DNA from: a virus
Lineage: Duplodnaviria; Caudoviricetes
Length of the DNA stretch: 52,743 bases
Strand: one strand, 5' to 3'
Virus record (IMG/VR): IMGVR_UViG_3300036828_000508
Span: 1-52,743 of that record
The notes beneath the pieces were generated by a model. That model had not been told where the DNA came from and did no database searches. It worked only from the letters and a program-made list of their open reading frames with translations. Within the stretch, counting starts at the first letter, position 1, and each line of letters begins with the position of its first letter. Of this stretch, positions 1 to 52,743 are shown one piece after another. A program made the translations under genes and the position numbers.

Positions 1-127
1 GGCTTACCCCGCCGATTGGGGACCGCATGAAGACACCGACCGCGTCGCCGATATCAGCCCCGGCCTGATGGACGCTCTGGGCATTGAAACCGATGACGAG
101 GTGCAGGTGATTTTCCCGGCGCCGTTC
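1..127. repeat. Terminal direct repeat (circular contig overlap), identical to 52617-52743
   Basis: First 127 nt match the last 127 nt; the ORF starting at 52351 reads through the junction. Confidence 0.95.
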
Positions 128-138
128 AATGGCTAGCC

Positions 139-351
139 ATGGACATCTGTACGCTGATCATCATCGCGGTGACCAGGACAACGGCGCCGTGTCACACGGT
201 TCGATCTTGCGAAGAGTGGAACGGCAAAAAGTACTGCACCAGTTCGCCAGTGCCATGCGCCCAGCCGCAGCCCTACTGGTCATGCGAGCGGCCAGACGGC
301 ACCGAATACACTGAGCCCTGGACGGCCGGCCCGAATACGGAGCGCCGCTAA
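139..351 (+). CDS. Small Cys-rich hypothetical protein
   Basis: 70-aa ORF with hydrophobic N-terminus; stop overlaps the amidase start (TAATG). Confidence 0.5.
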   Translation: MDICTLIIIAVTRTTAPCHTVRSCEEWNGKKYCTSSPVPCAQPQPYWSCERPDGTEYTEPWTAGPNTERR

Positions 352-902
352 TGCAAATTGTCATCTCGTCCGGGCACGGGAAATATGTGCGCGGCGCGTC
401 CTGCTATCTCGATGAAGTGGAGGAGTCTCGACGCGTGGTGGAAAAGGTCGCTGGATACCTGCGCTCGGTCGATGTCAACGTGACCACATTCCACGACGAC
501 GTCAGCGTTTCGCAGTCGGAAAATCTCAGCCGCATCGTCGATTTTCATAACAGCCAAACGCGCGATTTGGATATCGCTGTACATTTCAATGCTTACCAGA
601 CGACCGCGAAGCTGATGGGGACCGAATGCTTGTACGTAACGCAGCAGCAATTGGCCGAGGTTGTCGCCGATAAGATCAGCGAGGCCGGCAGATTGACCAA
701 TCGCGGCGCCAAGCTGCGCCAGGATCTCTATTTCCTGAACAACACCGAAGCGCCGGCGGTCCTGATCGAAGTCTGTTTCGTCGACAGCTCGGCCGACGTC
801 AATCTCTACACCGCAAACTTTGCCGCGATCTGTCGGGCGATTGCCGAGGCCATCAGCGGCGTCGAGATCCCGTCAGACCCGGAAGATCTGACGCTGTTAT
901 AA
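351..902 (+). CDS. N-acetylmuramoyl-L-alanine amidase (Amidase_3-type endolysin)
   Basis: SSGHG, E, VHFNA and VLIEVCFVDS zinc-amidase motifs. Confidence 0.9.
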   Translation: MQIVISSGHGKYVRGASCYLDEVEESRRVVEKVAGYLRSVDVNVTTFHDDVSVSQSENLSRIVDFHNSQTRDLDIAVHFNAYQTTAKLMGTECLYVTQQQLAEVVADKISEAGRLTNRGAKLRQDLYFLNNTEAPAVLIEVCFVDSSADVNLYTANFAAICRAIAEAISGVEIPSDPEDLTLL

Positions 903-936
903 CTGCGTCTGGTCCCGTGGCCGGCATGGCTTCGCC

Positions 937-1320
937 TTACTGGCGCGTCCATATATTGAGTTGACCTTGTTCGTTCTCTCTCATCCAAACTTCCCACAGC
1001 CCGTCCTCTCGGCCGCGCTTGTCTTCGCAAGCGAAATCCAACGCAAAAGCCTTCGGCCCCGCCTCGATGTTCGCAAGCAGGCAATGTTGATCCTTGGTAG
1101 TGATGCCGCCCGCTGATAGTTGGATGCCTTGGGGGCACTTGCCGCGTCGATACAATTCATCCTTCGCTCCGGCGATAGGACACCAGTCGCCATGAAACAC
1201 CTCCGGGATTTTGCCATGAAACTCCTTCGGGATCGCGGCGGAGATATCGGCGACGGCCGGGAGCGTCATCATTGCCAGTGCAAGGGCAGTTGCAATTCCG
1301 AGTGACACGTTAGTCTCCAT
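937..1320 (-). CDS. Secreted hypothetical protein
   Basis: Signal-peptide-like N-terminus (ALAMMTLPAVA), paired Cys. Confidence 0.6.
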   Translation of the reverse strand: METNVSLGIATALALAMMTLPAVADISAAIPKEFHGKIPEVFHGDWCPIAGAKDELYRRGKCPQGIQLSAGGITTKDQHCLLANIEAGPKAFALDFACEDKRGREDGLWEVWMRENEQGQLNIWTRQ

Positions 1321-1417
1321 TTTGCTGTAACTGACGACGGGCAGCCGGTCAGGCGCTAGTGTCCGGCCTTAGAGGGGACCGCCCGCATCTTGCGGTGCCG
1401 ACTTGACCGCCTCAATC

Positions 1418-1606
1418 TCACTTTACGCCCGCGGCCTGGAACTGTCTGATTAGGTTTTGCATCTCAGCCGGATCGGCCCCTATAGCCTCCGCTGCATGCC
1501 TCGTGGCGTTGATCTCCGATATGGAGTTGACGACGCTCACCCCGAGGACCGCGACCGGCATTAGAATGATGACGAGGATGATTGCCAGAATTTTCCCTAG
1601 TGACAC
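1418..1606 (-). CDS. Small membrane protein
   Basis: One N-terminal hydrophobic helix; GGAG upstream on the - strand. Confidence 0.55.
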   Translation of the reverse strand: MSLGKILAIILVIILMPVAVLGVSVVNSISEINATRHAAEAIGADPAEMQNLIRQFQAAGVK

Positions 1607-1800
1607 TTTAAATCTCCGTTTGGTTTGTGTGTCTGATATCTAGCGATCAATCTAAATCCAGCAAGATCGAGTATTTGGCATTGTCCGCCAAAGAGTTGCC
1701 ATTGGGCGCCATCTGCCAAAAACTTGTTATTTGAGGACACTGGCCACGAAGCGGATTACGCGGTAGCCTTCGTTGTTCGTCACCAGCCCTTCTTGATTTG

Positions 1801-1832
1801 GCCCGGCGGCTTGCTGACCGCCGGGCTTTTTT
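1801..1832 (+). terminator. Intrinsic terminator
   Basis: GCCCGGCGG / CCGCCGGGC stem followed by T6. Confidence 0.7.
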
Positions 1833-2172
1833 ATTGCCGCCGCCGATGTTCGTAGACGCACCGCCACTTGCGGCTATCGAGCCAGATCTTGCGGCCGCCG
1901 GTGTGGGCGCAGATATCGCTCGGTTGCGGCTTTGATTGCGGCGCTGCCGGTGCTGGCGGCGGCGGTTCTGGTGGCTTTGCCGGCGGGGGTTCCATGGCAA
2001 CGATCGGCGGCGCGAGGATCGGCGGCCGGTTCATCGGCACGACGCTGATCGCTGGCGCCTCGTCGCGCGGCGCGCGATCGGCTTTGTCGGCGCCGCCGGA
2101 AAAGACCACCGTCAGCAGCGCGATTGCGACAATGGCGAGAGCTGCCGCCGCTGCGGCCTGAAGGCGGGTCAT
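1831..2172 (-). CDS. Membrane-anchored proline-rich protein
   Basis: Probable start MTRLQ; transmembrane helix, Pro-rich linker, C-terminal Cys pair. Confidence 0.55.
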   Translation of the reverse strand: MTRLQAAAAAALAIVAIALLTVVFSGGADKADRAPRDEAPAISVVPMNRPPILAPPIVAMEPPPAKPPEPPPPAPAAPQSKPQPSDICAHTGGRKIWLDSRKWRCVYEHRRRQ

Positions 2173-2363
2173 GTCACAACCTCGATCGCCTCTGCGGCGC
2201 ATACGTCGCAAAACCACGCGCATGCGCCTTCGTCGTTGAACATCATGAGCGGATCGGCGTCGTTGGGAATGATGGTGTAACAGAGCGAGCACAGCGGCAG
2301 TTGCGAATCCGGACGCGACCAGACCATGCGGGCAGCAAATTTTGGTTTTATTCTTAGCTTCAT
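2169..2363 (-). CDS. Small putative zinc-binding protein
   Basis: CSLC and CDVC motifs; overlaps both neighbours by 4 nt. Confidence 0.5.
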   Translation of the reverse strand: MKLRIKPKFAARMVWSRPDSQLPLCSLCYTIIPNDADPLMMFNDEGACAWFCDVCAAEAIEVVT

Positions 2364-2632
2364 TCTTCTTCCGGCGTGCTCGGCATCATTTTCCAGCGCG
2401 GTTGAAATTGCGCGCGCGGTAGCGGCGTGCCCTCCGGCGCCAAAAGCTGCCCGACGGGACAATGCAGCGCCAGTGCCAAATCAACCAGCCGCGCGATTGA
2501 CAGCGCGACTTGGCCGCTTTCCCATCGCGACACCGTTGCGTTGGTGACGCCGAGCGCCACGGCGAGCTCGGCTTGCGACATTCTCCGGTGCTTGCGTATT
2601 GCGGCAACGCGTTGCCCGACACCGTTCCCCAT
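2360..2632 (-). CDS. XRE/Cro-family HTH regulator
   Basis: MSQAELAVALGVTNATVSRWESG helix-turn-helix. Confidence 0.85.
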   Translation of the reverse strand: MGNGVGQRVAAIRKHRRMSQAELAVALGVTNATVSRWESGQVALSIARLVDLALALHCPVGQLLAPEGTPLPRAQFQPRWKMMPSTPEEE

Positions 2633-2758
2633 TGTGTCGCCCCCCGATTGTGTCGCCCCACAACCGTCAAAGCTTTTAATAGCCGGCAGAACACCGGCTA
2701 GAGCTGGTTATTCTCATGAACTATGGGCTGTGGTACTATAGTTTTGCAAGGGGGGAAA

Positions 2759-2974
2759 ATGCGCCCCTCGATGTCGCTCGGAAAGACCATCAGGCAATTG
2801 CGGCTGGCGGCTAGGCTGTCGCAGGAGAAGCTTGGCGAGCGCGCCGATCTGCACCCGACCTATATCAGCCTGCTTGAGCGCGATCGTAAATCGCCGACCG
2901 TTACGACGCTGCGGCGGCTGGCCAAGGCGCTTGGCACCACGCCGAGCCAGATCCTGCGGTCGCTCGAATGCTGA
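2759..2974 (+). CDS. XRE-family HTH regulator (controller-protein-like)
   Basis: LSQEKLGERADLHPTYISLLERDRKSPTVTTL; G-rich RBS before ATG 2759. Confidence 0.85.
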   Translation: MRPSMSLGKTIRQLRLAARLSQEKLGERADLHPTYISLLERDRKSPTVTTLRRLAKALGTTPSQILRSLEC

Positions 2975-3029
2975 TTTTTGCTGCCTACTATAATGTAGTG
3001 CCGTAAGACGCCTGTAATAGCGCGTAAGG

Positions 3030-3243
3030 CCTTCCAAACGCCTCCCAAATCCTTCCCAAACCCTAAAAACCCCAATAAATCGGCCTAAACTGGCGCTTTA
3101 TCTTCTTTCGCCGCAAGAGATAATCTCTAGCAGAACCGAGTAGGTTACAGCAGAAGCCCTTGCGCCATGCGGGTTTCTCCCTTACGTTCGGGCTAGCGAA
3201 ACCGGGCGTCGGGGCCTCCCAGCCTCCCAAACGCCTCCCAAAA
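3030..3243. other. Putative attP region with arm-type repeats
   Basis: Two clusters of (G)CCTCCCAAA-like repeats (about 3030-3075 and 3214-3243) directly upstream of the integrase. Confidence 0.5.
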
Positions 3244-4506
3244 ATGGAGCTGATCTCTATGCGTGCCCCGCTGCCGCTCACCGTTAGATCAATCGAAGGG
3301 CTCGACCTGCTGCCCGAGGAACGCGACGCCTGGATATGGGACTCCGACAGCGGCCAGCGCTCGGGCCTCGGCCTGCGGCTGCGCCGGGGCAAAGCCGGCG
3401 TTTCCAAAACCTTCTATGCGGCCTATCGCTTTGGCGGCCAGGATCGCCGCGATCCGATCGGCGACGTCTCAGCCTATACGCTGGCCGACGCCCGTCACCG
3501 TGCCTACGAGCACCGCCGCGCCGCGGCCGACGGCAACGATCCGCGCGAGGCCAAGGCGGCCAAGGTTCGCAATGCGATCAAGGCCTCGGGCTGCCCGATC
3601 TTTGCCGACTACACGACACACTATTTGGCGCGGCGCAAAGGCGACCTGCGGCCGAATACCTTTCACTGCCGCACGCGCTATCTGACGCTCGAATACTGTG
3701 CGCCGCTCCACAAGCTGCGGCTCGACCAAATCGACAAGGCCATGATCGCCAGTCGATTGAACTTCCTCGAAGACACCGGCATTGCCAAGGCGAGCGTCAA
3801 TGTCGCCAAATGCGTTCGCATTGCCCTGATCGATTTGTTCAAACTCGCGACCTCCGAGGGCCTCATCGAAATCAATCCAGCGCAGGGTACTCCGCAGCGC
3901 CCCGCGCCCGAGCCTCGCAAGCGAACATTGAGTGACGTCGAACTCGCCGCGCTGTGGAACGCGACCGGCGACGACGGCGAGTTTTCCAAGATCGTGCGCT
4001 TGCTGATCTTGCTCGGTGCCCGTCGTAACGAGATCGGCGGTATGGCCTGGTCGGAATTCGACGGCCTTGGCAATTGGACGCTGCCCGAGCATCGCAGCAA
4101 AACCGGCAACGAGCTACGGCTGCCGCTGTCGCCCGCTGCGCGCGAGATTATCAATTCGATTGAACGACGCGACCGCCGCGATTGCCTGTTTGGCGGCAGC
4201 AACGGCTTTTCGCAGTGGAGTGGCGCCAAAAAGAAGCTCGATGCGCGGCTGCCGCTCGTCAAAAGTTGGACGCTGCACGATCTGCGCCGATCGATGATCA
4301 CGAGCATGCACGAACTCAACATCGAGCCGCATATCATCCGGGCGATCGTCAATCATTCGCGCGGCGATGACGTTCACGGCAAGCATTACAACCATGCGAC
4401 TTACATGCCGCAGAAGGCGACCGCGTTGCAGCGCTGGGCCGACCATGTTCAGGCCCTTGCCGATGGTAAGCCCTCCAACGTCGTGCCACTGAGGCCCGTG
4501 GCATGA
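3244..4506 (+). CDS. int: Tyrosine integrase with N-terminal arm-binding domain
   Basis: GARRNE, HDLRRS, NHS and HYN catalytic R-H-R-H-Y set; start is ATG 3244 or 3259. Confidence 0.93.
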   Translation: MELISMRAPLPLTVRSIEGLDLLPEERDAWIWDSDSGQRSGLGLRLRRGKAGVSKTFYAAYRFGGQDRRDPIGDVSAYTLADARHRAYEHRRAAADGNDPREAKAAKVRNAIKASGCPIFADYTTHYLARRKGDLRPNTFHCRTRYLTLEYCAPLHKLRLDQIDKAMIASRLNFLEDTGIAKASVNVAKCVRIALIDLFKLATSEGLIEINPAQGTPQRPAPEPRKRTLSDVELAALWNATGDDGEFSKIVRLLILLGARRNEIGGMAWSEFDGLGNWTLPEHRSKTGNELRLPLSPAAREIINSIERRDRRDCLFGGSNGFSQWSGAKKKLDARLPLVKSWTLHDLRRSMITSMHELNIEPHIIRAIVNHSRGDDVHGKHYNHATYMPQKATALQRWADHVQALADGKPSNVVPLRPVA

Positions 4507-4653
4507 CGCCGCGCAACCTCGCGGTCGTCGTCGCCGGCGTCGCTGCGCTATTCGCCGCCCTCGGCGGCTTGGCCGGATACAAGTTCGGACAATCATCGCC
4601 GACGCCCATCGTTATTCAGGTTCCGGCCCCGACAGCACAAGCCAAGTAAACAC

Positions 4654-5319
4654 ATGGACATCGCTCGATTGATCTACGAAAAGGGCCTGCGGGTCGGACC
4701 AGACCCGGCCGGTCACTACGTCTACCTTTGGAGCCACGACGGCGTCGCCCGCTACGTTGGCCGAGGCAGGGAAAATGCTCGAGGCCGGCCGCGCTGGCTG
4801 GCTCACGCCACACCCAAGGTCAACGCTTCCAACCAACCGTGGCGGCTATATTCCGAGAAGCACGTTCGCGAAATGTCGTGCTCGATCGTGGCCGAAGGGC
4901 GCGACGACGAGAGCGCGGCTGCGGACATCGAGGCGGCCGAGATTGCCCGCCACGGCTTGCTCAAAGATGAGACCGGAACGCTTCTCAACGACAAACGCGG
5001 CTCGGCCTTCTATGGCCGGGTCGGGAAGGGCCAGCGCACCTCAACCTACCCTGGCCATCAGGAATGGGTGAAGATCCGGAACGCGGGCCGCTTCCCGCTG
5101 GACGCGGTGTTGCGGCGGGTCGTTCACGGCAATCCCAAGAAGCCGGGTTCGCCGGGCGCGGCTTACATCGAACTGTATCCGCAGCCGGGCGAGACCATCA
5201 TCGTGCGCGAGATATATGAGCGCGGCCGGGCGAAGGGCTTAACCGATGCCCAGCAGCACAATCATCTCTCCTGGGATTTGTTGCACGGCTTCATCGAAAT
5301 CGTGAAGCCCGCGCCATGA
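4654..5319 (+). CDS. GIY-YIG-like nuclease domain protein
   Basis: YVYLW...RYVGRG...RW.AH, conserved E (DIEAAEI) and LLN. Confidence 0.65.
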   Translation: MDIARLIYEKGLRVGPDPAGHYVYLWSHDGVARYVGRGRENARGRPRWLAHATPKVNASNQPWRLYSEKHVREMSCSIVAEGRDDESAAADIEAAEIARHGLLKDETGTLLNDKRGSAFYGRVGKGQRTSTYPGHQEWVKIRNAGRFPLDAVLRRVVHGNPKKPGSPGAAYIELYPQPGETIIVREIYERGRAKGLTDAQQHNHLSWDLLHGFIEIVKPAP

Positions 5320-5389
5320 GCGTTCGCAAACTGCGCTACATCGACAAGCTGAAAGGCGCCGGCATTGGCAATGGGTTAGGAGAGCGAGC

Positions 5390-5572
5390 ATGAAGCACAT
5401 TTGTTTGATCATGGTCGTGCTGGCGTTTGGCGTCGGCACGGCGGACGCCCAGCAGCAGCGGACATTCTATGATGCTAACGGCCGCGTCACCGGTCGCGCT
5501 GCAACCGATTCGCAGGGCACGACGACGTACTACGACTCGCGCGGCAACGTCGTCGGCCGATCCTCAAAATAA
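5390..5572 (+). CDS. Small secreted protein
   Basis: Signal peptide (ADA); two YD..G.V.GR repeats; AGGAG RBS. Confidence 0.6.
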   Translation: MKHICLIMVVLAFGVGTADAQQQRTFYDANGRVTGRAATDSQGTTTYYDSRGNVVGRSSK

Positions 5573-5592
5573 CTGCTTATGAAACGGCCACC

Positions 5593-5775
5593 TTATAACA
5601 ACTCCGGCTTATCGAACGGCGCGGCCCACATATCAAACCATTTGCCTTCGATCCTGCGTCGATAGTCGTCGGCAATTTCTTGCATGATCGCAATCTCGCG
5701 GTCGTCATCGCTTATGCTGCGCCGCAACGCCAGCTCGCGCTCGACGCATTTTAGTTTGGTCGCCGCGTCAAACAT
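5593..5775 (-). CDS. Hypothetical phage protein
   Basis: KLKCVERELALRR ORF overlapping the end of the upstream gene. Confidence 0.5.
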   Translation of the reverse strand: MFDAATKLKCVERELALRRSISDDDREIAIMQEIADDYRRRIEGKWFDMWAAPFDKPELL

Positions 5776-6346
5776 TAGAGTCGGCCCTTTCGTCATTGGG
5801 ATCTGCCGGTTGCTTCGGCGCGCGGCGGCGCGTTGCATCGGCCGCGAGCTGGTCGATCTCATCACGCATCGCGTCGATGGCACCGTTGAGATGCGGAAGC
5901 GACCGGCCGAGAGTCAGCACGGCCAAATATTTCGCGACGAAGCTTTCCAGTTCGTGTTTGGCCCGCTCAATGACCTGCACTCGCAAGTCCCGATCGCCCA
6001 TAATGCGGCGGCGCGTGACATAGCCGCGGTGATCGTCCGGAGTCCTGACCGAATAAAACGCGCGGTCAGATACTGTCGGATTGTTCCTCACCTCGACGTG
6101 AACAATCCGAAGGCGGTTGACGAAATGCCGCGCCTGGTCGAGCCGGTAAAGGTGCGCCGCATGCTTCTCGTTCCAGTCGAATAAATCATGACACGGATGC
6201 GAACGATTCCGCGCTTGCTCGACAATCTTCTCTGTCGCCACCGCGGAAGGATCGGCACCATCCGCAAGCTGCTCGATAAAGTCGCCAAAGATCTGCGCTT
6301 CGATCGCAGGCGCCGGGCCGCCTAATCTCCATTGATAGATCGTCAT
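5768..6346 (-). CDS. Hypothetical protein, candidate accessory factor of the RAMP/array locus
   Basis: IVEQARNRSHPCHDLFDWNEKHAAHLYRLDQAR motif; GGAG RBS; starts about 30 nt after the array ends. Confidence 0.75.
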   Translation of the reverse strand: MTIYQWRLGGPAPAIEAQIFGDFIEQLADGADPSAVATEKIVEQARNRSHPCHDLFDWNEKHAAHLYRLDQARHFVNRLRIVHVEVRNNPTVSDRAFYSVRTPDDHRGYVTRRRIMGDRDLRVQVIERAKHELESFVAKYLAVLTLGRSLPHLNGAIDAMRDEIDQLAADATRRRAPKQPADPNDERADSNV

Positions 6347-6377
6347 TTCCGCTGCTCCGTTGTTTGATCAAAAAAGG

Positions 6378-8160
6378 TCCTGCCGTTCCACTGCCCGCCG
6401 CTGCCAGCCGGTGCCAGCCTTGCCGATGCTGGCCATTCCGTTCCTGCCAATCCATTCCTGCCGTTCCGCTGCTGGCCTGTGCCCGCCGTTGCAGGCCACT
6501 GCACGCCTTGCCATTCCTGCCGCTCCATTCCGCTCCTGCCACTCCGATGCTTGCCGATGCCAGCCTCGCCAATGCCCGCCTCGCCGCTCCTGCCGTTCCA
6601 TTGCTGTGCCGTGCCTGCCATGCCGCGCCAGTGCGCGCCTCTCCTGCCATTCCGTTGCTTGTCGTGCCGATGCTTGCCCTTGCGGGCCATTGCTTGCCAC
6701 TGCACGCCTTGCCATTCCTGCCGTTCCAATGCCGGCCGGTGCGTGCCCATGCTTGCCAAGCCAATGCTCGCCGCTCCTGCCATTCCGATGCCAGCCATGC
6801 CATTGCTGTGCGTGCCGATGCTTGCCGATCCACTCCTGCCGTTCCATTGCCGGCCGGTGCTTGCCGTGCCTGTGCACGCCGCTGCCCGCCAAGCCACTCC
6901 TGCCATTCCTATGCCAGCCGCGCCGATGCGTGCCCGTGCACGCCGTTGCTAGCCACTGCTCGCCGAGCCCATCCTGCCGCTCCAATGCTCGCCAGTGCGT
7001 GCCGCGCCGGTGCTTGCCACTGCCCGCCAGACCATTCCTGCCATTCCATTGCTTGCCGATGCCTGCCGTTGCTTGCCGTTGCGAGCCTCTGCCTGCCACT
7101 GCGCGCCATGCCACTCCTGCCGTTCCACGCCGGTGCATGCCCGTGCGTGCCAGTGCCTGCCGAGCCGGTGCATGCCGCGCCGCTCCTGCCATTCCGATGC
7201 TCGCCGCGCCGTTGCTGTGCGATGCTTGCCATTGCAGGCCACTGCGCGCCTCGCCTTGCCACTCCTGCCGTTCCAATGCCTGCCGCTCCAATGCGCGCCT
7301 ATGCCCGCCGCTCCGTTGCTCGCCGATCCACTCCTGCCGATCCGATCCGGTGCTCGCCATTGCCCGCCGCTGCTTGCCATGCCGCTCCTGCCATTCCAAT
7401 GCGCGCCGATGCTGTGCGGGCCATTGCGGGCCATTGCCGGCCGTTGCCCGCCGCGCCCATGCGTGCCGCTGCATGCCATTCCTGCCGTTCCAATCCGTGG
7501 CGAGCCACGCCACGCCGCGCCGCGCCTATGCTTGCCCTGCCATTCCTGCCAATCCGATGCCCGCCACTGCTTGCCCTGCCATTCCGATGCGAGCCGGTGC
7601 GAGCCAGTGCTTGCCCTGCCGTTCCTGCCATTCCATTGCTGTGCGTTGCCTGCCGATACGTGCCGATCCGGTGCGAGCCGATCCGGTGCGAGCCTCGCCA
7701 TTCCTGCCGTTCCATTGCCCGCCAGGCCATTCCATTGCTCGCCGCGCCAATGCCAGCCCTTCCTTTGCCAGCCGGTCCACTCCTGCCATTCCACTGCCTG
7801 CCGGTGCCTGCCAATGCGATGCTTGCCTCGCCACGCCATGCCCAACCGCTCCTGCCATTCCGATGCGCCGTTCCATTCCTGCCGCGCCAGTGCTTGCCAC
7901 TGCCCGCCACTGCCTGCCGAGCCATTCCTGCCGCTCCAATGCCTGCCTATGCGGGCCCGGCCGATGCCTGCCGGTGCGTGCCATTGCCAGCCTTGCCATT
8001 CCTGCCACTCCGATGCGCGCCGCGCCGCTGCATGCCGGTGCGTGCCAGTGCGCGCCAATGCTTGCCTTGCCTCGCCACTCCTGCCATTCCAATGCCCGCC
8101 ATTGCATGCCGCTGCCAGCCAATGCTTTGCTCGCCACGCCAATGCCTTCCATTCCATTCC
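6378..8160 (-). ncRNA. Pentamer-periodic (GGC/GCA/GGA)-NN repeat array, about 28 units; candidate guide-RNA array
   Basis: + strand parses as GCC/TGC/TCC + NN; 28 TCCTGCC delimiters counted by eye, 26 of 27 spacings equal 5n+4. RNA status is inferred. Confidence 0.8.
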
Positions 8161-8161
8161 G

Positions 8162-8199
8162 GCGCGGCCGTGAAGCAAACAAACACTTCACGGCCGCGC
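8162..8199 (-). promoter_or_regulatory. Perfect 14-bp hairpin leader between the RAMP gene and the array
   Basis: GCGCGGCCGTGAAG-N10-CTTCACGGCCGCGC. Confidence 0.75.
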
Positions 8200-8211
8200 A
8201 AACCCTTCAAC

Positions 8212-8973
8212 CTATTCGGCCGCGATCAACTCCGCCGCATCAAACAATTTTCCATCTTCGAATTGCTCGATCTCTGCCGCCGTTGCGAGACGCCAAGTTC
8301 CAAAAGTTCCGGATTTGCTTTCTTTGCTACCAGGGCGCCATTCGCACAGCCCCTCGATGTGTCCCGCGATCGCGATGCCTTGCAAAAGTTGAGAGGGCGA
8401 GATCATGGATGGTAAAAATTGAATGCCGACCAACACCCCCCACGGCCAAAATTCGGGACGGTGGCGAATATCGACGACGCCGCTCGCATTGCGCACCACG
8501 TCTGTTCGCATGCGGGGATTGTCTTTGGTGGTGATAATGCGGACGAGATTTGTTGCTAAGTCGTCAGGATGAACACGTAGGCTCTTGGCGGTTCTCAGCG
8601 TCACCCCGCTCCCTTTAGGAAAACCGCAGGAGAATGCCGCCTTGATGCCGCCTGCCGGAATTCCATCGGAGCCGTCCGAGAGCCGGTAACGAGCCGCCTG
8701 GAAATTTGCTTCCGGGTCTTTCGGGTCGCGGCCTTCGCTCGCCTTCCCCATGTGTTTGTCCAAAATCGAATGGATCAACTTGCTGCTAAATTTGTGTGTG
8801 ATGACCGGCGATGTTCCGATCAGCAGCGTCGTCATGCTCAAAGTCTTGACGCCCGGGATCGTCATGATGCCGGTCTTGCTGGTGTTGATTGCCGTCTTCG
8901 GCGGTGCCTCGACCGCGGTTTCGATCTTCGCCTTTGCCTTGGCAACCGTCTTGGTCTTCGTTTTCTCAAGCAT
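8212..8973 (-). CDS. Stand-alone Cas7-like RAMP-superfamily protein
   Basis: First strand LIGTSPVITH, GIPAGGIKAA helix, HRPEFWPW, and C-terminal glycine-rich loop GHIEGLCEWRP...GTFGTW. Confidence 0.75.
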   Translation of the reverse strand: MLEKTKTKTVAKAKAKIETAVEAPPKTAINTSKTGIMTIPGVKTLSMTTLLIGTSPVITHKFSSKLIHSILDKHMGKASEGRDPKDPEANFQAARYRLSDGSDGIPAGGIKAAFSCGFPKGSGVTLRTAKSLRVHPDDLATNLVRIITTKDNPRMRTDVVRNASGVVDIRHRPEFWPWGVLVGIQFLPSMISPSQLLQGIAIAGHIEGLCEWRPGSKESKSGTFGTWRLATAAEIEQFEDGKLFDAAELIAAE

Positions 8974-9035
8974 GGGCTTTGGTCCTTGTGGTTTTACGCC
9001 AGCGCCGGGATGGTGCTGGCGGCGCAGTTTGAAGG

Positions 9036-9263
9036 CTAAAAGGGGCGAGCCCCTGCAGCAGGAAGCGGCCGCACATTGGTGAGCGCTTCGCGCCTGGTCA
9101 TGCCACGTTTGCGCTCGCTGAGATTGACGGCGTGCAATCGGCCGTCGCGGACAAGATTGCGCAGGGTTTCAACTGAGACGCGGCGCAATGCGGCGGCTTC
9201 GGTCAAGCTGACAACTCCGTCGAGCCATTGTTCATGCTCGGGTGAATTTATCCTGGGCGGCAC
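9036..9263 (-). CDS. Excisionase-like / MerR-type HTH protein
   Basis: SLTEAAALRRVSVETLRNLVRDGRL. Confidence 0.7.
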   Translation of the reverse strand: MPPRINSPEHEQWLDGVVSLTEAAALRRVSVETLRNLVRDGRLHAVNLSERKRGMTRREALTNVRPLPAAGARPF

Positions 9264-9266
9264 GGC

Positions 9267-9722
9267 TCATTCTCCGTTTGTGATGGGGCCTTTGGCGACG
9301 ATGCTTGGCAGCGGATCTTCTGCGGGCGGCGGCGGTATCGCCAGCGGCGGCAGTTTTGCGCGCACACCGCCGAGCTGATCGATCGCGGCGAAGCCATCGA
9401 GCAGCACCTTGCTGGCCGTGGTGTATTGCGCGGCAATGACCGCAATCGTCTGCCGAGTATGGTCGACCTCGGCGAGCAAGCCGAGTTCGCGCAACTTGAT
9501 TTGATCGACTTCGGTCTCGGCGAGCAGCGCCCGATTGCGCCAGTCGGCGAGTTCACGCTCGAGATCTGCGTTATGCGCAACCACGTCGAGATAGCGTTGC
9601 GCGGCGCGCTTGGCCTCGTCGGCATATTCGTTGTGCGTCGGCGCGCGCATCGGCCTACCTTGCGGCGTCTCCGTGACGGGCGGTGCTCCCTTAAATCGCT
9701 CGAGCATTGGCTGTCCTCCCAT
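9267..9722 (-). CDS. Coiled-coil hypothetical protein
   Basis: ORF in the leftward operon with heptad character. Confidence 0.55.
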   Translation of the reverse strand: MGGQPMLERFKGAPPVTETPQGRPMRAPTHNEYADEAKRAAQRYLDVVAHNADLERELADWRNRALLAETEVDQIKLRELGLLAEVDHTRQTIAVIAAQYTTASKVLLDGFAAIDQLGGVRAKLPPLAIPPPPAEDPLPSIVAKGPITNGE

Positions 9723-9723
9723 T

Positions 9724-9924
9724 TCAGATCGTATTGACGGCGTGGCGGATGTCGGACATTGCTGAATGTGCCTCGTCGATCGCGTCGTCGAGATGTTTGC
9801 GGTGAAGCGTGATCTTCTCGTCGACTGGCAATTGGTCTGCCATCAGCTCGGCGGCGCTCGATATCCTCATCAAAGCGAGATTGAGCCGATCGGTGGCGCG
9901 TAAATTTTGGGTTCGTCTTGCCAT
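9724..9924 (-). CDS. Hypothetical protein
   Basis: Tightly packed in operon, GGAG RBS. Confidence 0.5.
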   Translation of the reverse strand: MARRTQNLRATDRLNLALMRISSAAELMADQLPVDEKITLHRKHLDDAIDEAHSAMSDIRHAVNTI

Positions 9925-9936
9925 TAGATGTGCTCC

Positions 9937-10161
9937 CTAGATTTTTCCCATTTTACTGCACCCACTGCGTTCGATTTCGATCTTAAATACGCAGGCATCT
10001 GCATCGTTGGCGTTTGCTGATGGCGTGTTTGTTCTGATGTAGACCCGCTCACCGATGGATTCATTGGCATCAATACGTTGCCAATAATCTGGCCCCACTG
10101 TCGAAAACAGGTCGCCGGGATGCAGATCGCGGCCTGCTACGCTGGTGGCTTTTACTTTCAT
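9937..10161 (-). CDS. Hypothetical protein
   Basis: Tightly packed in operon. Confidence 0.5.
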   Translation of the reverse strand: MKVKATSVAGRDLHPGDLFSTVGPDYWQRIDANESIGERVYIRTNTPSANANDADACVFKIEIERSGCSKMGKI

Positions 10162-10164
10162 GGA

Positions 10165-11151
10165 TCACTCGCTAAAGCTCGGCAGCGGCGAGCCGTCGAA
10201 GCCGGCCTGCCAGCACAAATGCTCGCGGGTGCGATCTTTGTTACGGTATTCGGGCGGCGATCCTTTACGCTCGCCATTGCTGGCGCGCCATTTTTTGCCG
10301 CGCTCGTAGGCCTCTTCGAGTTCGGCCGCCGCCGCGGGAGCAGGTGTTTGCTCACTACCGCCCTCCGCTGGCGTTATGACTTCGGAGGCCGAGGCAAAAA
10401 AATCGAGCGCGCTGCCGGCGGCGCGCTGCTCGTCCCGCGATGGCGGCGTCTCGATGCCGAGCGATGCCTGCTCGTCGCGCTGCAGGAAGTGATCGACGTC
10501 GCTCGACTTCGGCAGCAGTTTCGCCAAGGCGCGTAATGCAGTCTTTTTTTGCATCTCGGATTCCCACATTTTCCAAGGTGCATCGTCGCGAGAGGCCCGG
10601 CTCATATTGCGGCGTTTATTTATTTCCTTGAGCGTCATCGGCTCGACAAAAAATCCGCCATCGACGGTTGTCGCCGCCGCGTAAACCAGCTTGACTTTGC
10701 GGTCGCCGGTCTGCTCGTAGTCTGGAACGTGCTTGAAATGCTCGCCGGCCTCGTCGGTCCAGTGCGCGAATTCTTCGCCTTCGTAAACAATGCTGGCGCC
10801 AATCCATTTGAAGGTTCCGGAATTGCGAAACTTTTTCAGCAAACCCTGATACATCGGCAAATAGTTTGCGGTGCTTTTGTAAGCGACGATGGCGGCCTCG
10901 CTGCCGTCCGGCATAAGCCCGTCCTGGGCGCAGCGCATGCAGGCAACAAACAGGCTGCGCTTGTCGCAGGCGAGCAAATCGGGATTGATCTGCACCGCGG
11001 TCATCACCGCCGCGACAAAGCGTTCGGGTTTGATATGCGGTGGCAGCGCGCTGCGCAGCGAGTCAATGCGCTCGTTGAGATAATTGCGCAGCACGATGAT
11101 CGGATGTGGCGGCTTGGTGGTTTCGGCGTTGGCGACGGCGGTCTCAGCCAT
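10165..11151 (-). CDS. recT: RecT-family single-strand annealing recombinase
   Basis: ALPPHIKPERF, CAQDGLMPD, MYQGL, PWKMWESEMQKKTALR; start MAETAV. Confidence 0.9.
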   Translation of the reverse strand: MAETAVANAETTKPPHPIIVLRNYLNERIDSLRSALPPHIKPERFVAAVMTAVQINPDLLACDKRSLFVACMRCAQDGLMPDGSEAAIVAYKSTANYLPMYQGLLKKFRNSGTFKWIGASIVYEGEEFAHWTDEAGEHFKHVPDYEQTGDRKVKLVYAAATTVDGGFFVEPMTLKEINKRRNMSRASRDDAPWKMWESEMQKKTALRALAKLLPKSSDVDHFLQRDEQASLGIETPPSRDEQRAAGSALDFFASASEVITPAEGGSEQTPAPAAAAELEEAYERGKKWRASNGERKGSPPEYRNKDRTREHLCWQAGFDGSPLPSFSE

Positions 11152-12064
11152 TTGCTTGATCCTTGTGATGAATGCGCAGCGTGCGAATGTCCTTCGCTGG
11201 CACGGTGTATTGATCGCGATGATATGACTTCCAGGTGATAGACCAACCGGGCAAGCCGACGATACGATCTGCATCACGCATGAGATATTTTATTTGGGTT
11301 TCTATTTCCTGCTTGCGGTCGTCGAAGCGCGACAGCTGCGCCATAATTGCCTCGCGCTGATCGAGCAGCCCCAGCAGCTCGTTGTCGCCGCCGAGATCGA
11401 TCGACTTGCCGGGAACTTCGTGCGGCGCGATCAGCGCCAGGAGTTCGGCGTCTTTGCCGTAGTCGGGATCCGGCTCGCGCCCAGCCTCGACGTCATTCCA
11501 GAACTGTTTGACAGCGTCGCGGATTCTTTGCTGCACAACAGGCAGCAGCTCCACCTCGCGGATGACGCAGCTCAGATCATAGGCATCGACCTTCAGCGCG
11601 GCGACGACCGCGAAAGCGGCGCCGGTTAGCGCGGCTTCGGTGGTGACCTGCAACTCGATCCATAGCGGTGTCTTGCCGTCCTGCCATTCGCGCTCGAAGA
11701 CGCTTGGCGCGGCGGTTTTCAGCTGCAAAACGCCGAGGCCGCGCTCGTCGCCATGAATGAAATAGTCCGGCGTGGCGCCGAGACGGCAATCTGGGTCGCG
11801 AAAATAGAACTGGCTTTTCTCAAGCAGCCAGTCCGGCCGCTGTTCGCCGACCGCGAGCGCGGCTGCGGGTTCCATCAGCCGGCCGCGGCGTAGTACCGGA
11901 TTGTCGGCGTCGCTGAACTCGACGCCGCTGTGCTGCATATAAAGCTTAAGCGCAGTCAGATAAGGATGAACGCCGTACAATGCACCAATTGTGCTGGCAG
12001 TTACGTCACGCTTTCTCAAGTCGAGCCACTGCGAACGGCTTGTGATTAAATGCTTTTCTATCAT
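11144..12064 (-). CDS. YqaJ-like viral recombinase exonuclease
   Basis: WLDLRKRDVTAS, GRLMEP, GATPDY, QLKT; adjacent to recT. Confidence 0.88.
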   Translation of the reverse strand: MIEKHLITSRSQWLDLRKRDVTASTIGALYGVHPYLTALKLYMQHSGVEFSDADNPVLRRGRLMEPAAALAVGEQRPDWLLEKSQFYFRDPDCRLGATPDYFIHGDERGLGVLQLKTAAPSVFEREWQDGKTPLWIELQVTTEAALTGAAFAVVAALKVDAYDLSCVIREVELLPVVQQRIRDAVKQFWNDVEAGREPDPDYGKDAELLALIAPHEVPGKSIDLGGDNELLGLLDQREAIMAQLSRFDDRKQEIETQIKYLMRDADRIVGLPGWSITWKSYHRDQYTVPAKDIRTLRIHHKDQANG

Positions 12065-12458
12065 CTAAGCCACCACGATACGCGGTTGAGCAACTGTCTA
12101 ACAGTTACGCGGTATTGTCGGCTGATGTCGGTCTTTGACGTTAATGCGCAGTTTCGAAGTAGGCTTTCCTAAAAAGTATTTTGCCCACGAGATAAAATAA
12201 TTTCAAGCTGTGCACGCTGGTTTTTAGGTGGCGCAATAATGCGCACTTTTTTAAGGGTTGGAAATTCCTAACGAAAATGCGGCAAATATTACGTCGCGCG
12301 TAAGATATTTATTTTTCAGAGCGGTGATTAGTTCGCCCAAACACCAGCTAAACCTAGCACAATCGAGTAATGCGTCAAGGCGCGATGCTGGACGATTGCG
12401 AGGTCGCGACGCATTGTGTTCGCGCGAAACCTCCGTCGATTGTTCCTAGGGACGCGCC
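12065..12458. promoter_or_regulatory. AT-rich divergent control region
   Basis: AT-rich gap between divergently oriented early operons. Confidence 0.55.
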
Positions 12459-12779
12459 ATGACTGCCGCGACTTGCCCGCATTGCGGCCAGCGCATTCTG
12501 ACGCGGCATGGCGTTCGATTGTCACCGCTGCTCAGCGAGATTTTTGGCGTCATCGAAAAGGCCGGCGAGCACGGCGTGACGGCATGGGCTTTGATGGTGC
12601 GTCTGTATCCGGGCTTGCCGGATGCACAGGCGCGCGCGCGGATCAAATCCAATGTTTGGCGGATCAACAATTGCTTTTCCGGGACCAATATTCGCGTGCG
12701 GCTCGGCGGCAAGCTGGCGCCTTATCGCGTGGTCCGGATCAGACAAATGGCCAGTGCCGCATCTGGAGCACGAGAATGA
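12459..12779 (+). CDS. Zn-ribbon plus winged-helix DNA-binding protein
   Basis: CPHCG; LMVRLY...IKSNVWRIN. Confidence 0.55.
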   Translation: MTAATCPHCGQRILTRHGVRLSPLLSEIFGVIEKAGEHGVTAWALMVRLYPGLPDAQARARIKSNVWRINNCFSGTNIRVRLGGKLAPYRVVRIRQMASAASGARE

Positions 12780-12970
12780 CCCCCGACAAATGCTGTGCTT
12801 GCGAAGCCGAAATTGTTTACGGCAAAACGCATGAGATGACGATCACCAAATCCGGCACAACGCGAGTCACGACGTGGTGCCAGGAGTGCGCCATAAATTA
12901 CGCATGGGCATCGTGGCCAGAGGATTATGGTCCATGCCCACATCAACAACATCGAGCTGGGCACTGTTAG
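12776..12970 (+). CDS. Small Cys-rich hypothetical protein
   Basis: ATGA overlap with the upstream gene; CCAC and CQEC. Confidence 0.45.
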   Translation: MTPDKCCACEAEIVYGKTHEMTITKSGTTRVTTWCQECAINYAWASWPEDYGPCPHQQHRAGHC

Positions 12971-13009
12971 GAGCATGCGCATGATGACCGAGCTTACCGA
13001 GGGTAATGC

Positions 13010-13606
13010 ATGACCGCGAACCGCCCACATCTCATGCCGGTTGGGCTGACTGGAATTCCTCGGGCCGACGCGGAGATCAGGCGCACAATCGAAACGCTGC
13101 GCGTAGCGCAATTTGAGCAAGATCCCTTGTTTGATGTCGGCGATTCTTTCCGGCTATCGCTGTGCAATTCAGCCGTAAAGCGCGAGGGGGTAATCATCGA
13201 GGCCGCGATCAAGGATGCTGTAGAGCAAACACCGTATTTGCGCTTGTTTGAAGAAAGGGGAGGTCTGCACCGTCACGTGGACGTGCAGTTCGAATTGATT
13301 GAAAATGGCTGGCTCGTCGCGTTAGAGATCAAGCGCGGGGCATTGCACGATTCCACTAAGATACGTCAATTCCGCGCCGATTTGATTGGAATTCCGCCGT
13401 TGCTCTGCACTGCGTTGCCGTTGTTTCCCGCCGAAAATATTCGCTTTCACATCGTCTTTATCAGTGGCAACGCGCCGATCCGAGAAGGACTCAATCTGGA
13501 CGATCTCGCGCGTCTATATGGCTTGCACGCTCGCTCGCATGTCATGACCGCGCGGCAGCGTTATTCAACATCAATCAGATCAGTGTTGCGAGAGCGCGGA
13601 CTGTAA
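13010..13606 (+). CDS. Putative PD-(D/E)XK nuclease
   Basis: HVDVQF...ALEIKRG motif. Confidence 0.5.
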   Translation: MTANRPHLMPVGLTGIPRADAEIRRTIETLRVAQFEQDPLFDVGDSFRLSLCNSAVKREGVIIEAAIKDAVEQTPYLRLFEERGGLHRHVDVQFELIENGWLVALEIKRGALHDSTKIRQFRADLIGIPPLLCTALPLFPAENIRFHIVFISGNAPIREGLNLDDLARLYGLHARSHVMTARQRYSTSIRSVLRERGL

Positions 13607-13608
13607 CC

Positions 13609-13926
13609 ATGAAGGTGAAACATAAAATGACGACAAGGTGGGGCCTCAATTTATTTTCTCGTCTAAGGAACGGTGGGGTGTGGGGGATACCGCGCAGCGG
13701 GGTCGTTTTTCAAAAGCAGAAAGATGATCTGGTTTGGGTTGGCAGTGTCCCACCAAACGGCTCGCTCGCACTCCCCGTGGACGCCTATGTTGTTCAAGAA
13801 AGCGAATTTCTTACGGCGCGGGAGAAGTTTGCGGAGGTTGGTATTTTGGTTACGAAGGCCGCTGTGATCGAGAAATTTGAAAATATGGATGAGGCGACAG
13901 CGCGATGGGAGGATAGCAAGTCATGA
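13609..13926 (+). CDS. Hypothetical protein
   Basis: Operon packing; GGVWGIPRSG. Confidence 0.55.
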   Translation: MKVKHKMTTRWGLNLFSRLRNGGVWGIPRSGVVFQKQKDDLVWVGSVPPNGSLALPVDAYVVQESEFLTAREKFAEVGILVTKAAVIEKFENMDEATARWEDSKS

Positions 13927-14780
13927 GCGACGAATTTACCAAAATTGCTGGGAAGCTTCTCACCAATGTCCGCGATCTGGTCGATTGGGGCATCGAGGGC
14001 GGACACACGACCGCAGAGCAATTGCGGTTGACCGTCGAGGCGCGGCGGGCGACGGCCGCCAAGCTCGTCGAAGGCGGCCTGTCACAGCGGCAAGCCGCCA
14101 AAGCGTTGGGGGTCGATCAGGCAACGGTCAGTCGCGACGTGATGCGGAATGCATCGAAAAGTGATGCAAAGCGCATCACAACAACCAAGGCCGAGAAGCG
14201 GGCGCAGCGCGAAATTGATCTCGCAAGCCAGCAAGTCGCGCTGCCGGGCAAGCGCTACGGCGTCATTGTTGCTGACTCTGAATGGCGCTTCGAGCCATAT
14301 AGCCGCGAGACCGGCATGGATCGCGCCGCCGATAATCATTATCCGACGAGTGTGACAGAGATTATTGCAGCGCGCGACGTGCCGAGTATCGCGGCCGACG
14401 ATTGTGTTTTGTTCTCATGGGCGACGGTGCCGATGCTGCGTGACGCAATGCTTGTGATGGAGGCGTGGGGCTTCACGTACAAGTCGCACGCTATTTGGGA
14501 CAAGGTCTATATCGGTACCGGCTACTGGTTTCGCAATCGCCATGAACTTCTGCTGGTCGGCACCAAGGGCGCAATCCCAGCTCCCGCGATGGGAGATCAA
14601 TTCGCTTCGGTAATGACGATCGCGCGCAAGGAGCATTCAGCAAAGCCCGACCAGTTTCTCGAAATGATCGAGCAGTATTTTCCAACTCTGCCGAAGATCG
14701 AGCTGAACCGTCGCGGTCCGGCGCGGCCGGGATGGGATGCTTGGGGCAATGAGGCCGAAACTGCGGCGGCAGCCGAATGA
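13923..14780 (+). CDS. MT-A70-family adenine methyltransferase with N-terminal HTH
   Basis: IVADSEW, HYPT, GTGYWFRNRHELLLVG, HSAKP; SQRQAAKALGVDQATVSRD. Confidence 0.85.
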   Translation: MSDEFTKIAGKLLTNVRDLVDWGIEGGHTTAEQLRLTVEARRATAAKLVEGGLSQRQAAKALGVDQATVSRDVMRNASKSDAKRITTTKAEKRAQREIDLASQQVALPGKRYGVIVADSEWRFEPYSRETGMDRAADNHYPTSVTEIIAARDVPSIAADDCVLFSWATVPMLRDAMLVMEAWGFTYKSHAIWDKVYIGTGYWFRNRHELLLVGTKGAIPAPAMGDQFASVMTIARKEHSAKPDQFLEMIEQYFPTLPKIELNRRGPARPGWDAWGNEAETAAAAE

Positions 14781-14809
14781 TAAACGCGAACCGTCGAGCA
14801 GTTTGAATA

Positions 14810-15460
14810 ATGACGACAATATTAGCCCTCGATCTCGCTACCGTTACCGGCTTCGCGCGCGGCGACGTTGCGCGGCCTATGCCGACGCCAATCGCTGGCT
14901 CGATCCGCTTCGGCAAGACAGGCGCGTCGGACAACGCGGTGTTTGCGCATTGCATGAGCTGGATCTCGGAGCTACTGGAGCCGCAGCCGCGTCCGGATTT
15001 TATTGCGATCGAAGCCATGTTGCCGCCCGGTGCCATGGTCGGCGCAACGACGCGCGAAGTGCGCGATCGCCTGGCGGGCCTACACGGCATCGTTCGCGCG
15101 GTGGCGCATCTGCGCGGCATCGATCGCATCGAGGCTTATCGCGTTGGCGACGTCAGGGCTCACTTCATCGGCGAACGCGGCCTCAAACGCGACGCAGCAA
15201 AGCGTGCCGTTATGTATCGCTGCGCGCAACTTGGCTGGCAGGCACCCGACGACAATGCCGGCGACGCGCTGGCTCTATGGTCACACGCGGCGGCACAGAT
15301 CGATCCCAATCATGCGTTGATGTTGTCGCCGTTATTCAACGCGAGCCTACGACGGAGTCCCGAGCATGTCGGAAGAAATCACCTTCATAGAACGACCAGT
15401 ATGGCCACGAGCGCGAAGCTATCGTTTGGTGCTGCCGTCCGAGTCCGCCGCATTGTTTGA
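14810..15460 (+). CDS. RuvC-like Holliday junction resolvase
   Basis: ILALDLAT, IAIEA, DDNAGDALAL. Confidence 0.7.
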   Translation: MTTILALDLATVTGFARGDVARPMPTPIAGSIRFGKTGASDNAVFAHCMSWISELLEPQPRPDFIAIEAMLPPGAMVGATTREVRDRLAGLHGIVRAVAHLRGIDRIEAYRVGDVRAHFIGERGLKRDAAKRAVMYRCAQLGWQAPDDNAGDALALWSHAAAQIDPNHALMLSPLFNASLRRSPEHVGRNHLHRTTSMATSAKLSFGAAVRVRRIV

Positions 15461-15593
15461 GGCCGCCGCAGCCAAGCGCGGCTTAGCGCCCAAAACACTG
15501 CTGAAAAAAATCATGCTGATCCTGCTGGACGACAATTTGTTAGACGCGGTGATCGATGACGGAGCCGAGTCAAAAGTTTCAAGCGCGATGTGA
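15366..15593 (+). CDS. Small DNA-binding-like protein
   Basis: Ribbon-helix-helix-like pattern. Confidence 0.45.
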   Translation: MSEEITFIERPVWPRARSYRLVLPSESAALFEAAAAKRGLAPKTLLKKIMLILLDDNLLDAVIDDGAESKVSSAM

Positions 15594-15638
15594 AGCGCGG
15601 GCGCAACTGTGGCAACTCGGGCGAGCTAACAGGTCCGT

Positions 15639-16100
15639 ATGATGGTTGTTGATTTCGACAAGTTGCGCGCGGACATCACGCGGGAGAACGCGATTGAATT
15701 GCTCGCGGGTGTGCGCTGCGGTGAATGCAACGCAGCGGGCGAATACATTTTGTTCAGCGAAATCAATAACAACGGCGTCGGCATCCGGTGCAAAACCTGC
15801 GGCAAATATCATCCGTTCGTCAAACAAAAAATTATGTGGCTGCGTGGCCACGGAAAGCGCCGGGCAAACGACATCGTTGCCGTCGCGACGGAGTGCGGAG
15901 CTTATTGCTACGGCTGCGGCAGCACTTTCGAGGAGCTTGAAAAGTTTGGCATCGGGCTTGCTGTTCACCACACGCGGGGGTTTGCCGAGAACGGTGAGAG
16001 CTACAAGAAAATTCCAGTTTGCAGCGAGTGTCACGAGCTGCTCAATTTTATGCAACGAGTGCGGCGACGACAACGTCAGCCAAGTCGGCAGAGTCCTTAA
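15639..16100 (+). CDS. Zinc-binding HNH-like protein
   Basis: Four CxxC pairs; VHH...VCSECH. Confidence 0.6.
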   Translation: MMVVDFDKLRADITRENAIELLAGVRCGECNAAGEYILFSEINNNGVGIRCKTCGKYHPFVKQKIMWLRGHGKRRANDIVAVATECGAYCYGCGSTFEELEKFGIGLAVHHTRGFAENGESYKKIPVCSECHELLNFMQRVRRRQRQPSRQSP

Positions 16101-16121
16101 AAATAATGAGGCGCAAACAGA

Positions 16122-18164
16122 ATGACCGCCGAACTCGACAATCCGACAAAAAGGCGCCGGCGGCTCGTGTCGGCTGGATTTCAGCCGATCCCTTTGACTG
16201 GCAAACGTCCAGCAATGGATCAATGGTCAAAAAAGACCGAAACTAATTTCACCGAAATTGGCCTGTGGGAAAAAGTTTACCCGTGGTCGACCAACACCGG
16301 GATTTTGACCCAGCGCACGCCGACGCTCGATATTGACATCCTCGACGACGAGCCGGCGGCTGCGGTTGAGGCGCTCGCTCGCGAAATGTTCGAAGAACGC
16401 GGATATTTTCTGGTCCGCTTTGGCAAACGCCCAAAGCGCGCAATTATCTGCCGCACCGATCAGCCGTTTAAAAAGGTCGCCACTTCGCTACTCGCGCCAG
16501 ACGGCAAGACCGATCAAAAAGTTGAAGTCCTCGCCGATGGACAGCAGGTCGTGGTCTTCGGCACGCATCCAGAAACATTGAAGCCCTATAGCTGGTTCGG
16601 TGGCGAACCCGGAGACATTCGCTGGGAAGACCTGCCTTACATTTCCGCCGACGACGCCAAGGAGTTTGTTGGGCGTGCCAGCGAACTGCTGGTCAAGGAT
16701 TTTGGCTATCAGCAGCCGGTCGAGATCAAGGAACGTGCGCGACCCGGCGACGAGCCCGGCGAATTTCATCACGCTAATTGGGCGCAGCTTGTTGCCAATG
16801 TCGTCGGCGGCGTCGAGCTGCACGACAGCCTGCGCGATCTGTCAGCTTCGCTGATCGCCAGCAACATTGAAGCCGATAACGTCATTCGCATGCTGCAAGC
16901 GATCATGCTCGCCAGCACCATGCCACACGACGAGCGCTGGAAAAGCCGCTTTGACGAGATCACGCGCTCGGTCGTTTCCGCAACCAGCAAATTCGAGCCG
17001 GAAAAGCCGGCGCCGGCTGTCGAGCAGGCAACGCCTTATGTTGCGCCTGATGAGGAAACGATTCCGCCTCGCGCATGGCTCTATGGTGGCCACTATATCC
17101 GGCAAGCCGCAACCGCCACCGTCGCTCCGGGCGGCTTCGGCAAGACGACGCTCATTCTCTATGAGGCGATCAATATGGTCGCCCAAGGTTTGCGCGTCTG
17201 GTATCTCTCCGGTGAAGATCCTCGCATCGAACTCGACCGCCGCATTGCAGCGCATTGCGCCAAGTATCACATCACGCTCGCCGCGCTGCCCGGCCGCCTG
17301 TTTGTCGACGACCGCGCCAGCTTTCCATTTTTTGTCGGCTTGAGCCTGCGTCCCGGCACAGTGCGCTTCGACGACGCCAGCTTGACGCGCTTCGAAAACG
17401 CGATTTTAGCCGGCAAAATAGATGTGACGATGTTGGACCCCTTCATTTCGTTTCATGCCGTTCCGGAAAACGATAACGGCTGCATCGACGCCGTCGTCAA
17501 GCGTGTCGCAGGCATCAGCCAGCGCACCAACTGCGGAATCGAAATCAGTCATCACGTTCGCAAACCGTTTGCCGGTCAAGCCACGCTCACCGTCGACGAC
17601 GCTCGCGGTGGTTCGGCCATCATCAATGCCGTGCGCTCGGGCCGCGTTATCAATCGCATGACCGCAGCGGAAGCCGAGCAGGCCAAAATCAGTGACGAGC
17701 AGCGCACCGCGTACATTCGGCTCGACCGGGGAAAGCGCAACATGGCACCCCCCGATAAGGCAACGTGGTTTTGCCTCGTCAATCAACCGCTTCGAAACGG
17801 CGATCAGGTACAGGCGCTCAGCACTTGGCAATTTCCCTCATTGTTTCAAGGCCTTTCGGTCGAGGACACTGAGCACATTCGCAAGCTCGTCCAGGCTACT
17901 CCCTATCGGGCCGACCCACGCTCGGAACACTGGCTCGGCATCGAGGTCGCGGCGCGCGCTGGCCTCAATATCCACCACGCGCCGGATGTTAAGAAAATTC
18001 AAAAGCTTATCGCGACCTGGCTCAGTAACGGCGTGTTCGTTAAGCGGGAAATGTACGACAAGGCGACGCGCAAGCCGCGCACGTTCTACGTCGCCAAAGA
18101 CACCCAACCCAGCCCCGACGAAGGTGGTAAATTGTTCCGTGAGGAGGATGATGCAGATGATTAA
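16122..18164 (+). CDS. Primase-polymerase fused to AAA (RepA-like) helicase
   Basis: NTGIL...LDIDI, GTHPET; Walker A APGGFGKT, MLDPF, SHHVRK, ARGGSA. Confidence 0.88.
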   Translation: MTAELDNPTKRRRRLVSAGFQPIPLTGKRPAMDQWSKKTETNFTEIGLWEKVYPWSTNTGILTQRTPTLDIDILDDEPAAAVEALAREMFEERGYFLVRFGKRPKRAIICRTDQPFKKVATSLLAPDGKTDQKVEVLADGQQVVVFGTHPETLKPYSWFGGEPGDIRWEDLPYISADDAKEFVGRASELLVKDFGYQQPVEIKERARPGDEPGEFHHANWAQLVANVVGGVELHDSLRDLSASLIASNIEADNVIRMLQAIMLASTMPHDERWKSRFDEITRSVVSATSKFEPEKPAPAVEQATPYVAPDEETIPPRAWLYGGHYIRQAATATVAPGGFGKTTLILYEAINMVAQGLRVWYLSGEDPRIELDRRIAAHCAKYHITLAALPGRLFVDDRASFPFFVGLSLRPGTVRFDDASLTRFENAILAGKIDVTMLDPFISFHAVPENDNGCIDAVVKRVAGISQRTNCGIEISHHVRKPFAGQATLTVDDARGGSAIINAVRSGRVINRMTAAEAEQAKISDEQRTAYIRLDRGKRNMAPPDKATWFCLVNQPLRNGDQVQALSTWQFPSLFQGLSVEDTEHIRKLVQATPYRADPRSEHWLGIEVAARAGLNIHHAPDVKKIQKLIATWLSNGVFVKREMYDKATRKPRTFYVAKDTQPSPDEGGKLFREEDDADD

Positions 18165-18169
18165 ACTTC

Positions 18170-18345
18170 GGCGCAGTTTTTGGCGCAAGACTGGCGCAAA
18201 GGGGGGCGACGTGCGCCAACGGAATTTCCTGCGCCAACCAGTGACCAGTCCCTAAAAGGATTCGGGACTGGCGCACTGGCCGCTAAGTGCTTTGACGCAG
18301 GAGAATTCCAGCTGGCGCAAAGTCGGCGCAGCCACGGCGCAGTGC
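18170..18345. repeat. GGCGCA iteron-like cluster, candidate replication origin
   Basis: About 9 GGCGCA/TGCGCC copies in both orientations just after the primase-helicase. Confidence 0.55.
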
Positions 18346-18392
18346 CATGAGTTTTTGGGTCATCGAAAGGGTTGGCAGTCTCAACGCTAAAT

Positions 18393-18857
18393 TCACACCG
18401 CTCGCGTATCTTGAGAAGCTATCTCTACCCGCACCTTGCGACCCAAAAGCTCAAGCAGGACGAACTGCCGATCCCGCGTCGACATGCCGTCATAGAGCCC
18501 AATGTGGTCAACGAAGCTGCCGCGAACGATCCGCAGCTTGTCGCCAAGCTGCAAGCCTCGCGGTGCCGGCAGCCGGACCACGCCATTGCGCTCTAGCTTG
18601 CGAATACTGGAAACGACACCCTCACGCAGCTCAGCCGGCCGCTCGCCTGCTCTGAGCAATCGGATAACCCCAATCGTATTATCAATCGCCGACCAGCGGA
18701 ATTCACCAACTCGCACGAATAGATACGCCGGAAATAGCGCAACCGTTCGCGCCTCAAGCCGCAACATCGGCAGATAAGTTTCGAAGCCGTTGTGCTCTAA
18801 AAACCGCTGCGCCGTCTTCTCGCGCTGGCTTTCGGTTTGTGCCACTGCCCAAAACAT
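18393..18857 (-). CDS. NusG/RfaH-family antiterminator
   Basis: NGN domain (WAVAQT, YLP, LFPAYLFV) plus KOW (GDKLRIVRGSF). Confidence 0.85.
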   Translation of the reverse strand: MFWAVAQTESQREKTAQRFLEHNGFETYLPMLRLEARTVALFPAYLFVRVGEFRWSAIDNTIGVIRLLRAGERPAELREGVVSSIRKLERNGVVRLPAPRGLQLGDKLRIVRGSFVDHIGLYDGMSTRDRQFVLLELLGRKVRVEIASQDTRAV

Positions 18858-19149
18858 GCGTGCCTATAACGCTATATCTTGCGGGTGCGTCAATACTGCG
18901 CTACAAGCGCAACCCTGCTGCTCAATTGTATTGAACGAAAACGGGAGTCGGGAAAATCCGACTCTGCCGCAGTGCAGCGCGTTTTCCGCAATGGAGTCCC
19001 CAAACGTCGTTGCGGAAATCCCGGCGAGCGTCGTTAGGTCAACCGTTTGAGCCGAGGTGCGCAGCCTCGCTCATTGCCGAGCAGCAGCGGATAAAACCTC
19101 GACGTTCGCCGGCTCCTATCAGTCACTAACCAAGGGAAGAAAAATCTAA

Positions 19150-19794
19150 ATGCGCAAGCTTCTACTCGGACTTACGGCACTCGCGGCGTTCGCCACACCT
19201 GCAAAAGCAGACGTCGTTCTTGATCCCATGCTCAGCGGCACCGGCGATAATGTTGTTTTCGATAGCTTTAACGGTAACGCCGCCATCGGTAGCTTCAATG
19301 GCCAACACACAGGGTTGGTGGATTTTACCGACCTCTCCGGCAATCCCCTGTTCACCGGCGCCGCCAATGGCAACGATATCAAGATATCCAACACCAACGA
19401 TCTCCAGGTCGAGGTATTTGACTCGACCAATACCAACGTGCTGACCACCTCAACCCAAGTGTTTTCGCTCAAAGGTACCGGCGATGTGACTGCCTTCGTG
19501 CAGGCCACCGACGGCCTGTTCCACTTCGACCTGGGTACGATCGATCCCAACGCGCAGTCCGGCTTCACGCTTAGCGCCATCAACGGCGAGACCATGAACC
19601 TGCTGACGTTGGTCGATATCGGCGGCACGATCTCTGATTACGAGCACTACCGCATCGACGTAGCGGGACCGTTGGTGGCCACCACGCCGCTGCCGGCTGC
19701 TTTCCCGCTGTTCGCAGGTGGCCTTGGCCTGATGGCTTGGGTGACGCGCGGACGCAAGAAGCAAGCAACATCAATCCTCAGTACTCAACCTTAA
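19150..19794 (+). CDS. PEP-CTERM/VPLPA-CTERM-like exported protein
   Basis: Signal peptide; C-terminal TPLPAAFPLFAGGLGLMAWVTRGRKK. Confidence 0.8.
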   Translation: MRKLLLGLTALAAFATPAKADVVLDPMLSGTGDNVVFDSFNGNAAIGSFNGQHTGLVDFTDLSGNPLFTGAANGNDIKISNTNDLQVEVFDSTNTNVLTTSTQVFSLKGTGDVTAFVQATDGLFHFDLGTIDPNAQSGFTLSAINGETMNLLTLVDIGGTISDYEHYRIDVAGPLVATTPLPAAFPLFAGGLGLMAWVTRGRKKQATSILSTQP

Positions 19795-19877
19795 ACGCCG
19801 CGCTGAATGTTATTGCGGATTGTTATGCATTGTTGCAGCGATCCGATTCGAGCAACCACGTTCTGATTTTGTACTCA

Positions 19878-20192
19878 ATGCGCACTAAAGCCATCGATCG
19901 CGGGTGGCGTGACTGGTATCAGCTGCAACGCTGGCGTAATCGCGCCAAGTACCAACTGCAGCAAGAACCGTTCTGCGTCATGTGTGCGCAGCAAGATCGC
20001 GCTGTGATGGCAACAATCGCCGATCACATCGAACCACATCGCGGCGATTGGAATGAATTCCGTCTCGGCAAATTGCAGTCGCTGTGCGCGCGTTGCCATA
20101 GCAGCTCAAAGCAGCGCATCGAACACGGCAAGCCACCGCTCATCGCCATTGGTGCCGATGGTTGGCCAGTCTGCGAAACGGATCTTGCATGA
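19878..20192 (+). CDS. Packaging-associated HNH endonuclease
   Basis: PFCVMC, ADHIEPHRG, LQSLCARCH. Confidence 0.85.
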   Translation: MRTKAIDRGWRDWYQLQRWRNRAKYQLQQEPFCVMCAQQDRAVMATIADHIEPHRGDWNEFRLGKLQSLCARCHSSSKQRIEHGKPPLIAIGADGWPVCETDLA

Positions 20193-20271
20193 AATAAATT
20201 GAGCGGCCCAAAGCAACGCGTTAACGTCGCTTCGGGCCTAACCAAGACGACAAGCCTGTGTAGAGGCGTGT

Positions 20272-20766
20272 GTGATGGCTAAGTGTGATGTGGGTACGTT
20301 TGATTTATTCGGTCAAGTAGCCCTCAAACAAACTGAACAATTAAATGGTTTTGACCAAAGGCCTCTCAATGGCTTTACGAAAGACGGTCGCTATGCAGAA
20401 TTCATCGTGTGCGCTTACCTCACGCGAATGGGGTACCACGCAACGCATGTCGACACACAAGGCTTTGACATCCTGCTACGGCATGAAACACGAAGCTATC
20501 GCATTGATGTAAAGAGCACATCCCACGTCCGTCGCGGTACGTTTAAGGAACGTGCGGTGTGGAATATCGTCAACCATACTAGACCAGAACCAGGCCGCCA
20601 ACGTGTTCACGTTAGAAAAGGTCCGTTAGACGCTGATTTGCTGGCGTTGTTTTTCCGACCGCTGGAAACCGTAGTGTTCCGAGCAGTTGATGAGGAAATG
20701 AAGCTTCGATTGTTGCTGCCGCTGGCTCTCGTCCGAAATAGTCACGATGGCAGACAGGTCTCTTGA
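20272..20766 (+). CDS. PD-(D/E)XK endonuclease, homing-endonuclease-like
   Basis: GRYAEF...FDIL...RIDVKST. Confidence 0.65.
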   Translation: MMAKCDVGTFDLFGQVALKQTEQLNGFDQRPLNGFTKDGRYAEFIVCAYLTRMGYHATHVDTQGFDILLRHETRSYRIDVKSTSHVRRGTFKERAVWNIVNHTRPEPGRQRVHVRKGPLDADLLALFFRPLETVVFRAVDEEMKLRLLLPLALVRNSHDGRQVS

Positions 20767-21022
20767 AGCCGCGATCAAGCATTTGGAATGTGGGGCTTAA
20801 AAGGGGGGATCCAAACCCGCCTGGCCGAACAAGCCATACCTGGCTCGAACAAGCCCACCCTAGTTCAAACAAGCCGGGGGCGGGGAGGGTCAAAAACTTT
20901 TGGGGGGCACCCCATTCGCGGCGCGTGTCGGACAAACCTCTATAAATGCTAGCAAAATTAATGACTGAATTTACAAAATCCGAAAACCGGCAAAAACCGC
21001 TCGATTTGGCGGAGTTTCCGTT

Positions 21023-21457
21023 ATGATCAAGCGCGGGCGGGTTTCGGCGGCCGAGAAGAACATCACGGTTATTGCGGGGGCGTTTGGCGAGCGGCCAGCG
21101 CCGCCGGCTGATTTCAACGAGCGCCAGGCCGAGATCTGGCGCCAAATTGTGGCGTCTGAGCCGGGCGAGTTTTTCAATACCGCGACGGTGCGCGACATGC
21201 TGGCCAATCTTTGCCGCCATCGCGAAGCGGCGGACAGGTTGGCGGTGGTAATTGATGGGTTTGAGCTTGAGTGGCTTAAATCGGACGAGGGCTCGAGGCG
21301 TTATGCGCTGCTTTTGAGAATGCGGGTTCAAGAGACCCGCGCTGCCGCCAGTTTTGCCACCAAGCTGCGGCTTACCAATCAATCGCGCTATGTGCCGGAC
21401 ACTGCCGCGCGGATGGCGCGTGATGGGCTCAAGGGCACCAAGCCTTGGGAGTTGTGA
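21023..21457 (+). CDS. terS: Terminase small subunit
   Basis: Upstream of and overlapping terL; PAPP, ATKLRLTNQSR. Confidence 0.75.
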   Translation: MIKRGRVSAAEKNITVIAGAFGERPAPPADFNERQAEIWRQIVASEPGEFFNTATVRDMLANLCRHREAADRLAVVIDGFELEWLKSDEGSRRYALLLRMRVQETRAAASFATKLRLTNQSRYVPDTAARMARDGLKGTKPWEL

Positions 21458-22983
21458 AGCAAAAGCGCCGCCCTCGCGAGACCAGAGGCGAGCGCAACGT
21501 CCGCTGGATCGAATCGTATTGCCGTATTCCCGAAGGGCCAAAGCTTGGCAAGGCGGTTAAGCTTCGTGACTGGCAAAAGGCTGAGATCGTCAAGATCTAC
21601 GACAATCCGACTGGGACGCGCCGCGCCATCATTTCGTGGGGCCGGAAGAACGCCAAGACGACGTTTGCCGCGTTCCTGCTGCTGCTACACCTATGCGGGC
21701 CGGAGAAGCGCTACAATTCGCAATTGTACTCGGCGGCGCAAAGCCGCGACCAGGCGGCGCTGATCTTCAATCTCGCGGCGAAGATTGTGCGGATGTCGGC
21801 CGATCTGCGCACGGTCGTGGTTATTCGCGATACCGCCAAGCAACTGTTTTGCCCGGAGCTGGGCACGCTGTATCGCGCATTGTCGGCCGAGGCGGCGACG
21901 GCGTACGGATTGTCGCCGGTGCTTATTGTGCACGACGAGCTCGGCGTGGTGCGCGGCCCGCGTTCGGCGCTCTACGAGGCGCTCGAGACCGCGACCGGCG
22001 CGCAGGAAGCGCCGCTGTCGGTGATCATCTCGACGCAGGCGGCGACCGACAACGATCTGCTTTCGATTCTGATTGACGACGCCGTCGCCGGCAACGATCC
22101 GCGGGTGACGTGTTCGCTGCATACGGCACCGGTGGGCGCCGATCCGTTTGCTGAGGAGACCATCAAGCTCGCCAATCCGGCATACGGCGACTTTCTAAAC
22201 CCGGTCGAAGTCATGGCTATGGCGCAGGACGCCAAGCGCATGCCGGCGCGCGAGGCCGAGTTCCGTAATCTGGTGCTCAATCAGCGCGTCGAGACCGACA
22301 AGCCGTTCGTGTCGCGGCTGGCCTGGAAGGAATGCGGCGCCCCGGTTGAAGATCTGCATGGCGTTGCGCTGTTTGCCGGGCTTGATCTGTCCAGTGTTGC
22401 CGATCTCACCGCGCTGGTGCTGATCGGCGAGATCGACAGGGTATGGCATGTCCAGCCTACGTTCTGGCTGCCGGAGGAGGGCCTGGTCGAGAAATCGGAT
22501 CGCGATCGCGTTCCCTACGATCTGTGGCGGGGCCAGGGATTTCTGAAAACAACGCCGGGCAATTCGGTGTCCTACGAGTTTGTTGCGCAATATCTACGCG
22601 AAGTGTTTGCCGAATACGACATCCGCAAGCTAGCGTTTGACGACTGGAACATGATGCATTTCAAGCCGTGGCTGCTGCAGGCTGGGTTTTCCGAATCGTT
22701 GCTGGCGGACCGTTTCGTTAATTTCCGCCAGGGTACCAAGTCGATGTCGCCGGCGCTGCGGGTGCTCGAGCAGGCGGTGCGCGAGCGCCGGCTGGCGCAT
22801 GGCAACCACCCGGTGTTGGCGATGTGCGCAGGGTGCGCCGTCGTCGAGGGCAAGGACGACGCCAATCGCAAACTGTCGAAGAATAAATCCACCGGTCGCA
22901 TCGATGGCATGATCGGGTTGACGATGGCGATCGGCGTCGCACCGCTGCAGGTCAAGATCGATATTGAAAGTTTAATAGGCTGA
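21445..22983 (+). CDS. terL: Terminase large subunit
   Basis: GRKNAKT, VHDELG, ISTQA, GLDLSSVADLTA, RIDGM. Confidence 0.95.
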   Translation: MGVVKQKRRPRETRGERNVRWIESYCRIPEGPKLGKAVKLRDWQKAEIVKIYDNPTGTRRAIISWGRKNAKTTFAAFLLLLHLCGPEKRYNSQLYSAAQSRDQAALIFNLAAKIVRMSADLRTVVVIRDTAKQLFCPELGTLYRALSAEAATAYGLSPVLIVHDELGVVRGPRSALYEALETATGAQEAPLSVIISTQAATDNDLLSILIDDAVAGNDPRVTCSLHTAPVGADPFAEETIKLANPAYGDFLNPVEVMAMAQDAKRMPAREAEFRNLVLNQRVETDKPFVSRLAWKECGAPVEDLHGVALFAGLDLSSVADLTALVLIGEIDRVWHVQPTFWLPEEGLVEKSDRDRVPYDLWRGQGFLKTTPGNSVSYEFVAQYLREVFAEYDIRKLAFDDWNMMHFKPWLLQAGFSESLLADRFVNFRQGTKSMSPALRVLEQAVRERRLAHGNHPVLAMCAGCAVVEGKDDANRKLSKNKSTGRIDGMIGLTMAIGVAPLQVKIDIESLIG

Positions 22984-23298
22984 TCGGTTGAGACGTCAAA
23001 GCCTTGGCAAATTGTTTCACGTGAAACCTGACTCGAACAACAACAAACCATGAGCGAGCCGCGGCGTCATAGTCGGTCGCGGCGCAGCCGACGCAAGGCA
23101 TTGCGGCAGGCGCAGCGTGTCCAGGCGGAGCTGGAGTATCTCGCCGCCCGGTTGCGCCGGCTTCTTGGCCATGTCGGCTACGCGGCGAGGAAGGCGGACA
23201 AGCTGCGCAATCGGCTCACCTGAAATCAGATCGAATAACAACAAACAGTCCGCAACCTGCTGCAAGTTACAGCAGAACACTAGCAAAGGGGACCGCAA

Positions 23299-23574
23299 AT
23301 GGCGCTCGGCGGAATTATCCTCGGCCTGATCAACATCGTGATTGTAATAGTGATTTTGTTGCTGATCGGCGCTTGTATTGCGTGGGTTATGAGCACGATC
23401 GGTTGGCCGGTGCCGCAGATGGTGCAGCAGCTTTTTCTTGCGCTCGTGATGCTAGTCGCGGTTTATCTGCTGGTGGCGTTGCTGCTCGGCCTTCCGGGCG
23501 TTCGCCTCATAGGGTCGTTAGAAGGCCAGCCGCAAACGCTGGTGCGTTATTCGCTCGCGTCGCTGTCCAGCTAG
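23299..23574 (+). CDS. Small two-helix membrane protein
   Basis: Two hydrophobic helices. Confidence 0.6.
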   Translation: MALGGIILGLINIVIVIVILLLIGACIAWVMSTIGWPVPQMVQQLFLALVMLVAVYLLVALLLGLPGVRLIGSLEGQPQTLVRYSLASLSS

Positions 23575-23678
23575 GGTCTGGAGACAAAATCAACCAGCGG
23601 CCATTTGTGTGGCTTGGCCGCAAAACCGGAATTACTGGAAATTACAGTAAGACTTGCTCAACAACTGGATGGTGGTCA

Positions 23679-24350
23679 ATGAGGAATCTTCTTTTCGCCG
23701 GTGCGGCGCTGCTCTTCGGTAGCCTTTCGGCGCAGGCCGGGACGTTCGATGCGACGAGCTTCTCGGTAATTGGCGGCGAGAACGTCTCGATGACGTCGCC
23801 GAAGGTGCAAACCGTCAGCGCCGGCGAAGTGACGCTGAGCGGGCCGAGCGGCAACATCGACGTCTGGTGCGTCGATCTTCTCGACGTGATCAGTCTGCCT
23901 TATCTTTATAGCACCGGTGTCTACGTGCCGGGCTCTTCAGTGCCGGGCATGCCGACATTGGACGCGACGCAGACCCACGATGTTGCCGATCTGATCGAGA
24001 ACGGCCAGGGCACTGGCGCCACCAATGCCGAGATCCAGGTCGCGATCTGGGAAATCCTTTACGGCAGCAACTTCGTGCCGGTCGGCCTCACCGCGCCGTT
24101 CAGCGCCGAAGTCGCAACGCTAATCGGCGAGTCCGGCACGTTGCTCAATTGCCCGGACTGCTCCCTGCAAGTCTTCACCGACGCGCCGACGGTCGTCAGC
24201 CAGTCATTTGCCGATGTTGTTGTGGCACCGACGCCAATCCCTGGCGCGCTGTTGCTGTTTGGGAGCGGCCTCATCGGCCTTGTTGGCGCTGGCTACGGTG
24301 CCAAAAGAAAGCTGCCGCGATCAGCGTTCAATACCGCAATCCAAACATAG
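23679..24350 (+). CDS. Second PEP-CTERM/VPLPA-CTERM-like exported protein
   Basis: Signal peptide (AQA), WCVDL, IQVAIWEI, C-terminal TPIPGALLLFGSGLIGLVG...KRK. Confidence 0.8.
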   Translation: MRNLLFAGAALLFGSLSAQAGTFDATSFSVIGGENVSMTSPKVQTVSAGEVTLSGPSGNIDVWCVDLLDVISLPYLYSTGVYVPGSSVPGMPTLDATQTHDVADLIENGQGTGATNAEIQVAIWEILYGSNFVPVGLTAPFSAEVATLIGESGTLLNCPDCSLQVFTDAPTVVSQSFADVVVAPTPIPGALLLFGSGLIGLVGAGYGAKRKLPRSAFNTAIQT

Positions 24351-24360
24351 GAGATGTCCG

Positions 24361-24975
24361 ATGCGTGGTTTTCTCGCTTACGTCCTGCCGGTCGATAGTG
24401 GACCTGTTGATCCCGGTTTCGGCGTGCCGGGCTGGCCCGCCCACCCGATTGCGCCTGGCGGTCCGCCGCCTGGTCCGTCGCAAGGGCCCGGCTTCCCGAC
24501 GCATCCGATTGCACCCGGTGGCCCGCCTCCGGGCATTTGGGGCGGTCGTCCGCCGAATTGGGTAGATACTACGCCGCCTGGTCCGCAGCCGAGTCCGGGC
24601 TGGCCTCCGGTCGTGATGCCGCCGATTTACTATCCGGGCGGAACGCCTCCGGGCATTTGGGGCGGTCGTCCGCCGGACTACGTCGACATCGGTCCGCCGC
24701 CTCCGCAGCCGGTGCCTGGTTGGCCTCCTGTTGCGATGCCGCCGATTTACTATCCGCCTAGCGGCAGCGGCAGGCCGCCTGGCATTTGGGGCGGTGGCAA
24801 CGAGCCGTTCCCGACGCCGCCGATCCATCTGCCGCCCGAATACCCGATACCGGAAGGCAAGGTTGCGATCCTGGTCTGGACGCCGGACGACGGTTTTCAG
24901 GTCAAAGTCATCGAGAAGCCGCCGGGCTACAATCCGCCGCCCGGTGCCGCGGTGCCGACACCGCAGGAAGCCTAA
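24361..24975 (+). CDS. Proline/glycine-rich repeat protein
   Basis: AGGAG RBS; repeated HPIAPGGPPPG, PPGIWGG, PPIYYP. Confidence 0.7.
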   Translation: MRGFLAYVLPVDSGPVDPGFGVPGWPAHPIAPGGPPPGPSQGPGFPTHPIAPGGPPPGIWGGRPPNWVDTTPPGPQPSPGWPPVVMPPIYYPGGTPPGIWGGRPPDYVDIGPPPPQPVPGWPPVAMPPIYYPPSGSGRPPGIWGGGNEPFPTPPIHLPPEYPIPEGKVAILVWTPDDGFQVKVIEKPPGYNPPPGAAVPTPQEA

Positions 24976-25095
24976 CGCTAGGAATTGACCTGATCGCGAG
25001 ATGATCGCGAAAGACGGTTGCTGTTAACGATGGCAGCCGTCCCAGAGAGAGTCCGCGACTCCCTCCCGCAGGCTGCGGACTCTCTCGCTTCTCCT

Positions 25096-25128
25096 AAAAA
25101 AGTGGGGCCGCCGGACGAGGGCGACCCC
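25096..25128 (-). terminator. Intrinsic terminator downstream of the orphan array unit
   Basis: - strand GGGGTCGCC-N7-GGCGGCCCC-AC-TTTTTT. Confidence 0.6.
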
Positions 25129-25134
25129 GTAGAT

Positions 25135-25191
25135 CCCTGCCATTCCATTGCCAGGCTTTGCATTGCTTGCCTCGCCGAGCCGCGCCACTCC
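25135..25191 (-). ncRNA. Orphan single unit of the pentamer array
   Basis: + strand: CCC T GCC AT TCC AT TGC CA GGC TT TGC AT TGC TT GCC TC GCC GA GCC GC GCC AC TCC. Confidence 0.7.
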
Positions 25192-25232
25192 TTCAACAAC
25201 CCGAAGCCTATCGGACCGACGAAGGTAAAGCC

Positions 25233-27698
25233 ATGCTAAAATTAAAAGAATACGCAGACCCAGGCTATCAAAGTGACGGCAAAAAGCGGTTTCCGCTCGA
25301 TGATGCAAATTGGGTTCGGCGCTCTTGGGCGCGGCTGGTTCAAATCGGTGACAAATATACCGATGAGCAAAAGCGGCGCATTGCCATCCGGATCACTGCG
25401 GCTTGGAAGGACAAGATCGAATCGGCCGGGCCGCCGGCGCTCGACGACAAGGCCGCGATGGAGATTGTTCAGCGCGAGTCGTTGTTAATCATCAAAGCCG
25501 AGGCGCCGGACCCGGACGATGACGAGTCCCACGATGACTACATCGAACGCTGCATCGACGAGATGACGTCGGACGACGACGACCTCGCCGACGACCAGGC
25601 CGAGGAAGCGTGCCAACTCAATTGGGAAGAATACGACGATCGCGGCGCCGGCTTGATAATGCACAAGACGCGTACGACGCCCGCCGGTGGCATGGTATTT
25701 GTTTTGTCCGATGCAACGCCCGATCGCTTCGGCGACATCATCGAGGTGTCATCCTGGGACACCGAGAACTTTCAAAAAAATCCCATCGCGTTATTCAACC
25801 ATGACAAAAGTTTTGTGATCGGGAAATGGGCCAATCTGAAAAACGACGACAAGGATCTGCGCGGCGAGCTGGTGCTGGCGCCGAAAGGCACGTCGCCGCG
25901 CATCGATGAAATTCGCCGGCTGATCGAAGCCGACATCCTGCGCGCCGTCTCGGTCGGCTTTCGCCCGGTCGAGACCGAGCCGATCAACGCCAAGGATCAG
26001 TGGGCTGGCACCCGCTATCTCAAAAGCGAGCTGGTGGAGACCAGCGTGGTCGCGGTGCCGGCAAATCCGAATTGTTTGGCAATCGCTCGGAGCTTGAACA
26101 TTTCACCTGCAACTGTCCGCTTGGTTTTTGGCGAGCATGCCAACGAGAAAGTCATGCGGCGGAATTACGACGCGAACCGAGGCGAGGATGCCAATACGCG
26201 GCGCGCGGCGAAGACTGGCGAGGATGCCGACGACAACAGGAAAGCTACCAACGGCGAGCATGCCGAAACACATCGTAGTACGACGAGGGGAAACCCCATG
26301 TTGCTTTCGCAACGCATTCAGGAAGCCCAAAAGCGCGTCATCGCGCTGCAGGACAATCTCGACAAACATCTCGAAGGTATCGACGACGAAAGCCCGAGCG
26401 AAGAGCAGATGGTGCTGACCGAGGATCTGACCAGCAAGATCCAGACGGCAACGCGCCATCATGACAGCCTGGTCGCCATCGAAACCAAGAACGGTGCTCG
26501 CGCCGTCGACGCCGGCGATGCCGGTAAGACCGGCAGGAGCCTGATCAAAGCCCCGGCTGATCTGATCATCCGCAGCAAGAAAAAGGCCGACGTTCTCGAC
26601 CTTTTTGTGCGGGCAATAATCGTCGGCACCAAGGCGCGTATCGATGGCACCCCCATTGACGACATGCGCCGCAAAATTTACGGCGACGACGAGGCGCAGC
26701 GCGTGGTTTGCGATTACGTTCTCAAGGCAGCCTCGGCGCCCGCCATGACCACGGTGGCCGGATGGGCCGCCGAGCTCGTGCAAACGATCTGGCCGCAGTT
26801 CATGGAAGCGTTGCTGCCCTCGAGCGTATATCCCAAGCTCGAGGCAATGGGTCTCGCGCTGACGTTCGGCGCCGCCGGCCGCATCATCATCCCGACTCGT
26901 AATCTGACGCCCGCGGTGTCCGGCAGCTTCGTCGGTGAAGGTTTGCCGATCCCGGTGCGCCAGACTGCATTCGCCAGTCAAGCGCTTACGCCAAAAAAAA
27001 TGGCAGTAATCACGGTTTGGACAAAGGAAATGGCAGACCACAGCATCCCAGCGATCGAAGGCCTGTTGCGGCAAGCGGTGCTCGAGGATACCGCGATAGC
27101 ACTCGACACCGTTTTGCTCGACAACAATCCGGCGACTGCGATCCGGCCGCCCGGCCTGCGGTCCTATCAAGCGGGTCTCACCGCCTCGACGGCGACGCCG
27201 GGTTACACCGCCTTTGTCGCCGATTACCGGGCACTCTATGGCGCGTTGCTTGGCCTCACCAACGGCAACGTGCGCAAACCGGCAATTCTGCTCAATCCGA
27301 CGCAGACCATGGATCTGAGCACCCTACAACCGCCTGCTGCGGCAGCACCGCTATGGCCGTTGTCGGAGATGGTCAACGCTGGCCGTATCGGCAAAGCCGC
27401 GCTGATTGAATCGGCAACAGTACCGGCGGGCATGGCGATCATGGTCGATGCCGCCGACTTTACCTCGGTCGGTTCTGAAGGAATGCGCATGGACATCAGC
27501 GACCAGGCGACAATTCACCTGGAAGATACCAGTCCGCAGGACATCGTGTCCGGCCCGAGCGGCACGCCGGTCCCTGCGACGCCAGTCAAATCCATGTGGC
27601 AAACAGACTCGCTCGCTTTACGGATGATAGCGCCAATCAATTGGATCATGCGTCGCCCAGTGGTCGCATGGATGACCGGCACGGCGTGGGGCACGTAG
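25233..27698 (+). CDS. Fused prohead protease and HK97-fold major capsid protein with an extra N-terminal domain
   Basis: NPIALFNHD, AVSVGF, ETSVVAVPANP; FVGEG...LTPKKMAVI; probable internal start at 26298. Confidence 0.9.
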   Translation: MLKLKEYADPGYQSDGKKRFPLDDANWVRRSWARLVQIGDKYTDEQKRRIAIRITAAWKDKIESAGPPALDDKAAMEIVQRESLLIIKAEAPDPDDDESHDDYIERCIDEMTSDDDDLADDQAEEACQLNWEEYDDRGAGLIMHKTRTTPAGGMVFVLSDATPDRFGDIIEVSSWDTENFQKNPIALFNHDKSFVIGKWANLKNDDKDLRGELVLAPKGTSPRIDEIRRLIEADILRAVSVGFRPVETEPINAKDQWAGTRYLKSELVETSVVAVPANPNCLAIARSLNISPATVRLVFGEHANEKVMRRNYDANRGEDANTRRAAKTGEDADDNRKATNGEHAETHRSTTRGNPMLLSQRIQEAQKRVIALQDNLDKHLEGIDDESPSEEQMVLTEDLTSKIQTATRHHDSLVAIETKNGARAVDAGDAGKTGRSLIKAPADLIIRSKKKADVLDLFVRAIIVGTKARIDGTPIDDMRRKIYGDDEAQRVVCDYVLKAASAPAMTTVAGWAAELVQTIWPQFMEALLPSSVYPKLEAMGLALTFGAAGRIIIPTRNLTPAVSGSFVGEGLPIPVRQTAFASQALTPKKMAVITVWTKEMADHSIPAIEGLLRQAVLEDTAIALDTVLLDNNPATAIRPPGLRSYQAGLTASTATPGYTAFVADYRALYGALLGLTNGNVRKPAILLNPTQTMDLSTLQPPAAAAPLWPLSEMVNAGRIGKAALIESATVPAGMAIMVDAADFTSVGSEGMRMDISDQATIHLEDTSPQDIVSGPSGTPVPATPVKSMWQTDSLALRMIAPINWIMRRPVVAWMTGTAWGT

Positions 27699-27728
27699 CA
27701 ACACTGATTCACAAACGGAGTGATACCG

Positions 27729-28073
27729 ATGGCAGACACAGAGACCAAAAACCAGCACCCTCAGCATGCTCAGCATGCCCAGCATGCGACGCCCAAGACG
27801 GCCGGCGATCGCATGGCCGAAGATAAAAAGCAGCTCGCGGCCGAGCGCGAGCAGCGTGCCAAAGACATGGCCGAACGCGACAAGCACCGCGGTACGCCAA
27901 CGCCGACGCAGGAGGAATGCGACCTCGCCAAGCTCGGTCATCATCCTCAGCTCGCCGACGATGGCTCGGGGCCGGATCCGAACGAAAAGCTAAATACGGT
28001 CCGGCATATCGGTGCCAAGCCGCCAGCTTCTAATGCGGAGTATCAAACCCGCGCGGCAGCGCCGAAGGTCTGA
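27729..28073 (+). CDS. Hypothetical head-region protein
   Basis: GGAG RBS; PTPTQEECDL. Confidence 0.6.
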   Translation: MADTETKNQHPQHAQHAQHATPKTAGDRMAEDKKQLAAEREQRAKDMAERDKHRGTPTPTQEECDLAKLGHHPQLADDGSGPDPNEKLNTVRHIGAKPPASNAEYQTRAAAPKV

Positions 28074-28080
28074 AACTTCC

Positions 28081-29541
28081 ATGGGCCTGGTCTCGCGGAT
28101 CGGTCAGACGTTCTCGGCCGTTGTTAAAGCGGCCGAGGGCGCCTGGCGCCCAGGTCCTTACTATCTCCCGGTGACGCACGGTTTTTTGCCGGACGGTGCC
28201 GCTGTTAACTGGTGGCAATGCGGCGAGACTCCTTATCTCGCCGGCACGCGGCTCGCCATCATCGAAGCTTGCATCGGCGCCTACAGCCAGACCATGGCGA
28301 TGTGTCCTGGATCGCACTGGCGCGCCAACGGCAAAGGCGGCCGCGATCGCGTCACCAATTCCGCGCTGTGCAGAATCCTGCGCTACCCAAACGATTATCA
28401 GAGCATCAGCGATCTGATTCTTAACACGGTGCGGCAGCTCTATCTCGAGGGCAACGCCTATCTGCTGTGCATGCGCAATGCGCGCTATGAGATCGAAGAG
28501 CTGCACCTCATGGACAATAGGTACAGCCGCGCCATGATCGACGGCGAAGGCGAGGTGCATTATGTCGTCGGTGGCAATTGGATAGTGCAGAACCGCTACG
28601 GCCCCTTAACGACGGTGCCGGCGCGCGACGTTCTGCATATCAAGCTGCACGTCGATCAGCTGCGCAATCCACTGCGCGGCGAAAGCCCGCTGGTGTCGGC
28701 TTATCTCGATGCCCTGACCGGGCAGTCGATCCGCGCCCAGCAATACGTGTTTTATCAGAACCAGGCCAAGCCCGGCTTTGTACTCTCGACCGATCTGGTG
28801 CTCGACAAGGATCAGGTCTCGGCATTGCGCGATCGTTGGAGCGAGCAATCAACCGGCGCCAATGCTGGCGGCACTCCGATCCTCACCAATGGCCTCAAGC
28901 CATTGCAGATCCCGGTCACCAATTTTCGCGACGCCCAGCTCGCCGAAGTGCTGCGGCTGACCGATCAGGATATTGCCATGGCGTTTCGCGTGCCGGCGCA
29001 GCTGGTCGGTCTGCAGGCCGCGCACACCACGCCGCACAGTTCGACCGAAGCGCTGATGCAATCCTGGGTCGCGTCCGGCCTTGGCTTCTGTCTCAACCAT
29101 ATCGAGGAAGCAATTGGCCAAACCTTTGAGCTCGACGGTCAGCCGGACGAGTATGTCGAATTTGATACCGGTGCGCTGCTGCGCTCGGATTTCAAGGATC
29201 GCATCGACAGCCTGGCCCGCGCAGTACAAGGCGGCATCATGAGTCCCAACGAGGCGAGAAATTCCGAAGATCTGGATTCGGTACCGTTCGGTGATGAGCC
29301 TCGTGTCCAGCAGCAGGTGGTGCCCTTGAGTCAGGTCGGCAAGATTCCGCCAGCGCCAGCTGCGCCATCGCAGCCGAGCGCGCCGCCGTCAGATAAAAAA
29401 CCAACGCAGCAGCCGCCGGGATCGTCGCAGAAGGCAGATGCCAATGTCGCAGCCAATGGAATCGCCCGAGTCATGTTCACCCGCGCCAAACGGATCCAAC
29501 GGCAGCAGCAGCGCGAACAACAACGACTCCTCAGCAGCTGA
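28081..29541 (+). CDS. HK97-family portal protein
   Basis: LRYPN, LYLEGNAY, DVLHIK, GESPL, IAMAFRVP, MSPNEAR. Confidence 0.92.
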   Translation: MGLVSRIGQTFSAVVKAAEGAWRPGPYYLPVTHGFLPDGAAVNWWQCGETPYLAGTRLAIIEACIGAYSQTMAMCPGSHWRANGKGGRDRVTNSALCRILRYPNDYQSISDLILNTVRQLYLEGNAYLLCMRNARYEIEELHLMDNRYSRAMIDGEGEVHYVVGGNWIVQNRYGPLTTVPARDVLHIKLHVDQLRNPLRGESPLVSAYLDALTGQSIRAQQYVFYQNQAKPGFVLSTDLVLDKDQVSALRDRWSEQSTGANAGGTPILTNGLKPLQIPVTNFRDAQLAEVLRLTDQDIAMAFRVPAQLVGLQAAHTTPHSSTEALMQSWVASGLGFCLNHIEEAIGQTFELDGQPDEYVEFDTGALLRSDFKDRIDSLARAVQGGIMSPNEARNSEDLDSVPFGDEPRVQQQVVPLSQVGKIPPAPAAPSQPSAPPSDKKPTQQPPGSSQKADANVAANGIARVMFTRAKRIQRQQQREQQRLLSS

Positions 29542-29554
29542 ATACCAGGAGAAT

Positions 29555-30628
29555 ATGCTCGATGCCGGCGCCGCCGTCATCGTCGAGCTGGAGGCCAAAT
29601 GGGGTCGCGATCTCGATCTCATGCGCGCGGAGGCGCGCGCGATCATCGCCGACCTGCGCGCCGCGAATGTCGAGCTGGTCGCGCAGCAGCGCGAGAAGAT
29701 CGATTATCGCCTAGCCTCGCTCAAAGACGGTGACGTCGGCGAGCCGGGCAGGAACGGCAGCGTCGGCGATCCAGGGCCAGCTGGCCCAGCCGGTGCGCCT
29801 GGCTTGCCGGGCGACAAAGGCGATACCGGTGAGCCCGGCGAGCCCGGAAAGAACGGCGCCGATGGCGCGCCTGGAGTCGAAGGACCGCCCGGCGCTGTCG
29901 GGCCGGTCGGGCCGCCCGGCGCTAACGGCGAGCCCGGCGAGCCTGGTCGCAATGGCGACGCCGGCGCGTCCGGCGCCAAGGGCGATCGCGGCGAGCCTGG
30001 CCGCAATGGTGAACCCGGCGTGGTCGGCGCCAAGGGCGAGCCCGGTGAGCCTGGCCGCAACGGCGAGCCCGGCATGGTCGGCGCCAAGGGCGATCGCGGC
30101 GACAAGGGCGAAGCCGGTCCGCGCGGCGGCGTCGACAAGATTGTCGCCTGGTCGGATCGGATCTTCTACGAGGGCCGTCTGGTCACGCACAAAGGCTCGT
30201 GCTGGCAGGCCGCTTGCGATACCGCCAGGCAGCCCGGCACTTCCGCCGATTGGCTCGAGATCGCCGCCGGCGGCGCACCCGGTGGCACCTTCAAAATTCG
30301 CGGCACCTGGCGCGCCGAGGAAAAATACCGCGCGCTCGATGTCGTCACCCTCGATTACGGCTGGTTCGTCGCCAGGCAGGACGATCCCGGCCCGATTCCC
30401 GGTCCTGGCTGGCAGGCCGGCCCGGTCGGCCGCCGCGGCGAAAAAGGCATCGCTGGCGAGCGCGGCGGCAAAGGCGATCCCGGCAAGTCGGCGCCGCATT
30501 GGATCGGCCTCAAGGCCGACGGCTATAGCCTCACCGCGGTGATGAGCGATGGCGCTATCGGGCCGCGCATTTCGCTCTTCTCGATGTTTGAGCAATTCGA
30601 GGCCGAGCTGAGACTGCGGAGCAAATAG
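29555..30628 (+). CDS. Collagen-like (Gly-X-Y) head-associated protein
   Basis: Long GXY tract; C-terminal VTHKGSCWQA module; AGGAG RBS. Confidence 0.75.
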   Translation: MLDAGAAVIVELEAKWGRDLDLMRAEARAIIADLRAANVELVAQQREKIDYRLASLKDGDVGEPGRNGSVGDPGPAGPAGAPGLPGDKGDTGEPGEPGKNGADGAPGVEGPPGAVGPVGPPGANGEPGEPGRNGDAGASGAKGDRGEPGRNGEPGVVGAKGEPGEPGRNGEPGMVGAKGDRGDKGEAGPRGGVDKIVAWSDRIFYEGRLVTHKGSCWQAACDTARQPGTSADWLEIAAGGAPGGTFKIRGTWRAEEKYRALDVVTLDYGWFVARQDDPGPIPGPGWQAGPVGRRGEKGIAGERGGKGDPGKSAPHWIGLKADGYSLTAVMSDGAIGPRISLFSMFEQFEAELRLRSK

Positions 30629-30630
30629 CA

Positions 30631-31269
30631 GTGCAGCAGATCCTCAACGTCATCACGCCATCGCCGACGCAGGATCTGGTGTCGCTCGATGACATGAAGC
30701 AGAAACTCTTCATCGCGTCGTCGGATACGACCAAGGATTTTCTGCTGCAGGAGATCATCACCAACACCTCGGAGACGATCGCCAAATTATGCAATCGGGT
30801 CTTTGGCTATGAGGAAGTCGACGAAACTTTCTATCAGCTCGAGGATGGCAGTAGCCAACGGCTCTATCTGTCGCGCTGGCCGGTGCTGCTCACCGATATC
30901 AAAACCTTCACCCAGGACGGCAACGATCTGTTGGCGGCGCCCAATTGGGTGCTCGAGCAGGCCACCGGGACCATCTATCTGCAATCCAGCCTCGGTTCCT
31001 GGTACGGCGTTATCGATGTTGACTACAGCGGCGGCTATCAATTGCCCGACGGCGCGCCAGGCTCGTTGAAGTTCGCCACCGAGGCGCTGATCCGCGAAGG
31101 CTACATGTCTTGGATCCGCTCGCCGGCGTCGTTCGGGGTGCGCCAAATTTCGCATAAGGAGGCCCGCATAGGTTACTTCGGGCCAAATCTTTTCCCCACC
31201 ACCGGGCTGCCGGCGACCTGGCAAACCGTGCAGAGCATCTTGAACAGATACATCAGGCACTGGGTGTGA
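30631..31269 (+). CDS. Head-tail connector (gp6-like)
   Basis: LVSLDDMKQKL, LSRWPV, YSGGY. Confidence 0.7.
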   Translation: MQQILNVITPSPTQDLVSLDDMKQKLFIASSDTTKDFLLQEIITNTSETIAKLCNRVFGYEEVDETFYQLEDGSSQRLYLSRWPVLLTDIKTFTQDGNDLLAAPNWVLEQATGTIYLQSSLGSWYGVIDVDYSGGYQLPDGAPGSLKFATEALIREGYMSWIRSPASFGVRQISHKEARIGYFGPNLFPTTGLPATWQTVQSILNRYIRHWV

Positions 31270-32327
31270 TCATGAAGCAGGAGCAGATCAGGCTGCGGGC
31301 CGCCGCTTATCAATGGCGCGCTGCCGCCGCGACAGTCCGGGGCTTCGTCGAAGGCACATCGCCCGAGACCATGGCGCGTGCGATGTATCCGGACGATCAG
31401 GTCACGCCGCTGGTGTTGCGCGCGGCGACGACACAGGCAACGACAACGGATCCGTTGTGGGCCGGTCCGCTGGCGATGCAAAGCCGCGCCGACGCGATCG
31501 AGGATGTGGTCGCGCTTTCCGCGCTCGGCCGGCTGCTGGCGGCCGGTGCGCTCAATGTCGATCTCGGCCGCCTGGCGACGCTCATCGTTCCTGGCCGCGT
31601 CACCAATGTACTCGATGCCGGCCAGTTCGTGCAGGAAGGCAAACCGGTGCAGGTGCGCCAACTGAATGTCACCGGCGCGCCATTGCGCCCGCGCAAGCTC
31701 GAAGTGATCGTCACGGTGACGCGCGAGCTTACCGAGGCGTCAAACATCGAAGACGTGGTTCGCGTGATTTTGACCGAGGCGGCCGGTATCGCGCTCGACG
31801 CCGCGATCTTCTCGGCAACCGCGGCAACGCCGGCGCGCTCGGCCGGCATTCTCAACGGACTGGTCGCGCTGGCACCGTCGGCGGCTGGCGGCTTCGAGGG
31901 CGCCGGCGAAGATCTCGGCGCCTTGACCCTCGATCTTGCCACGCGCGCCGGCGGCCAATTTCCGTTCTTCATCGCCGCGCCCAGCCAGGCGACGACATTG
32001 CGCTATTGGGCCGGCGGTCAATTCGGCACCGGACCCGGCAGCGATATTCTCCCCGTCGCCGCCAGCGCCGGTCTGCCAGACAAGACTGTCGTCTGCCTCG
32101 AACCGCGCAGCTTCGTCTGCACCATCGGGCAGCCCAGCTTCTCGGCAAGCCGCGTCGCGACGCTGCACCAGGAGGACACTACGCCGGCCGATATCGTCGC
32201 CGGCGCAGCGGCGACGCCGGTCAAGAGCATGTTCCAGATCGATGCCATCGCGCTGAAAATGACGCTATGGGCCGACTGGGCGATGCGCGCGCCGCACGTT
32301 TCTTTCATGGATGCGGTGACCTGGTAA
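31266..32327 (+). CDS. Second major-capsid-family protein (paralogue)
   Basis: FVQEGKPVQV, LRPRKL, GIALDAAI, LHQEDTTPADIV...PVKSMFQ align with the main capsid. Confidence 0.8.
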   Translation: MIMKQEQIRLRAAAYQWRAAAATVRGFVEGTSPETMARAMYPDDQVTPLVLRAATTQATTTDPLWAGPLAMQSRADAIEDVVALSALGRLLAAGALNVDLGRLATLIVPGRVTNVLDAGQFVQEGKPVQVRQLNVTGAPLRPRKLEVIVTVTRELTEASNIEDVVRVILTEAAGIALDAAIFSATAATPARSAGILNGLVALAPSAAGGFEGAGEDLGALTLDLATRAGGQFPFFIAAPSQATTLRYWAGGQFGTGPGSDILPVAASAGLPDKTVVCLEPRSFVCTIGQPSFSASRVATLHQEDTTPADIVAGAAATPVKSMFQIDAIALKMTLWADWAMRAPHVSFMDAVTW

Positions 32328-32725
32328 TGCCGATCGAATTTGATCCCGGCCCGCTGGCGAAGCTCGATCGCCGGCTCGACGACATGGTCAAACAGCTCGA
32401 GGCCTTCGGCAATCATTTCGGCGATATCCTGTCGGACTGGCAAACCGAGGACATCCACCGCAAAAGGGCGTTCACGCTGAAGTGGGGCAAGCGGGTGCAT
32501 AAGGCGCAGACCACAGTGCGGCCGCACTCATTGCACGAAATGCTCGGCGAGCACGCCTATCAACGTATCGTCTTGCACACGCCAAATGTTAAGCGCGGCC
32601 ACATCCGCCGTCGCTATCGCGGTCGCGTCTATCGGCGCACCTCGACCCGGCCGATATTGCGCTCCGGGTTGCTTGAACTGCTGCAGGCCCGATTGAACGA
32701 GGCGCTGGCGCGTCTCAAATGGTGA
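32327..32725 (+). CDS. Hypothetical neck-region protein
   Basis: TAATG coupling; position. Confidence 0.55.
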   Translation: MPIEFDPGPLAKLDRRLDDMVKQLEAFGNHFGDILSDWQTEDIHRKRAFTLKWGKRVHKAQTTVRPHSLHEMLGEHAYQRIVLHTPNVKRGHIRRRYRGRVYRRTSTRPILRSGLLELLQARLNEALARLKW

Positions 32726-32731
32726 TGAGCT

Positions 32732-33085
32732 ATGGGTCAGGATTGGGCCAACACAGTCTATGCGCCATGCCAGGATACTTTCGGCCGCGAGATCTGGATC
32801 AATCCGGTGGTCTCGCAGCCCGGCACTCCGGCCTATCAGGCGCGCGGCATCTATAATCGCAACCGTCTCAATGAAATCCTCGAAGATGGCTCGATGTTCG
32901 TCGAGCAGGAAACCATCCTCGACGTCCTCGAGCAGGAATTCCCGGTGCTGCCGCAGCAGGACGACGAGGTAACGATCCCGGTCGACAGCCTCGGCATGCA
33001 AACTGCGCCCGGCGATTTCACCATTACCAGCGTTTGGGACAATGGCGGCGGCGAATGGTCGCTGCATCTGCGTAAAAAAGTTTGA
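32732..33085 (+). CDS. Head-tail joining protein
   Basis: Size, position, beta-rich pattern. Confidence 0.6.
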   Translation: MGQDWANTVYAPCQDTFGREIWINPVVSQPGTPAYQARGIYNRNRLNEILEDGSMFVEQETILDVLEQEFPVLPQQDDEVTIPVDSLGMQTAPGDFTITSVWDNGGGEWSLHLRKKV

Positions 33086-33753
33086 TCACAGAAATCCAAA
33101 CTTATGCGTTCGACATCCGCGACGCCTTCTTTAACGTCGTCACCGCGGACCCGTTCTTTGCTGGCTACACCAAACGCAAAAACAAAATGCGGCCGGTGCA
33201 GCAAAACCTGATCCCTTATCTCGGCGTTTATCTGTTGCCGGAAACGACGACACCGGATGGCGATGCTAACGCCGGCTGTATCCGCTTTACACATACCGTG
33301 CCGATCGGATTTTCCGCCATCGTTGCCAACAGTGATCCGGACGTCGCCGAGGCCACCGCCGATCAGGCCATGCAAAGGATCATGGTCAGTGCCTATACCG
33401 ATCTGCATCTTTTCAATGTTCTCAACAACAGCAATCCAGACGGCGTCGGCATCGAGGGGCTTTCTCGCGGCACCCGGCGTACGAATTTCGGCGTTGTGTC
33501 GACCGATAACGAAATGCCGTTCTGCGAGGCGCAATACGAGGTGGGCTGTACCTTCCGTACCGAATGGTATCCCGACATCACCGACACGCTCGACGAAATC
33601 GATGTCACCACCGGCGTCAAACCGGGCGACACCCAGACGGAAATGGATCAGCGGCAACAGGTCGCCGTGGTCTACGACTTCACGGCATTACGGCAGCAAC
33701 GCAAGCCGCTGCGAAAGCCATGGTTACTAGCGCGCGATCAAAGGAGAAAATGA
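33082..33753 (+). CDS. Putative tail terminator/completion protein
   Basis: Position before sheath; PYLGVY. Confidence 0.5.
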   Translation: MITEIQTYAFDIRDAFFNVVTADPFFAGYTKRKNKMRPVQQNLIPYLGVYLLPETTTPDGDANAGCIRFTHTVPIGFSAIVANSDPDVAEATADQAMQRIMVSAYTDLHLFNVLNNSNPDGVGIEGLSRGTRRTNFGVVSTDNEMPFCEAQYEVGCTFRTEWYPDITDTLDEIDVTTGVKPGDTQTEMDQRQQVAVVYDFTALRQQRKPLRKPWLLARDQRRK

Positions 33754-34061
33754 AAATGGTTAACGTCAACATCCGAACCATCACGCCAGGCCAGCGCCAG
33801 CGCGAAAAAGTTCAGCGCATGCAGAAACTGCACCAGCGGCCAGGCATCCGCGTCACGCCAAAAAATGACGACATGCGGCGCTTGCTCAAGCATCCGCGCG
33901 CCGGCGCCTTCCGCAGCGAAGGCTCGATGGAATGGCCCGACGACAGCTTCACCCACCGCCGGCTGCGCGACGGCGACATCAAGCGCGAGGAAAAGAAAAC
34001 CGAAGAGAAGTCGGACCAGGCTCACCATCGAAGCCCAGCCAGCCACCAAACCAAGGAATAG
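33750..34061 (+). CDS. Mu-like DUF2635-type small protein
   Basis: LKHP...EWPDDSFTHRRLRDGDI directly before the sheath. Confidence 0.6.
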   Translation: MKMVNVNIRTITPGQRQREKVQRMQKLHQRPGIRVTPKNDDMRRLLKHPRAGAFRSEGSMEWPDDSFTHRRLRDGDIKREEKKTEEKSDQAHHRSPASHQTKE

Positions 34062-34146
34062 CTGGAAAAATAATTCTCTCTTACTAAAGGCAAGCCATGG
34101 TCGGCCGCGCGGCGGCTTACGTGGCTTCAAACAAAGGAGAAGACCC

Positions 34147-35999
34147 ATGCCGATATCTTTTGCGGCGATTCCCTCTTCAATTAAAGTTCCGCTGTATTGG
34201 GTTTTTTGAGGCCCCTTTGCCGAGCAATCGGCATCGAATAAATCCGGGTGAATTCAGGGAACAGCCAGACCGGCCAATCCTGAGCCAAGCCGCGCAAGCG
34301 GACAGGTGCAACGACTAGAGCGAAAGCTCGTAGGGCCAAGCGGCCCGAAGCGCCCGGCCCCTCACAAACGAGGGTGATGATATAGTCTGCTCTGCATAGG
34401 AATATGCAGCTGTCCCGCAAAGGGACGACGACGAGCCTCGCGACCTCGTTGTGAACATAAGGTGAGGTCGACCCCTCGATGGCTGGTTTGCCGTCGATCA
34501 ATCTGCGCGCACTTCTCGTTGGTGTGATGAGCACTACCGAGGGCAGCGCGACGGTTGATGTGCCGGTGCCGATCGGCTCGCAAGCGCAGGCCGATTCCAA
34601 TTTTGGCGTCGGCTCGGAATTGAGCCGGATGTTCACTCGATTCTATTCCAATAATTTCGCGAATGAAGTGTGGGGCCTCGGCGTTTCGCCCGGCGGCACT
34701 GCATCGGCGGCGACCGGCACCATCACCGTCACGGCGGCGCCGACGGCTCCCGGCACGTTATGGCTTTACGTTGCCGGCCAGCTGGTCAGCGGCATCAATA
34801 TCTTTACCACCGACACGGTACCCGACATCGCGACCTCGATCGCCGATGCGATCAATGGCGCCTATGCCAGTGGCGATCCGGCGTTGCCGGTCAGTGCCGT
34901 TGCTGCGGCCGGCGTCGTGACGCTGACGGCGTTGTTTGATGGCGTCAACGGCAACGAGATCACGGTGTCGCTGAATTACCAGGGCGCACTTGGCGGTCAG
35001 ATCACGCCTCCCGGCCTCGGCATTACGTTGCCGACCGGTGGCTTGCTCAGCGGCGGCGTCGGCACGCCGGATTTCACCAACGCCATCGCCAACATCCAAA
35101 AGGAAGCGTTCGAATACGTCGCGATGCCGTACGCTGACGCCAATTCGCTGTTCGCTTGGGATCAGGAATTTGGCTTCACCGACACCGGCCGCTGGGGCTG
35201 GCAGCGCCAGCAGTTCGGCCATGTCTTTAGTGCCAAGCGCGGCATCTACTCCGACTTGATCCTGTTTGGCGATACACTTAACAGCGGGGTCGAGTCGATC
35301 ATGGCAATGGAGCAGACTTGTCCGTCGCCGATGTTCGAGGTCGCGGCCGCCTATACCGCCAAGGCGCAGCGCGCTTTGATCAACGATCCGGCGCGGCCGT
35401 TGCAGACCTTGTCGCTCAATGAAGTCAAGGCAGCGCCACTGCAGGACCGTTTCAACTTCGTCGAGATCAACAGCCTGGCATCGAACGGGCTGGCGATTCA
35501 GGAAGTCGGCAGCGATGGTCAGCCGATGATCATGCGGGAGCAAACGACTTATCAGCTCAATCTCTACGGCCAAACCGACGACGCCTATGAGCTGGTAACG
35601 ACGCTTGCGACCTTGGCCAAGCTGCTGCGCAATCAGCGCCAGGCCATCACCTCGAAATTCCCGCGCAGCAAGCTCGCCGACGACGGCACCAAGTTCGGGC
35701 CGGGGCAGGCGATCGTCACGCCCGGCATCATCAAGGCCGAGCTTGTCAACGAGTACCAGCTCGATATGTGGAACGGTCTTGTAGAGAACCTTAAAGAGTT
35801 CAAGGCTAATCTAATGGTCGAGCGCGACCCCAATGACCCCAATCGGGTCAACGTGCTCTATCCGCCCGACCTGATCAATCAGCTGCGGATCTTTGCCGTG
35901 CTGGCACAGTTCCGCTTGCAATACGATCGTGGCCTCGACACCGCGATCATCGGTGCAGCACCGCCTCCGTTCCAGGCGGCTGGTGGTACGCCGCAGTAA
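34147..35999 (+). CDS. Mu gpL-like tail sheath protein, split by an intron (exons 34147-34202 and 34463-35999)
   Basis: Spliced N-terminus MPISFAAIPSSIKVPLYWVEVDPSMAG; FGVGSEL, DPARPLQTL, DLINQLRIFA. Confidence 0.92.
34203..34462 (+). ncRNA. Group I self-splicing intron without an ORF
   Basis: Exon ends in U paired with the GCCC guide; P GAATTCAGGGAA, Q AATCCTGAGC, R CAACGACTAGA, S ATGATATAGTC; terminal G; removal restores frame. Confidence 0.92.
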
Positions 36000-36012
36000 G
36001 TCACCTAGCGGC

Positions 36013-36675
36013 CTAATCAACGCCGCGTCGTAACCGTTCGCGATAGCGTCGTTTGCGATCACGCATGCATTGTGGGCACGGCTTACCAAATGGTTTGACG
36101 TGCCCATGTGTGCAAACAGCCCGACTTGATGCGAGGCGAAGTTTTTGTTTGTGTGCTTCTGACTTCGGCTTGGAGTTAATACCAGAATGATCGTTAAGCG
36201 CTCGGGCTGCGCGCATTTTTGCAAACTTGTCGGCATACGTTTCAGGCGCTTCAGCAATCAGTCGCAATTGTGCTTGGCGTATTGCTTCACGGTGTTGCGG
36301 AGATTTTGGGCCTTTCCCTACGCCACTTTGTTTGACGGCTCGCGATATCTTGCGCTTCGTCTGTTCAGTGTGTCGTCGCCCGGCGCGGACGCCCACACCG
36401 CCCGCCATGCGATTCCAGCCGAGATTGGCTGTCGGGCGTAGCGACCGTTCGATTTCCAAGCATCGCACTATCGGTCCTTCGTAAAGAACTCGCACCGAAA
36501 AGGTCTTGGGCAGCTCACGCGCGGCACTGTTTCGTCTCTCTCGGTGTTGCTGAAGCCGCGCCTTCAGGTTCGTCGTGACGCCGATATAGCCGCTGTCTGT
36601 CGGATCGATACAGCGCGCGTCGAACAACCAATAGACCCAGCCTAATTCATCTGCCTGTGGTTGCATTGTGGGCAT
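36013..36675 (-). CDS. Free-standing GIY-YIG homing endonuclease with NUMOD3-like repeats
   Basis: WVYWL...GYIGVTTNLKARLQQH; HTEQTKRKIS, KSEAHKQKL; antisense between sheath and tube. Confidence 0.85.
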   Translation of the reverse strand: MPTMQPQADELGWVYWLFDARCIDPTDSGYIGVTTNLKARLQQHRERRNSAARELPKTFSVRVLYEGPIVRCLEIERSLRPTANLGWNRMAGGVGVRAGRRHTEQTKRKISRAVKQSGVGKGPKSPQHREAIRQAQLRLIAEAPETYADKFAKMRAARALNDHSGINSKPKSEAHKQKLRLASSRAVCTHGHVKPFGKPCPQCMRDRKRRYRERLRRGVD

Positions 36676-36755
36676 GCCCTGTCCTCGTGTTAACCATACA
36701 AAACAGCCAGATAATACGGGCACTTTCGCTATCTGTCAAAAATAGGAGATGGTAC

Positions 36756-37124
36756 ATGGCTCAGAGATTTGCCGGAATTGCTTTCTTGACGGTCGATGGA
36801 ACGCAATTGGCATTGCGTGGGAATTTCACCGTCTCACCATCAGTGGTTGAGCGTACGATGATAGCTGGACAGGATGGTGTCCATGGGTACCAGGAGCTGC
36901 CCAGGGTGCCGTTCATTGAAGGCGATCTGTCGGCGGTGCCTGGTTTGTTGCTCGACGATCTCGAGACGCAGACCGATGTCACCGTGGTGGCACAGCTCGC
37001 CAACGGTCTTCAGTACACATTGACTGGGGGCACCTGTAAGTGCGGCTTTGAAGAGAACACCCGCGACGGTCAATTGCGGGTGCGCTGGGAAGGCCTTGCC
37101 TGCCAGGAAATCTCGATTGGGTAA
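36756..37124 (+). CDS. Mu gpM-like tail tube protein
   Basis: AGQDGVHGYQELPRVPFIEG; position. Confidence 0.85.
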   Translation: MAQRFAGIAFLTVDGTQLALRGNFTVSPSVVERTMIAGQDGVHGYQELPRVPFIEGDLSAVPGLLLDDLETQTDVTVVAQLANGLQYTLTGGTCKCGFEENTRDGQLRVRWEGLACQEISIG

Positions 37125-37133
37125 GGCCGCGTC

Positions 37134-37622
37134 ATGAACCAGCCAGCAGTTAAGCCCGTGCGGGAAGGCTTTGTGCGCGAGGCAGAGCCGGCGCCACCGC
37201 TCGAGCCGCCGCGTGATGCGCCGCCGCAGCCGGTGTTGCCGACGCAGATGAAGCTCGAGCAGCCGCCGCTCGAGCCGGCGCTGTCGGAAACCGACAAGCT
37301 TCGTAAGGACATCGCCGCTGCGTCCGATAGCTGGCCGATTACGGTGCAGCTGCTCTACAAGCCGATCATGAACGACAAAGGCGAAACCATAAACGCCCTG
37401 TCGTTTCGCGAGCCGCGCGCCAGCGAGATCAACCGCATCGGCAATCCGACGCGCATGTTATGGGATGGCGAGATCATTCTCGAAGAACGCAAGATGACTT
37501 ACATCATGGCGGCGCTGTGCGGCGTGCTGCCGCCGCTGCTCGAGGCCATGGACCCGCGCGATTGGAATTCTTGCGCATATAGACTGCGCAAATTTTTTTT
37601 ACCCGATCTGCGGGGATGGTGA
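37134..37622 (+). CDS. Tail assembly chaperone (Mu gp41-like); probable -1 frameshift product extends to 37786
   Basis: LSFREP, LEAMDPRDW; slippery T TTT TTA at 37595-37601. Confidence 0.8.
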   Translation: MNQPAVKPVREGFVREAEPAPPLEPPRDAPPQPVLPTQMKLEQPPLEPALSETDKLRKDIAAASDSWPITVQLLYKPIMNDKGETINALSFREPRASEINRIGNPTRMLWDGEIILEERKMTYIMAALCGVLPPLLEAMDPRDWNSCAYRLRKFFLPDLRGW

Positions 37623-37788
37623 TCACGCTGATCGACGACAGCATGATCCTCGACTGCTATCGCCTGGCCGCGCACTACCATCTTGACCCGCGAATTTTTC
37701 TCGACATGCCGGTGAGCGAAGTGCGGTTGCATCTGAGCCGCACCGCGCAGCTTGAGAACAGTCGTCGCGCTGAAAGCGATCAATAACG

Positions 37789-40521
37789 ATGGCTGAAGCT
37801 GAAGAACTAAAAGTCAGGATTGTCGCCGACGATCAGGCGTCGGGCGCTTTCGCGTCGCTGCGTCAAAATATTGAGTCGCTCAACACCGGCAGCACCAAGT
37901 CGCATTTGGAGGGCTTCAAGCGCTCGCAGCAGGAATTCGCCACGCAAATGAAAGGGCTGGCCGAAAGCGCCCTCCACGGCCAAGGTGCAATGTTCGGGAT
38001 GCTGCGCGTGCTCGGCCCGGTTGGCGTCGCTGTTGGGGTTCTCGGCGCGGCCGTGGTCGAAGCCGTATCGAAGATCAACACCTTGAGGCATGCAGCGGAC
38101 GCTATCGGGGCTGATCCAGCTAAGATGCGAAACGTGATCAAACAATTTGAGGACGTGGGCATCGCGGCGGAAGAGGCGAAAAAGAATGCCTTGGGGCTTG
38201 CCGAAGCCGGCGTGCAATTGAGCAACAGAATGTCCGCGAGCTACCAGAGCCTGATGGAAATAGCGGGCCCCCATGGCGCTCAAATGGAAGCTCTTATCAA
38301 TCGCTTTCTTAAAGCATCGAGCGGCGAAAGGCCGGGCATCGTTGCGCAGGCCGCTAAGAATACTTACGAAAACGAATTAAAAATCCAGGAGATAAGAGTC
38401 AAGAATGGACAGATATCGGAGGACCAGGCGCGAGAGAATGCGCAAAATTTGGCCAATCGAGTTGCGGGAGGTTTCGGCGAGACGCCGGAAGCATTGCGCC
38501 TAAAGCAAAGCAAGGAGCTGACGGACGAGTTGCTTGAGCAGCAACATTTAACGGACGAAGCGGCCAAGCGAATGGAAGACAACGCTGACAGACTCATCGC
38601 GAAGTTTCGGCAGCTTAACGCCGAAATATTTGGTGGCGTTATTCGGTTCCTTGGCACTCCGCCGGCTCCGCCGGACACCGCTACGCCGCCGCCGCATCGG
38701 GCACTGGGCGGTCCGGTCACCGGGGGGCAGCGGTATCTGGTCGGCGAGCGCGGCCCGGAGATGTTCACGCCGCATTCCGGCGGCAACATCGATGTCGGGG
38801 CCGATCCGTTTGGCGGCAGAACCACTGAAGAAAATACCAAAGTTACCGAGGAGAATACCAAAGAGCTGAAAATGCTCAACGATCACTTCGCCAAGCTCGA
38901 GCAGGGCGATATCAACGGCCCACTCGGCGGCGGCGGACGCGGCGGCGGCGGCGGCGGCGGAGGTGGCGGCGGCGGTGACAGCCCTAATGGCCCACAGTCG
39001 CCACAGTCGCCGGGGCCACAGTCGCCACAGTCACCGAGCCCACCGTCGCCACCAGAAGCGAATCAATCGTTCTTTGATCCGTTTACGGCGGCGGCCAAGA
39101 GCCAAGGCACGCTCGGCGGCGGCGGCCTCGATCCGTTCACGGCCGGGGTTAAGGGCCTTGGCGTGCTAAGCCCGGGATCGCGCGGTGGTGCGCCGAAGCC
39201 CGGCAGTGTGCCCGGCCCCGGTCCAGAATCAATCAGCGAGGCTACGGGCGCTACGGGCGCTGCGGGTGCTGCGGGCGGCGGTGCCAATGTCTACAATAAA
39301 TTGCTCGCGGCGTACAAAGCATCAGGATTAGTCGGCGTTGTTCCTCCTGACGGCGCGAAGTATGGGATCAAAACAGGCTCCGCCGAAGAATGGGCGCGGT
39401 TCGGCACGTCCGTCGCCCACGCCGAGTCAGGCTTCAATCCGAAGGCTACCAATCCCAAAGACACAGGCGGTTCATTTGGTGTTTTCCAATACAATCCTTC
39501 TCAAGTGCCGGGCGGAAATCCTTTTGACGTAGATGCTTCGGTCAAGGCATTTGTGAGAGATTCAGCTACCTCGATAAAGCAGGGTCGCGGCCTGCAAGGC
39601 GGATTACTCGGGGCACGATTTTCTACCATCGGAGCCCATCCGGGAAGCGTAGCCGAGCATATGGGCATTGCGAACCGTATCGCCGCTCAGGCGGCCGGCG
39701 GCGGCGCCCTGCCGCATTTAACTACAGCTGACATTGGCGCGCGGCTTGCGGGATCTGCTGGCGCTGCTAGCGCTGCTAGCGCTGCTGGCGCTGCTGGCAA
39801 TACCAGTGGCGATACCGGTTACGCAGGCGTTGGCCGCTATAACTTCATGGGCAGTCAGCTCGCAAAGCAAATGGGTTTCGGCGATGTGACACCCGGCAGT
39901 GCGGCGGCGCATCTGACTTTTCCGACTGGCATTCCTAAAGGGGAAGGCCCGCCGACAATTCAGGCAAACAAATATGCCGGTGCTGATATAGCGGGCTTTC
40001 TGAAAGATTTGCATGACGCTGGTGCTCCGCTCAAGAATTTCAGTGGCGTGTATAATGACAGGAGTAAGCGGGGCGGCGGCGGAGCGTCACAGCACGCCTA
40101 TGGCAATGCGCTCGATATCGAAACAGGATTTGGTCGGGGGCCGGACAACAGTCCTGCGTTGTATGCCTGGGCGCAGGCTCATCCTGAGGAATTTGCAGCA
40201 ATCCAGGCAAAGCATCACATGCGTAATCTGGATACGTCATCCGGCGCAAGCATGCACGATTGGGGACATTTTGAATGGACGCCTACTGGCGCCTCGGATA
40301 CAGCGACCGCTCATCGTGACGCGATCGACCGCAAATCGGTGCAGACCGTCAAGGTCGAGGGCAACGGCACGCTCACCGCAAACATCAGTGCGCCGCACGG
40401 CACCGACGTCTCGCTCGGCGGCACCGGCTTGTTTAAGAAAACTCAAATGAATCGCCAAGTGCAGATGGCGCCTGCAGCGACGGGGCCGGCGTTGGCGGCT
40501 GCGGATGGGCTTGGTCTTTGA
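37789..40521 (+). CDS. Tape-measure-like protein with lytic transglycosylase and M15-type peptidase domains
   Basis: Helical N-terminus, YLVGERGPE; AESGFNP...GVFQ; SQHAYGNALDI...DWGHFE. Confidence 0.8.
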   Translation: MAEAEELKVRIVADDQASGAFASLRQNIESLNTGSTKSHLEGFKRSQQEFATQMKGLAESALHGQGAMFGMLRVLGPVGVAVGVLGAAVVEAVSKINTLRHAADAIGADPAKMRNVIKQFEDVGIAAEEAKKNALGLAEAGVQLSNRMSASYQSLMEIAGPHGAQMEALINRFLKASSGERPGIVAQAAKNTYENELKIQEIRVKNGQISEDQARENAQNLANRVAGGFGETPEALRLKQSKELTDELLEQQHLTDEAAKRMEDNADRLIAKFRQLNAEIFGGVIRFLGTPPAPPDTATPPPHRALGGPVTGGQRYLVGERGPEMFTPHSGGNIDVGADPFGGRTTEENTKVTEENTKELKMLNDHFAKLEQGDINGPLGGGGRGGGGGGGGGGGGDSPNGPQSPQSPGPQSPQSPSPPSPPEANQSFFDPFTAAAKSQGTLGGGGLDPFTAGVKGLGVLSPGSRGGAPKPGSVPGPGPESISEATGATGAAGAAGGGANVYNKLLAAYKASGLVGVVPPDGAKYGIKTGSAEEWARFGTSVAHAESGFNPKATNPKDTGGSFGVFQYNPSQVPGGNPFDVDASVKAFVRDSATSIKQGRGLQGGLLGARFSTIGAHPGSVAEHMGIANRIAAQAAGGGALPHLTTADIGARLAGSAGAASAASAAGAAGNTSGDTGYAGVGRYNFMGSQLAKQMGFGDVTPGSAAAHLTFPTGIPKGEGPPTIQANKYAGADIAGFLKDLHDAGAPLKNFSGVYNDRSKRGGGGASQHAYGNALDIETGFGRGPDNSPALYAWAQAHPEEFAAIQAKHHMRNLDTSSGASMHDWGHFEWTPTGASDTATAHRDAIDRKSVQTVKVEGNGTLTANISAPHGTDVSLGGTGLFKKTQMNRQVQMAPAATGPALAAADGLGL

Positions 40522-41750
40522 TGGTCGACCTTCCCGAAATCGAGATTACGGCGCCGAAATCGAGCGAGGTTGTTAAGCCGGACCCGAGTACTCAGAGCGG
40601 CACGTCCAACGTTCCCGGCACGCAGTTTGCGGTGCCAACACGACCAGCGGATGCGCAAGGCCCGCTCGACGAGGCAACCATTATTGCCGGCGGAATAGAT
40701 TTCAAGGATTGGGAAAGCGTATGGGTGCAGATTGCATATACCGAGCCCTTTCCGTTGTTTCGCTTTACCTCGGTCGAGCGCTTGACGCAGATCGGATATT
40801 ATCCGCAATTCATGCCCGGCGAGCAGGTGATCATCAAGCTTGGCGGCGCCACGGTCGTAAACGGATTTATCCTCACCCGCCAAGTCGCTTACGACGCCAA
40901 CCGGCACGGCATCGAACTTTTCGGCGCCGGCTACACCGAGCCGTGGAGCAGATCGAGCATCTATAACGAGACCGGCAACTATGACGGCATGAGTTTTGAG
41001 CAGGCCGCACGCAAGGCCATGAAGGGCTTCCCGGTCGATCTCAAGGTTATCGGCACGCTTGACGCCACGCCATTTGACAAGCTGCAGCATCAGCCTGGCG
41101 AAAGGCTTTGGGATTTCATGGAACGCATTGCGCGACCGTGCGGCGTCATTATGGGATCCGACCCGTTCGGTAGTTTTCTGGCGATCGGCGACCACGGTTT
41201 TCCGGTCGTCAACACCAATCTGATCGAGGGCCAGAACATTAAAAAATGTCAGTATTCGCTGACGATGAAGCACCTCTATCAAGTGGCCCAGGTCAACGCT
41301 CAGGCCCCGGCATCCGATGACAATTCCGGCACAGCGGCCAGCCAGCTTACTGGCAAATGGGGTGGCACTGGAATTCCCGGCACCATCAATATCACGCCGG
41401 CCGATCAGCCGGTAAAAACCCTGGCGGAAGTTATTCAGCGCGCAAAGAACGAAAGTAAATGGCTCGAAGGCACTTATTTGGACATATCAATTACGGTGCA
41501 GGGTTGGTATCGCGATCCGGTCTCGCTGTGGTGGCCGCTGACCAATGTTCTGATCGATAGCCCGATGCTGCCGTTCAAGGACGTCCTGAAAATCCATACC
41601 GTGACTTTCACGCAGGACAGTCAAAACGGCACGCAAACGCAGATCGATTTCAAGCTGCCTTGGGCGCTCAATGATCAACATGCCGATGTCAGCACTCCGA
41701 TGCCGACGGCGCCAACGCCCAGTCAAGCGATGCAGCCGGTACCTGATTAA
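40518..41750 (+). CDS. Mu gpP-like baseplate hub protein
   Basis: DWESVWV, PGERLWDFMERIAR, ITVQGW. Confidence 0.8.
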   Translation: MMVDLPEIEITAPKSSEVVKPDPSTQSGTSNVPGTQFAVPTRPADAQGPLDEATIIAGGIDFKDWESVWVQIAYTEPFPLFRFTSVERLTQIGYYPQFMPGEQVIIKLGGATVVNGFILTRQVAYDANRHGIELFGAGYTEPWSRSSIYNETGNYDGMSFEQAARKAMKGFPVDLKVIGTLDATPFDKLQHQPGERLWDFMERIARPCGVIMGSDPFGSFLAIGDHGFPVVNTNLIEGQNIKKCQYSLTMKHLYQVAQVNAQAPASDDNSGTAASQLTGKWGGTGIPGTINITPADQPVKTLAEVIQRAKNESKWLEGTYLDISITVQGWYRDPVSLWWPLTNVLIDSPMLPFKDVLKIHTVTFTQDSQNGTQTQIDFKLPWALNDQHADVSTPMPTAPTPSQAMQPVPD

Positions 41751-41755
41751 ACTCG

Positions 41756-42316
41756 ATGGACATTCGCGATCTTCATAATCCCTGGCGCGATGCGTTGCGG
41801 CCGGCGTCGTTTCGTAATGCGCATTTTCACTGCGAAGTTGGCCGCCGCGAAAATGGCCGCCGCGTCGTGGTTCACGAGTTTCCAAAAAAGAGTGCGCCCT
41901 ACGCTGAAGACATGGGGCGCCGTGCCAAGACCTTTACGGTGCGGGCTTATTGTATTCAGTACCCGACTAATCTCGGGCAAATCCAAATTGCCGGCGTCGG
42001 CACTATCGGGCTGCCGGGCTTCGAGCTGTTCCTGAAAGATTACCGCATTGCGCGCGATTTGCTGATCGCTGCACTGGAAAGCTACGGGGCCGGCAATCTG
42101 CAGCTGCCTAGCCTGCCTGCCGAGTCGGTTCTGGTCACACGCTACAGCTTGACCGAGGAGCAAAAGTTTGGCGGCTACTGCACATTCGATATTGAATTTG
42201 CCGAGGCTGGGTTCCCACCGCAGTATTTTTCGACCAATACGCCGCAGACTGTAAACAGTGCCGCCAGCACCGTGCAACAAAATGCTGCCAACAGCATCGA
42301 TCAAATTCCGCTATGA
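41756..42316 (+). CDS. Mu gpN-like DNA circularization protein, N-terminal domain
   Basis: WRDALRPASFR, GRRVVVHEFP, EDMGR. Confidence 0.85.
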   Translation: MDIRDLHNPWRDALRPASFRNAHFHCEVGRRENGRRVVVHEFPKKSAPYAEDMGRRAKTFTVRAYCIQYPTNLGQIQIAGVGTIGLPGFELFLKDYRIARDLLIAALESYGAGNLQLPSLPAESVLVTRYSLTEEQKFGGYCTFDIEFAEAGFPPQYFSTNTPQTVNSAASTVQQNAANSIDQIPL

Positions 42317-42993
42317 ACAAAGCCGACATCAACGAGGCGGTGCCAATCATCGAGCGGCTGTGTCAGCACTTGAGCAGCATCATTGTTGACAAAGCCGACG
42401 CCGGCGTGGCGGCGCGGACCGCGCTCGGTCAAGTCACCGCTTACGCCTCAACATTATGCTGGAACAATACCATTGGCGCATCGCTCAATAACTGTTTCGA
42501 TTTGGTGCGGCGGGCCAGCTGCACTTGGAGTCAGATGGACCAGGTGCGTGTTGCCTTGACGGTCGAGAAGGCGGTGACCATCGGCGGCATCGCGGTGCGC
42601 GACTACAGCATTCAATTGGCACTGGCGCAGATCAGCCGGATTGCCGTGGCGATGACCTTTGTAAGCCGCCAGGACGTTGATGTTTTGATTACGGCATTGC
42701 AGCCGTCATTTATTGCCGCCGAAGAGACTGCAGCCGACACCATGGATTCAATGATCTATCGCGGGATGATTGAGCTGCACGGCGCCTTGATCAACTTCCT
42801 AGTGCAATCGGCGCGGCCGTTGCCGCAAATGCTGAATTATCGGTTTGCCGAAGTGTTGCCGAGCCTCGTCATATCGCAGCGGCTCTATGGCGATGCCAGC
42901 CGCTACGACGAGATCAGAAACGAAAACAAGATCGTGCACCCGGCATTCTGCCCAACCGACGGCGCCGCATTGGCGCCGCTGCCACCATCGTAA
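42313..42993 (+). CDS. Mu gpN C-terminal-like protein
   Basis: LPSLVISQRLYGDASRYDEIRNENKIVHPAF. Confidence 0.7.
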   Translation: MNKADINEAVPIIERLCQHLSSIIVDKADAGVAARTALGQVTAYASTLCWNNTIGASLNNCFDLVRRASCTWSQMDQVRVALTVEKAVTIGGIAVRDYSIQLALAQISRIAVAMTFVSRQDVDVLITALQPSFIAAEETAADTMDSMIYRGMIELHGALINFLVQSARPLPQMLNYRFAEVLPSLVISQRLYGDASRYDEIRNENKIVHPAFCPTDGAALAPLPPS

Positions 42994-43003
42994 AGGAAAG
43001 CTC

Positions 43004-43777
43004 ATGCACCGCGCGACGCCAGCGAATTCGTCGTTCCGCGCCTATGTCTCCGGTGGCGCTCGAGCTACCGTCAACAGCGTTGACGACAGCAAGTTGATGC
43101 AGGAACACGCCAGCGACTTCATGATCAATGAGTCGCGCAGCGCGATTGAGAGTCCGCAGAATTACGGCTTCACCAGCGTAGTCACCGACGCGACCAAGGA
43201 TGCCATGGGCAACGTCACCGGTTGCGCCGAAACCTTTATCAGTTTCATGGGCGGCAATCGCAGCTTCCCGGTCGCCGGCAATATGGATGACCGGCGCCAC
43301 CGGCTGATCAATTTGATCAAGGGCGATGTGGCGATGTTCCGCCAGGTCGCGGACAAGCTGCAATTCCATCTGTCCGGCGACGGCGGCTTTCTGACCGGAC
43401 CGCGCGACAAGGTGGTGCGCATGCAGTTGCTCGACGAGGACAGCGGGCAACAGCAGCAGCAGCAGCCGCAATCGCCGCAGCAGCGCGACGCCTCGTCGGG
43501 CCAGAGTTCGAGCAGCTCGTCGAGCGGCGGGCAGCAGCAGAAAGGCCAGCAAGCGCGATATAAGGATGCGCAAAAATCCTATCGCTTTGTTCACGTTACC
43601 CAGGACGCGACCGAGGCCGGCGGCACCAATGTCAAGCTCAAGCTGCAGGACGGCAACGGTTACGTCCATGTTGCCAGCGACCAAAACGTCTACCTCGGCG
43701 CTGAGAGCAGCAAAGCCAAATTTGCCCTGGTGGTCACGCTCGCGGGGCCGGCCAAAAATACCAAAGCCAAGATTTAA
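43004..43777 (+). CDS. Mu gp45-like baseplate assembly/spike protein
   Basis: QNYGFTS, GGNRS, DDRRHR, GDVAM. Confidence 0.8.
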   Translation: MHRATPANSSFRAYVSGGARATVNSVDDSKLMQEHASDFMINESRSAIESPQNYGFTSVVTDATKDAMGNVTGCAETFISFMGGNRSFPVAGNMDDRRHRLINLIKGDVAMFRQVADKLQFHLSGDGGFLTGPRDKVVRMQLLDEDSGQQQQQQPQSPQQRDASSGQSSSSSSSGGQQQKGQQARYKDAQKSYRFVHVTQDATEAGGTNVKLKLQDGNGYVHVASDQNVYLGAESSKAKFALVVTLAGPAKNTKAKI

Positions 43778-43789
43778 TGGGCGTCGAGC

Positions 43790-44335
43790 ATGTCGTATTT
43801 TTTGCCGTATCCGTCGCCGCCAACACTGCCAGCGCCGCCGGATATTCGCATCGTTCAAAACAATCAGTTTCCGGCGTATTCGGTTCAGCTCGATTGGCAG
43901 CTGCTGGGCGACGGCTCGCTCGACGACAGCCGGGCCTTGGCGACTGCGGTCGCGGTGGCGCTCGGCACCGATGCCTTGGCGTCCGTTGACGACCTGTTGC
44001 CCGATCCGGATTCCGATGATCGGCTGGGCTGGTGGGGCGACATGGATGCCGACACGATCTGGAATGGCTGGCCGATTGGCACCAAGCTCTGGCTGTTGCG
44101 CCGCAGCGCGATCTTGCCGCCCGATGCCAAGCGCGGTGCGACCCAGGTGTGGGCCAATGATTATATCTACAACGCCATTCAGCCGTTCATTGATCAAAAA
44201 ATCGCTTCAAGTTTCGAGATCGTTTCAGTCCGCGTCGACAAACAGCGCATCGATGCGATGATCCGCCTTTATCGCGGGCCGATGACAGCAGTGCAATTGA
44301 TGTATCAGGTGCTCTGGCAAGGGATGAGGCCCTGA
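43790..44335 (+). CDS. Mu gp46-like baseplate protein
   Basis: GWWGD, IGTKLWLLRR. Confidence 0.85.
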   Translation: MSYFLPYPSPPTLPAPPDIRIVQNNQFPAYSVQLDWQLLGDGSLDDSRALATAVAVALGTDALASVDDLLPDPDSDDRLGWWGDMDADTIWNGWPIGTKLWLLRRSAILPPDAKRGATQVWANDYIYNAIQPFIDQKIASSFEIVSVRVDKQRIDAMIRLYRGPMTAVQLMYQVLWQGMRP

Positions 44336-45411
44336 TGCCTTGGAGCACTCCTAGTCTGACTGACGTTCGCAGTCTGGTGCGCGACTCGATCCATGCGTCG
44401 CTGCCTGGCTCGGACGCAACGATCCCGAATAGCGTTCTCCGGGTGCTCAGCGACAGTCAGGGCGCGCTATGTTTTCTCACACTGGAATATATTGACTGGC
44501 TGTCGCTGCAACTTTTGCCGGACACCGCTGAGACGGTTTGGCTCGACCGCCATGGCCAGATCTGGCTGGTTAATTCGGACGGCACCACCGGGCGCAAGCA
44601 AGCCACCATGGCCGCCGGGACGGTGCTGGTGACCGGAACCATTGGCAGCATCGTGCCGGTCGCCAGCTTGCTCAGCGGCGGCACCGGTATTGATTATCAA
44701 ACGACACAGCAAGCCGTGGTCGGCAACGGCCCGACTCCGGCGTCAGTCATTGCGCTGGATGCTGGCACGCAAGGCAATCAGCTCGGCGGCACGCCATTGA
44801 GTTTTGCCGTGCCGCCGATCGGCGTCGACACCCTGGCGACGGTCGAGGAGATGACCGGCGGCGTTGATACGGAAACCGATGACGAGCTGCGGGCGCGGAT
44901 CCTGCAGCGCATTCAACAGCCGCCGATGGGCGGCGATGCCGACGACTATGTGCAATGGGCGCTGGCGGTGCCGGGAGTAACACGCGCCTGGTGCTTCCCG
45001 CAGGAAATGGGCATGGGCACCTGTTCGGTGAGATTTATGATGGACGATCTGCGCGCCGAAAACGGCGGCTTTCCGTTGCCCGACGATGTCGCCGCCGTCG
45101 CCGCCTATATCAACAGCGTGCGGCCGGTGACAGTCAAAGACATGTTTGTCGAGGCGCCAATTCCTTATCCGATCAATGTGCAGATCAGTTATCTCGATAT
45201 CGACACACAGTCGACACACGGCGCCATCGAACAAAGCTTACTCAATGAATTCCTGTTGCGGTCGATGCCGGGGCAGACCTGGTATCGCGCCTGGACCGAT
45301 CAGGGCATCATGAACGCCGCCGGCGTCAACGCCTACGCGATGATTGGCGGCGACGTGCCGATGCCGAGCAACGGCTTCATGGGCGTTCTCGGGGATATAG
45401 TTTATGTCTAA
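44335..45411 (+). CDS. Baseplate J / Mu gp47 protein
   Basis: LPDTAE..WLDRHG, GGVDTETDDELRAR, DYVQWALAVPGVTRAW. Confidence 0.92.
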   Translation: MPWSTPSLTDVRSLVRDSIHASLPGSDATIPNSVLRVLSDSQGALCFLTLEYIDWLSLQLLPDTAETVWLDRHGQIWLVNSDGTTGRKQATMAAGTVLVTGTIGSIVPVASLLSGGTGIDYQTTQQAVVGNGPTPASVIALDAGTQGNQLGGTPLSFAVPPIGVDTLATVEEMTGGVDTETDDELRARILQRIQQPPMGGDADDYVQWALAVPGVTRAWCFPQEMGMGTCSVRFMMDDLRAENGGFPLPDDVAAVAAYINSVRPVTVKDMFVEAPIPYPINVQISYLDIDTQSTHGAIEQSLLNEFLLRSMPGQTWYRAWTDQGIMNAAGVNAYAMIGGDVPMPSNGFMGVLGDIVYV

Positions 45412-46141
45412 CCAGCCGCCGGATCGCCATGTGCGGCGATTGGGGGGTGACTACGCACAAGCCTTTCTCGCGCTGTTGCCGTGGGGCCAGGCGTGGCCGC
45501 GCTATCCCGGCAGCACGCTGGTGCTCACCTGCGAAGGTCTGGCTAACTACTGGGGCTTCGTCGATGGCCGCGCCGCCGATCTGCTCGAAGTCGAATCCGA
45601 CCCGCGTCTGACTATCGAGCTGCTGCCGGATTGGGAACGTAATTGGGGATTGCCCGATCCGTGCCTAAAGGATCCGCCAACCGCATACGACGAACGGCGC
45701 CGCGCGTTGGTCGCCAAGATGACGCTGCTCGGTGCGCAATCGCGGGCGTTCTTTCTCGCGGCAGCGGCAGCGCTCGGTTACGGCAACATCACGATCACCG
45801 AGCTGGCGCCGTATATGTGCGGCGTATCGCGCTGCGGCGATACCAGGGGTGCTTTCAATCCAGATGATCCGACGCATTTTTATTGGACGCTGGGACCGCC
45901 GCAAAATCGCTATTACTGGACCGTTCATGTCAGCTCGCTGGCGCTGCGCTATTTCCACTGCAACAGCAGCCAATGCGGCATTGATCGATTGCTGGCGATC
46001 GCCTTGGCCACCGATCTTGAGTGCGTTCTTAATCGCTGGAAGCCGGCTCATACCAAGATCGTCTATGACTACAGCGCGTATATGGCGCTAGATTTTACCC
46101 AATTGTTCAACACGCAATATCTCGCTTTAGGGATCATGTGA
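45404..46141 (+). CDS. Mu gp48/YmfQ-like baseplate protein
   Basis: LLPWGQAW, LLPDWERNWGLPD, LEC...KPAHT. Confidence 0.88.
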   Translation: MSNQPPDRHVRRLGGDYAQAFLALLPWGQAWPRYPGSTLVLTCEGLANYWGFVDGRAADLLEVESDPRLTIELLPDWERNWGLPDPCLKDPPTAYDERRRALVAKMTLLGAQSRAFFLAAAAALGYGNITITELAPYMCGVSRCGDTRGAFNPDDPTHFYWTLGPPQNRYYWTVHVSSLALRYFHCNSSQCGIDRLLAIALATDLECVLNRWKPAHTKIVYDYSAYMALDFTQLFNTQYLALGIM

Positions 46142-46824
46142 TGGCTGACAACAAGCAAATCAAAGACGGCCTTGGCAACGTCTTTACAATCAGGATGCGC
46201 GACATCTCCGCGGCCGGTGACGGCAGTGTGCAGCGCTCGATGATCCTGACGTCGCCCTATCCGCTCGATTACGGGCCGGGCGGTGAGTATCAGCACTATG
46301 CCGCGAGCGGCGTCATGGCGGCGGCGATGCCGGACAATTCGCCGATCTATGCTTTCCGTTGGCCAGTCTCGACGATGTATGCGCTGATCTGGCGGGTCAA
46401 AGTTACCGCATGGAGCGTGACGGCTTTTGCCGGTGGCTTTGTCGCTTTCAACATCTATGCCGCGCGCAGCTTCACCGCGATTGGCTCTGGTGGATTGGCC
46501 GCCGATCTGAGCGGCAATAACAACAAGCTGCGCACCTCGATGGCCTCGTCGGCGTCCAGCATTGCTTATTCCAATACTGGCGGCATGACGCCTGGCACTC
46601 GCACGCTCGACGCCGCGCCGATGGACTCCTGGGTCGCACCCGCAACCGCCGCAGGCGTGCCGTTCCTCGATAGTCCGATGGTTATTTTTGACAAACAACT
46701 CGGCGAGCAGCACCCGTTGTTGCTGGCACAAAACGAGGGTTTTGTCGTCACCGCCAAGGTGCCGAACGACGGCACTTGGAGTTTCGGCGTGACTACGCGG
46801 TGGGACGAACTTTCAAACTATTGA
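46141..46824 (+). CDS. Hypothetical tail-region protein
   Basis: Operon packing. Confidence 0.6.
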   Translation: MADNKQIKDGLGNVFTIRMRDISAAGDGSVQRSMILTSPYPLDYGPGGEYQHYAASGVMAAAMPDNSPIYAFRWPVSTMYALIWRVKVTAWSVTAFAGGFVAFNIYAARSFTAIGSGGLAADLSGNNNKLRTSMASSASSIAYSNTGGMTPGTRTLDAAPMDSWVAPATAAGVPFLDSPMVIFDKQLGEQHPLLLAQNEGFVVTAKVPNDGTWSFGVTTRWDELSNY

Positions 46825-46833
46825 GGACATGCC

Positions 46834-48168
46834 ATGCTATACAATGGGCCATTAGATCAGCCGTCAAATCCCAACGCGCCCTATATCGACGGCAATCCGG
46901 CAGCCGGCATCGAAGGCTCGATTGTGCCGGCAGCGCAATGCGAATTCCCGCAGCGTGAGATCATCGAAGTCATCAACCAAGCCAATCTGCGCGGCTATAG
47001 TGATTTTGCTGGCGTGCCATGCCCGTCGCCGTCCAATGCCGATCTGGTGCAATTGCGCAAGGCGATCGAGGGCTACATCACCGACTGGCAATTTTTAATC
47101 ACGACTTATGTCACCTTCAAGGTGCACGGTCCTGGCGCTGATTTTTCTGATCTGAACGCGGCGATGGTCTATCTGAGCAAATATAAGATTACGTCGACGG
47201 GCCACGTGACGCTGCAGATGGCCGGCGCAACGAGCGGCCTCGCTCAGGTCTTTACTTACAGTCAGCCCATCCTTTTCGATCATCCAAACAACGATCGCAT
47301 CTCGCTGCTGGGCGCGCCGATGCTCGGCGCCTTGACCCCGGACGACAGCGGCTATGCCTGGAGTGGTCCGAGCGCTGCGCAGCGCCAAGCTGACACGGCC
47401 ACTAACTTGCAAACATTGCGGGGTAAGTTTGCCACCGAATTGCACTTCCCGGGCCTAACAGCTCCCGTCGGCATAACAATCAATGGTCAGATGCTGGCCG
47501 ATTTTGATGGCCTGCTGCTGACCAGCGACGGGGCGAATGCCGGGTCAGCAGGCGTCAGTTTCCGCTGCTTGGGATATTTCAACTCGTCCGTGACGCGGCC
47601 AATGATGGGAATGGCCGCTGTTAGTTTTGCATATGGTTTTAATTTTGACACGGGCGCGGCCATATCGAATTATGCAACTGGCAGCAATTCGTCGCCGGTT
47701 GCCAACGCAACGTGGCTGGCGATCGGCTGCAGCCAGATGGGCATCATCATCGGCAACGGCTCTTTTTTCTGCACAGTGCATAATCTCATCTGCCTGAGTA
47801 ATGTGAATGGCGGCTTCTGGGTCTATCCCCGCGGCGGTTGTCAGATCGATGCCCCGGTCTTCTGCAACGCCAATGCTCAATGGGGAATAACAGCCGATTT
47901 CGCGTCGAACGTCTTTCTCGGCTCAGGAACTTTTGGACTGCCGGGATATTTTTCGCACTGTTACCGCAATGGTAATTGGGGAATTTTTGCCAATCAGAGC
48001 AACGTGACATTTGCGGGCGACTTTGGCGGCGCCGGATATCAAAATGCTTCTGGTAGCTGCTACGCTCAGGATAATTCATCTATCGCACTCTACAACTCAA
48101 TCAACGTCGGGACGTGCTCCCCGGCCTTCGGCGTCCTCGGCAACAACGCCGCTATGATAAGTGGCTAA
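46834..48168 (+). CDS. Tail fibre/spike protein, probable beta-helix C-terminus
   Basis: YIDGNPAAGIEGS...PQREI anchor; Asn/Gly-rich repeats. Confidence 0.7.
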   Translation: MLYNGPLDQPSNPNAPYIDGNPAAGIEGSIVPAAQCEFPQREIIEVINQANLRGYSDFAGVPCPSPSNADLVQLRKAIEGYITDWQFLITTYVTFKVHGPGADFSDLNAAMVYLSKYKITSTGHVTLQMAGATSGLAQVFTYSQPILFDHPNNDRISLLGAPMLGALTPDDSGYAWSGPSAAQRQADTATNLQTLRGKFATELHFPGLTAPVGITINGQMLADFDGLLLTSDGANAGSAGVSFRCLGYFNSSVTRPMMGMAAVSFAYGFNFDTGAAISNYATGSNSSPVANATWLAIGCSQMGIIIGNGSFFCTVHNLICLSNVNGGFWVYPRGGCQIDAPVFCNANAQWGITADFASNVFLGSGTFGLPGYFSHCYRNGNWGIFANQSNVTFAGDFGGAGYQNASGSCYAQDNSSIALYNSINVGTCSPAFGVLGNNAAMISG

Positions 48169-48180
48169 GGGGGATATGGG

Positions 48181-48729
48181 ATGAACCTGCTTTATTGCGC
48201 CAATGGTCTGGTTCTGGGCTGGCATGACGACGCGGCTCCTCCGGTACCTCTCGCCTCGTACGGCAGCGGTGTTCGAATCATCCCCTATGATCAGCCGATC
48301 GGATCGTTGAGTCGCGTCGGACCGCCGCCGCCCGATAAATATCCACTCGCCGACCCCCGGCCCTATGGCCAGCCGACCGAAACACCGGTGCTGCTGAAAG
48401 CTTATGCCTCGCAGGTGCGCTACAATGTAACGACGGCAGGCGTCGTCGAGCCGATCTCCGCACAGACAATTTACACTGATCGCATGAGCCAGATGTTGAT
48501 CGGTAACCTGGCTATCTATGCCAAGACGTTGGCACCAACCGCTGCGATAGATTTCACGCAGGCCAATCAGCACATCGCAATGACAGCGCAGCAGGTGATC
48601 AATCTGGATACTCAGATCAGTCAGCTGGTGCAGCAGTGCCGCAGCATCGAGGCACAGTGCTTCACCGACATCGATGCCGCCACGCTGGCGACTTACGACG
48701 ACGTTGATGCTCGCTTTGCAGGCGTGTGA
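48181..48729 (+). CDS. Tail-fibre-associated protein (DUF4376-like)
   Basis: LKAYASQVRY...TDRMSQ; position. Confidence 0.55.
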   Translation: MNLLYCANGLVLGWHDDAAPPVPLASYGSGVRIIPYDQPIGSLSRVGPPPPDKYPLADPRPYGQPTETPVLLKAYASQVRYNVTTAGVVEPISAQTIYTDRMSQMLIGNLAIYAKTLAPTAAIDFTQANQHIAMTAQQVINLDTQISQLVQQCRSIEAQCFTDIDAATLATYDDVDARFAGV

Positions 48730-49112
48730 TGGCCGGTCCTTGTTACTATGAAGCGCTGATGAACGTCGCGCTCAACGAGGACTGGATCGTTCCGATTCAA
48801 TATGGCTATTTCGATACTGATGGCGTTACCGTGCTGCCGATCGATCTGACCGGATCGATGTTGAAGCTGGAAATCCGGGTGCAGGAAACCGATCACGAGG
48901 CGATTGTCTATGTGGCGTCGCCCGATCAGGGTATCAGTTTTTTCGAGGACGACCCGACTAATGGGCAATTTATTATCACAATTGATCGCGGCAAGCTGCT
49001 GCGGTTATGGGCCGGCACATTCTTCACCGATCTCGTGCGCCTGCAAACCAATGGCTATCAGGAACGAATTTTCGAAGGCACCGCAATCGTAGTCACCGGA
49101 ACAACGCGATGA
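48729..49112 (+). CDS. Hypothetical tail-region protein
   Basis: PIDLTGS, IFEGT. Confidence 0.55.
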
Positions 49113-49876
49113 CGCAGCTTGCAGAATTCGGCAACGGCACCAATCGGCTGCAGCTGGTGCCTAACGCTGTGCCCATTGCCGGCGGTCCGTCGCTGATCGT
49201 GCCGCAAGTCGGGCCAGCGGGGCCGCCAGGGCCACCGGGGCCAATCGGTCCGCAGGGACCGCAAGGCCCGGCAGGCCCTGCTGGTGCGCAAGGCTCGGCT
49301 GGCGGCGACGGTGCCCAAGGGCCGCAAGGAGAGACTGGGCCTGCTGGGCCTGCCTATGGCGGCACCAGCACGACGGCACTGACGATTGCCACTGGCTCGC
49401 AGGTGTTCTCGACGCAGGCCGCAATGGCCTATGTGCCGGGGCAGCGTCTGCGCGCCATGTCGGCGGCAAGCCCGACTACCAATTTCATGGAAGGCTTCAT
49501 TACCGCCTACACCGGCAACAATCTTACCATCAACGTTGACGCGATCGGCGGCAGCGGCAGCCATGGCGATTGGTCGTTCGGGCCGGCCGGGCAGCAGGGT
49601 GCAGTCGGTCCAATAGGACCAACTGGCTCGACCGGCTCTGTCGGACCAGCCGGCCCGATCGGATTGACTGGCCCTGGCTACATGGCGACCTCAACATCGT
49701 CGCTGCCGATCGCGGTCGGCACGATCTCACTCTCGACACAGTCCGGCTTGGCTTATACCCCTGGCGCGCGCATTCGATTGGCGTCGCGCAGTCAGCCGGC
49801 AAAGTGGATGGAGGGTGTCGTCGCGACTTACTCCGGAACATCGATGACCGTCAGCATCGACCTCATTTCACCATAA
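49109..49876 (+). CDS. Collagen-like fibre protein
   Basis: GXY tracts alternating with TSTT.L.I..G...MEG.I.AY.G modules. Confidence 0.75.
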
Positions 49877-49885
49877 GGATCAACC

Positions 49886-50935
49886 GTGACTTACACCGAT
49901 TGGGATATCAACGTCGCCGGTGCGCAAGGCCCTACTGGCGGCATTCCCGAAGCTCCGGTCGACAGCAATACTTACGGACGGCAAAACGCAGCATGGGCTC
50001 AAGTCGCGGCAAAGTCTTACGTCGACAATACGCCAGCCCTCAACAACGTCGGCCGCAACCTGCTGCACAACTCGCTGTTCAACATCCAGCAGCGGGGCGC
50101 CGGGCCGTGGACGGCCTCCGCATACACTGCCGACCGCTGGAGCATGAACATCGCTGCCCCCGACACGGCCACGTTTGCCATTTATGGCGTAACCGATGGG
50201 ATACGTTCGCAGGCCGGCGACGAAGCAATGCGGTTCTTTCTGGAATGCAATTTTACCGGGACCGCCACCGGACAGACCCAACTCAATCAGGAGATCGAGG
50301 GGGTACGGCGTCTGGCGAATAAGACGGTTACACTATCATTTTATGCTCAGGCTGGCGTCGCTGGGACTAAGCTGGAATTCGTGTTTACGCAAAGCTTTGG
50401 CACCGGCGGCAGTGCTTCGGCGGCGGTATACATTAGTGCGCCGTCAGTAACTCTCACCACCGCAATGGCCCGGTACAGCCTGACATTGGCTCTGCCATCG
50501 ATCGCCGGAAAAACCTTGGGCACCAATGGCGACGATTTCACTCAAGTGATTTTTCTGTTCAACCAAGGCGCGGGAGGTTTTATACAATCCGGCATAGTCA
50601 ATCTCTGGGGCATTCAACTCGAAGTCGGCTCCGTCGCGACGCTGCTGGAAAAGCCCGACCCGCAGCAGGACTTGGCGAAGTGTCAGCGATTTTATCAGAC
50701 TGGCAATTTCCGTTTAATCCTTTATCAATTGACCGGCACCTCCGTCGGGGTGGCTCATCCTTTTCCAGTAATAATGCGGGCAAGCCCGACAGTGGTGCCG
50801 AATTATACGGTCAACTCCAATGTGACTGGTCCTAGCGTGGCTTGGGATAACACCATGCTCTTTGTAAGCGCGACAGTCATCACGACGGGGGCTGTGGTGA
50901 TAGGCGGTGGCTTCACCGCCTCAGCGGACCTCTGA
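49886..50935 (+). CDS. Tail fibre-like protein
   Basis: GRNLLHNSLFNIQQRG, YTADRW, QLEVGSVAT, LAKCQRFYQ. Confidence 0.7.
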   Translation: MTYTDWDINVAGAQGPTGGIPEAPVDSNTYGRQNAAWAQVAAKSYVDNTPALNNVGRNLLHNSLFNIQQRGAGPWTASAYTADRWSMNIAAPDTATFAIYGVTDGIRSQAGDEAMRFFLECNFTGTATGQTQLNQEIEGVRRLANKTVTLSFYAQAGVAGTKLEFVFTQSFGTGGSASAAVYISAPSVTLTTAMARYSLTLALPSIAGKTLGTNGDDFTQVIFLFNQGAGGFIQSGIVNLWGIQLEVGSVATLLEKPDPQQDLAKCQRFYQTGNFRLILYQLTGTSVGVAHPFPVIMRASPTVVPNYTVNSNVTGPSVAWDNTMLFVSATVITTGAVVIGGGFTASADL

Positions 50936-50936
50936 C

Positions 50937-51116
50937 ATGACACAGCCATATCAGCTGCTCCCGAAGCCCCTCGGCGCGCCGACGCAGATGATCCTGCGGG
51001 TAGCCGACAACGCCACCATCCCTAGCGATCCGGCAAATCGGGACTTTCAAGAATTTCTCGCGTGGATCGAGCAGGGCAATGAGCCCGATCCCGCGCCAGT
51101 GCCTAATGCCAAATAA
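50937..51116 (+). CDS. Small tail-fibre chaperone-like protein
   Basis: [16 protein letters not shown]. Confidence 0.6.
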
Positions 51117-51184
51117 TTGCCAAGGCTGCGAGCGCCGCCGAGTGCAACTCGCTGCCCTTTGGACGCAGCTATGGAAATCAACTC

Positions 51185-52345
51185 ATGGCCATCGTGCCTT
51201 GGCAGTGCGCCAGCGGCGACGCGCCCTCGGTCACGCTGCCGTGCGCGACGACCGTAGCGCTCGCGCCGCCCGACGATAGCGTCGACACCAATCAAGTCGT
51301 CATCACTGGCAACGGTGCCATCGAATCATTTGGGCCGCCGCCAGGACCGCAGATAATCGATCCAGCCGATCCGCCGGTCCCGGTCGGCATCACTAAAAAA
51401 GTCACGTTCGAGCCGACGTCGCCGACAGCGCCGATTTCGCTTATTCATAATGGCACGACGCTAAGTTTGCTCGGCGGCGTCTCCAGGACGATCAGCAACA
51501 AATCGATCGGCGTTTATGCCTGCGATCCTGCCGGCAATTGGTCCGAGCAGTCATTCACCGATACGACAGTTGGCGATGGCGGCGGCGGCGGTAGCACGCC
51601 TGGCCCTCCGGGGCCGACCGGCCCAGAAGGCCCAGCAGGTCCACCCGGTGCAACCGGCCCGGCAGGTCCTACCGGCCCACAAGGCGCAACAGGCCCGCAA
51701 GGCTCAACTGGCGCGACCGGATCGGCTGGACCGCAAGGTCCGGCGGGGCCGCAGGGCCTGCAGGGAATTCCGGGTGTTGCGGGCTCGACCGGCGCGACTG
51801 GCCCGCAGGGCAATCCAGGGCCGGCTGGCGCAACCGGCCCAGCGGGCGCGACAGGTCCTGCTGGCCCAGCCGGTGCTGACAGCACGGTGCCGGGGCCCGC
51901 TGGCGCAACCGGCCCAGCGGGCGCGACAGGTCCCGTTGGCCCAGCCGGTGCTGACAGCACGGTGCCGGGGCCCGCTGGCGCAACCGGCCCGACAGGTGCG
52001 GCCGGTCCCGTTGGCCCAGCTGGCGCTGATAGCACAGTGCCGGGGCCGCCCGGGGCAACAGGCTCAACAGGCGCAACAGGCCCAGCTGGCCCGACAGGTG
52101 CGACCGGCGCTGCCAGTACGGTGCCGGGCCCGGCCGGTCCCAGCTATTTGGCGACCTCGGCGACGGCGATGCCGATCGCAAAAGGCAGCGTGACATTCAC
52201 GACGCAGGCCGGCTCCGCCTATAGCGTCGGCGCTCGCATCCGGCTGGCGTCGCGCGGCGCGCCAACTACAACCTGGATGGAGGGCGTCATCACTGCGTAT
52301 TCGGGCACGTCGATGACCGTCAATGTCGATCTCACAGGACCATAA
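51185..52345 (+). CDS. Collagen-like fibre protein
   Basis: Long GXY tract with tandem [15 protein letters not shown] repeats. Confidence 0.75.
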
Positions 52346-52350
52346 AAACC

Positions 52351-52743
52351 ATGGAGCTCATCGGCAAAGTCTCAAGCTTCGGGGGGCCCGGCGACATGGG
52401 TGTCGCGCCTGATGAGCCCTTGGCTTTCATCTATGACGTCGACGACGCGCCGCATCTGTTCCTCGATGAACAACCCGAGGGTACGACCGGGCTGGCGCGC
52501 CGATTAAATCCGGAGGTTTTTTACATCGCTTGCCGCTGGGACTACGACGAGACACCGCGCGATATACTGCTGTCGTTTAAGGCGCTGGTGCGCTCGGCAG
52601 ACGGTCTCGCTTTCGAGGCTTACCCCGCCGATTGGGGACCGCATGAAGACACCGACCGCGTCGCCGATATCAGCCCCGGCCTGATGGACGCTCTGGGCAT
52701 TGAAACCGATGACGAGGTGCAGGTGATTTTCCCGGCGCCGTTC
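52351..52743 (+). CDS. Putative RlpA/double-psi-barrel-like protein, continuing across the junction to TAG at 134-136
   Basis: Translated by eye: MELIGKVSSFGGP...YIACRW...PADWGP...RVADISPGL; lies upstream of the amidase on the circle. Confidence 0.55.
   Translation, partial: MELIGKVSSFGGPGDMGVAPDEPLAFIYDVDDAPHLFLDEQPEGTTGLARRLNPEVFYIACRWDYDETPRDILLSFKALVRSADGLAFEAYPADWGPHEDTDRVADISPGLMDALGIETDDEVQVIFPAPF

What the first reader, a model, noticed from the sequence alone, without database searches (positions are those of the whole stretch)
6378..8160. Array grammar: strict 5-nt period, GGCAGGA delimiters, unit lengths of 5n+4
+ strand example: TCC T GCC GT TCC AC TGC CC GCC GC TGC CA GCC GG TGC CA GCC TT GCC GA TGC TG GCC AT TCC GT TCC T GCC. 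TCCTGCC occurs at about 6378, 6442, 6456, 6515, 6534, 6588, 6642, 6716, 6775, 6834, 6898, 6972, 7036, 7115, 7184, 7263, 7332, 7386, 7480, 7544, 7623, 7702, 7781, 7850, 7877, 7926, 8000 and 8079. Spacings are mostly 49-94 nt and equal 5n+4 in 26 of 27 cases; the exception (27 nt) lacks one NN. GGA triplets cluster at unit ends and GGC/GCA fill the interior. Conserved phase with variable NN is not what simple slippage satellites show and suggests selection on information content. The 1-nt phase slip may mark a processing site or filament boundary.
Basis: seen in the sequence. Interest (0 to 1): 0.9.

Follow-up and report, generated by a model that had tools for sequence, protein, structure and literature searches.

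The report
Phage VIPR guide-RNA array
The 5-base-period array is a phage "VIPR" guide-RNA array, a CRISPR-like RNA-guided gene-silencing system first described in 2026 preprints, so it is a real new example of a recently known kind.

Summary
Every cell is a conserved triplet plus two free bases.

Read on the minus strand, the array is (GGC/GCA/GGA)+NN. It lies between two co-oriented genes:
- 8212-8973 is a RAMP/Cas7-like protein by fold. Its profile's best PDB sequence hit is "SUSP1 Vipr protein".
- 5768-6346 is a conserved partner, found in 35 of 40 related loci.

Of 40 IMG/VR loci encoding the RAMP, 38 carry a 5-nt-period array. The G lattice is always on the gene's strand.

This is the VIPR system of bioRxiv 10.64898/2026.04.26.720920. 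In that system NN dinucleotides specify DNA targets with one skipped base, and "staggered" arrays overlap by 1 nt. That overlap explains 5n+4.

Testing the skip rule here gave two natural targets, both in codon frame with the skipped base at wobble:
- a rival phage's vipr gene, 22/24;
- a helicase-primase gene, 17/18, and 18/18 in a metagenome homologue.

A solitary unit at 25134-25205 is followed by a terminator-like hairpin.

Verdict: a new member of a known kind. RNA ends were not tested.

The parts
8212..8973 (-). vipr gene: 253-aa single-domain RAMP (Cas7-like) protein
   Evidence: PHROG phrog_4652, function unknown; no Pfam family. AF2 model pLDDT 85.4. Foldseek PDB hits are Csm3/Cas7, type VII Cas7 and Cas7-11, with E from about 1e-5. 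In VIA-align the top 29 rows are all CRISPR RAMPs, Z up to 9.7. Profile A1's best PDB sequence hit is 36pp_D 'SUSP1 Vipr protein', E 1.6e-4, aligning RhRP...GlcEWRP with SYRP...GVGDWRP.
6378..8162 (-). staggered vrRNA array: 28 junctions GGCAG|GA, about 24 full units of 10-19 pentanucleotide cells (GGC/GCA/GGA + NN) and 4 short or degenerate units
   Evidence: The G lattice lies on the strand of vipr, as in 38 of 38 related arrays. Phase slips are 29 short and 0 long.
8161..8200 (.). 14-bp inverted repeat between the vipr stop codon and the first array cell
   Evidence: Read directly. The terminator scan did not call it because there is no T run. Its role is unknown.
5768..6346 (-). vap-like accessory gene, 192 aa
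   Evidence: phrog_15946, function unknown. A homologue lies on the same strand next to vipr in 35 of 40 IMG/VR loci. Conserved motif H..F.WDD..AA...R..QAR. AF2 pLDDT 85.7. No significant structural or PDB sequence match.
7702..7787 (-). vrRNA unit whose 12 interior NN match a rival phage's vipr gene
   Evidence: 22/24 under the 1-nt skip in L070 5556-5591 (= G003 34429-34464) and in L071/G004. The coding-sense reading is the peptide PSMISANQLLQG.
7480..7550 (-). vrRNA unit whose 9 interior NN match a helicase-primase gene of other phages
   Evidence: 17/18 in G005 17937-17963. 18/18 in L128 3236-3261, inside a 650-aa homologue.
25134..25205 (-). solitary (orphan) vrRNA-like unit, about 14 cells ending GGAATGGCAGG
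   Evidence: It lies antisense in the 5' leader of the protease-major head fusion gene 25233-27698.
25095..25128 (-). terminator-like hairpin (9 pairs, 8 G-C) followed by ACTTTTTT, directly 3' of the solitary unit

Best explanation
The array is the guide-RNA array of a phage VIPR (Viral Interference Programmable Repeat) system.

Mechanism taken from the preprints or inferred, not shown here:
- The minus strand is transcribed together with vipr (8212-8973) and the accessory gene (5768-6346).
- The transcript gives about 24 vrRNAs of 10-19 pentanucleotide repeats.
- One Vipr (RAMP) protomer binds each repeat and holds the conserved triplet, with G at every fifth base.
- The two free bases are left exposed.
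- The string of NN pairs base-pairs with double-stranded DNA in which every third base is skipped.
- The filament then sits on the target gene and silences it.

Shown or read directly here:
- Successive vrRNAs overlap by one base (GGCAG + GGA share a G), which is the published 'staggered' layout and gives the 5n+4 spacing.
- The anatomy, the protein's fold and its sequence link to SUSP1 Vipr.
- The conserved three-part module across phages.
- Strand co-orientation of array and gene.
- Two natural targets that obey the 1-nt skip in codon frame.

The targets are genes of competing phages.
For: (1) Grammar: 26 of 27 spacings are 5n+4. Cells are triplet+NN, with 1.93, 1.0 and 0.9 bits at the triplet positions and 0.13 and 0.10 bits at NN.

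(2) Neighbour 8212-8973 is a RAMP. By Foldseek, the hits with E <= 0.001 that are listed (ranks 1-50) are CRISPR Cas7-type chains (Csm3, type VII Cas7, Cas7-11). By VIA-align, rows 1-29 are all CRISPR RAMPs.

(3) The profile of 49 homologues hits 'SUSP1 Vipr protein' (36pp_D) as its best PDB sequence, E 1.6e-4. The alignment places R172 and E211-W212-R213 opposite SUSP1 R138 and D177-W178-R179. In SUSP1 those residues hold G1 and G2 and line the Y3 pocket (10.64898/2026.04.26.720927 section 5). Here they are invariant or at least 90% conserved in A1.

(4) Module conservation: 38 of 40 IMG/VR loci encoding a homologue have a 5-nt-period array within about 1.5 kb. One of the two exceptions ends at the contig end. 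35 of 40 also have the 192-aa partner on the same strand. Phage G001 shares only these parts and a methyltransferase with the window, and its array also keeps 5n+4 spacings.

(5) Orientation: in 38 of 38 loci with an array, the array's G periodicity exceeds its C periodicity on the gene's strand (four pairs are near-duplicates).

(6) Phase slips are 545 short against 67 long over 42 parsed arrays (summed; near-duplicates and array edges included).

(7) Both strands fold less well than all 100 shuffles (z +2.6 and +2.75).

(8) Skip rule: guide 7702 scores 22/24 in the vipr gene of L070/L071, against 17/24 for controls. Guide 7480 scores 17/18 in the G005 helicase-primase and 18/18 in the L128 homologue at the same site. 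Both hits occur only with skip 1, lie in codon frame with the skipped base at wobble, and cover exactly the hypervariable cells.

(9) NN frequencies fit codon positions 1-2 (antisense r 0.65) better than positions 2-3 or 3-1.

(10) No self-target: 0 of 18 guides with 9 or more cells reach 80% on the phage's own genome.

(11) The published description matches: a vipr + vap two-gene locus, pentanucleotide repeats, 9-16 repeats per vrRNA, staggered 1-nt overlaps, solo vrRNAs, and vrRNAs aimed at rivals' vipr.
Against: No RNA data: transcription, strand, processing sites and binding to the protein are not shown for this phage (none listed).

Only 2 of 25 guides found a target.
- In the last local test, 3 real hits in 100 scans passed E<0.05 against 8 in 500 shuffled scans. 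One of the 3 (L128) had been fetched with that guide's own pattern.
- Three 10-cell exact patterns found nothing in IMG/VR.
- The full guide 7702 found nothing exact in metagenomes.
- Guide 7702 also found nothing at 3 or fewer mismatches in 401 genomes of the family of the genome that holds this contig.
- In the all-array test, skip 3 gave about as many low-E hits as skip 1. Most of those were unmasked copies of arrays or low-complexity guides.

Only 175 of 335 triplets are GGY, and 111 are GCA. GCA does not fit the published SUSP1 pocket that excludes purines at position 3.

There is no structured 3' tail. Rfam finds nothing in 5500-9000, so also no hammerhead.

The partner protein could not be matched to vap1-6.

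The protein is 253 aa, against about 20 kDa / 202 aa for SUSP1.
Confidence: 0.93

Rival explanations
1. The RNA is only an assembly track or sponge for the RAMP protein. The filament forms on G-every-5 RNA, but the NN bases carry no targeting information. The complex would act as a decoy or scaffold, in the way that TRAP or CsrB-type RNAs bind many protein subunits.
For: Only 2 of 25 guides have a target. NN is near-random, at 3.86 of 4 bits. The RNA is selected against self-structure. The - strand junctions read CAGGA; that this resembles the repeated motif of CsrB is recalled, not from any call.
Against: Both targets are in codon frame, appear only under the 1-nt skip, and end exactly where the hypervariable cells end. 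One target has a perfect second copy in a homologous gene. NN composition follows codon positions 1-2. Published experiments show NN-programmed repression for SUSP1 Vipr, and this family's profile gives SUSP1 Vipr as its best PDB sequence hit (E 1.6e-4).
Confidence: 0.04
2. A degenerate CRISPR array or a CRISPR-derived anti-CRISPR RNA. The TCCTGCC regions would be repeats, the interiors would be ordinary contiguous spacers, and the RAMP would be a stray Cas7.
For: The neighbour has a Cas7-like fold. There are conserved junctions and variable interiors.
Against: Interiors keep the strict 5-nt lattice, so they cannot be contiguous protospacer copies. Contiguous (skip 0) matching gave no hit above controls. 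The conserved module holds only vipr, the partner gene and the array. The other window neighbours compared (9267-9722, 4654-5319, RecT, 5593-5883, integrase) have no blastp homologue in the 40 related loci; the exonuclease has one in 1 locus and the methyltransferase in 3. The loci were not searched specifically for cas genes. Units vary from 49 to 94 nt.
Confidence: 0.01
3. A protein-coding low-complexity gene, or a structural DNA satellite (for example bent DNA, iterons or a packaging site) with no RNA function.
For: All six frames are largely open across the array. The TGC/GCC alternation gives a 10-bp periodicity.
Against: Junction motifs fall in all three frames, because unit lengths are 5n+4. 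So no frame conserves a peptide. The open frames follow from the lattice itself: A occurs almost only in NN positions. The lattice is strictly strand-specific, with GCC/TGC/TCC but almost never GGC on the + strand. It is always co-oriented with the RAMP gene, which a DNA-bending signal would not require.
Confidence: 0.02

Closest known systems
VIPR systems with staggered vrRNA arrays (bioRxiv 10.64898/2026.04.26.720920, 10.64898/2026.04.26.720927, 10.64898/2026.10.15.759431)
   Same: Phage-borne two-gene locus: a RAMP 'Vipr' plus an accessory gene. Intergenic arrays of pentanucleotide repeats with a conserved G-triplet and hypervariable NN. About 9-16 repeats per RNA. Neighbouring vrRNAs overlap by 1 nt. 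Targets obey a 1-nt skip at codon wobble. Targets are rival phages, including their vipr genes. Orphan vrRNAs occur elsewhere in phage genomes. The R / (D/E)-W-R RNA-holding residues are conserved.
   Different: The triplets are GGC, GCA and GGA (52% GGY, 33% GCA) instead of GGY. There is no structured tail or pseudoknot; the only conserved 'handle' is about three lattice cells around the junction. The array is very large, with 28 junctions in 1.8 kb. The protein is 253 aa with a Lys/Ala-rich N-terminal extension. The host lineage is different (the contig is binned with a Xanthobacteraceae MAG). The type (I-VII) and the vap class could not be assigned, because the supplements and figures were not visible.
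Class 1 CRISPR effector backbones (Cas7/Csm3/Cmr4 on crRNA)
   Same: The RRM-based RAMP fold is shared. By the preprint, Vipr keeps the G-loop and thumb and binds one repeat per protomer as a filament; the 6-nt Cas7 register below and the comparison with it are recalled.
   Different: The register is 5 nt with three sequestered bases, against 6 nt with one flipped base for Cas7. The guide is non-contiguous. There is no CRISPR repeat-spacer array, and no cas1/2, Cas5/6/10/11 or nuclease. The system is encoded by the virus.
TRAP-binding (G/U)AG-NN repeats of the Bacillus trp leader (recalled, not from a call)
   Same: Triplet plus 2-nt spacer grammar on unstructured RNA, with one protein subunit per repeat.
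   Different: TRAP is an 11-mer ring with a fixed repeat number and its spacers carry no information. There is no fold relation to a RAMP. This was considered early and dropped once the RAMP fold was found.

Membership tests
VIPR system | Vipr protein: minimal single-RRM RAMP with G-loop and thumb | tested here: met
   AF2 model pLDDT 85.4. Foldseek and VIA-align top hits are Csm3/Cmr4/Cas7-11/Csf2. The glycine-rich GlCEWRPGSK loop and the long beta-hairpin 154-186 are conserved.
VIPR system | Sequence relationship to an experimentally characterised Vipr | tested here: met
   Profile A1 against PDB sequences: the best hit is 36pp_D 'SUSP1 Vipr protein', E 1.6e-4, 45 aligned residues covering the thumb R and the G-loop D/E-W-R. 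The match is short. tblastn of the single protein against the phage collection listed no Escherichia phage.
VIPR system | Adjacent accessory (vap) gene in a minimal two-gene locus | tested here: met
   A homologue of 5768-6346 lies on the same strand in 35 of 40 loci. Which of vap1-6 it is was not testable: no significant fold or PDB sequence match, and the paper's supplementary data were not visible.
VIPR system | vrRNA made of tandem pentanucleotide repeats, with a conserved GGY (or related) triplet alternating with hypervariable NN, 9-16 repeats | tested here: met
   Counting the junction cell, 24 of 28 units have 10-19 cells and 4 have 3-6. Information per position is 1.93, 1.0, 0.9, 0.13 and 0.10 bits. 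The triplet is G-[G/C]-[C/A], a 'related consensus': the paper lists NNNGG, YNNNG and NNNNG variants.
VIPR system | Staggered architecture: neighbouring vrRNAs overlap by 1 nt | tested here: met
   26 of 27 spacings are 5n-1. The junction GGCAGGA reads as GGCAG + GGA.. sharing one G. Legend of Fig. S18. The RNA ends themselves were not observed.
VIPR system | Targets recognised through NN with a 1-nt skip, the skip falling on codon wobble | tested here: met
   2 of 25 guides meet this: 22/24 in L070/L071 vipr; 17/18 in the G005 helicase-primase and 18/18 in the L128 homologue. Both hits are in frame and appear only with skip 1. The other 23 guides found no target in the small sets searched.
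VIPR system | No self-targeting at 80% or more NN match | tested here: met
   0 of 18 guides with 9 or more cells. 5 of 7 shorter guides reach 80%, but none exceeds its shuffled controls. Guide 7702 scores 19/24 (79%) on the phage's own vipr.
VIPR system | vrRNAs are expressed, processed to about 100 nt or less, and co-purify with Vipr; the complex represses transcription | not testable with these tools
   No RNA run was listed for the locus. No bench data.
VIPR system | Invariable structured 3' tail (pseudoknot in the SUSP1 clade) | tested here: not met
   Units abut directly. Only about three semi-conserved lattice cells flank each junction. No Rfam family was found. The RNA is less structured than shuffles. 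The paper describes this tail for the arrays it characterised (type II; SUSP1 and P. fulva clades) and lists tail-less staggered arrays as another architecture. So the tail does not define the system as a whole.
CRISPR-Cas | Direct repeats separated by contiguous unique spacers, with cas adaptation/effector genes | tested here: not met
   Interiors keep the 5-nt lattice. Contiguous matching gave nothing above controls. No neighbour other than the partner gene recurs across the 40 loci; cas genes were not searched for specifically.

The most novel reading that the evidence does not exclude
This clade may use a relaxed triplet code that the published SUSP1 structure does not explain. One third of its cells are GCA: C at the position where SUSP1 cradles G2, and a purine where SUSP1's pocket excludes purines. 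GGC and GCA tend to alternate: GGC->GCA 98 and GCA->GGC 71, against GCA->GCA 10. If the choice of triplet is itself read, for example to set filament register or twist or to bias the skipped base, the array would carry a second layer of information beyond NN. Separately, the orphan vrRNA lies antisense in the leader of the phage's own major head gene and has its own terminator. It could tie VIPR to the phage's late-gene timing rather than only to rivals.
Probability: 0.15. Interest if true: 0.6.

Novelty: new member of a known kind. Interest (0 to 1): 0.42.

Why it matters
VIPR is a newly described way of recognising DNA with RNA: a gapped, codon-periodic code read by a filament of a small RAMP protein. 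It has been proposed as the ancestor of CRISPR effectors.

This locus is an independent rediscovery of that grammar from raw sequence, and it adds useful material:
- a very large tail-less staggered array, with 28 junctions;
- a non-GGY triplet alphabet (GGC/GCA/GGA) that tests the limits of the published recognition pocket;
- two concrete natural targets, a rival's vipr gene and a helicase-primase motif, in an uncultured phage binned with a Xanthobacteraceae MAG;
- evidence that the family also sits in cultured actinobacteriophages, for example next to the immunity region of Mycobacterium phage Saal. Those phages are easy to work with.

It does not open a new category.

Tried and rejected
Early ideas were dropped once the neighbour's RAMP fold was found: TRAP/CsrA-type protein sponge, primase-site array, RecT track, Chi-site array, bent-DNA or iteron origin.

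Searches that found nothing or only unrelated sequence:
- Rfam: no family in 5500-9000 at E<=1.
- blastn of the array against the phage collection: no match.
- The delimiter pattern in IMG/VR gave 18 single chance hits, none periodic.
- Single-protein search for related loci for both flanking genes found no relatives. The alignment-based search succeeded.
- The lattice pattern in IMG/VR gave 40 loci. Of the eight read, only L027 was a true relative; the other seven (L029, L034, L042, L048, L049, L053, L061) are CTGCC/TGCCAGCC-type simple repeats.
- The genome-contig scan found only 3 loci.
- Promoter/terminator scan of 5500-9200: no promoter, and no terminator tied to the array.

Partner protein: Pfam found nothing for the window's protein, and single weak hits to three unrelated families among 36 homologues. 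Foldseek found nothing with E<=0.001. VIA-align hits cover only its C-terminal helical hairpin. PDB sequences gave nothing.

Target searches that found nothing:
- three 10-cell exact patterns in IMG/VR;
- guide 7702 exact in metagenomes;
- guide 7702 at 3 or fewer mismatches in 401 genomes of the family of G002 (0 hits, 1 control hit).

Of the 5 exact metagenome hits of guide 7480, 4 (2 distinct sequences) are not in long ORFs and are taken as chance.

The all-array test is weak. It used 288 guides from 38 arrays. Skip 1 gave 6 real hits against 2 and 0 in controls at E<0.01. Skip 3 gave 8 against 6 and 1, mostly an unmasked copy of an array in L111 and one low-complexity guide.

RNA evidence: no RNA holder was listed, and read laying was not used. 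Complex prediction, the search of protein representatives, the protein-atlas search and the listing of cluster members were not used. Supplementary files and figures of the preprints were not visible, so type (I-VII) and vap class remain unassigned. They may also already list this contig.
Full report
**Observation.** The window is a 52,743-bp IMG/VR virus record with direct terminal repeats. Of the 27 spacings, 26 equal 4 mod 5, and the exception is 27 nt. Autocorrelation peaks at lags 5, 10, 15 and 20 (0.43-0.49), against 0.17-0.25 at off-period lags. An equal-sized flank stays at about 0.25 throughout.

Cut into 5-nt cells, the array is [GCC|TGC|TCC]+NN on the + strand. On the - strand that reads NN+[GGC|GCA|GGA]. 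Of 335 cells, 173 are GGC, 111 GCA, 44 GGA and 7 other. GGA sits near unit ends, with only 11 among the 250 interior cells. The triplet positions hold 1.93, 1.0 and 0.9 bits, and the NN positions 0.13 and 0.10 bits. Interior NN entropy is 3.86 of 4 bits.

**Context.** The array is intergenic, between two - strand genes. These are 8212-8973 (253 aa, phrog_4652, unknown function) and 5768-6346 (192 aa, phrog_15946, unknown function). They lie in the early-left arm of a temperate-type phage: RecT 10165-11277, a YqaJ exonuclease 11144-12064 and an integrase 3160-4506. All six frames are open across the array. This follows from the lattice, because A occurs almost only in NN positions. The junction motif also falls in all three frames, so no peptide is conserved. 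Both strands fold worse than all 100 dinucleotide shuffles (z +2.6 and +2.75). Rfam finds nothing.

**Relatives.** A lattice pattern search in IMG/VR found one syntenic array, in L027 = G001. That phage shares with the window only the two flanking genes, the array and a methyltransferase. Its array keeps 5n+4 spacings: 18 of 19, and the last is a double unit.

The 253-aa protein has 92 homologues, all unnamed and without Pfam domains. An alignment of 49 of them (A1) retrieved 40 IMG/VR loci. Of these, 38 have a strong 5-nt-period array within about 1.5 kb of the gene. Of the two without one, L072 ends at the contig end. In all 38 the lattice is a G lattice on the gene's own strand (four pairs are near-duplicates).

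The triplet differs between phages, for example GGC, GCA, GTC or GTT. Phase slips are overwhelmingly one base short: 545 against 67 over 42 parsed arrays (my sum). A homologue of the 192-aa gene lies on the same strand in 35 of 40 loci, in the orders gene-array-partner, gene-partner-array or array-gene-partner. The unit is thus a mobile three-part module.

**What the protein is.** The AF2 model (pLDDT 85.4) matches CRISPR RAMPs by two independent searches:
- Foldseek finds Csm3, type VII Cas7 and Cas7-11, with E from about 1e-5.
- VIA-align gives only CRISPR RAMPs in rows 1-29, with Z up to 9.7.

[quoted passage not shown] I read its abstract, Results, Discussion, four Methods sections and figure legends found by term search. 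It describes VIPR systems as follows:
- a phage-encoded ancestral RAMP (Vipr), an accessory vap gene, and vrRNAs of 9-16 GGY/NN pentanucleotide repeats;
- the NN dinucleotides specify double-stranded DNA targets with one skipped base, usually the codon wobble;
- natural targets are competing phages, satellites and other VIPR systems;
- the effect is transcriptional repression;
- variants include NNNGG, YNNNG and NNNNG repeats, single vrRNAs, ribozyme-interspersed arrays and 'staggered arrays' in which vrRNAs overlap by 1 nt.

The 1-nt overlap explains the 5n+4 rule directly. GGCAGGA is GGCAG, the last cell of one vrRNA, plus GGA.., the first cell of the next, sharing one G.

A companion preprint, 10.64898/2026.04.26.720927 (abstract and section 5 read), shows one protomer per repeat in a right-handed filament. 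It names the SUSP1 residues that hold the triplet: H17, R138, D177, W178 and R179. A third preprint, 10.64898/2026.10.15.759431 (abstract and section 8 read), describes orphan vrRNAs and vrRNAs aimed at rivals' vipr genes.

**Sequence-level link.** Searching the profile of A1 against PDB sequences gives 'SUSP1 Vipr protein' (36pp_D) as the best hit, E 1.6e-4. The alignment pairs RhRP...GlcEWRP with SYRP...GVGDWRP. So R172 and E211-W212-R213 of the window protein stand opposite R138 and D177-W178-R179. These residues are invariant or at least 90% conserved in A1.

**Testing the code on this array.** I took the interior NN of the 25 units with 8 or more cells (250 dinucleotides).

- *Codon statistics.* NN frequencies fit codon positions 1-2 of the phage's own genes, read antisense (r 0.65) or on both strands (r 0.62). 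The fit is better than for positions 2-3 (r 0.2), positions 3-1 (r -0.17) or a uniform model.

- *Guide 7702.* The guides were scanned over 0.98 Mb of fetched phage DNA under skips 0-3, with reversed and shuffled controls. One outlier appeared. The unit at 7702 scores 22 of 24 with skip 1 in L070 and L071, against 17 of 24 for controls, with E about 2e-5 in that space. The site lies inside their vipr gene, in codon frame, with every skipped base at wobble. Read as codons, the guide spells PSMISANQLLQG, the exact L070 peptide. The two mismatches are synonymous Leu codons. The phage's own vipr scores 19 of 24 at that site.

- *Guide 7480.* After the whole contigs of four relatives were fetched, the unit at 7480 scored 17 of 18 with skip 1 in G005. 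The site is inside a 523-aa helicase-primase ORF (phrog_906), again antisense and in frame. An exact-pattern scan of metagenomes then found a perfect 18 of 18 site at the homologous position of a 650-aa homologue (41.6% identity) in L128. It also found four hits (two distinct sequences) outside long ORFs, which I take as chance.

- *Match limits.* In both cases the match covers exactly the hypervariable cells. It stops at the first cell and the last two cells of the unit, which are the semi-conserved cells around the junction.

- *Self-targeting.* No guide with 9 or more cells reaches 80% on the phage's own genome (0 of 18).

**Limits.**
- Only 2 of 25 guides found targets.
- Exact 10-cell patterns for three other guides found nothing in IMG/VR.
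- Guide 7702 found nothing exact in metagenomes, and nothing at 3 or fewer mismatches in 401 genomes of the family of the genome holding this contig.
- In the last local test, 3 of 100 real scans passed E<0.05, against 8 of 500 shuffled scans. One of the three was fetched with its own pattern.
- The pooled test over 288 guides from 38 arrays is weak.
- No RNA data could be had. Transcription, strand and processing therefore rest on co-orientation and on the preprints.

**Differences from the published exemplars.**
- Only 52% of triplets are GGY, and a third are GCA. GCA does not fit the SUSP1 pocket described as excluding purines at position 3.
- GGC and GCA tend to alternate here, but not in G001, where GCA cells run in series.
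- There is no structured tail.
- The array is unusually long.
- The protein is 253 aa.
- The partner protein has no recognisable fold match beyond a helical hairpin. It could not be equated with vap1-6.

**A second site.** At 25134-25205 there is one further unit of the same grammar and orientation. It shares 16 nt with unit heads in the array. On the - strand it is followed at once by a 9-bp G+C-rich hairpin and a T run. It lies antisense within the 5' leader of the protease-major head fusion gene 25233-27698. I read it as an orphan vrRNA gene, a class described in the third preprint. Its target is unknown.

**Spread.** tblastn of the protein finds 32 records in the cultured-phage collection: Mycobacterium 27, Gordonia 3, one cyanophage and one Pseudomonas phage. 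All matches listed (30 of the 32) lie under genes annotated 'hypothetical protein'. In Mycobacterium phage Saal the gene (gp51) is preceded by a 250-nt spacer holding a GGC-lattice array with ATGGCAGGC junctions. It sits beside the immunity repressor and antirepressor genes.

**Verdict.** It is a VIPR staggered vrRNA array: a new member of a kind made public in 2026 preprints, not a new kind. Confidence is 0.93. Interest is moderate (0.42). It is an independent example with an unusual triplet alphabet, two predicted natural targets and an orphan vrRNA.

Noticed in passing
window 25134-25205 and 25095-25128: A solitary vrRNA-like unit lies 17 kb from the array. It is antisense in the leader of the protease-major head fusion gene and has its own terminator-like hairpin. 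Whether it targets a rival or affects the phage's own late gene is open.
   Followed up: partly
L127 2086-2335 (Mycobacterium phage Saal, NC_023580.1 about 36573-36822): This cultured mycobacteriophage carries a vipr homologue (gp51, annotated hypothetical) and a partner-sized gene (gp52). A GGC-lattice array with ATGGCAGGC junctions sits in the spacer upstream, next to the immunity repressor and antirepressor. In all, 27 Mycobacterium and 3 Gordonia phage records hold homologues.
   Followed up: partly
window 6378-8162: GGC and GCA cells tend to alternate: GGC->GCA 98, GCA->GGC 71, GGC->GGC 43, GCA->GCA 10. In the related array of G001, GCA cells run in series. No explanation was found.
   Followed up: no
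L061 1-550 and 1870-2150: Another IMG/VR contig has arrays of a 10-mer (GATGCCAGCC-like) mixed with a 19-mer, flanking a small gene block. A CTGACTGACCAGTCAGTCAATGGG repeat and a G10 run follow. No vipr was looked for there; it may be unrelated.
   Followed up: no
L034, L042, L048, L049, L053 (IMG/VR contigs): CTGCC/CTGCCC and CCTTGCCTGTG-type microsatellites lie near contig ends of several unrelated phages. They came up only because they match the lattice pattern.
   Followed up: no
window 13923-14780: A DNA methyltransferase gene is 79% identical at protein level to one in G001. Apart from the VIPR module it is the only gene shared by the two otherwise unrelated phages.
   Followed up: no
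window 8161-8200: A perfect 14-bp inverted repeat with a 10-nt loop sits between the vipr stop codon and the first array cell. It has no T run on either strand. G001 lacks it.
   Followed up: no
window 29916-30102 and 51617-52098: Collagen-like (9-nt-period Gly-X-Y) repeats lie in tail-fibre genes. A 120-nt tandem duplication lies at 24524-24756, in the ORF upstream of the head gene.
   Followed up: no

What the first reader, a model, noticed from the sequence alone, without database searches (positions are those of the whole stretch)
25096..25191. Orphan array unit with its own terminator, antisense and just upstream of the capsid gene
17 kb from the array, a 57-nt intergenic stretch obeys the same grammar on the same strand: about 10 pentamers ending in a GGCAGGG delimiter variant. 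A GC hairpin plus U6 follows immediately. This looks like a stand-alone single-guide gene and supports the idea that one unit is the functional RNA. It could instead be a cis binding site regulating head genes.
Basis: partly seen in the sequence, partly recalled or inferred. Interest (0 to 1): 0.8.

Follow-up and report, generated by a model that had tools for sequence, protein, structure and literature searches.

The report
Stand-alone VIPR guide RNA beside capsid gene
The short five-base repeat just upstream of this soil phage's capsid gene is very probably a stand-alone guide RNA gene of the phage's own CRISPR-like VIPR system, aimed at the capsid-protease gene of rival related phages; VIPR and such solo guides were first described in 2026, so this is a new example of a known kind.

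Summary
On the - strand, 25191->25137 is 11 in-phase pentamers obeying the grammar of the 1.8-kb array at 8160->6380. A 9-bp GC hairpin and T6 (25128->25096) follow. 10 of 11 pentamers fit; elsewhere in the genome and in 100 Markov surrogates the best is 7.

The system is already known: VIPR (three 2026 bioRxiv preprints), a Cas7-like Vipr protein plus pentamer guide RNAs whose two variable bases per unit read DNA while skipping every third base. The window's 253-aa protein (8212-8973) matches solved SUSP1 Vipr and folds as a Cas7-type RAMP. The array fits the published "staggered" type. Solo guides are also published.

New here: under the published code the orphan's variable bases read M-[Q/H]-F-I-[L/F]-S-[D/E]-A-T. 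This matches the start of the prohead-protease domain in protease-capsid genes of related phages at 17 of 18 positions, in frame, with the skipped base on the wobble position (0 of 2000 shuffled guides reach 17). The phage's own gene, 500 bp away, matches 15 of 18.

No RNA data exist and no perfect target was found. This scan has reported VIPR on other DNA before. Verdict: a real solo guide, a new member of a known kind, of moderate interest.

The parts
25137..25191 (-). Solo vrRNA repeat tract of 11 pentamers. Units 1-9 (25191->25147) carry the variable dinucleotides GT GC TC GA AA AT AA TG AT. Units 10-11 (25146->25137, GGAAT GGCAG) are the constant unit end shared with the array.
25096..25136 (-). 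3' end of the solo RNA gene: linker GGATCTAC (25136->25129), G+C hairpin (25128->25104), then AC and T6 (25101->25096). It is an intrinsic terminator on the - strand only.
25045..25086 (+). Separate 12-bp hairpin after the upstream + strand gene (24208-24975), followed by a weak U tract. With the solo RNA's terminator it forms a convergent pair.
   Evidence: read from the sequence; not folded separately
25233..27698 (+). Fused prohead protease (S78) and major capsid protein gene, 821 aa.
25692..25718 (+). The phage's own copy of the site the guide reads (MVFVLSDAT). It matches the guide at 15 of 18 informative positions, or 13 of 16 without unit 1.
8212..8973 (-). vipr: Cas7-like RAMP protein, 253 aa (phrog_4652).
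6380..8160 (-). Staggered vrRNA array of 28 units. Unit length is 5n+4, because the last G of GGCAG doubles as the first G of the next unit.
7704..7782 (-). Array unit whose guide reads the vipr gene of related VIPR phages (G006/G007) at 23 of 26 positions, against 20 of 26 for the phage's own vipr.
7482..7545 (-). Array unit whose guide reads the Walker-B region of a helicase-like gene of another VIPR phage (G008/L393) at 18 of 20 positions.
5768..6346 (-). Conserved gene directly after the array (phrog_15946); candidate vap accessory gene.

Best explanation
The stretch is a solo vrRNA gene: one guide RNA of the phage's own VIPR system, encoded as a separate - strand transcription unit 17 kb from the vipr-array-vap locus and ended by its own intrinsic terminator. 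By analogy with published work, one Vipr protomer (gene 8212-8973) binds each pentamer, hides the fixed G[G/C][C/A] bases and presents the two variable bases. The filament then pairs with double-stranded DNA, reading two bases and skipping one, and silences transcription there. Decoded this way, the guide reads ATnCAnTTnATnTTnTCnGAnGCnAC on the coding strand, which is M-[Q/H]-F-I-[L/F]-S-[D/E]-A-T. This is the conserved first strand of the prohead-protease domain of the fused protease-capsid gene. I infer that the guide is a weapon against related phages competing in the same cell. The phage's own allele (MVFVLSDAT) differs at three read positions. Because the guide sits beside that allele, weapon and resistant allele are inherited together. 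Shown here: the sequence anatomy, the Vipr homology and fold, the association of Vipr genes with pentamer arrays, and the statistics of the target match. Inferred: transcription, loading by Vipr, silencing, and discrimination between self and rival.
For: Anatomy:
- The orphan is one complete unit with array-type start (GGAGT) and end (GGAAT GGCAG), followed by a hairpin and T6 on the same strand.
- It is not a copy of any array unit; the best full-length overlap of variable bases is 9 of 18.
- Its 11 units lie within the 10-19 range of 25 of the 28 array units.

System identity:
- The best PDB sequence hit of the 253-aa protein is SUSP1 Vipr 36pp_D (E 0.016). With a 34-sequence profile the E-value is 1.1e-4.
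- That alignment places window R172 and E211-W212-R213-P214 on SUSP1 R138 and D177-W178-R179-P180. The triplex preprint names R138, D177, W178 and R179 as contacts of the fixed bases.
- The AF2 model has pLDDT 82. Foldseek gives 59 PDB hits at E <= 1e-3, and those listed are CRISPR effector complexes (type III Csm, type VII, gRAMP/Cas7-11).
- 39 of 51 viral loci with a homologue have pentamer runs on the vipr strand, nearly all within about 3 kb.

Target:
- In 74 capsid-relative loci chosen before decoding, the guide's best match is 17 of 18 at the same in-frame site (MEFILSDAT) in L001, L067 and L009. Five more loci match 16 of 18 there.
- 0 of 2000 base-shuffled guides reach 17; the maximum is 16, reached 8 times. 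Other skip lengths give 14, and other registers give at most 16.
- Without unit 1 the match is 15 of 16, and 1 of 2000 shuffles reaches 15.
- With unit 8 left free, the pattern hits 51 IMG/VR contigs. 10 of these are this same GM[E/D]FILSDATPDRF[G/D/A]D site in protease-capsid genes (GC 0.47-0.62), all at 17 of 18. The other 41 look like chance.

The code works in this system:
- Only the 1-nt skip rule gives hits of at least 17/18 for array units. One is in the vipr gene of G006/G007 (23 of 26). One is in a helicase-like gene of G008 (18 of 20). Both are in frame with the skip on the wobble base. Skips of 0, 2 and 3 give 0 hits.

Literature:
- Published work describes solo vrRNAs, vipr-targeting guides, wobble alignment, and self-matches lower than non-self matches.
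Against: - There is no RNA evidence; the only run holding this DNA is the source metagenome.
- No sigma-70-like promoter was found upstream of the unit. The best by eye is TTGATA-19 nt-TTTAAT.
- No perfect target exists in any collection searched. The exact 18-base pattern gives 0 hits in viral contigs. It gives 10 in metagenome contigs and 10 in genome contigs, none at a homologous site.
- Every known candidate target carries the same mismatch in unit 8, which is also the one unit (GCCTG) that breaks the grammar.
- If all 11 units are counted, the relatives score 17 of 22 (77%) and self 15 of 22 (68%). Both fall below the 80% threshold used in the preprints.
- Self and rival differ at only two read positions, and one of these could be an rU-dG wobble, so discrimination is uncertain.
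- Unit 1 is semi-constant, and in the two array guides with targets it did not pair.
- The best-matching phages L001/L067 have 47% G+C against 60% here and may infect other hosts.
- None of four related VIPR phage records (G006, G007, G009, G010) has a remote solo unit; the partial record G008 showed no pentamer run at all.
- Position 3 of the pentamer is A in 5 of 11 units, whereas the SUSP1 Vipr pocket excludes purines. The chemistry of recognition must therefore differ.
Confidence: 0.68

Rival explanations
1. Self-regulator: the solo guide acts on the phage's own protease-capsid gene 500 bp away, tolerating mismatches. It would hold head-gene expression down at some stage of infection or lysogeny, as in CRISPRi.
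For: The best match in the whole genome is the phage's own homologous site, at 15 of 18 (83%); the next best is 14 of 22 on the 11-unit count. One of the three mismatches could be an rU-dG wobble. The guide sits next to the gene. Published VIPR silences from either strand.
Against: A guide kept for self-regulation should match its own gene best, yet 8 loci of related phages match better (17 or 16 of 18). Both bases of unit 8 mismatch the phage's own gene. The published surveys report no self-targeting hit at 80% or above and lower self than non-self scores.
Confidence: 0.12
2. Relic: a once-functional guide, or a unit moved by recombination, that is no longer expressed or no longer matches any living target.
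For: Unit 8 is degenerate (GCCTG) and is the mismatched unit in every candidate target. No perfect target was found. No promoter was detected. None of four related VIPR phage records (G006, G007, G009, G010) has such a unit.
Against: The unit boundaries, 10 of 11 pentamers and a strong terminator are intact. The other 8 units match candidate targets at 16 of 16 positions. The preprint notes frequent internal degeneracy in working vrRNAs.
Confidence: 0.12
3. Cis element or plain antisense RNA: the stretch acts through the DNA or through convergent transcription into the capsid 5' region, independently of the guide code.
For: It lies 41 nt from the capsid start codon and is antisense to it. L064 carries another terminator-ended pentamer RNA gene antisense beside its capsid gene.
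Against: Published Vipr binds the G-rich RNA, one protomer per repeat, not DNA repeats. The + strand transcript carries the C-rich complement. This reading does not explain the code-specific, in-frame match to protease-capsid genes.
Confidence: 0.05
4. Chance resemblance in G+C-rich DNA.
For: None beyond the high G+C content (60%).
Against: The orphan scores 10 of 11 in-phase grammar pentamers. The maximum is 5-7 in 100 Markov surrogates and at most 7 elsewhere in the genome. The delimiter is found only in the array and here, all on one strand.
Confidence: 0.01

Closest known systems
Solo (orphan) vrRNAs of F5 satellites and VIPR-null SUSP1-family phages (Lopez et al., bioRxiv 10.64898/2026.10.15.759431; abstract, sections 7, 8, 9 and 17 read)
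   Same: A single pentamer-repeat guide encoded away from vipr and vap. The variable dinucleotides read a coding sequence with the skipped base on the wobble position. It is aimed at rival mobile elements, and the self-match is lower than the non-self match.
   Different: Here the genome also carries a complete vipr-array-vap locus, and the solo unit sits 17 kb away among late genes, not at a deleted vipr locus. There is no 40-nt pseudoknot tail; the unit ends in two constant pentamers and a terminator hairpin. The fixed bases are G[G/C][C/A], not GGY. The predicted target is a protease-capsid gene. The published target classes are vipr, vrRNAs, satellites and host REP elements.
Staggered vrRNA arrays of VIPR systems (bioRxiv 10.64898/2026.04.26.720920; Results, Discussion, Methods and the fig. 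S18 legend read; figures and supplementary data not seen)
   Same: The window's main array has units of length 5n+4, in which the end of one unit is the start of the next. This fits the published 1-nt overlap. Vipr is a minimal RAMP, and an accessory gene follows the array.
   Different: The published text I could read gives no sequences for this type, so membership in a numbered VIPR type could not be assigned. The orphan is a single unit outside any array.
Type II VIPR of Escherichia phage SUSP1 (same preprint, and the cryo-EM preprint 10.64898/2026.04.26.720927, Results part 1 read)
   Same: The same pentamer logic and the 1-nt skip rule. Thumb arginine and the [D/E]-W-R-P glycine-loop motif are conserved.
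   Different: Only the C-terminal 46 residues align by sequence. There is no pseudoknot tail. A purine is allowed at pentamer position 3. The arrays are far longer (28 units).
Phage-borne CRISPR mini-arrays and solitary repeat units
   Same: A lone guide or repeat carried by a phage and used in conflicts between mobile elements.
   Different: These use contiguous spacers flanked by repeats and depend on host Cas proteins. There are no pentamer units and no gapped code.

Membership tests
VIPR system (Vipr + vrRNA) | A Vipr protein (minimal RAMP: RRM core, thumb, glycine-rich loop) is encoded by the element. | tested here: met
   The best PDB sequence hit is SUSP1 Vipr (E 0.016 for the single sequence, 1.1e-4 for the profile), with the thumb arginine and [D/E]WRP motif aligned. 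AF2 model pLDDT is 82. There are 59 Foldseek PDB hits at E <= 1e-3, and those listed are CRISPR effector complexes (type III Csm, type VII, gRAMP/Cas7-11).
VIPR system (Vipr + vrRNA) | Tandem pentamer repeats lie next to vipr on the same strand. | tested here: met
   The window's array at 8160->6380 starts about 50 nt after vipr. 39 of 51 homologous loci have such runs on the vipr strand.
vrRNA | 9-16 tandem pentamers with three fixed and two hypervariable positions. | tested here: met
   The orphan has 11 units. In the array, position 1 is G in 333 of 335 pentamers, positions 2-3 are restricted to GC/CA/GA, and positions 4-5 use all 16 dinucleotides.
vrRNA | The canonical fixed motif GGY in every unit. 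| tested here: not met
   Orphan units are 5 GGC, 2 GGA, 3 GCA and 1 GCC. The array has GGC 173, GCA 111 and GGA 44 of 335. The preprints allow 'related consensus' motifs (NNNGG, YNNNG, NNNNG; non-canonical trinucleotides). This therefore excludes the canonical subtype, not the family.
vrRNA (type II, SUSP1-like) | A conserved ~40-nt 3' tail with a pseudoknot. | tested here: not met
   After the last unit come 8 nt and a plain terminator hairpin. Array units have no tail at all. It is not a type II vrRNA.
vrRNA | The variable dinucleotides match a natural target under the 1-nt skip rule, with the skip aligned to the wobble base. | tested here: met
   The orphan matches the protease-capsid site of relatives at 17 of 18, in frame. 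0 of 2000 shuffles reach this, and other skips and registers score lower. Two array units also hit in-frame targets, again only with skip 1. Caveat: counting all 11 units gives 77%, below the published 80% threshold.
vrRNA | The RNA is transcribed, processed to about 60-100 nt and bound by Vipr. | not testable with these tools
   No RNA run holds this phage.
Solo vrRNA (Lopez et al.) | Encoded without vipr and accessory genes in the same locus. | tested here: met
   The flanking genes are a 255-aa protein of no known family and the protease-capsid gene. vipr lies 17 kb away. Unlike the published cases, the genome is VIPR-positive.
Staggered vrRNA array | Successive vrRNAs overlap by 1 nt. | tested here: inconclusive
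   25 of the 28 parsed units have length 5n+4; of the rest, 2 measure 5n (the first and the unit ending at 6380) and 1 measures 5n+2. GGCAG is followed by GA[AG][TC], which fits a 1-nt overlap. Processing sites are not known without RNA data.

The most novel reading that the evidence does not exclude
The solo guide and the capsid gene form a linked 'weapon plus resistant allele' cassette. The guide silences the protease-capsid gene of co-infecting relatives at a motif they cannot change synonymously. It sits 500 bp from the phage's own escape allele, so recombination of head modules between rivals cannot separate them. This would be a poison-antidote or greenbeard logic for RNA-guided silencing. 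It is not stated in the parts of the VIPR preprints that I read.
Probability: 0.25. Interest if true: 0.6.

Novelty: new member of a known kind. Interest (0 to 1): 0.35.

Why it matters
VIPR is a months-old discovery, and its experimental work comes from E. coli and Pseudomonas phages. This window adds a complete soil-phage example of a non-canonical type, with fixed bases G[G/C][C/A] and a staggered array. Three of its guides can be assigned plausible targets by computation alone: a rival's vipr, a rival's helicase-like gene and rivals' protease-capsid gene. The orphan shows that a VIPR-positive phage can keep a guide outside the array as its own terminator-ended gene in the late region. It also shows that structural (head) genes can be VIPR targets. 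The placement next to the phage's own variant of the target suggests a testable linkage principle. None of this changes the kind of system. It extends the known range and gives a compact three-part test set: the Vipr gene, the 100-nt orphan, and the two 27-bp sites.

Tried and rejected
- **Similar DNA in phages.** blastn of 24000-27700 against the phage collection found no match.
- **Rfam.** Nothing was found at the locus.
- **RNA evidence.** No RNA holder is listed; the only run is the source soil DNA run. Its contigs only confirm the assembly.
- **Whole array units as guides.** With the constant units included or dropped, searches of about 2.6 Mb of fetched loci found nothing above shuffles.
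- **U6717.** It hits G003 at 17 of 18, but the skip is not on the wobble base and the constant units are included. I treated it as chance.
- **L064 solo RNA.** No target was found in any fetched DNA or in its own 8.2-kb fragment.
- **Exact 18-base target pattern.** It gave 0 hits in viral contigs, 10 in metagenome contigs and 10 in genome contigs. All 20 sit in unrelated contexts, in line with my own rough chance estimate of about 14-17 per collection.
- **Single-protein search for Vipr relatives in viral contigs.** It found none; the alignment-based search found 51.
- **Delimiter pattern GGAAYGGCAGGARYGGC in viral contigs.** It gave 119 stretches, mostly single hits, which I did not examine.
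- **Capsid protein in the five closest Vipr-bearing records.** 0 of 5 have it, so VIPR and head modules are not co-inherited.
- **Early ideas dropped once the literature was found.** These were a TRAP-like or CsrA-like protein sponge, two-tetrad G-quadruplex RNA, a centromere-like DNA repeat, and a repetitive protein gene. All six frames are open across the array only because the pentamers lack stop codons.
- **Supplementary data.** The supplementary data of the preprints (type assignments, target tables) could not be seen. They may already list this clade or capsid-directed guides.

Full report
**What is there**

The window is a whole IMG/VR virus record of 52,743 bp with direct terminal repeats. 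Its left arm runs on the - strand and holds RecE/RecT-like genes. Also there are a 253-aa gene (8973->8212, phrog_4652), a 1.8-kb repeat region and a 192-aa gene. Its right arm runs on the + strand and holds:
- the large terminase (21445-22983);
- a fused prohead protease and major capsid gene (25233-27698);
- the portal gene (28012-29541).

Tandem Repeats Finder reports many overlapping periods of 5, 10 and 15 between 6391 and 8071. Read on the - strand and parsed from each GGCAG, the region 8160->6380 resolves into 28 units. Each unit is GA[AG][TC] followed by in-phase pentamers GGCNN, GCANN or GGANN, and ends GGA[AG][TC] GGCAG. Nearly all unit lengths are 5n+4, and 79 nt is the commonest. 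Over 335 pentamers, position 1 is G in 333. Positions 2-3 are GC, CA or GA in 328. Positions 4-5 use all 16 dinucleotides.

**The observation**

On the same strand, 25191->25137 reads GGAGT GGCGC GGCTC GGCGA GGCAA GCAAT GCAAA GCCTG GCAAT GGAAT GGCAG. This is one complete unit with an array-type start and end.

It is followed by GGATCTAC, a hairpin with 9 pairs (8 G-C) at 25128->25104, and T6 at 25101->25096.

The match to the grammar is far beyond chance:
- 10 of 11 pentamers obey the grammar. The best elsewhere is 6-7 of 11, and 100 Markov surrogates give 5-7.
- The delimiter pattern occurs 17 times in the array, once here and nowhere else. All copies are on the - strand.
- A source-run contig spans the locus without differences.

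**What the system is**

A literature search led to three 2026 bioRxiv preprints on VIPR, Viral Interference Programmable Repeat systems.
- The discovery paper: I read the Results, Discussion, Methods and figure legends.
- The cryo-EM paper: I read the first part of the Results.
- The competition paper: I read the abstract and sections 7, 8, 9 and 17.
- I also read passages of a fourth preprint that recovers VIPR arrays with non-canonical pentamers.

According to these preprints:
- A small RAMP protein, Vipr, polymerises on a vrRNA of 9-16 pentamers, one protomer per repeat.
- It buries the fixed trinucleotide and exposes the two variable bases.
- These bases pair with DNA while every third target base is skipped.
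- The skipped base usually falls on the codon wobble position, and binding silences transcription.
- 'Staggered arrays', in which successive vrRNAs overlap by 1 nt, and 'solo' vrRNAs encoded without vipr are both described.

**Membership tests**

The window's 253-aa protein passes as a Vipr:
- Its best PDB sequence hit is SUSP1 Vipr (E 0.016).
- A profile of 34 homologues raises this to 1.1e-4. It aligns the thumb arginine and the [D/E]-W-R-P loop with the SUSP1 residues that the cryo-EM preprint names as contacts of the fixed bases.
- The AF2 model (pLDDT 82) gives 59 Foldseek hits at E <= 1e-3. Those listed are CRISPR effector complexes: type III Csm, type VII and gRAMP/Cas7-11.
- Of 51 viral loci with a homologue, 39 have pentamer runs on the vipr strand, nearly all within about 3 kb.
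- The gene after the array is conserved directly after the arrays of G006, G007, G009 and G010. It is a candidate vap.

Two features differ from the well-studied type II:
- The fixed bases are G[G/C][C/A], not GGY.
- There is no pseudoknot tail.

**Does the published code apply here?**

I sliced the array units into 9-unit sub-guides, dropping the two constant end units. I scanned the genomes of Vipr relatives with them. Hits of at least 17/18 appear only with the 1-nt skip rule; skips of 0, 2 and 3 give none.
- Unit 7782->7704 reads the vipr gene of G006/G007 at 23 of 26 positions. It reads the window's own vipr at 20 of 26.
- Unit 7545->7482 reads the Walker-B segment (LAIVDTSAAYFL) of a helicase-like gene of G008 at 18 of 20 positions. 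The window has no homologue of that gene.

In both cases the guide-sense pattern lies on the antisense strand and the skipped base is the wobble base. vipr-directed guides are exactly what the competition preprint reports.

**What the orphan reads**

Its variable dinucleotides (GT GC TC GA AA AT AA TG AT) give ATnCAnTTnATnTTnTCnGAnGCnAC on the coding strand. That is M-[Q/H]-F-I-[L/F]-S-[D/E]-A-T.

In the 74 capsid-relative loci, which I fetched before knowing any of this:
- The best match is 17 of 18, at the same in-frame site (MEFILSDAT, followed by [A/P]DRFGD) in L001, L067 and L009.
- Five further loci match 16 of 18 at that site.
- The window's own gene (MVFVLSDAT, 25692-25718) matches 15 of 18.

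Controls:
- 0 of 2000 shuffled guides reach 17.
- Other skip lengths give 14, and other registers at most 16.
- Dropping the semi-constant first unit leaves 15 of 16, which 1 of 2000 shuffles reaches.

A collection-wide scan with unit 8 left free found 51 contigs. Ten of them are this same site in protease-capsid genes, five with G+C of 0.59-0.62 like the window. The four non-GGC units of the orphan pair under the same rule, so GCANN units behave like GGCNN units.

**Limits**

- No perfect 18/18 target exists in the viral, metagenome or genome collections.
- The mismatch is always in unit 8, the one degenerate unit.
- Counting all 11 units gives 77% for relatives and 68% for self, below the published 80% cut-off. 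Dropping the constant units is my choice. It is justified by their invariance and by their failure to pair in the two array-guide targets.
- Self and rival differ at only two read positions.
- There is no RNA evidence and no clear promoter.
- The four closest VIPR phage records lack a remote solo unit.
- Among capsid relatives only L064 has a comparable gene. It has a promoter-like TTGACA-17-TGAGAT, 21 pentamers, then a hairpin and T5, lies antisense just downstream of its capsid gene, and has no identifiable target.

**Interpretation and verdict**

The best explanation is a solo vrRNA of the phage's own VIPR system, aimed at the protease-capsid gene of related phages (confidence about 0.68). 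The rivals are:
- self-regulation of the phage's own capsid gene (0.12);
- a decaying relic (0.12);
- a code-independent cis or antisense role (0.05);
- chance (about 0.01).

The bolder reading is that the placement beside the phage's own mismatched allele links weapon and immunity. I give it 0.25.

This scan has reported VIPR loci and solo guides on other DNA several times. It is a new member of a known kind. It adds a non-canonical repeat type, a VIPR-positive genome with a remote terminator-ended guide, and a structural gene as the predicted target.

Noticed in passing
window 7704-7782 (-) and L391 10579 / G006 34438: One array unit decodes to the vipr gene of a related VIPR phage (66% identical Vipr) at 23 of 26 positions, in frame. 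It matches the window's own vipr at 20 of 26 (site at 8377). It looks like an anti-VIPR guide of the kind published for SUSP1-like phages.
   Followed up: yes
window 7482-7545 (-) and L393 2262 / G008 17937: Another array unit decodes to the Walker-B segment of a 509-aa helicase-like gene of another VIPR phage at 18 of 20 positions, in frame. The window has no homologue of that gene.
   Followed up: yes
L064 1040-1215 (- strand of the locus): A capsid relative carries a compact pentamer RNA gene antisense between its capsid gene and the next gene. It has TTGACA-17 nt-TGAGAT, then 20 GGCNN units and GGAAT, then a hairpin and T5. No target and no vipr were found in its 8.2-kb fragment.
   Followed up: partly
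The six I opened (L196, L202, L238, L268, L233, L250) all hold pentamer arrays of 40 to 700 nt. Pentamer arrays appear common in uncultured phages.
   Followed up: partly
window 5768-6346 (-): The 192-aa gene after the array (phrog_15946, no Pfam family) recurs directly after the arrays of G006, G007, G009 and G010 (40-65% identity). It is a candidate vap accessory gene of this VIPR clade.
   Followed up: partly
window 34194-34409 (+): A group I intron (Rfam RF00028, 86 bits, E 1e-20) lies between ORFs 33865-34209 and 34479-35999 in the late region.
   Followed up: no
window 24524-24756 (+): A 120-nt tandem duplication (1.9 copies, 82% matches) lies inside the proline-rich ORF 24208-24975, just upstream of the orphan. 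Contigs of the source run show alternative joints within it, which suggests length variants or related strains.
   Followed up: no
window 29916-30102 and 51617-52110 (+): Repeats of period 9/27/54/75 nt, with collagen-like Gly-X-Y periodicity, lie in two late ORFs that are probably fibre proteins.
   Followed up: no
phage collection: The Vipr-like protein has tblastn matches of 31-33% identity (E 1e-19 to 1e-25) to 'hypothetical proteins' of Gordonia phages (UmaThurman, Pipp) and many Mycobacterium phages (Quico, Florinda, Saal and others). Weaker matches occur in 77 Escherichia records. Cultured actinophages may therefore carry VIPR.
   Followed up: no
G003 28362-28403 (+): Array unit 6717->6644 matches G003 at 17 of 18 over its last nine units, constant units included. 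The skipped base is not on the wobble position, so this is probably chance.
   Followed up: partly
L075 4976-5091: The delimiter pattern GGAAYGGCAGGARYGGC occurs six times at 18-nt spacing in one viral contig. I did not open it.
   Followed up: no
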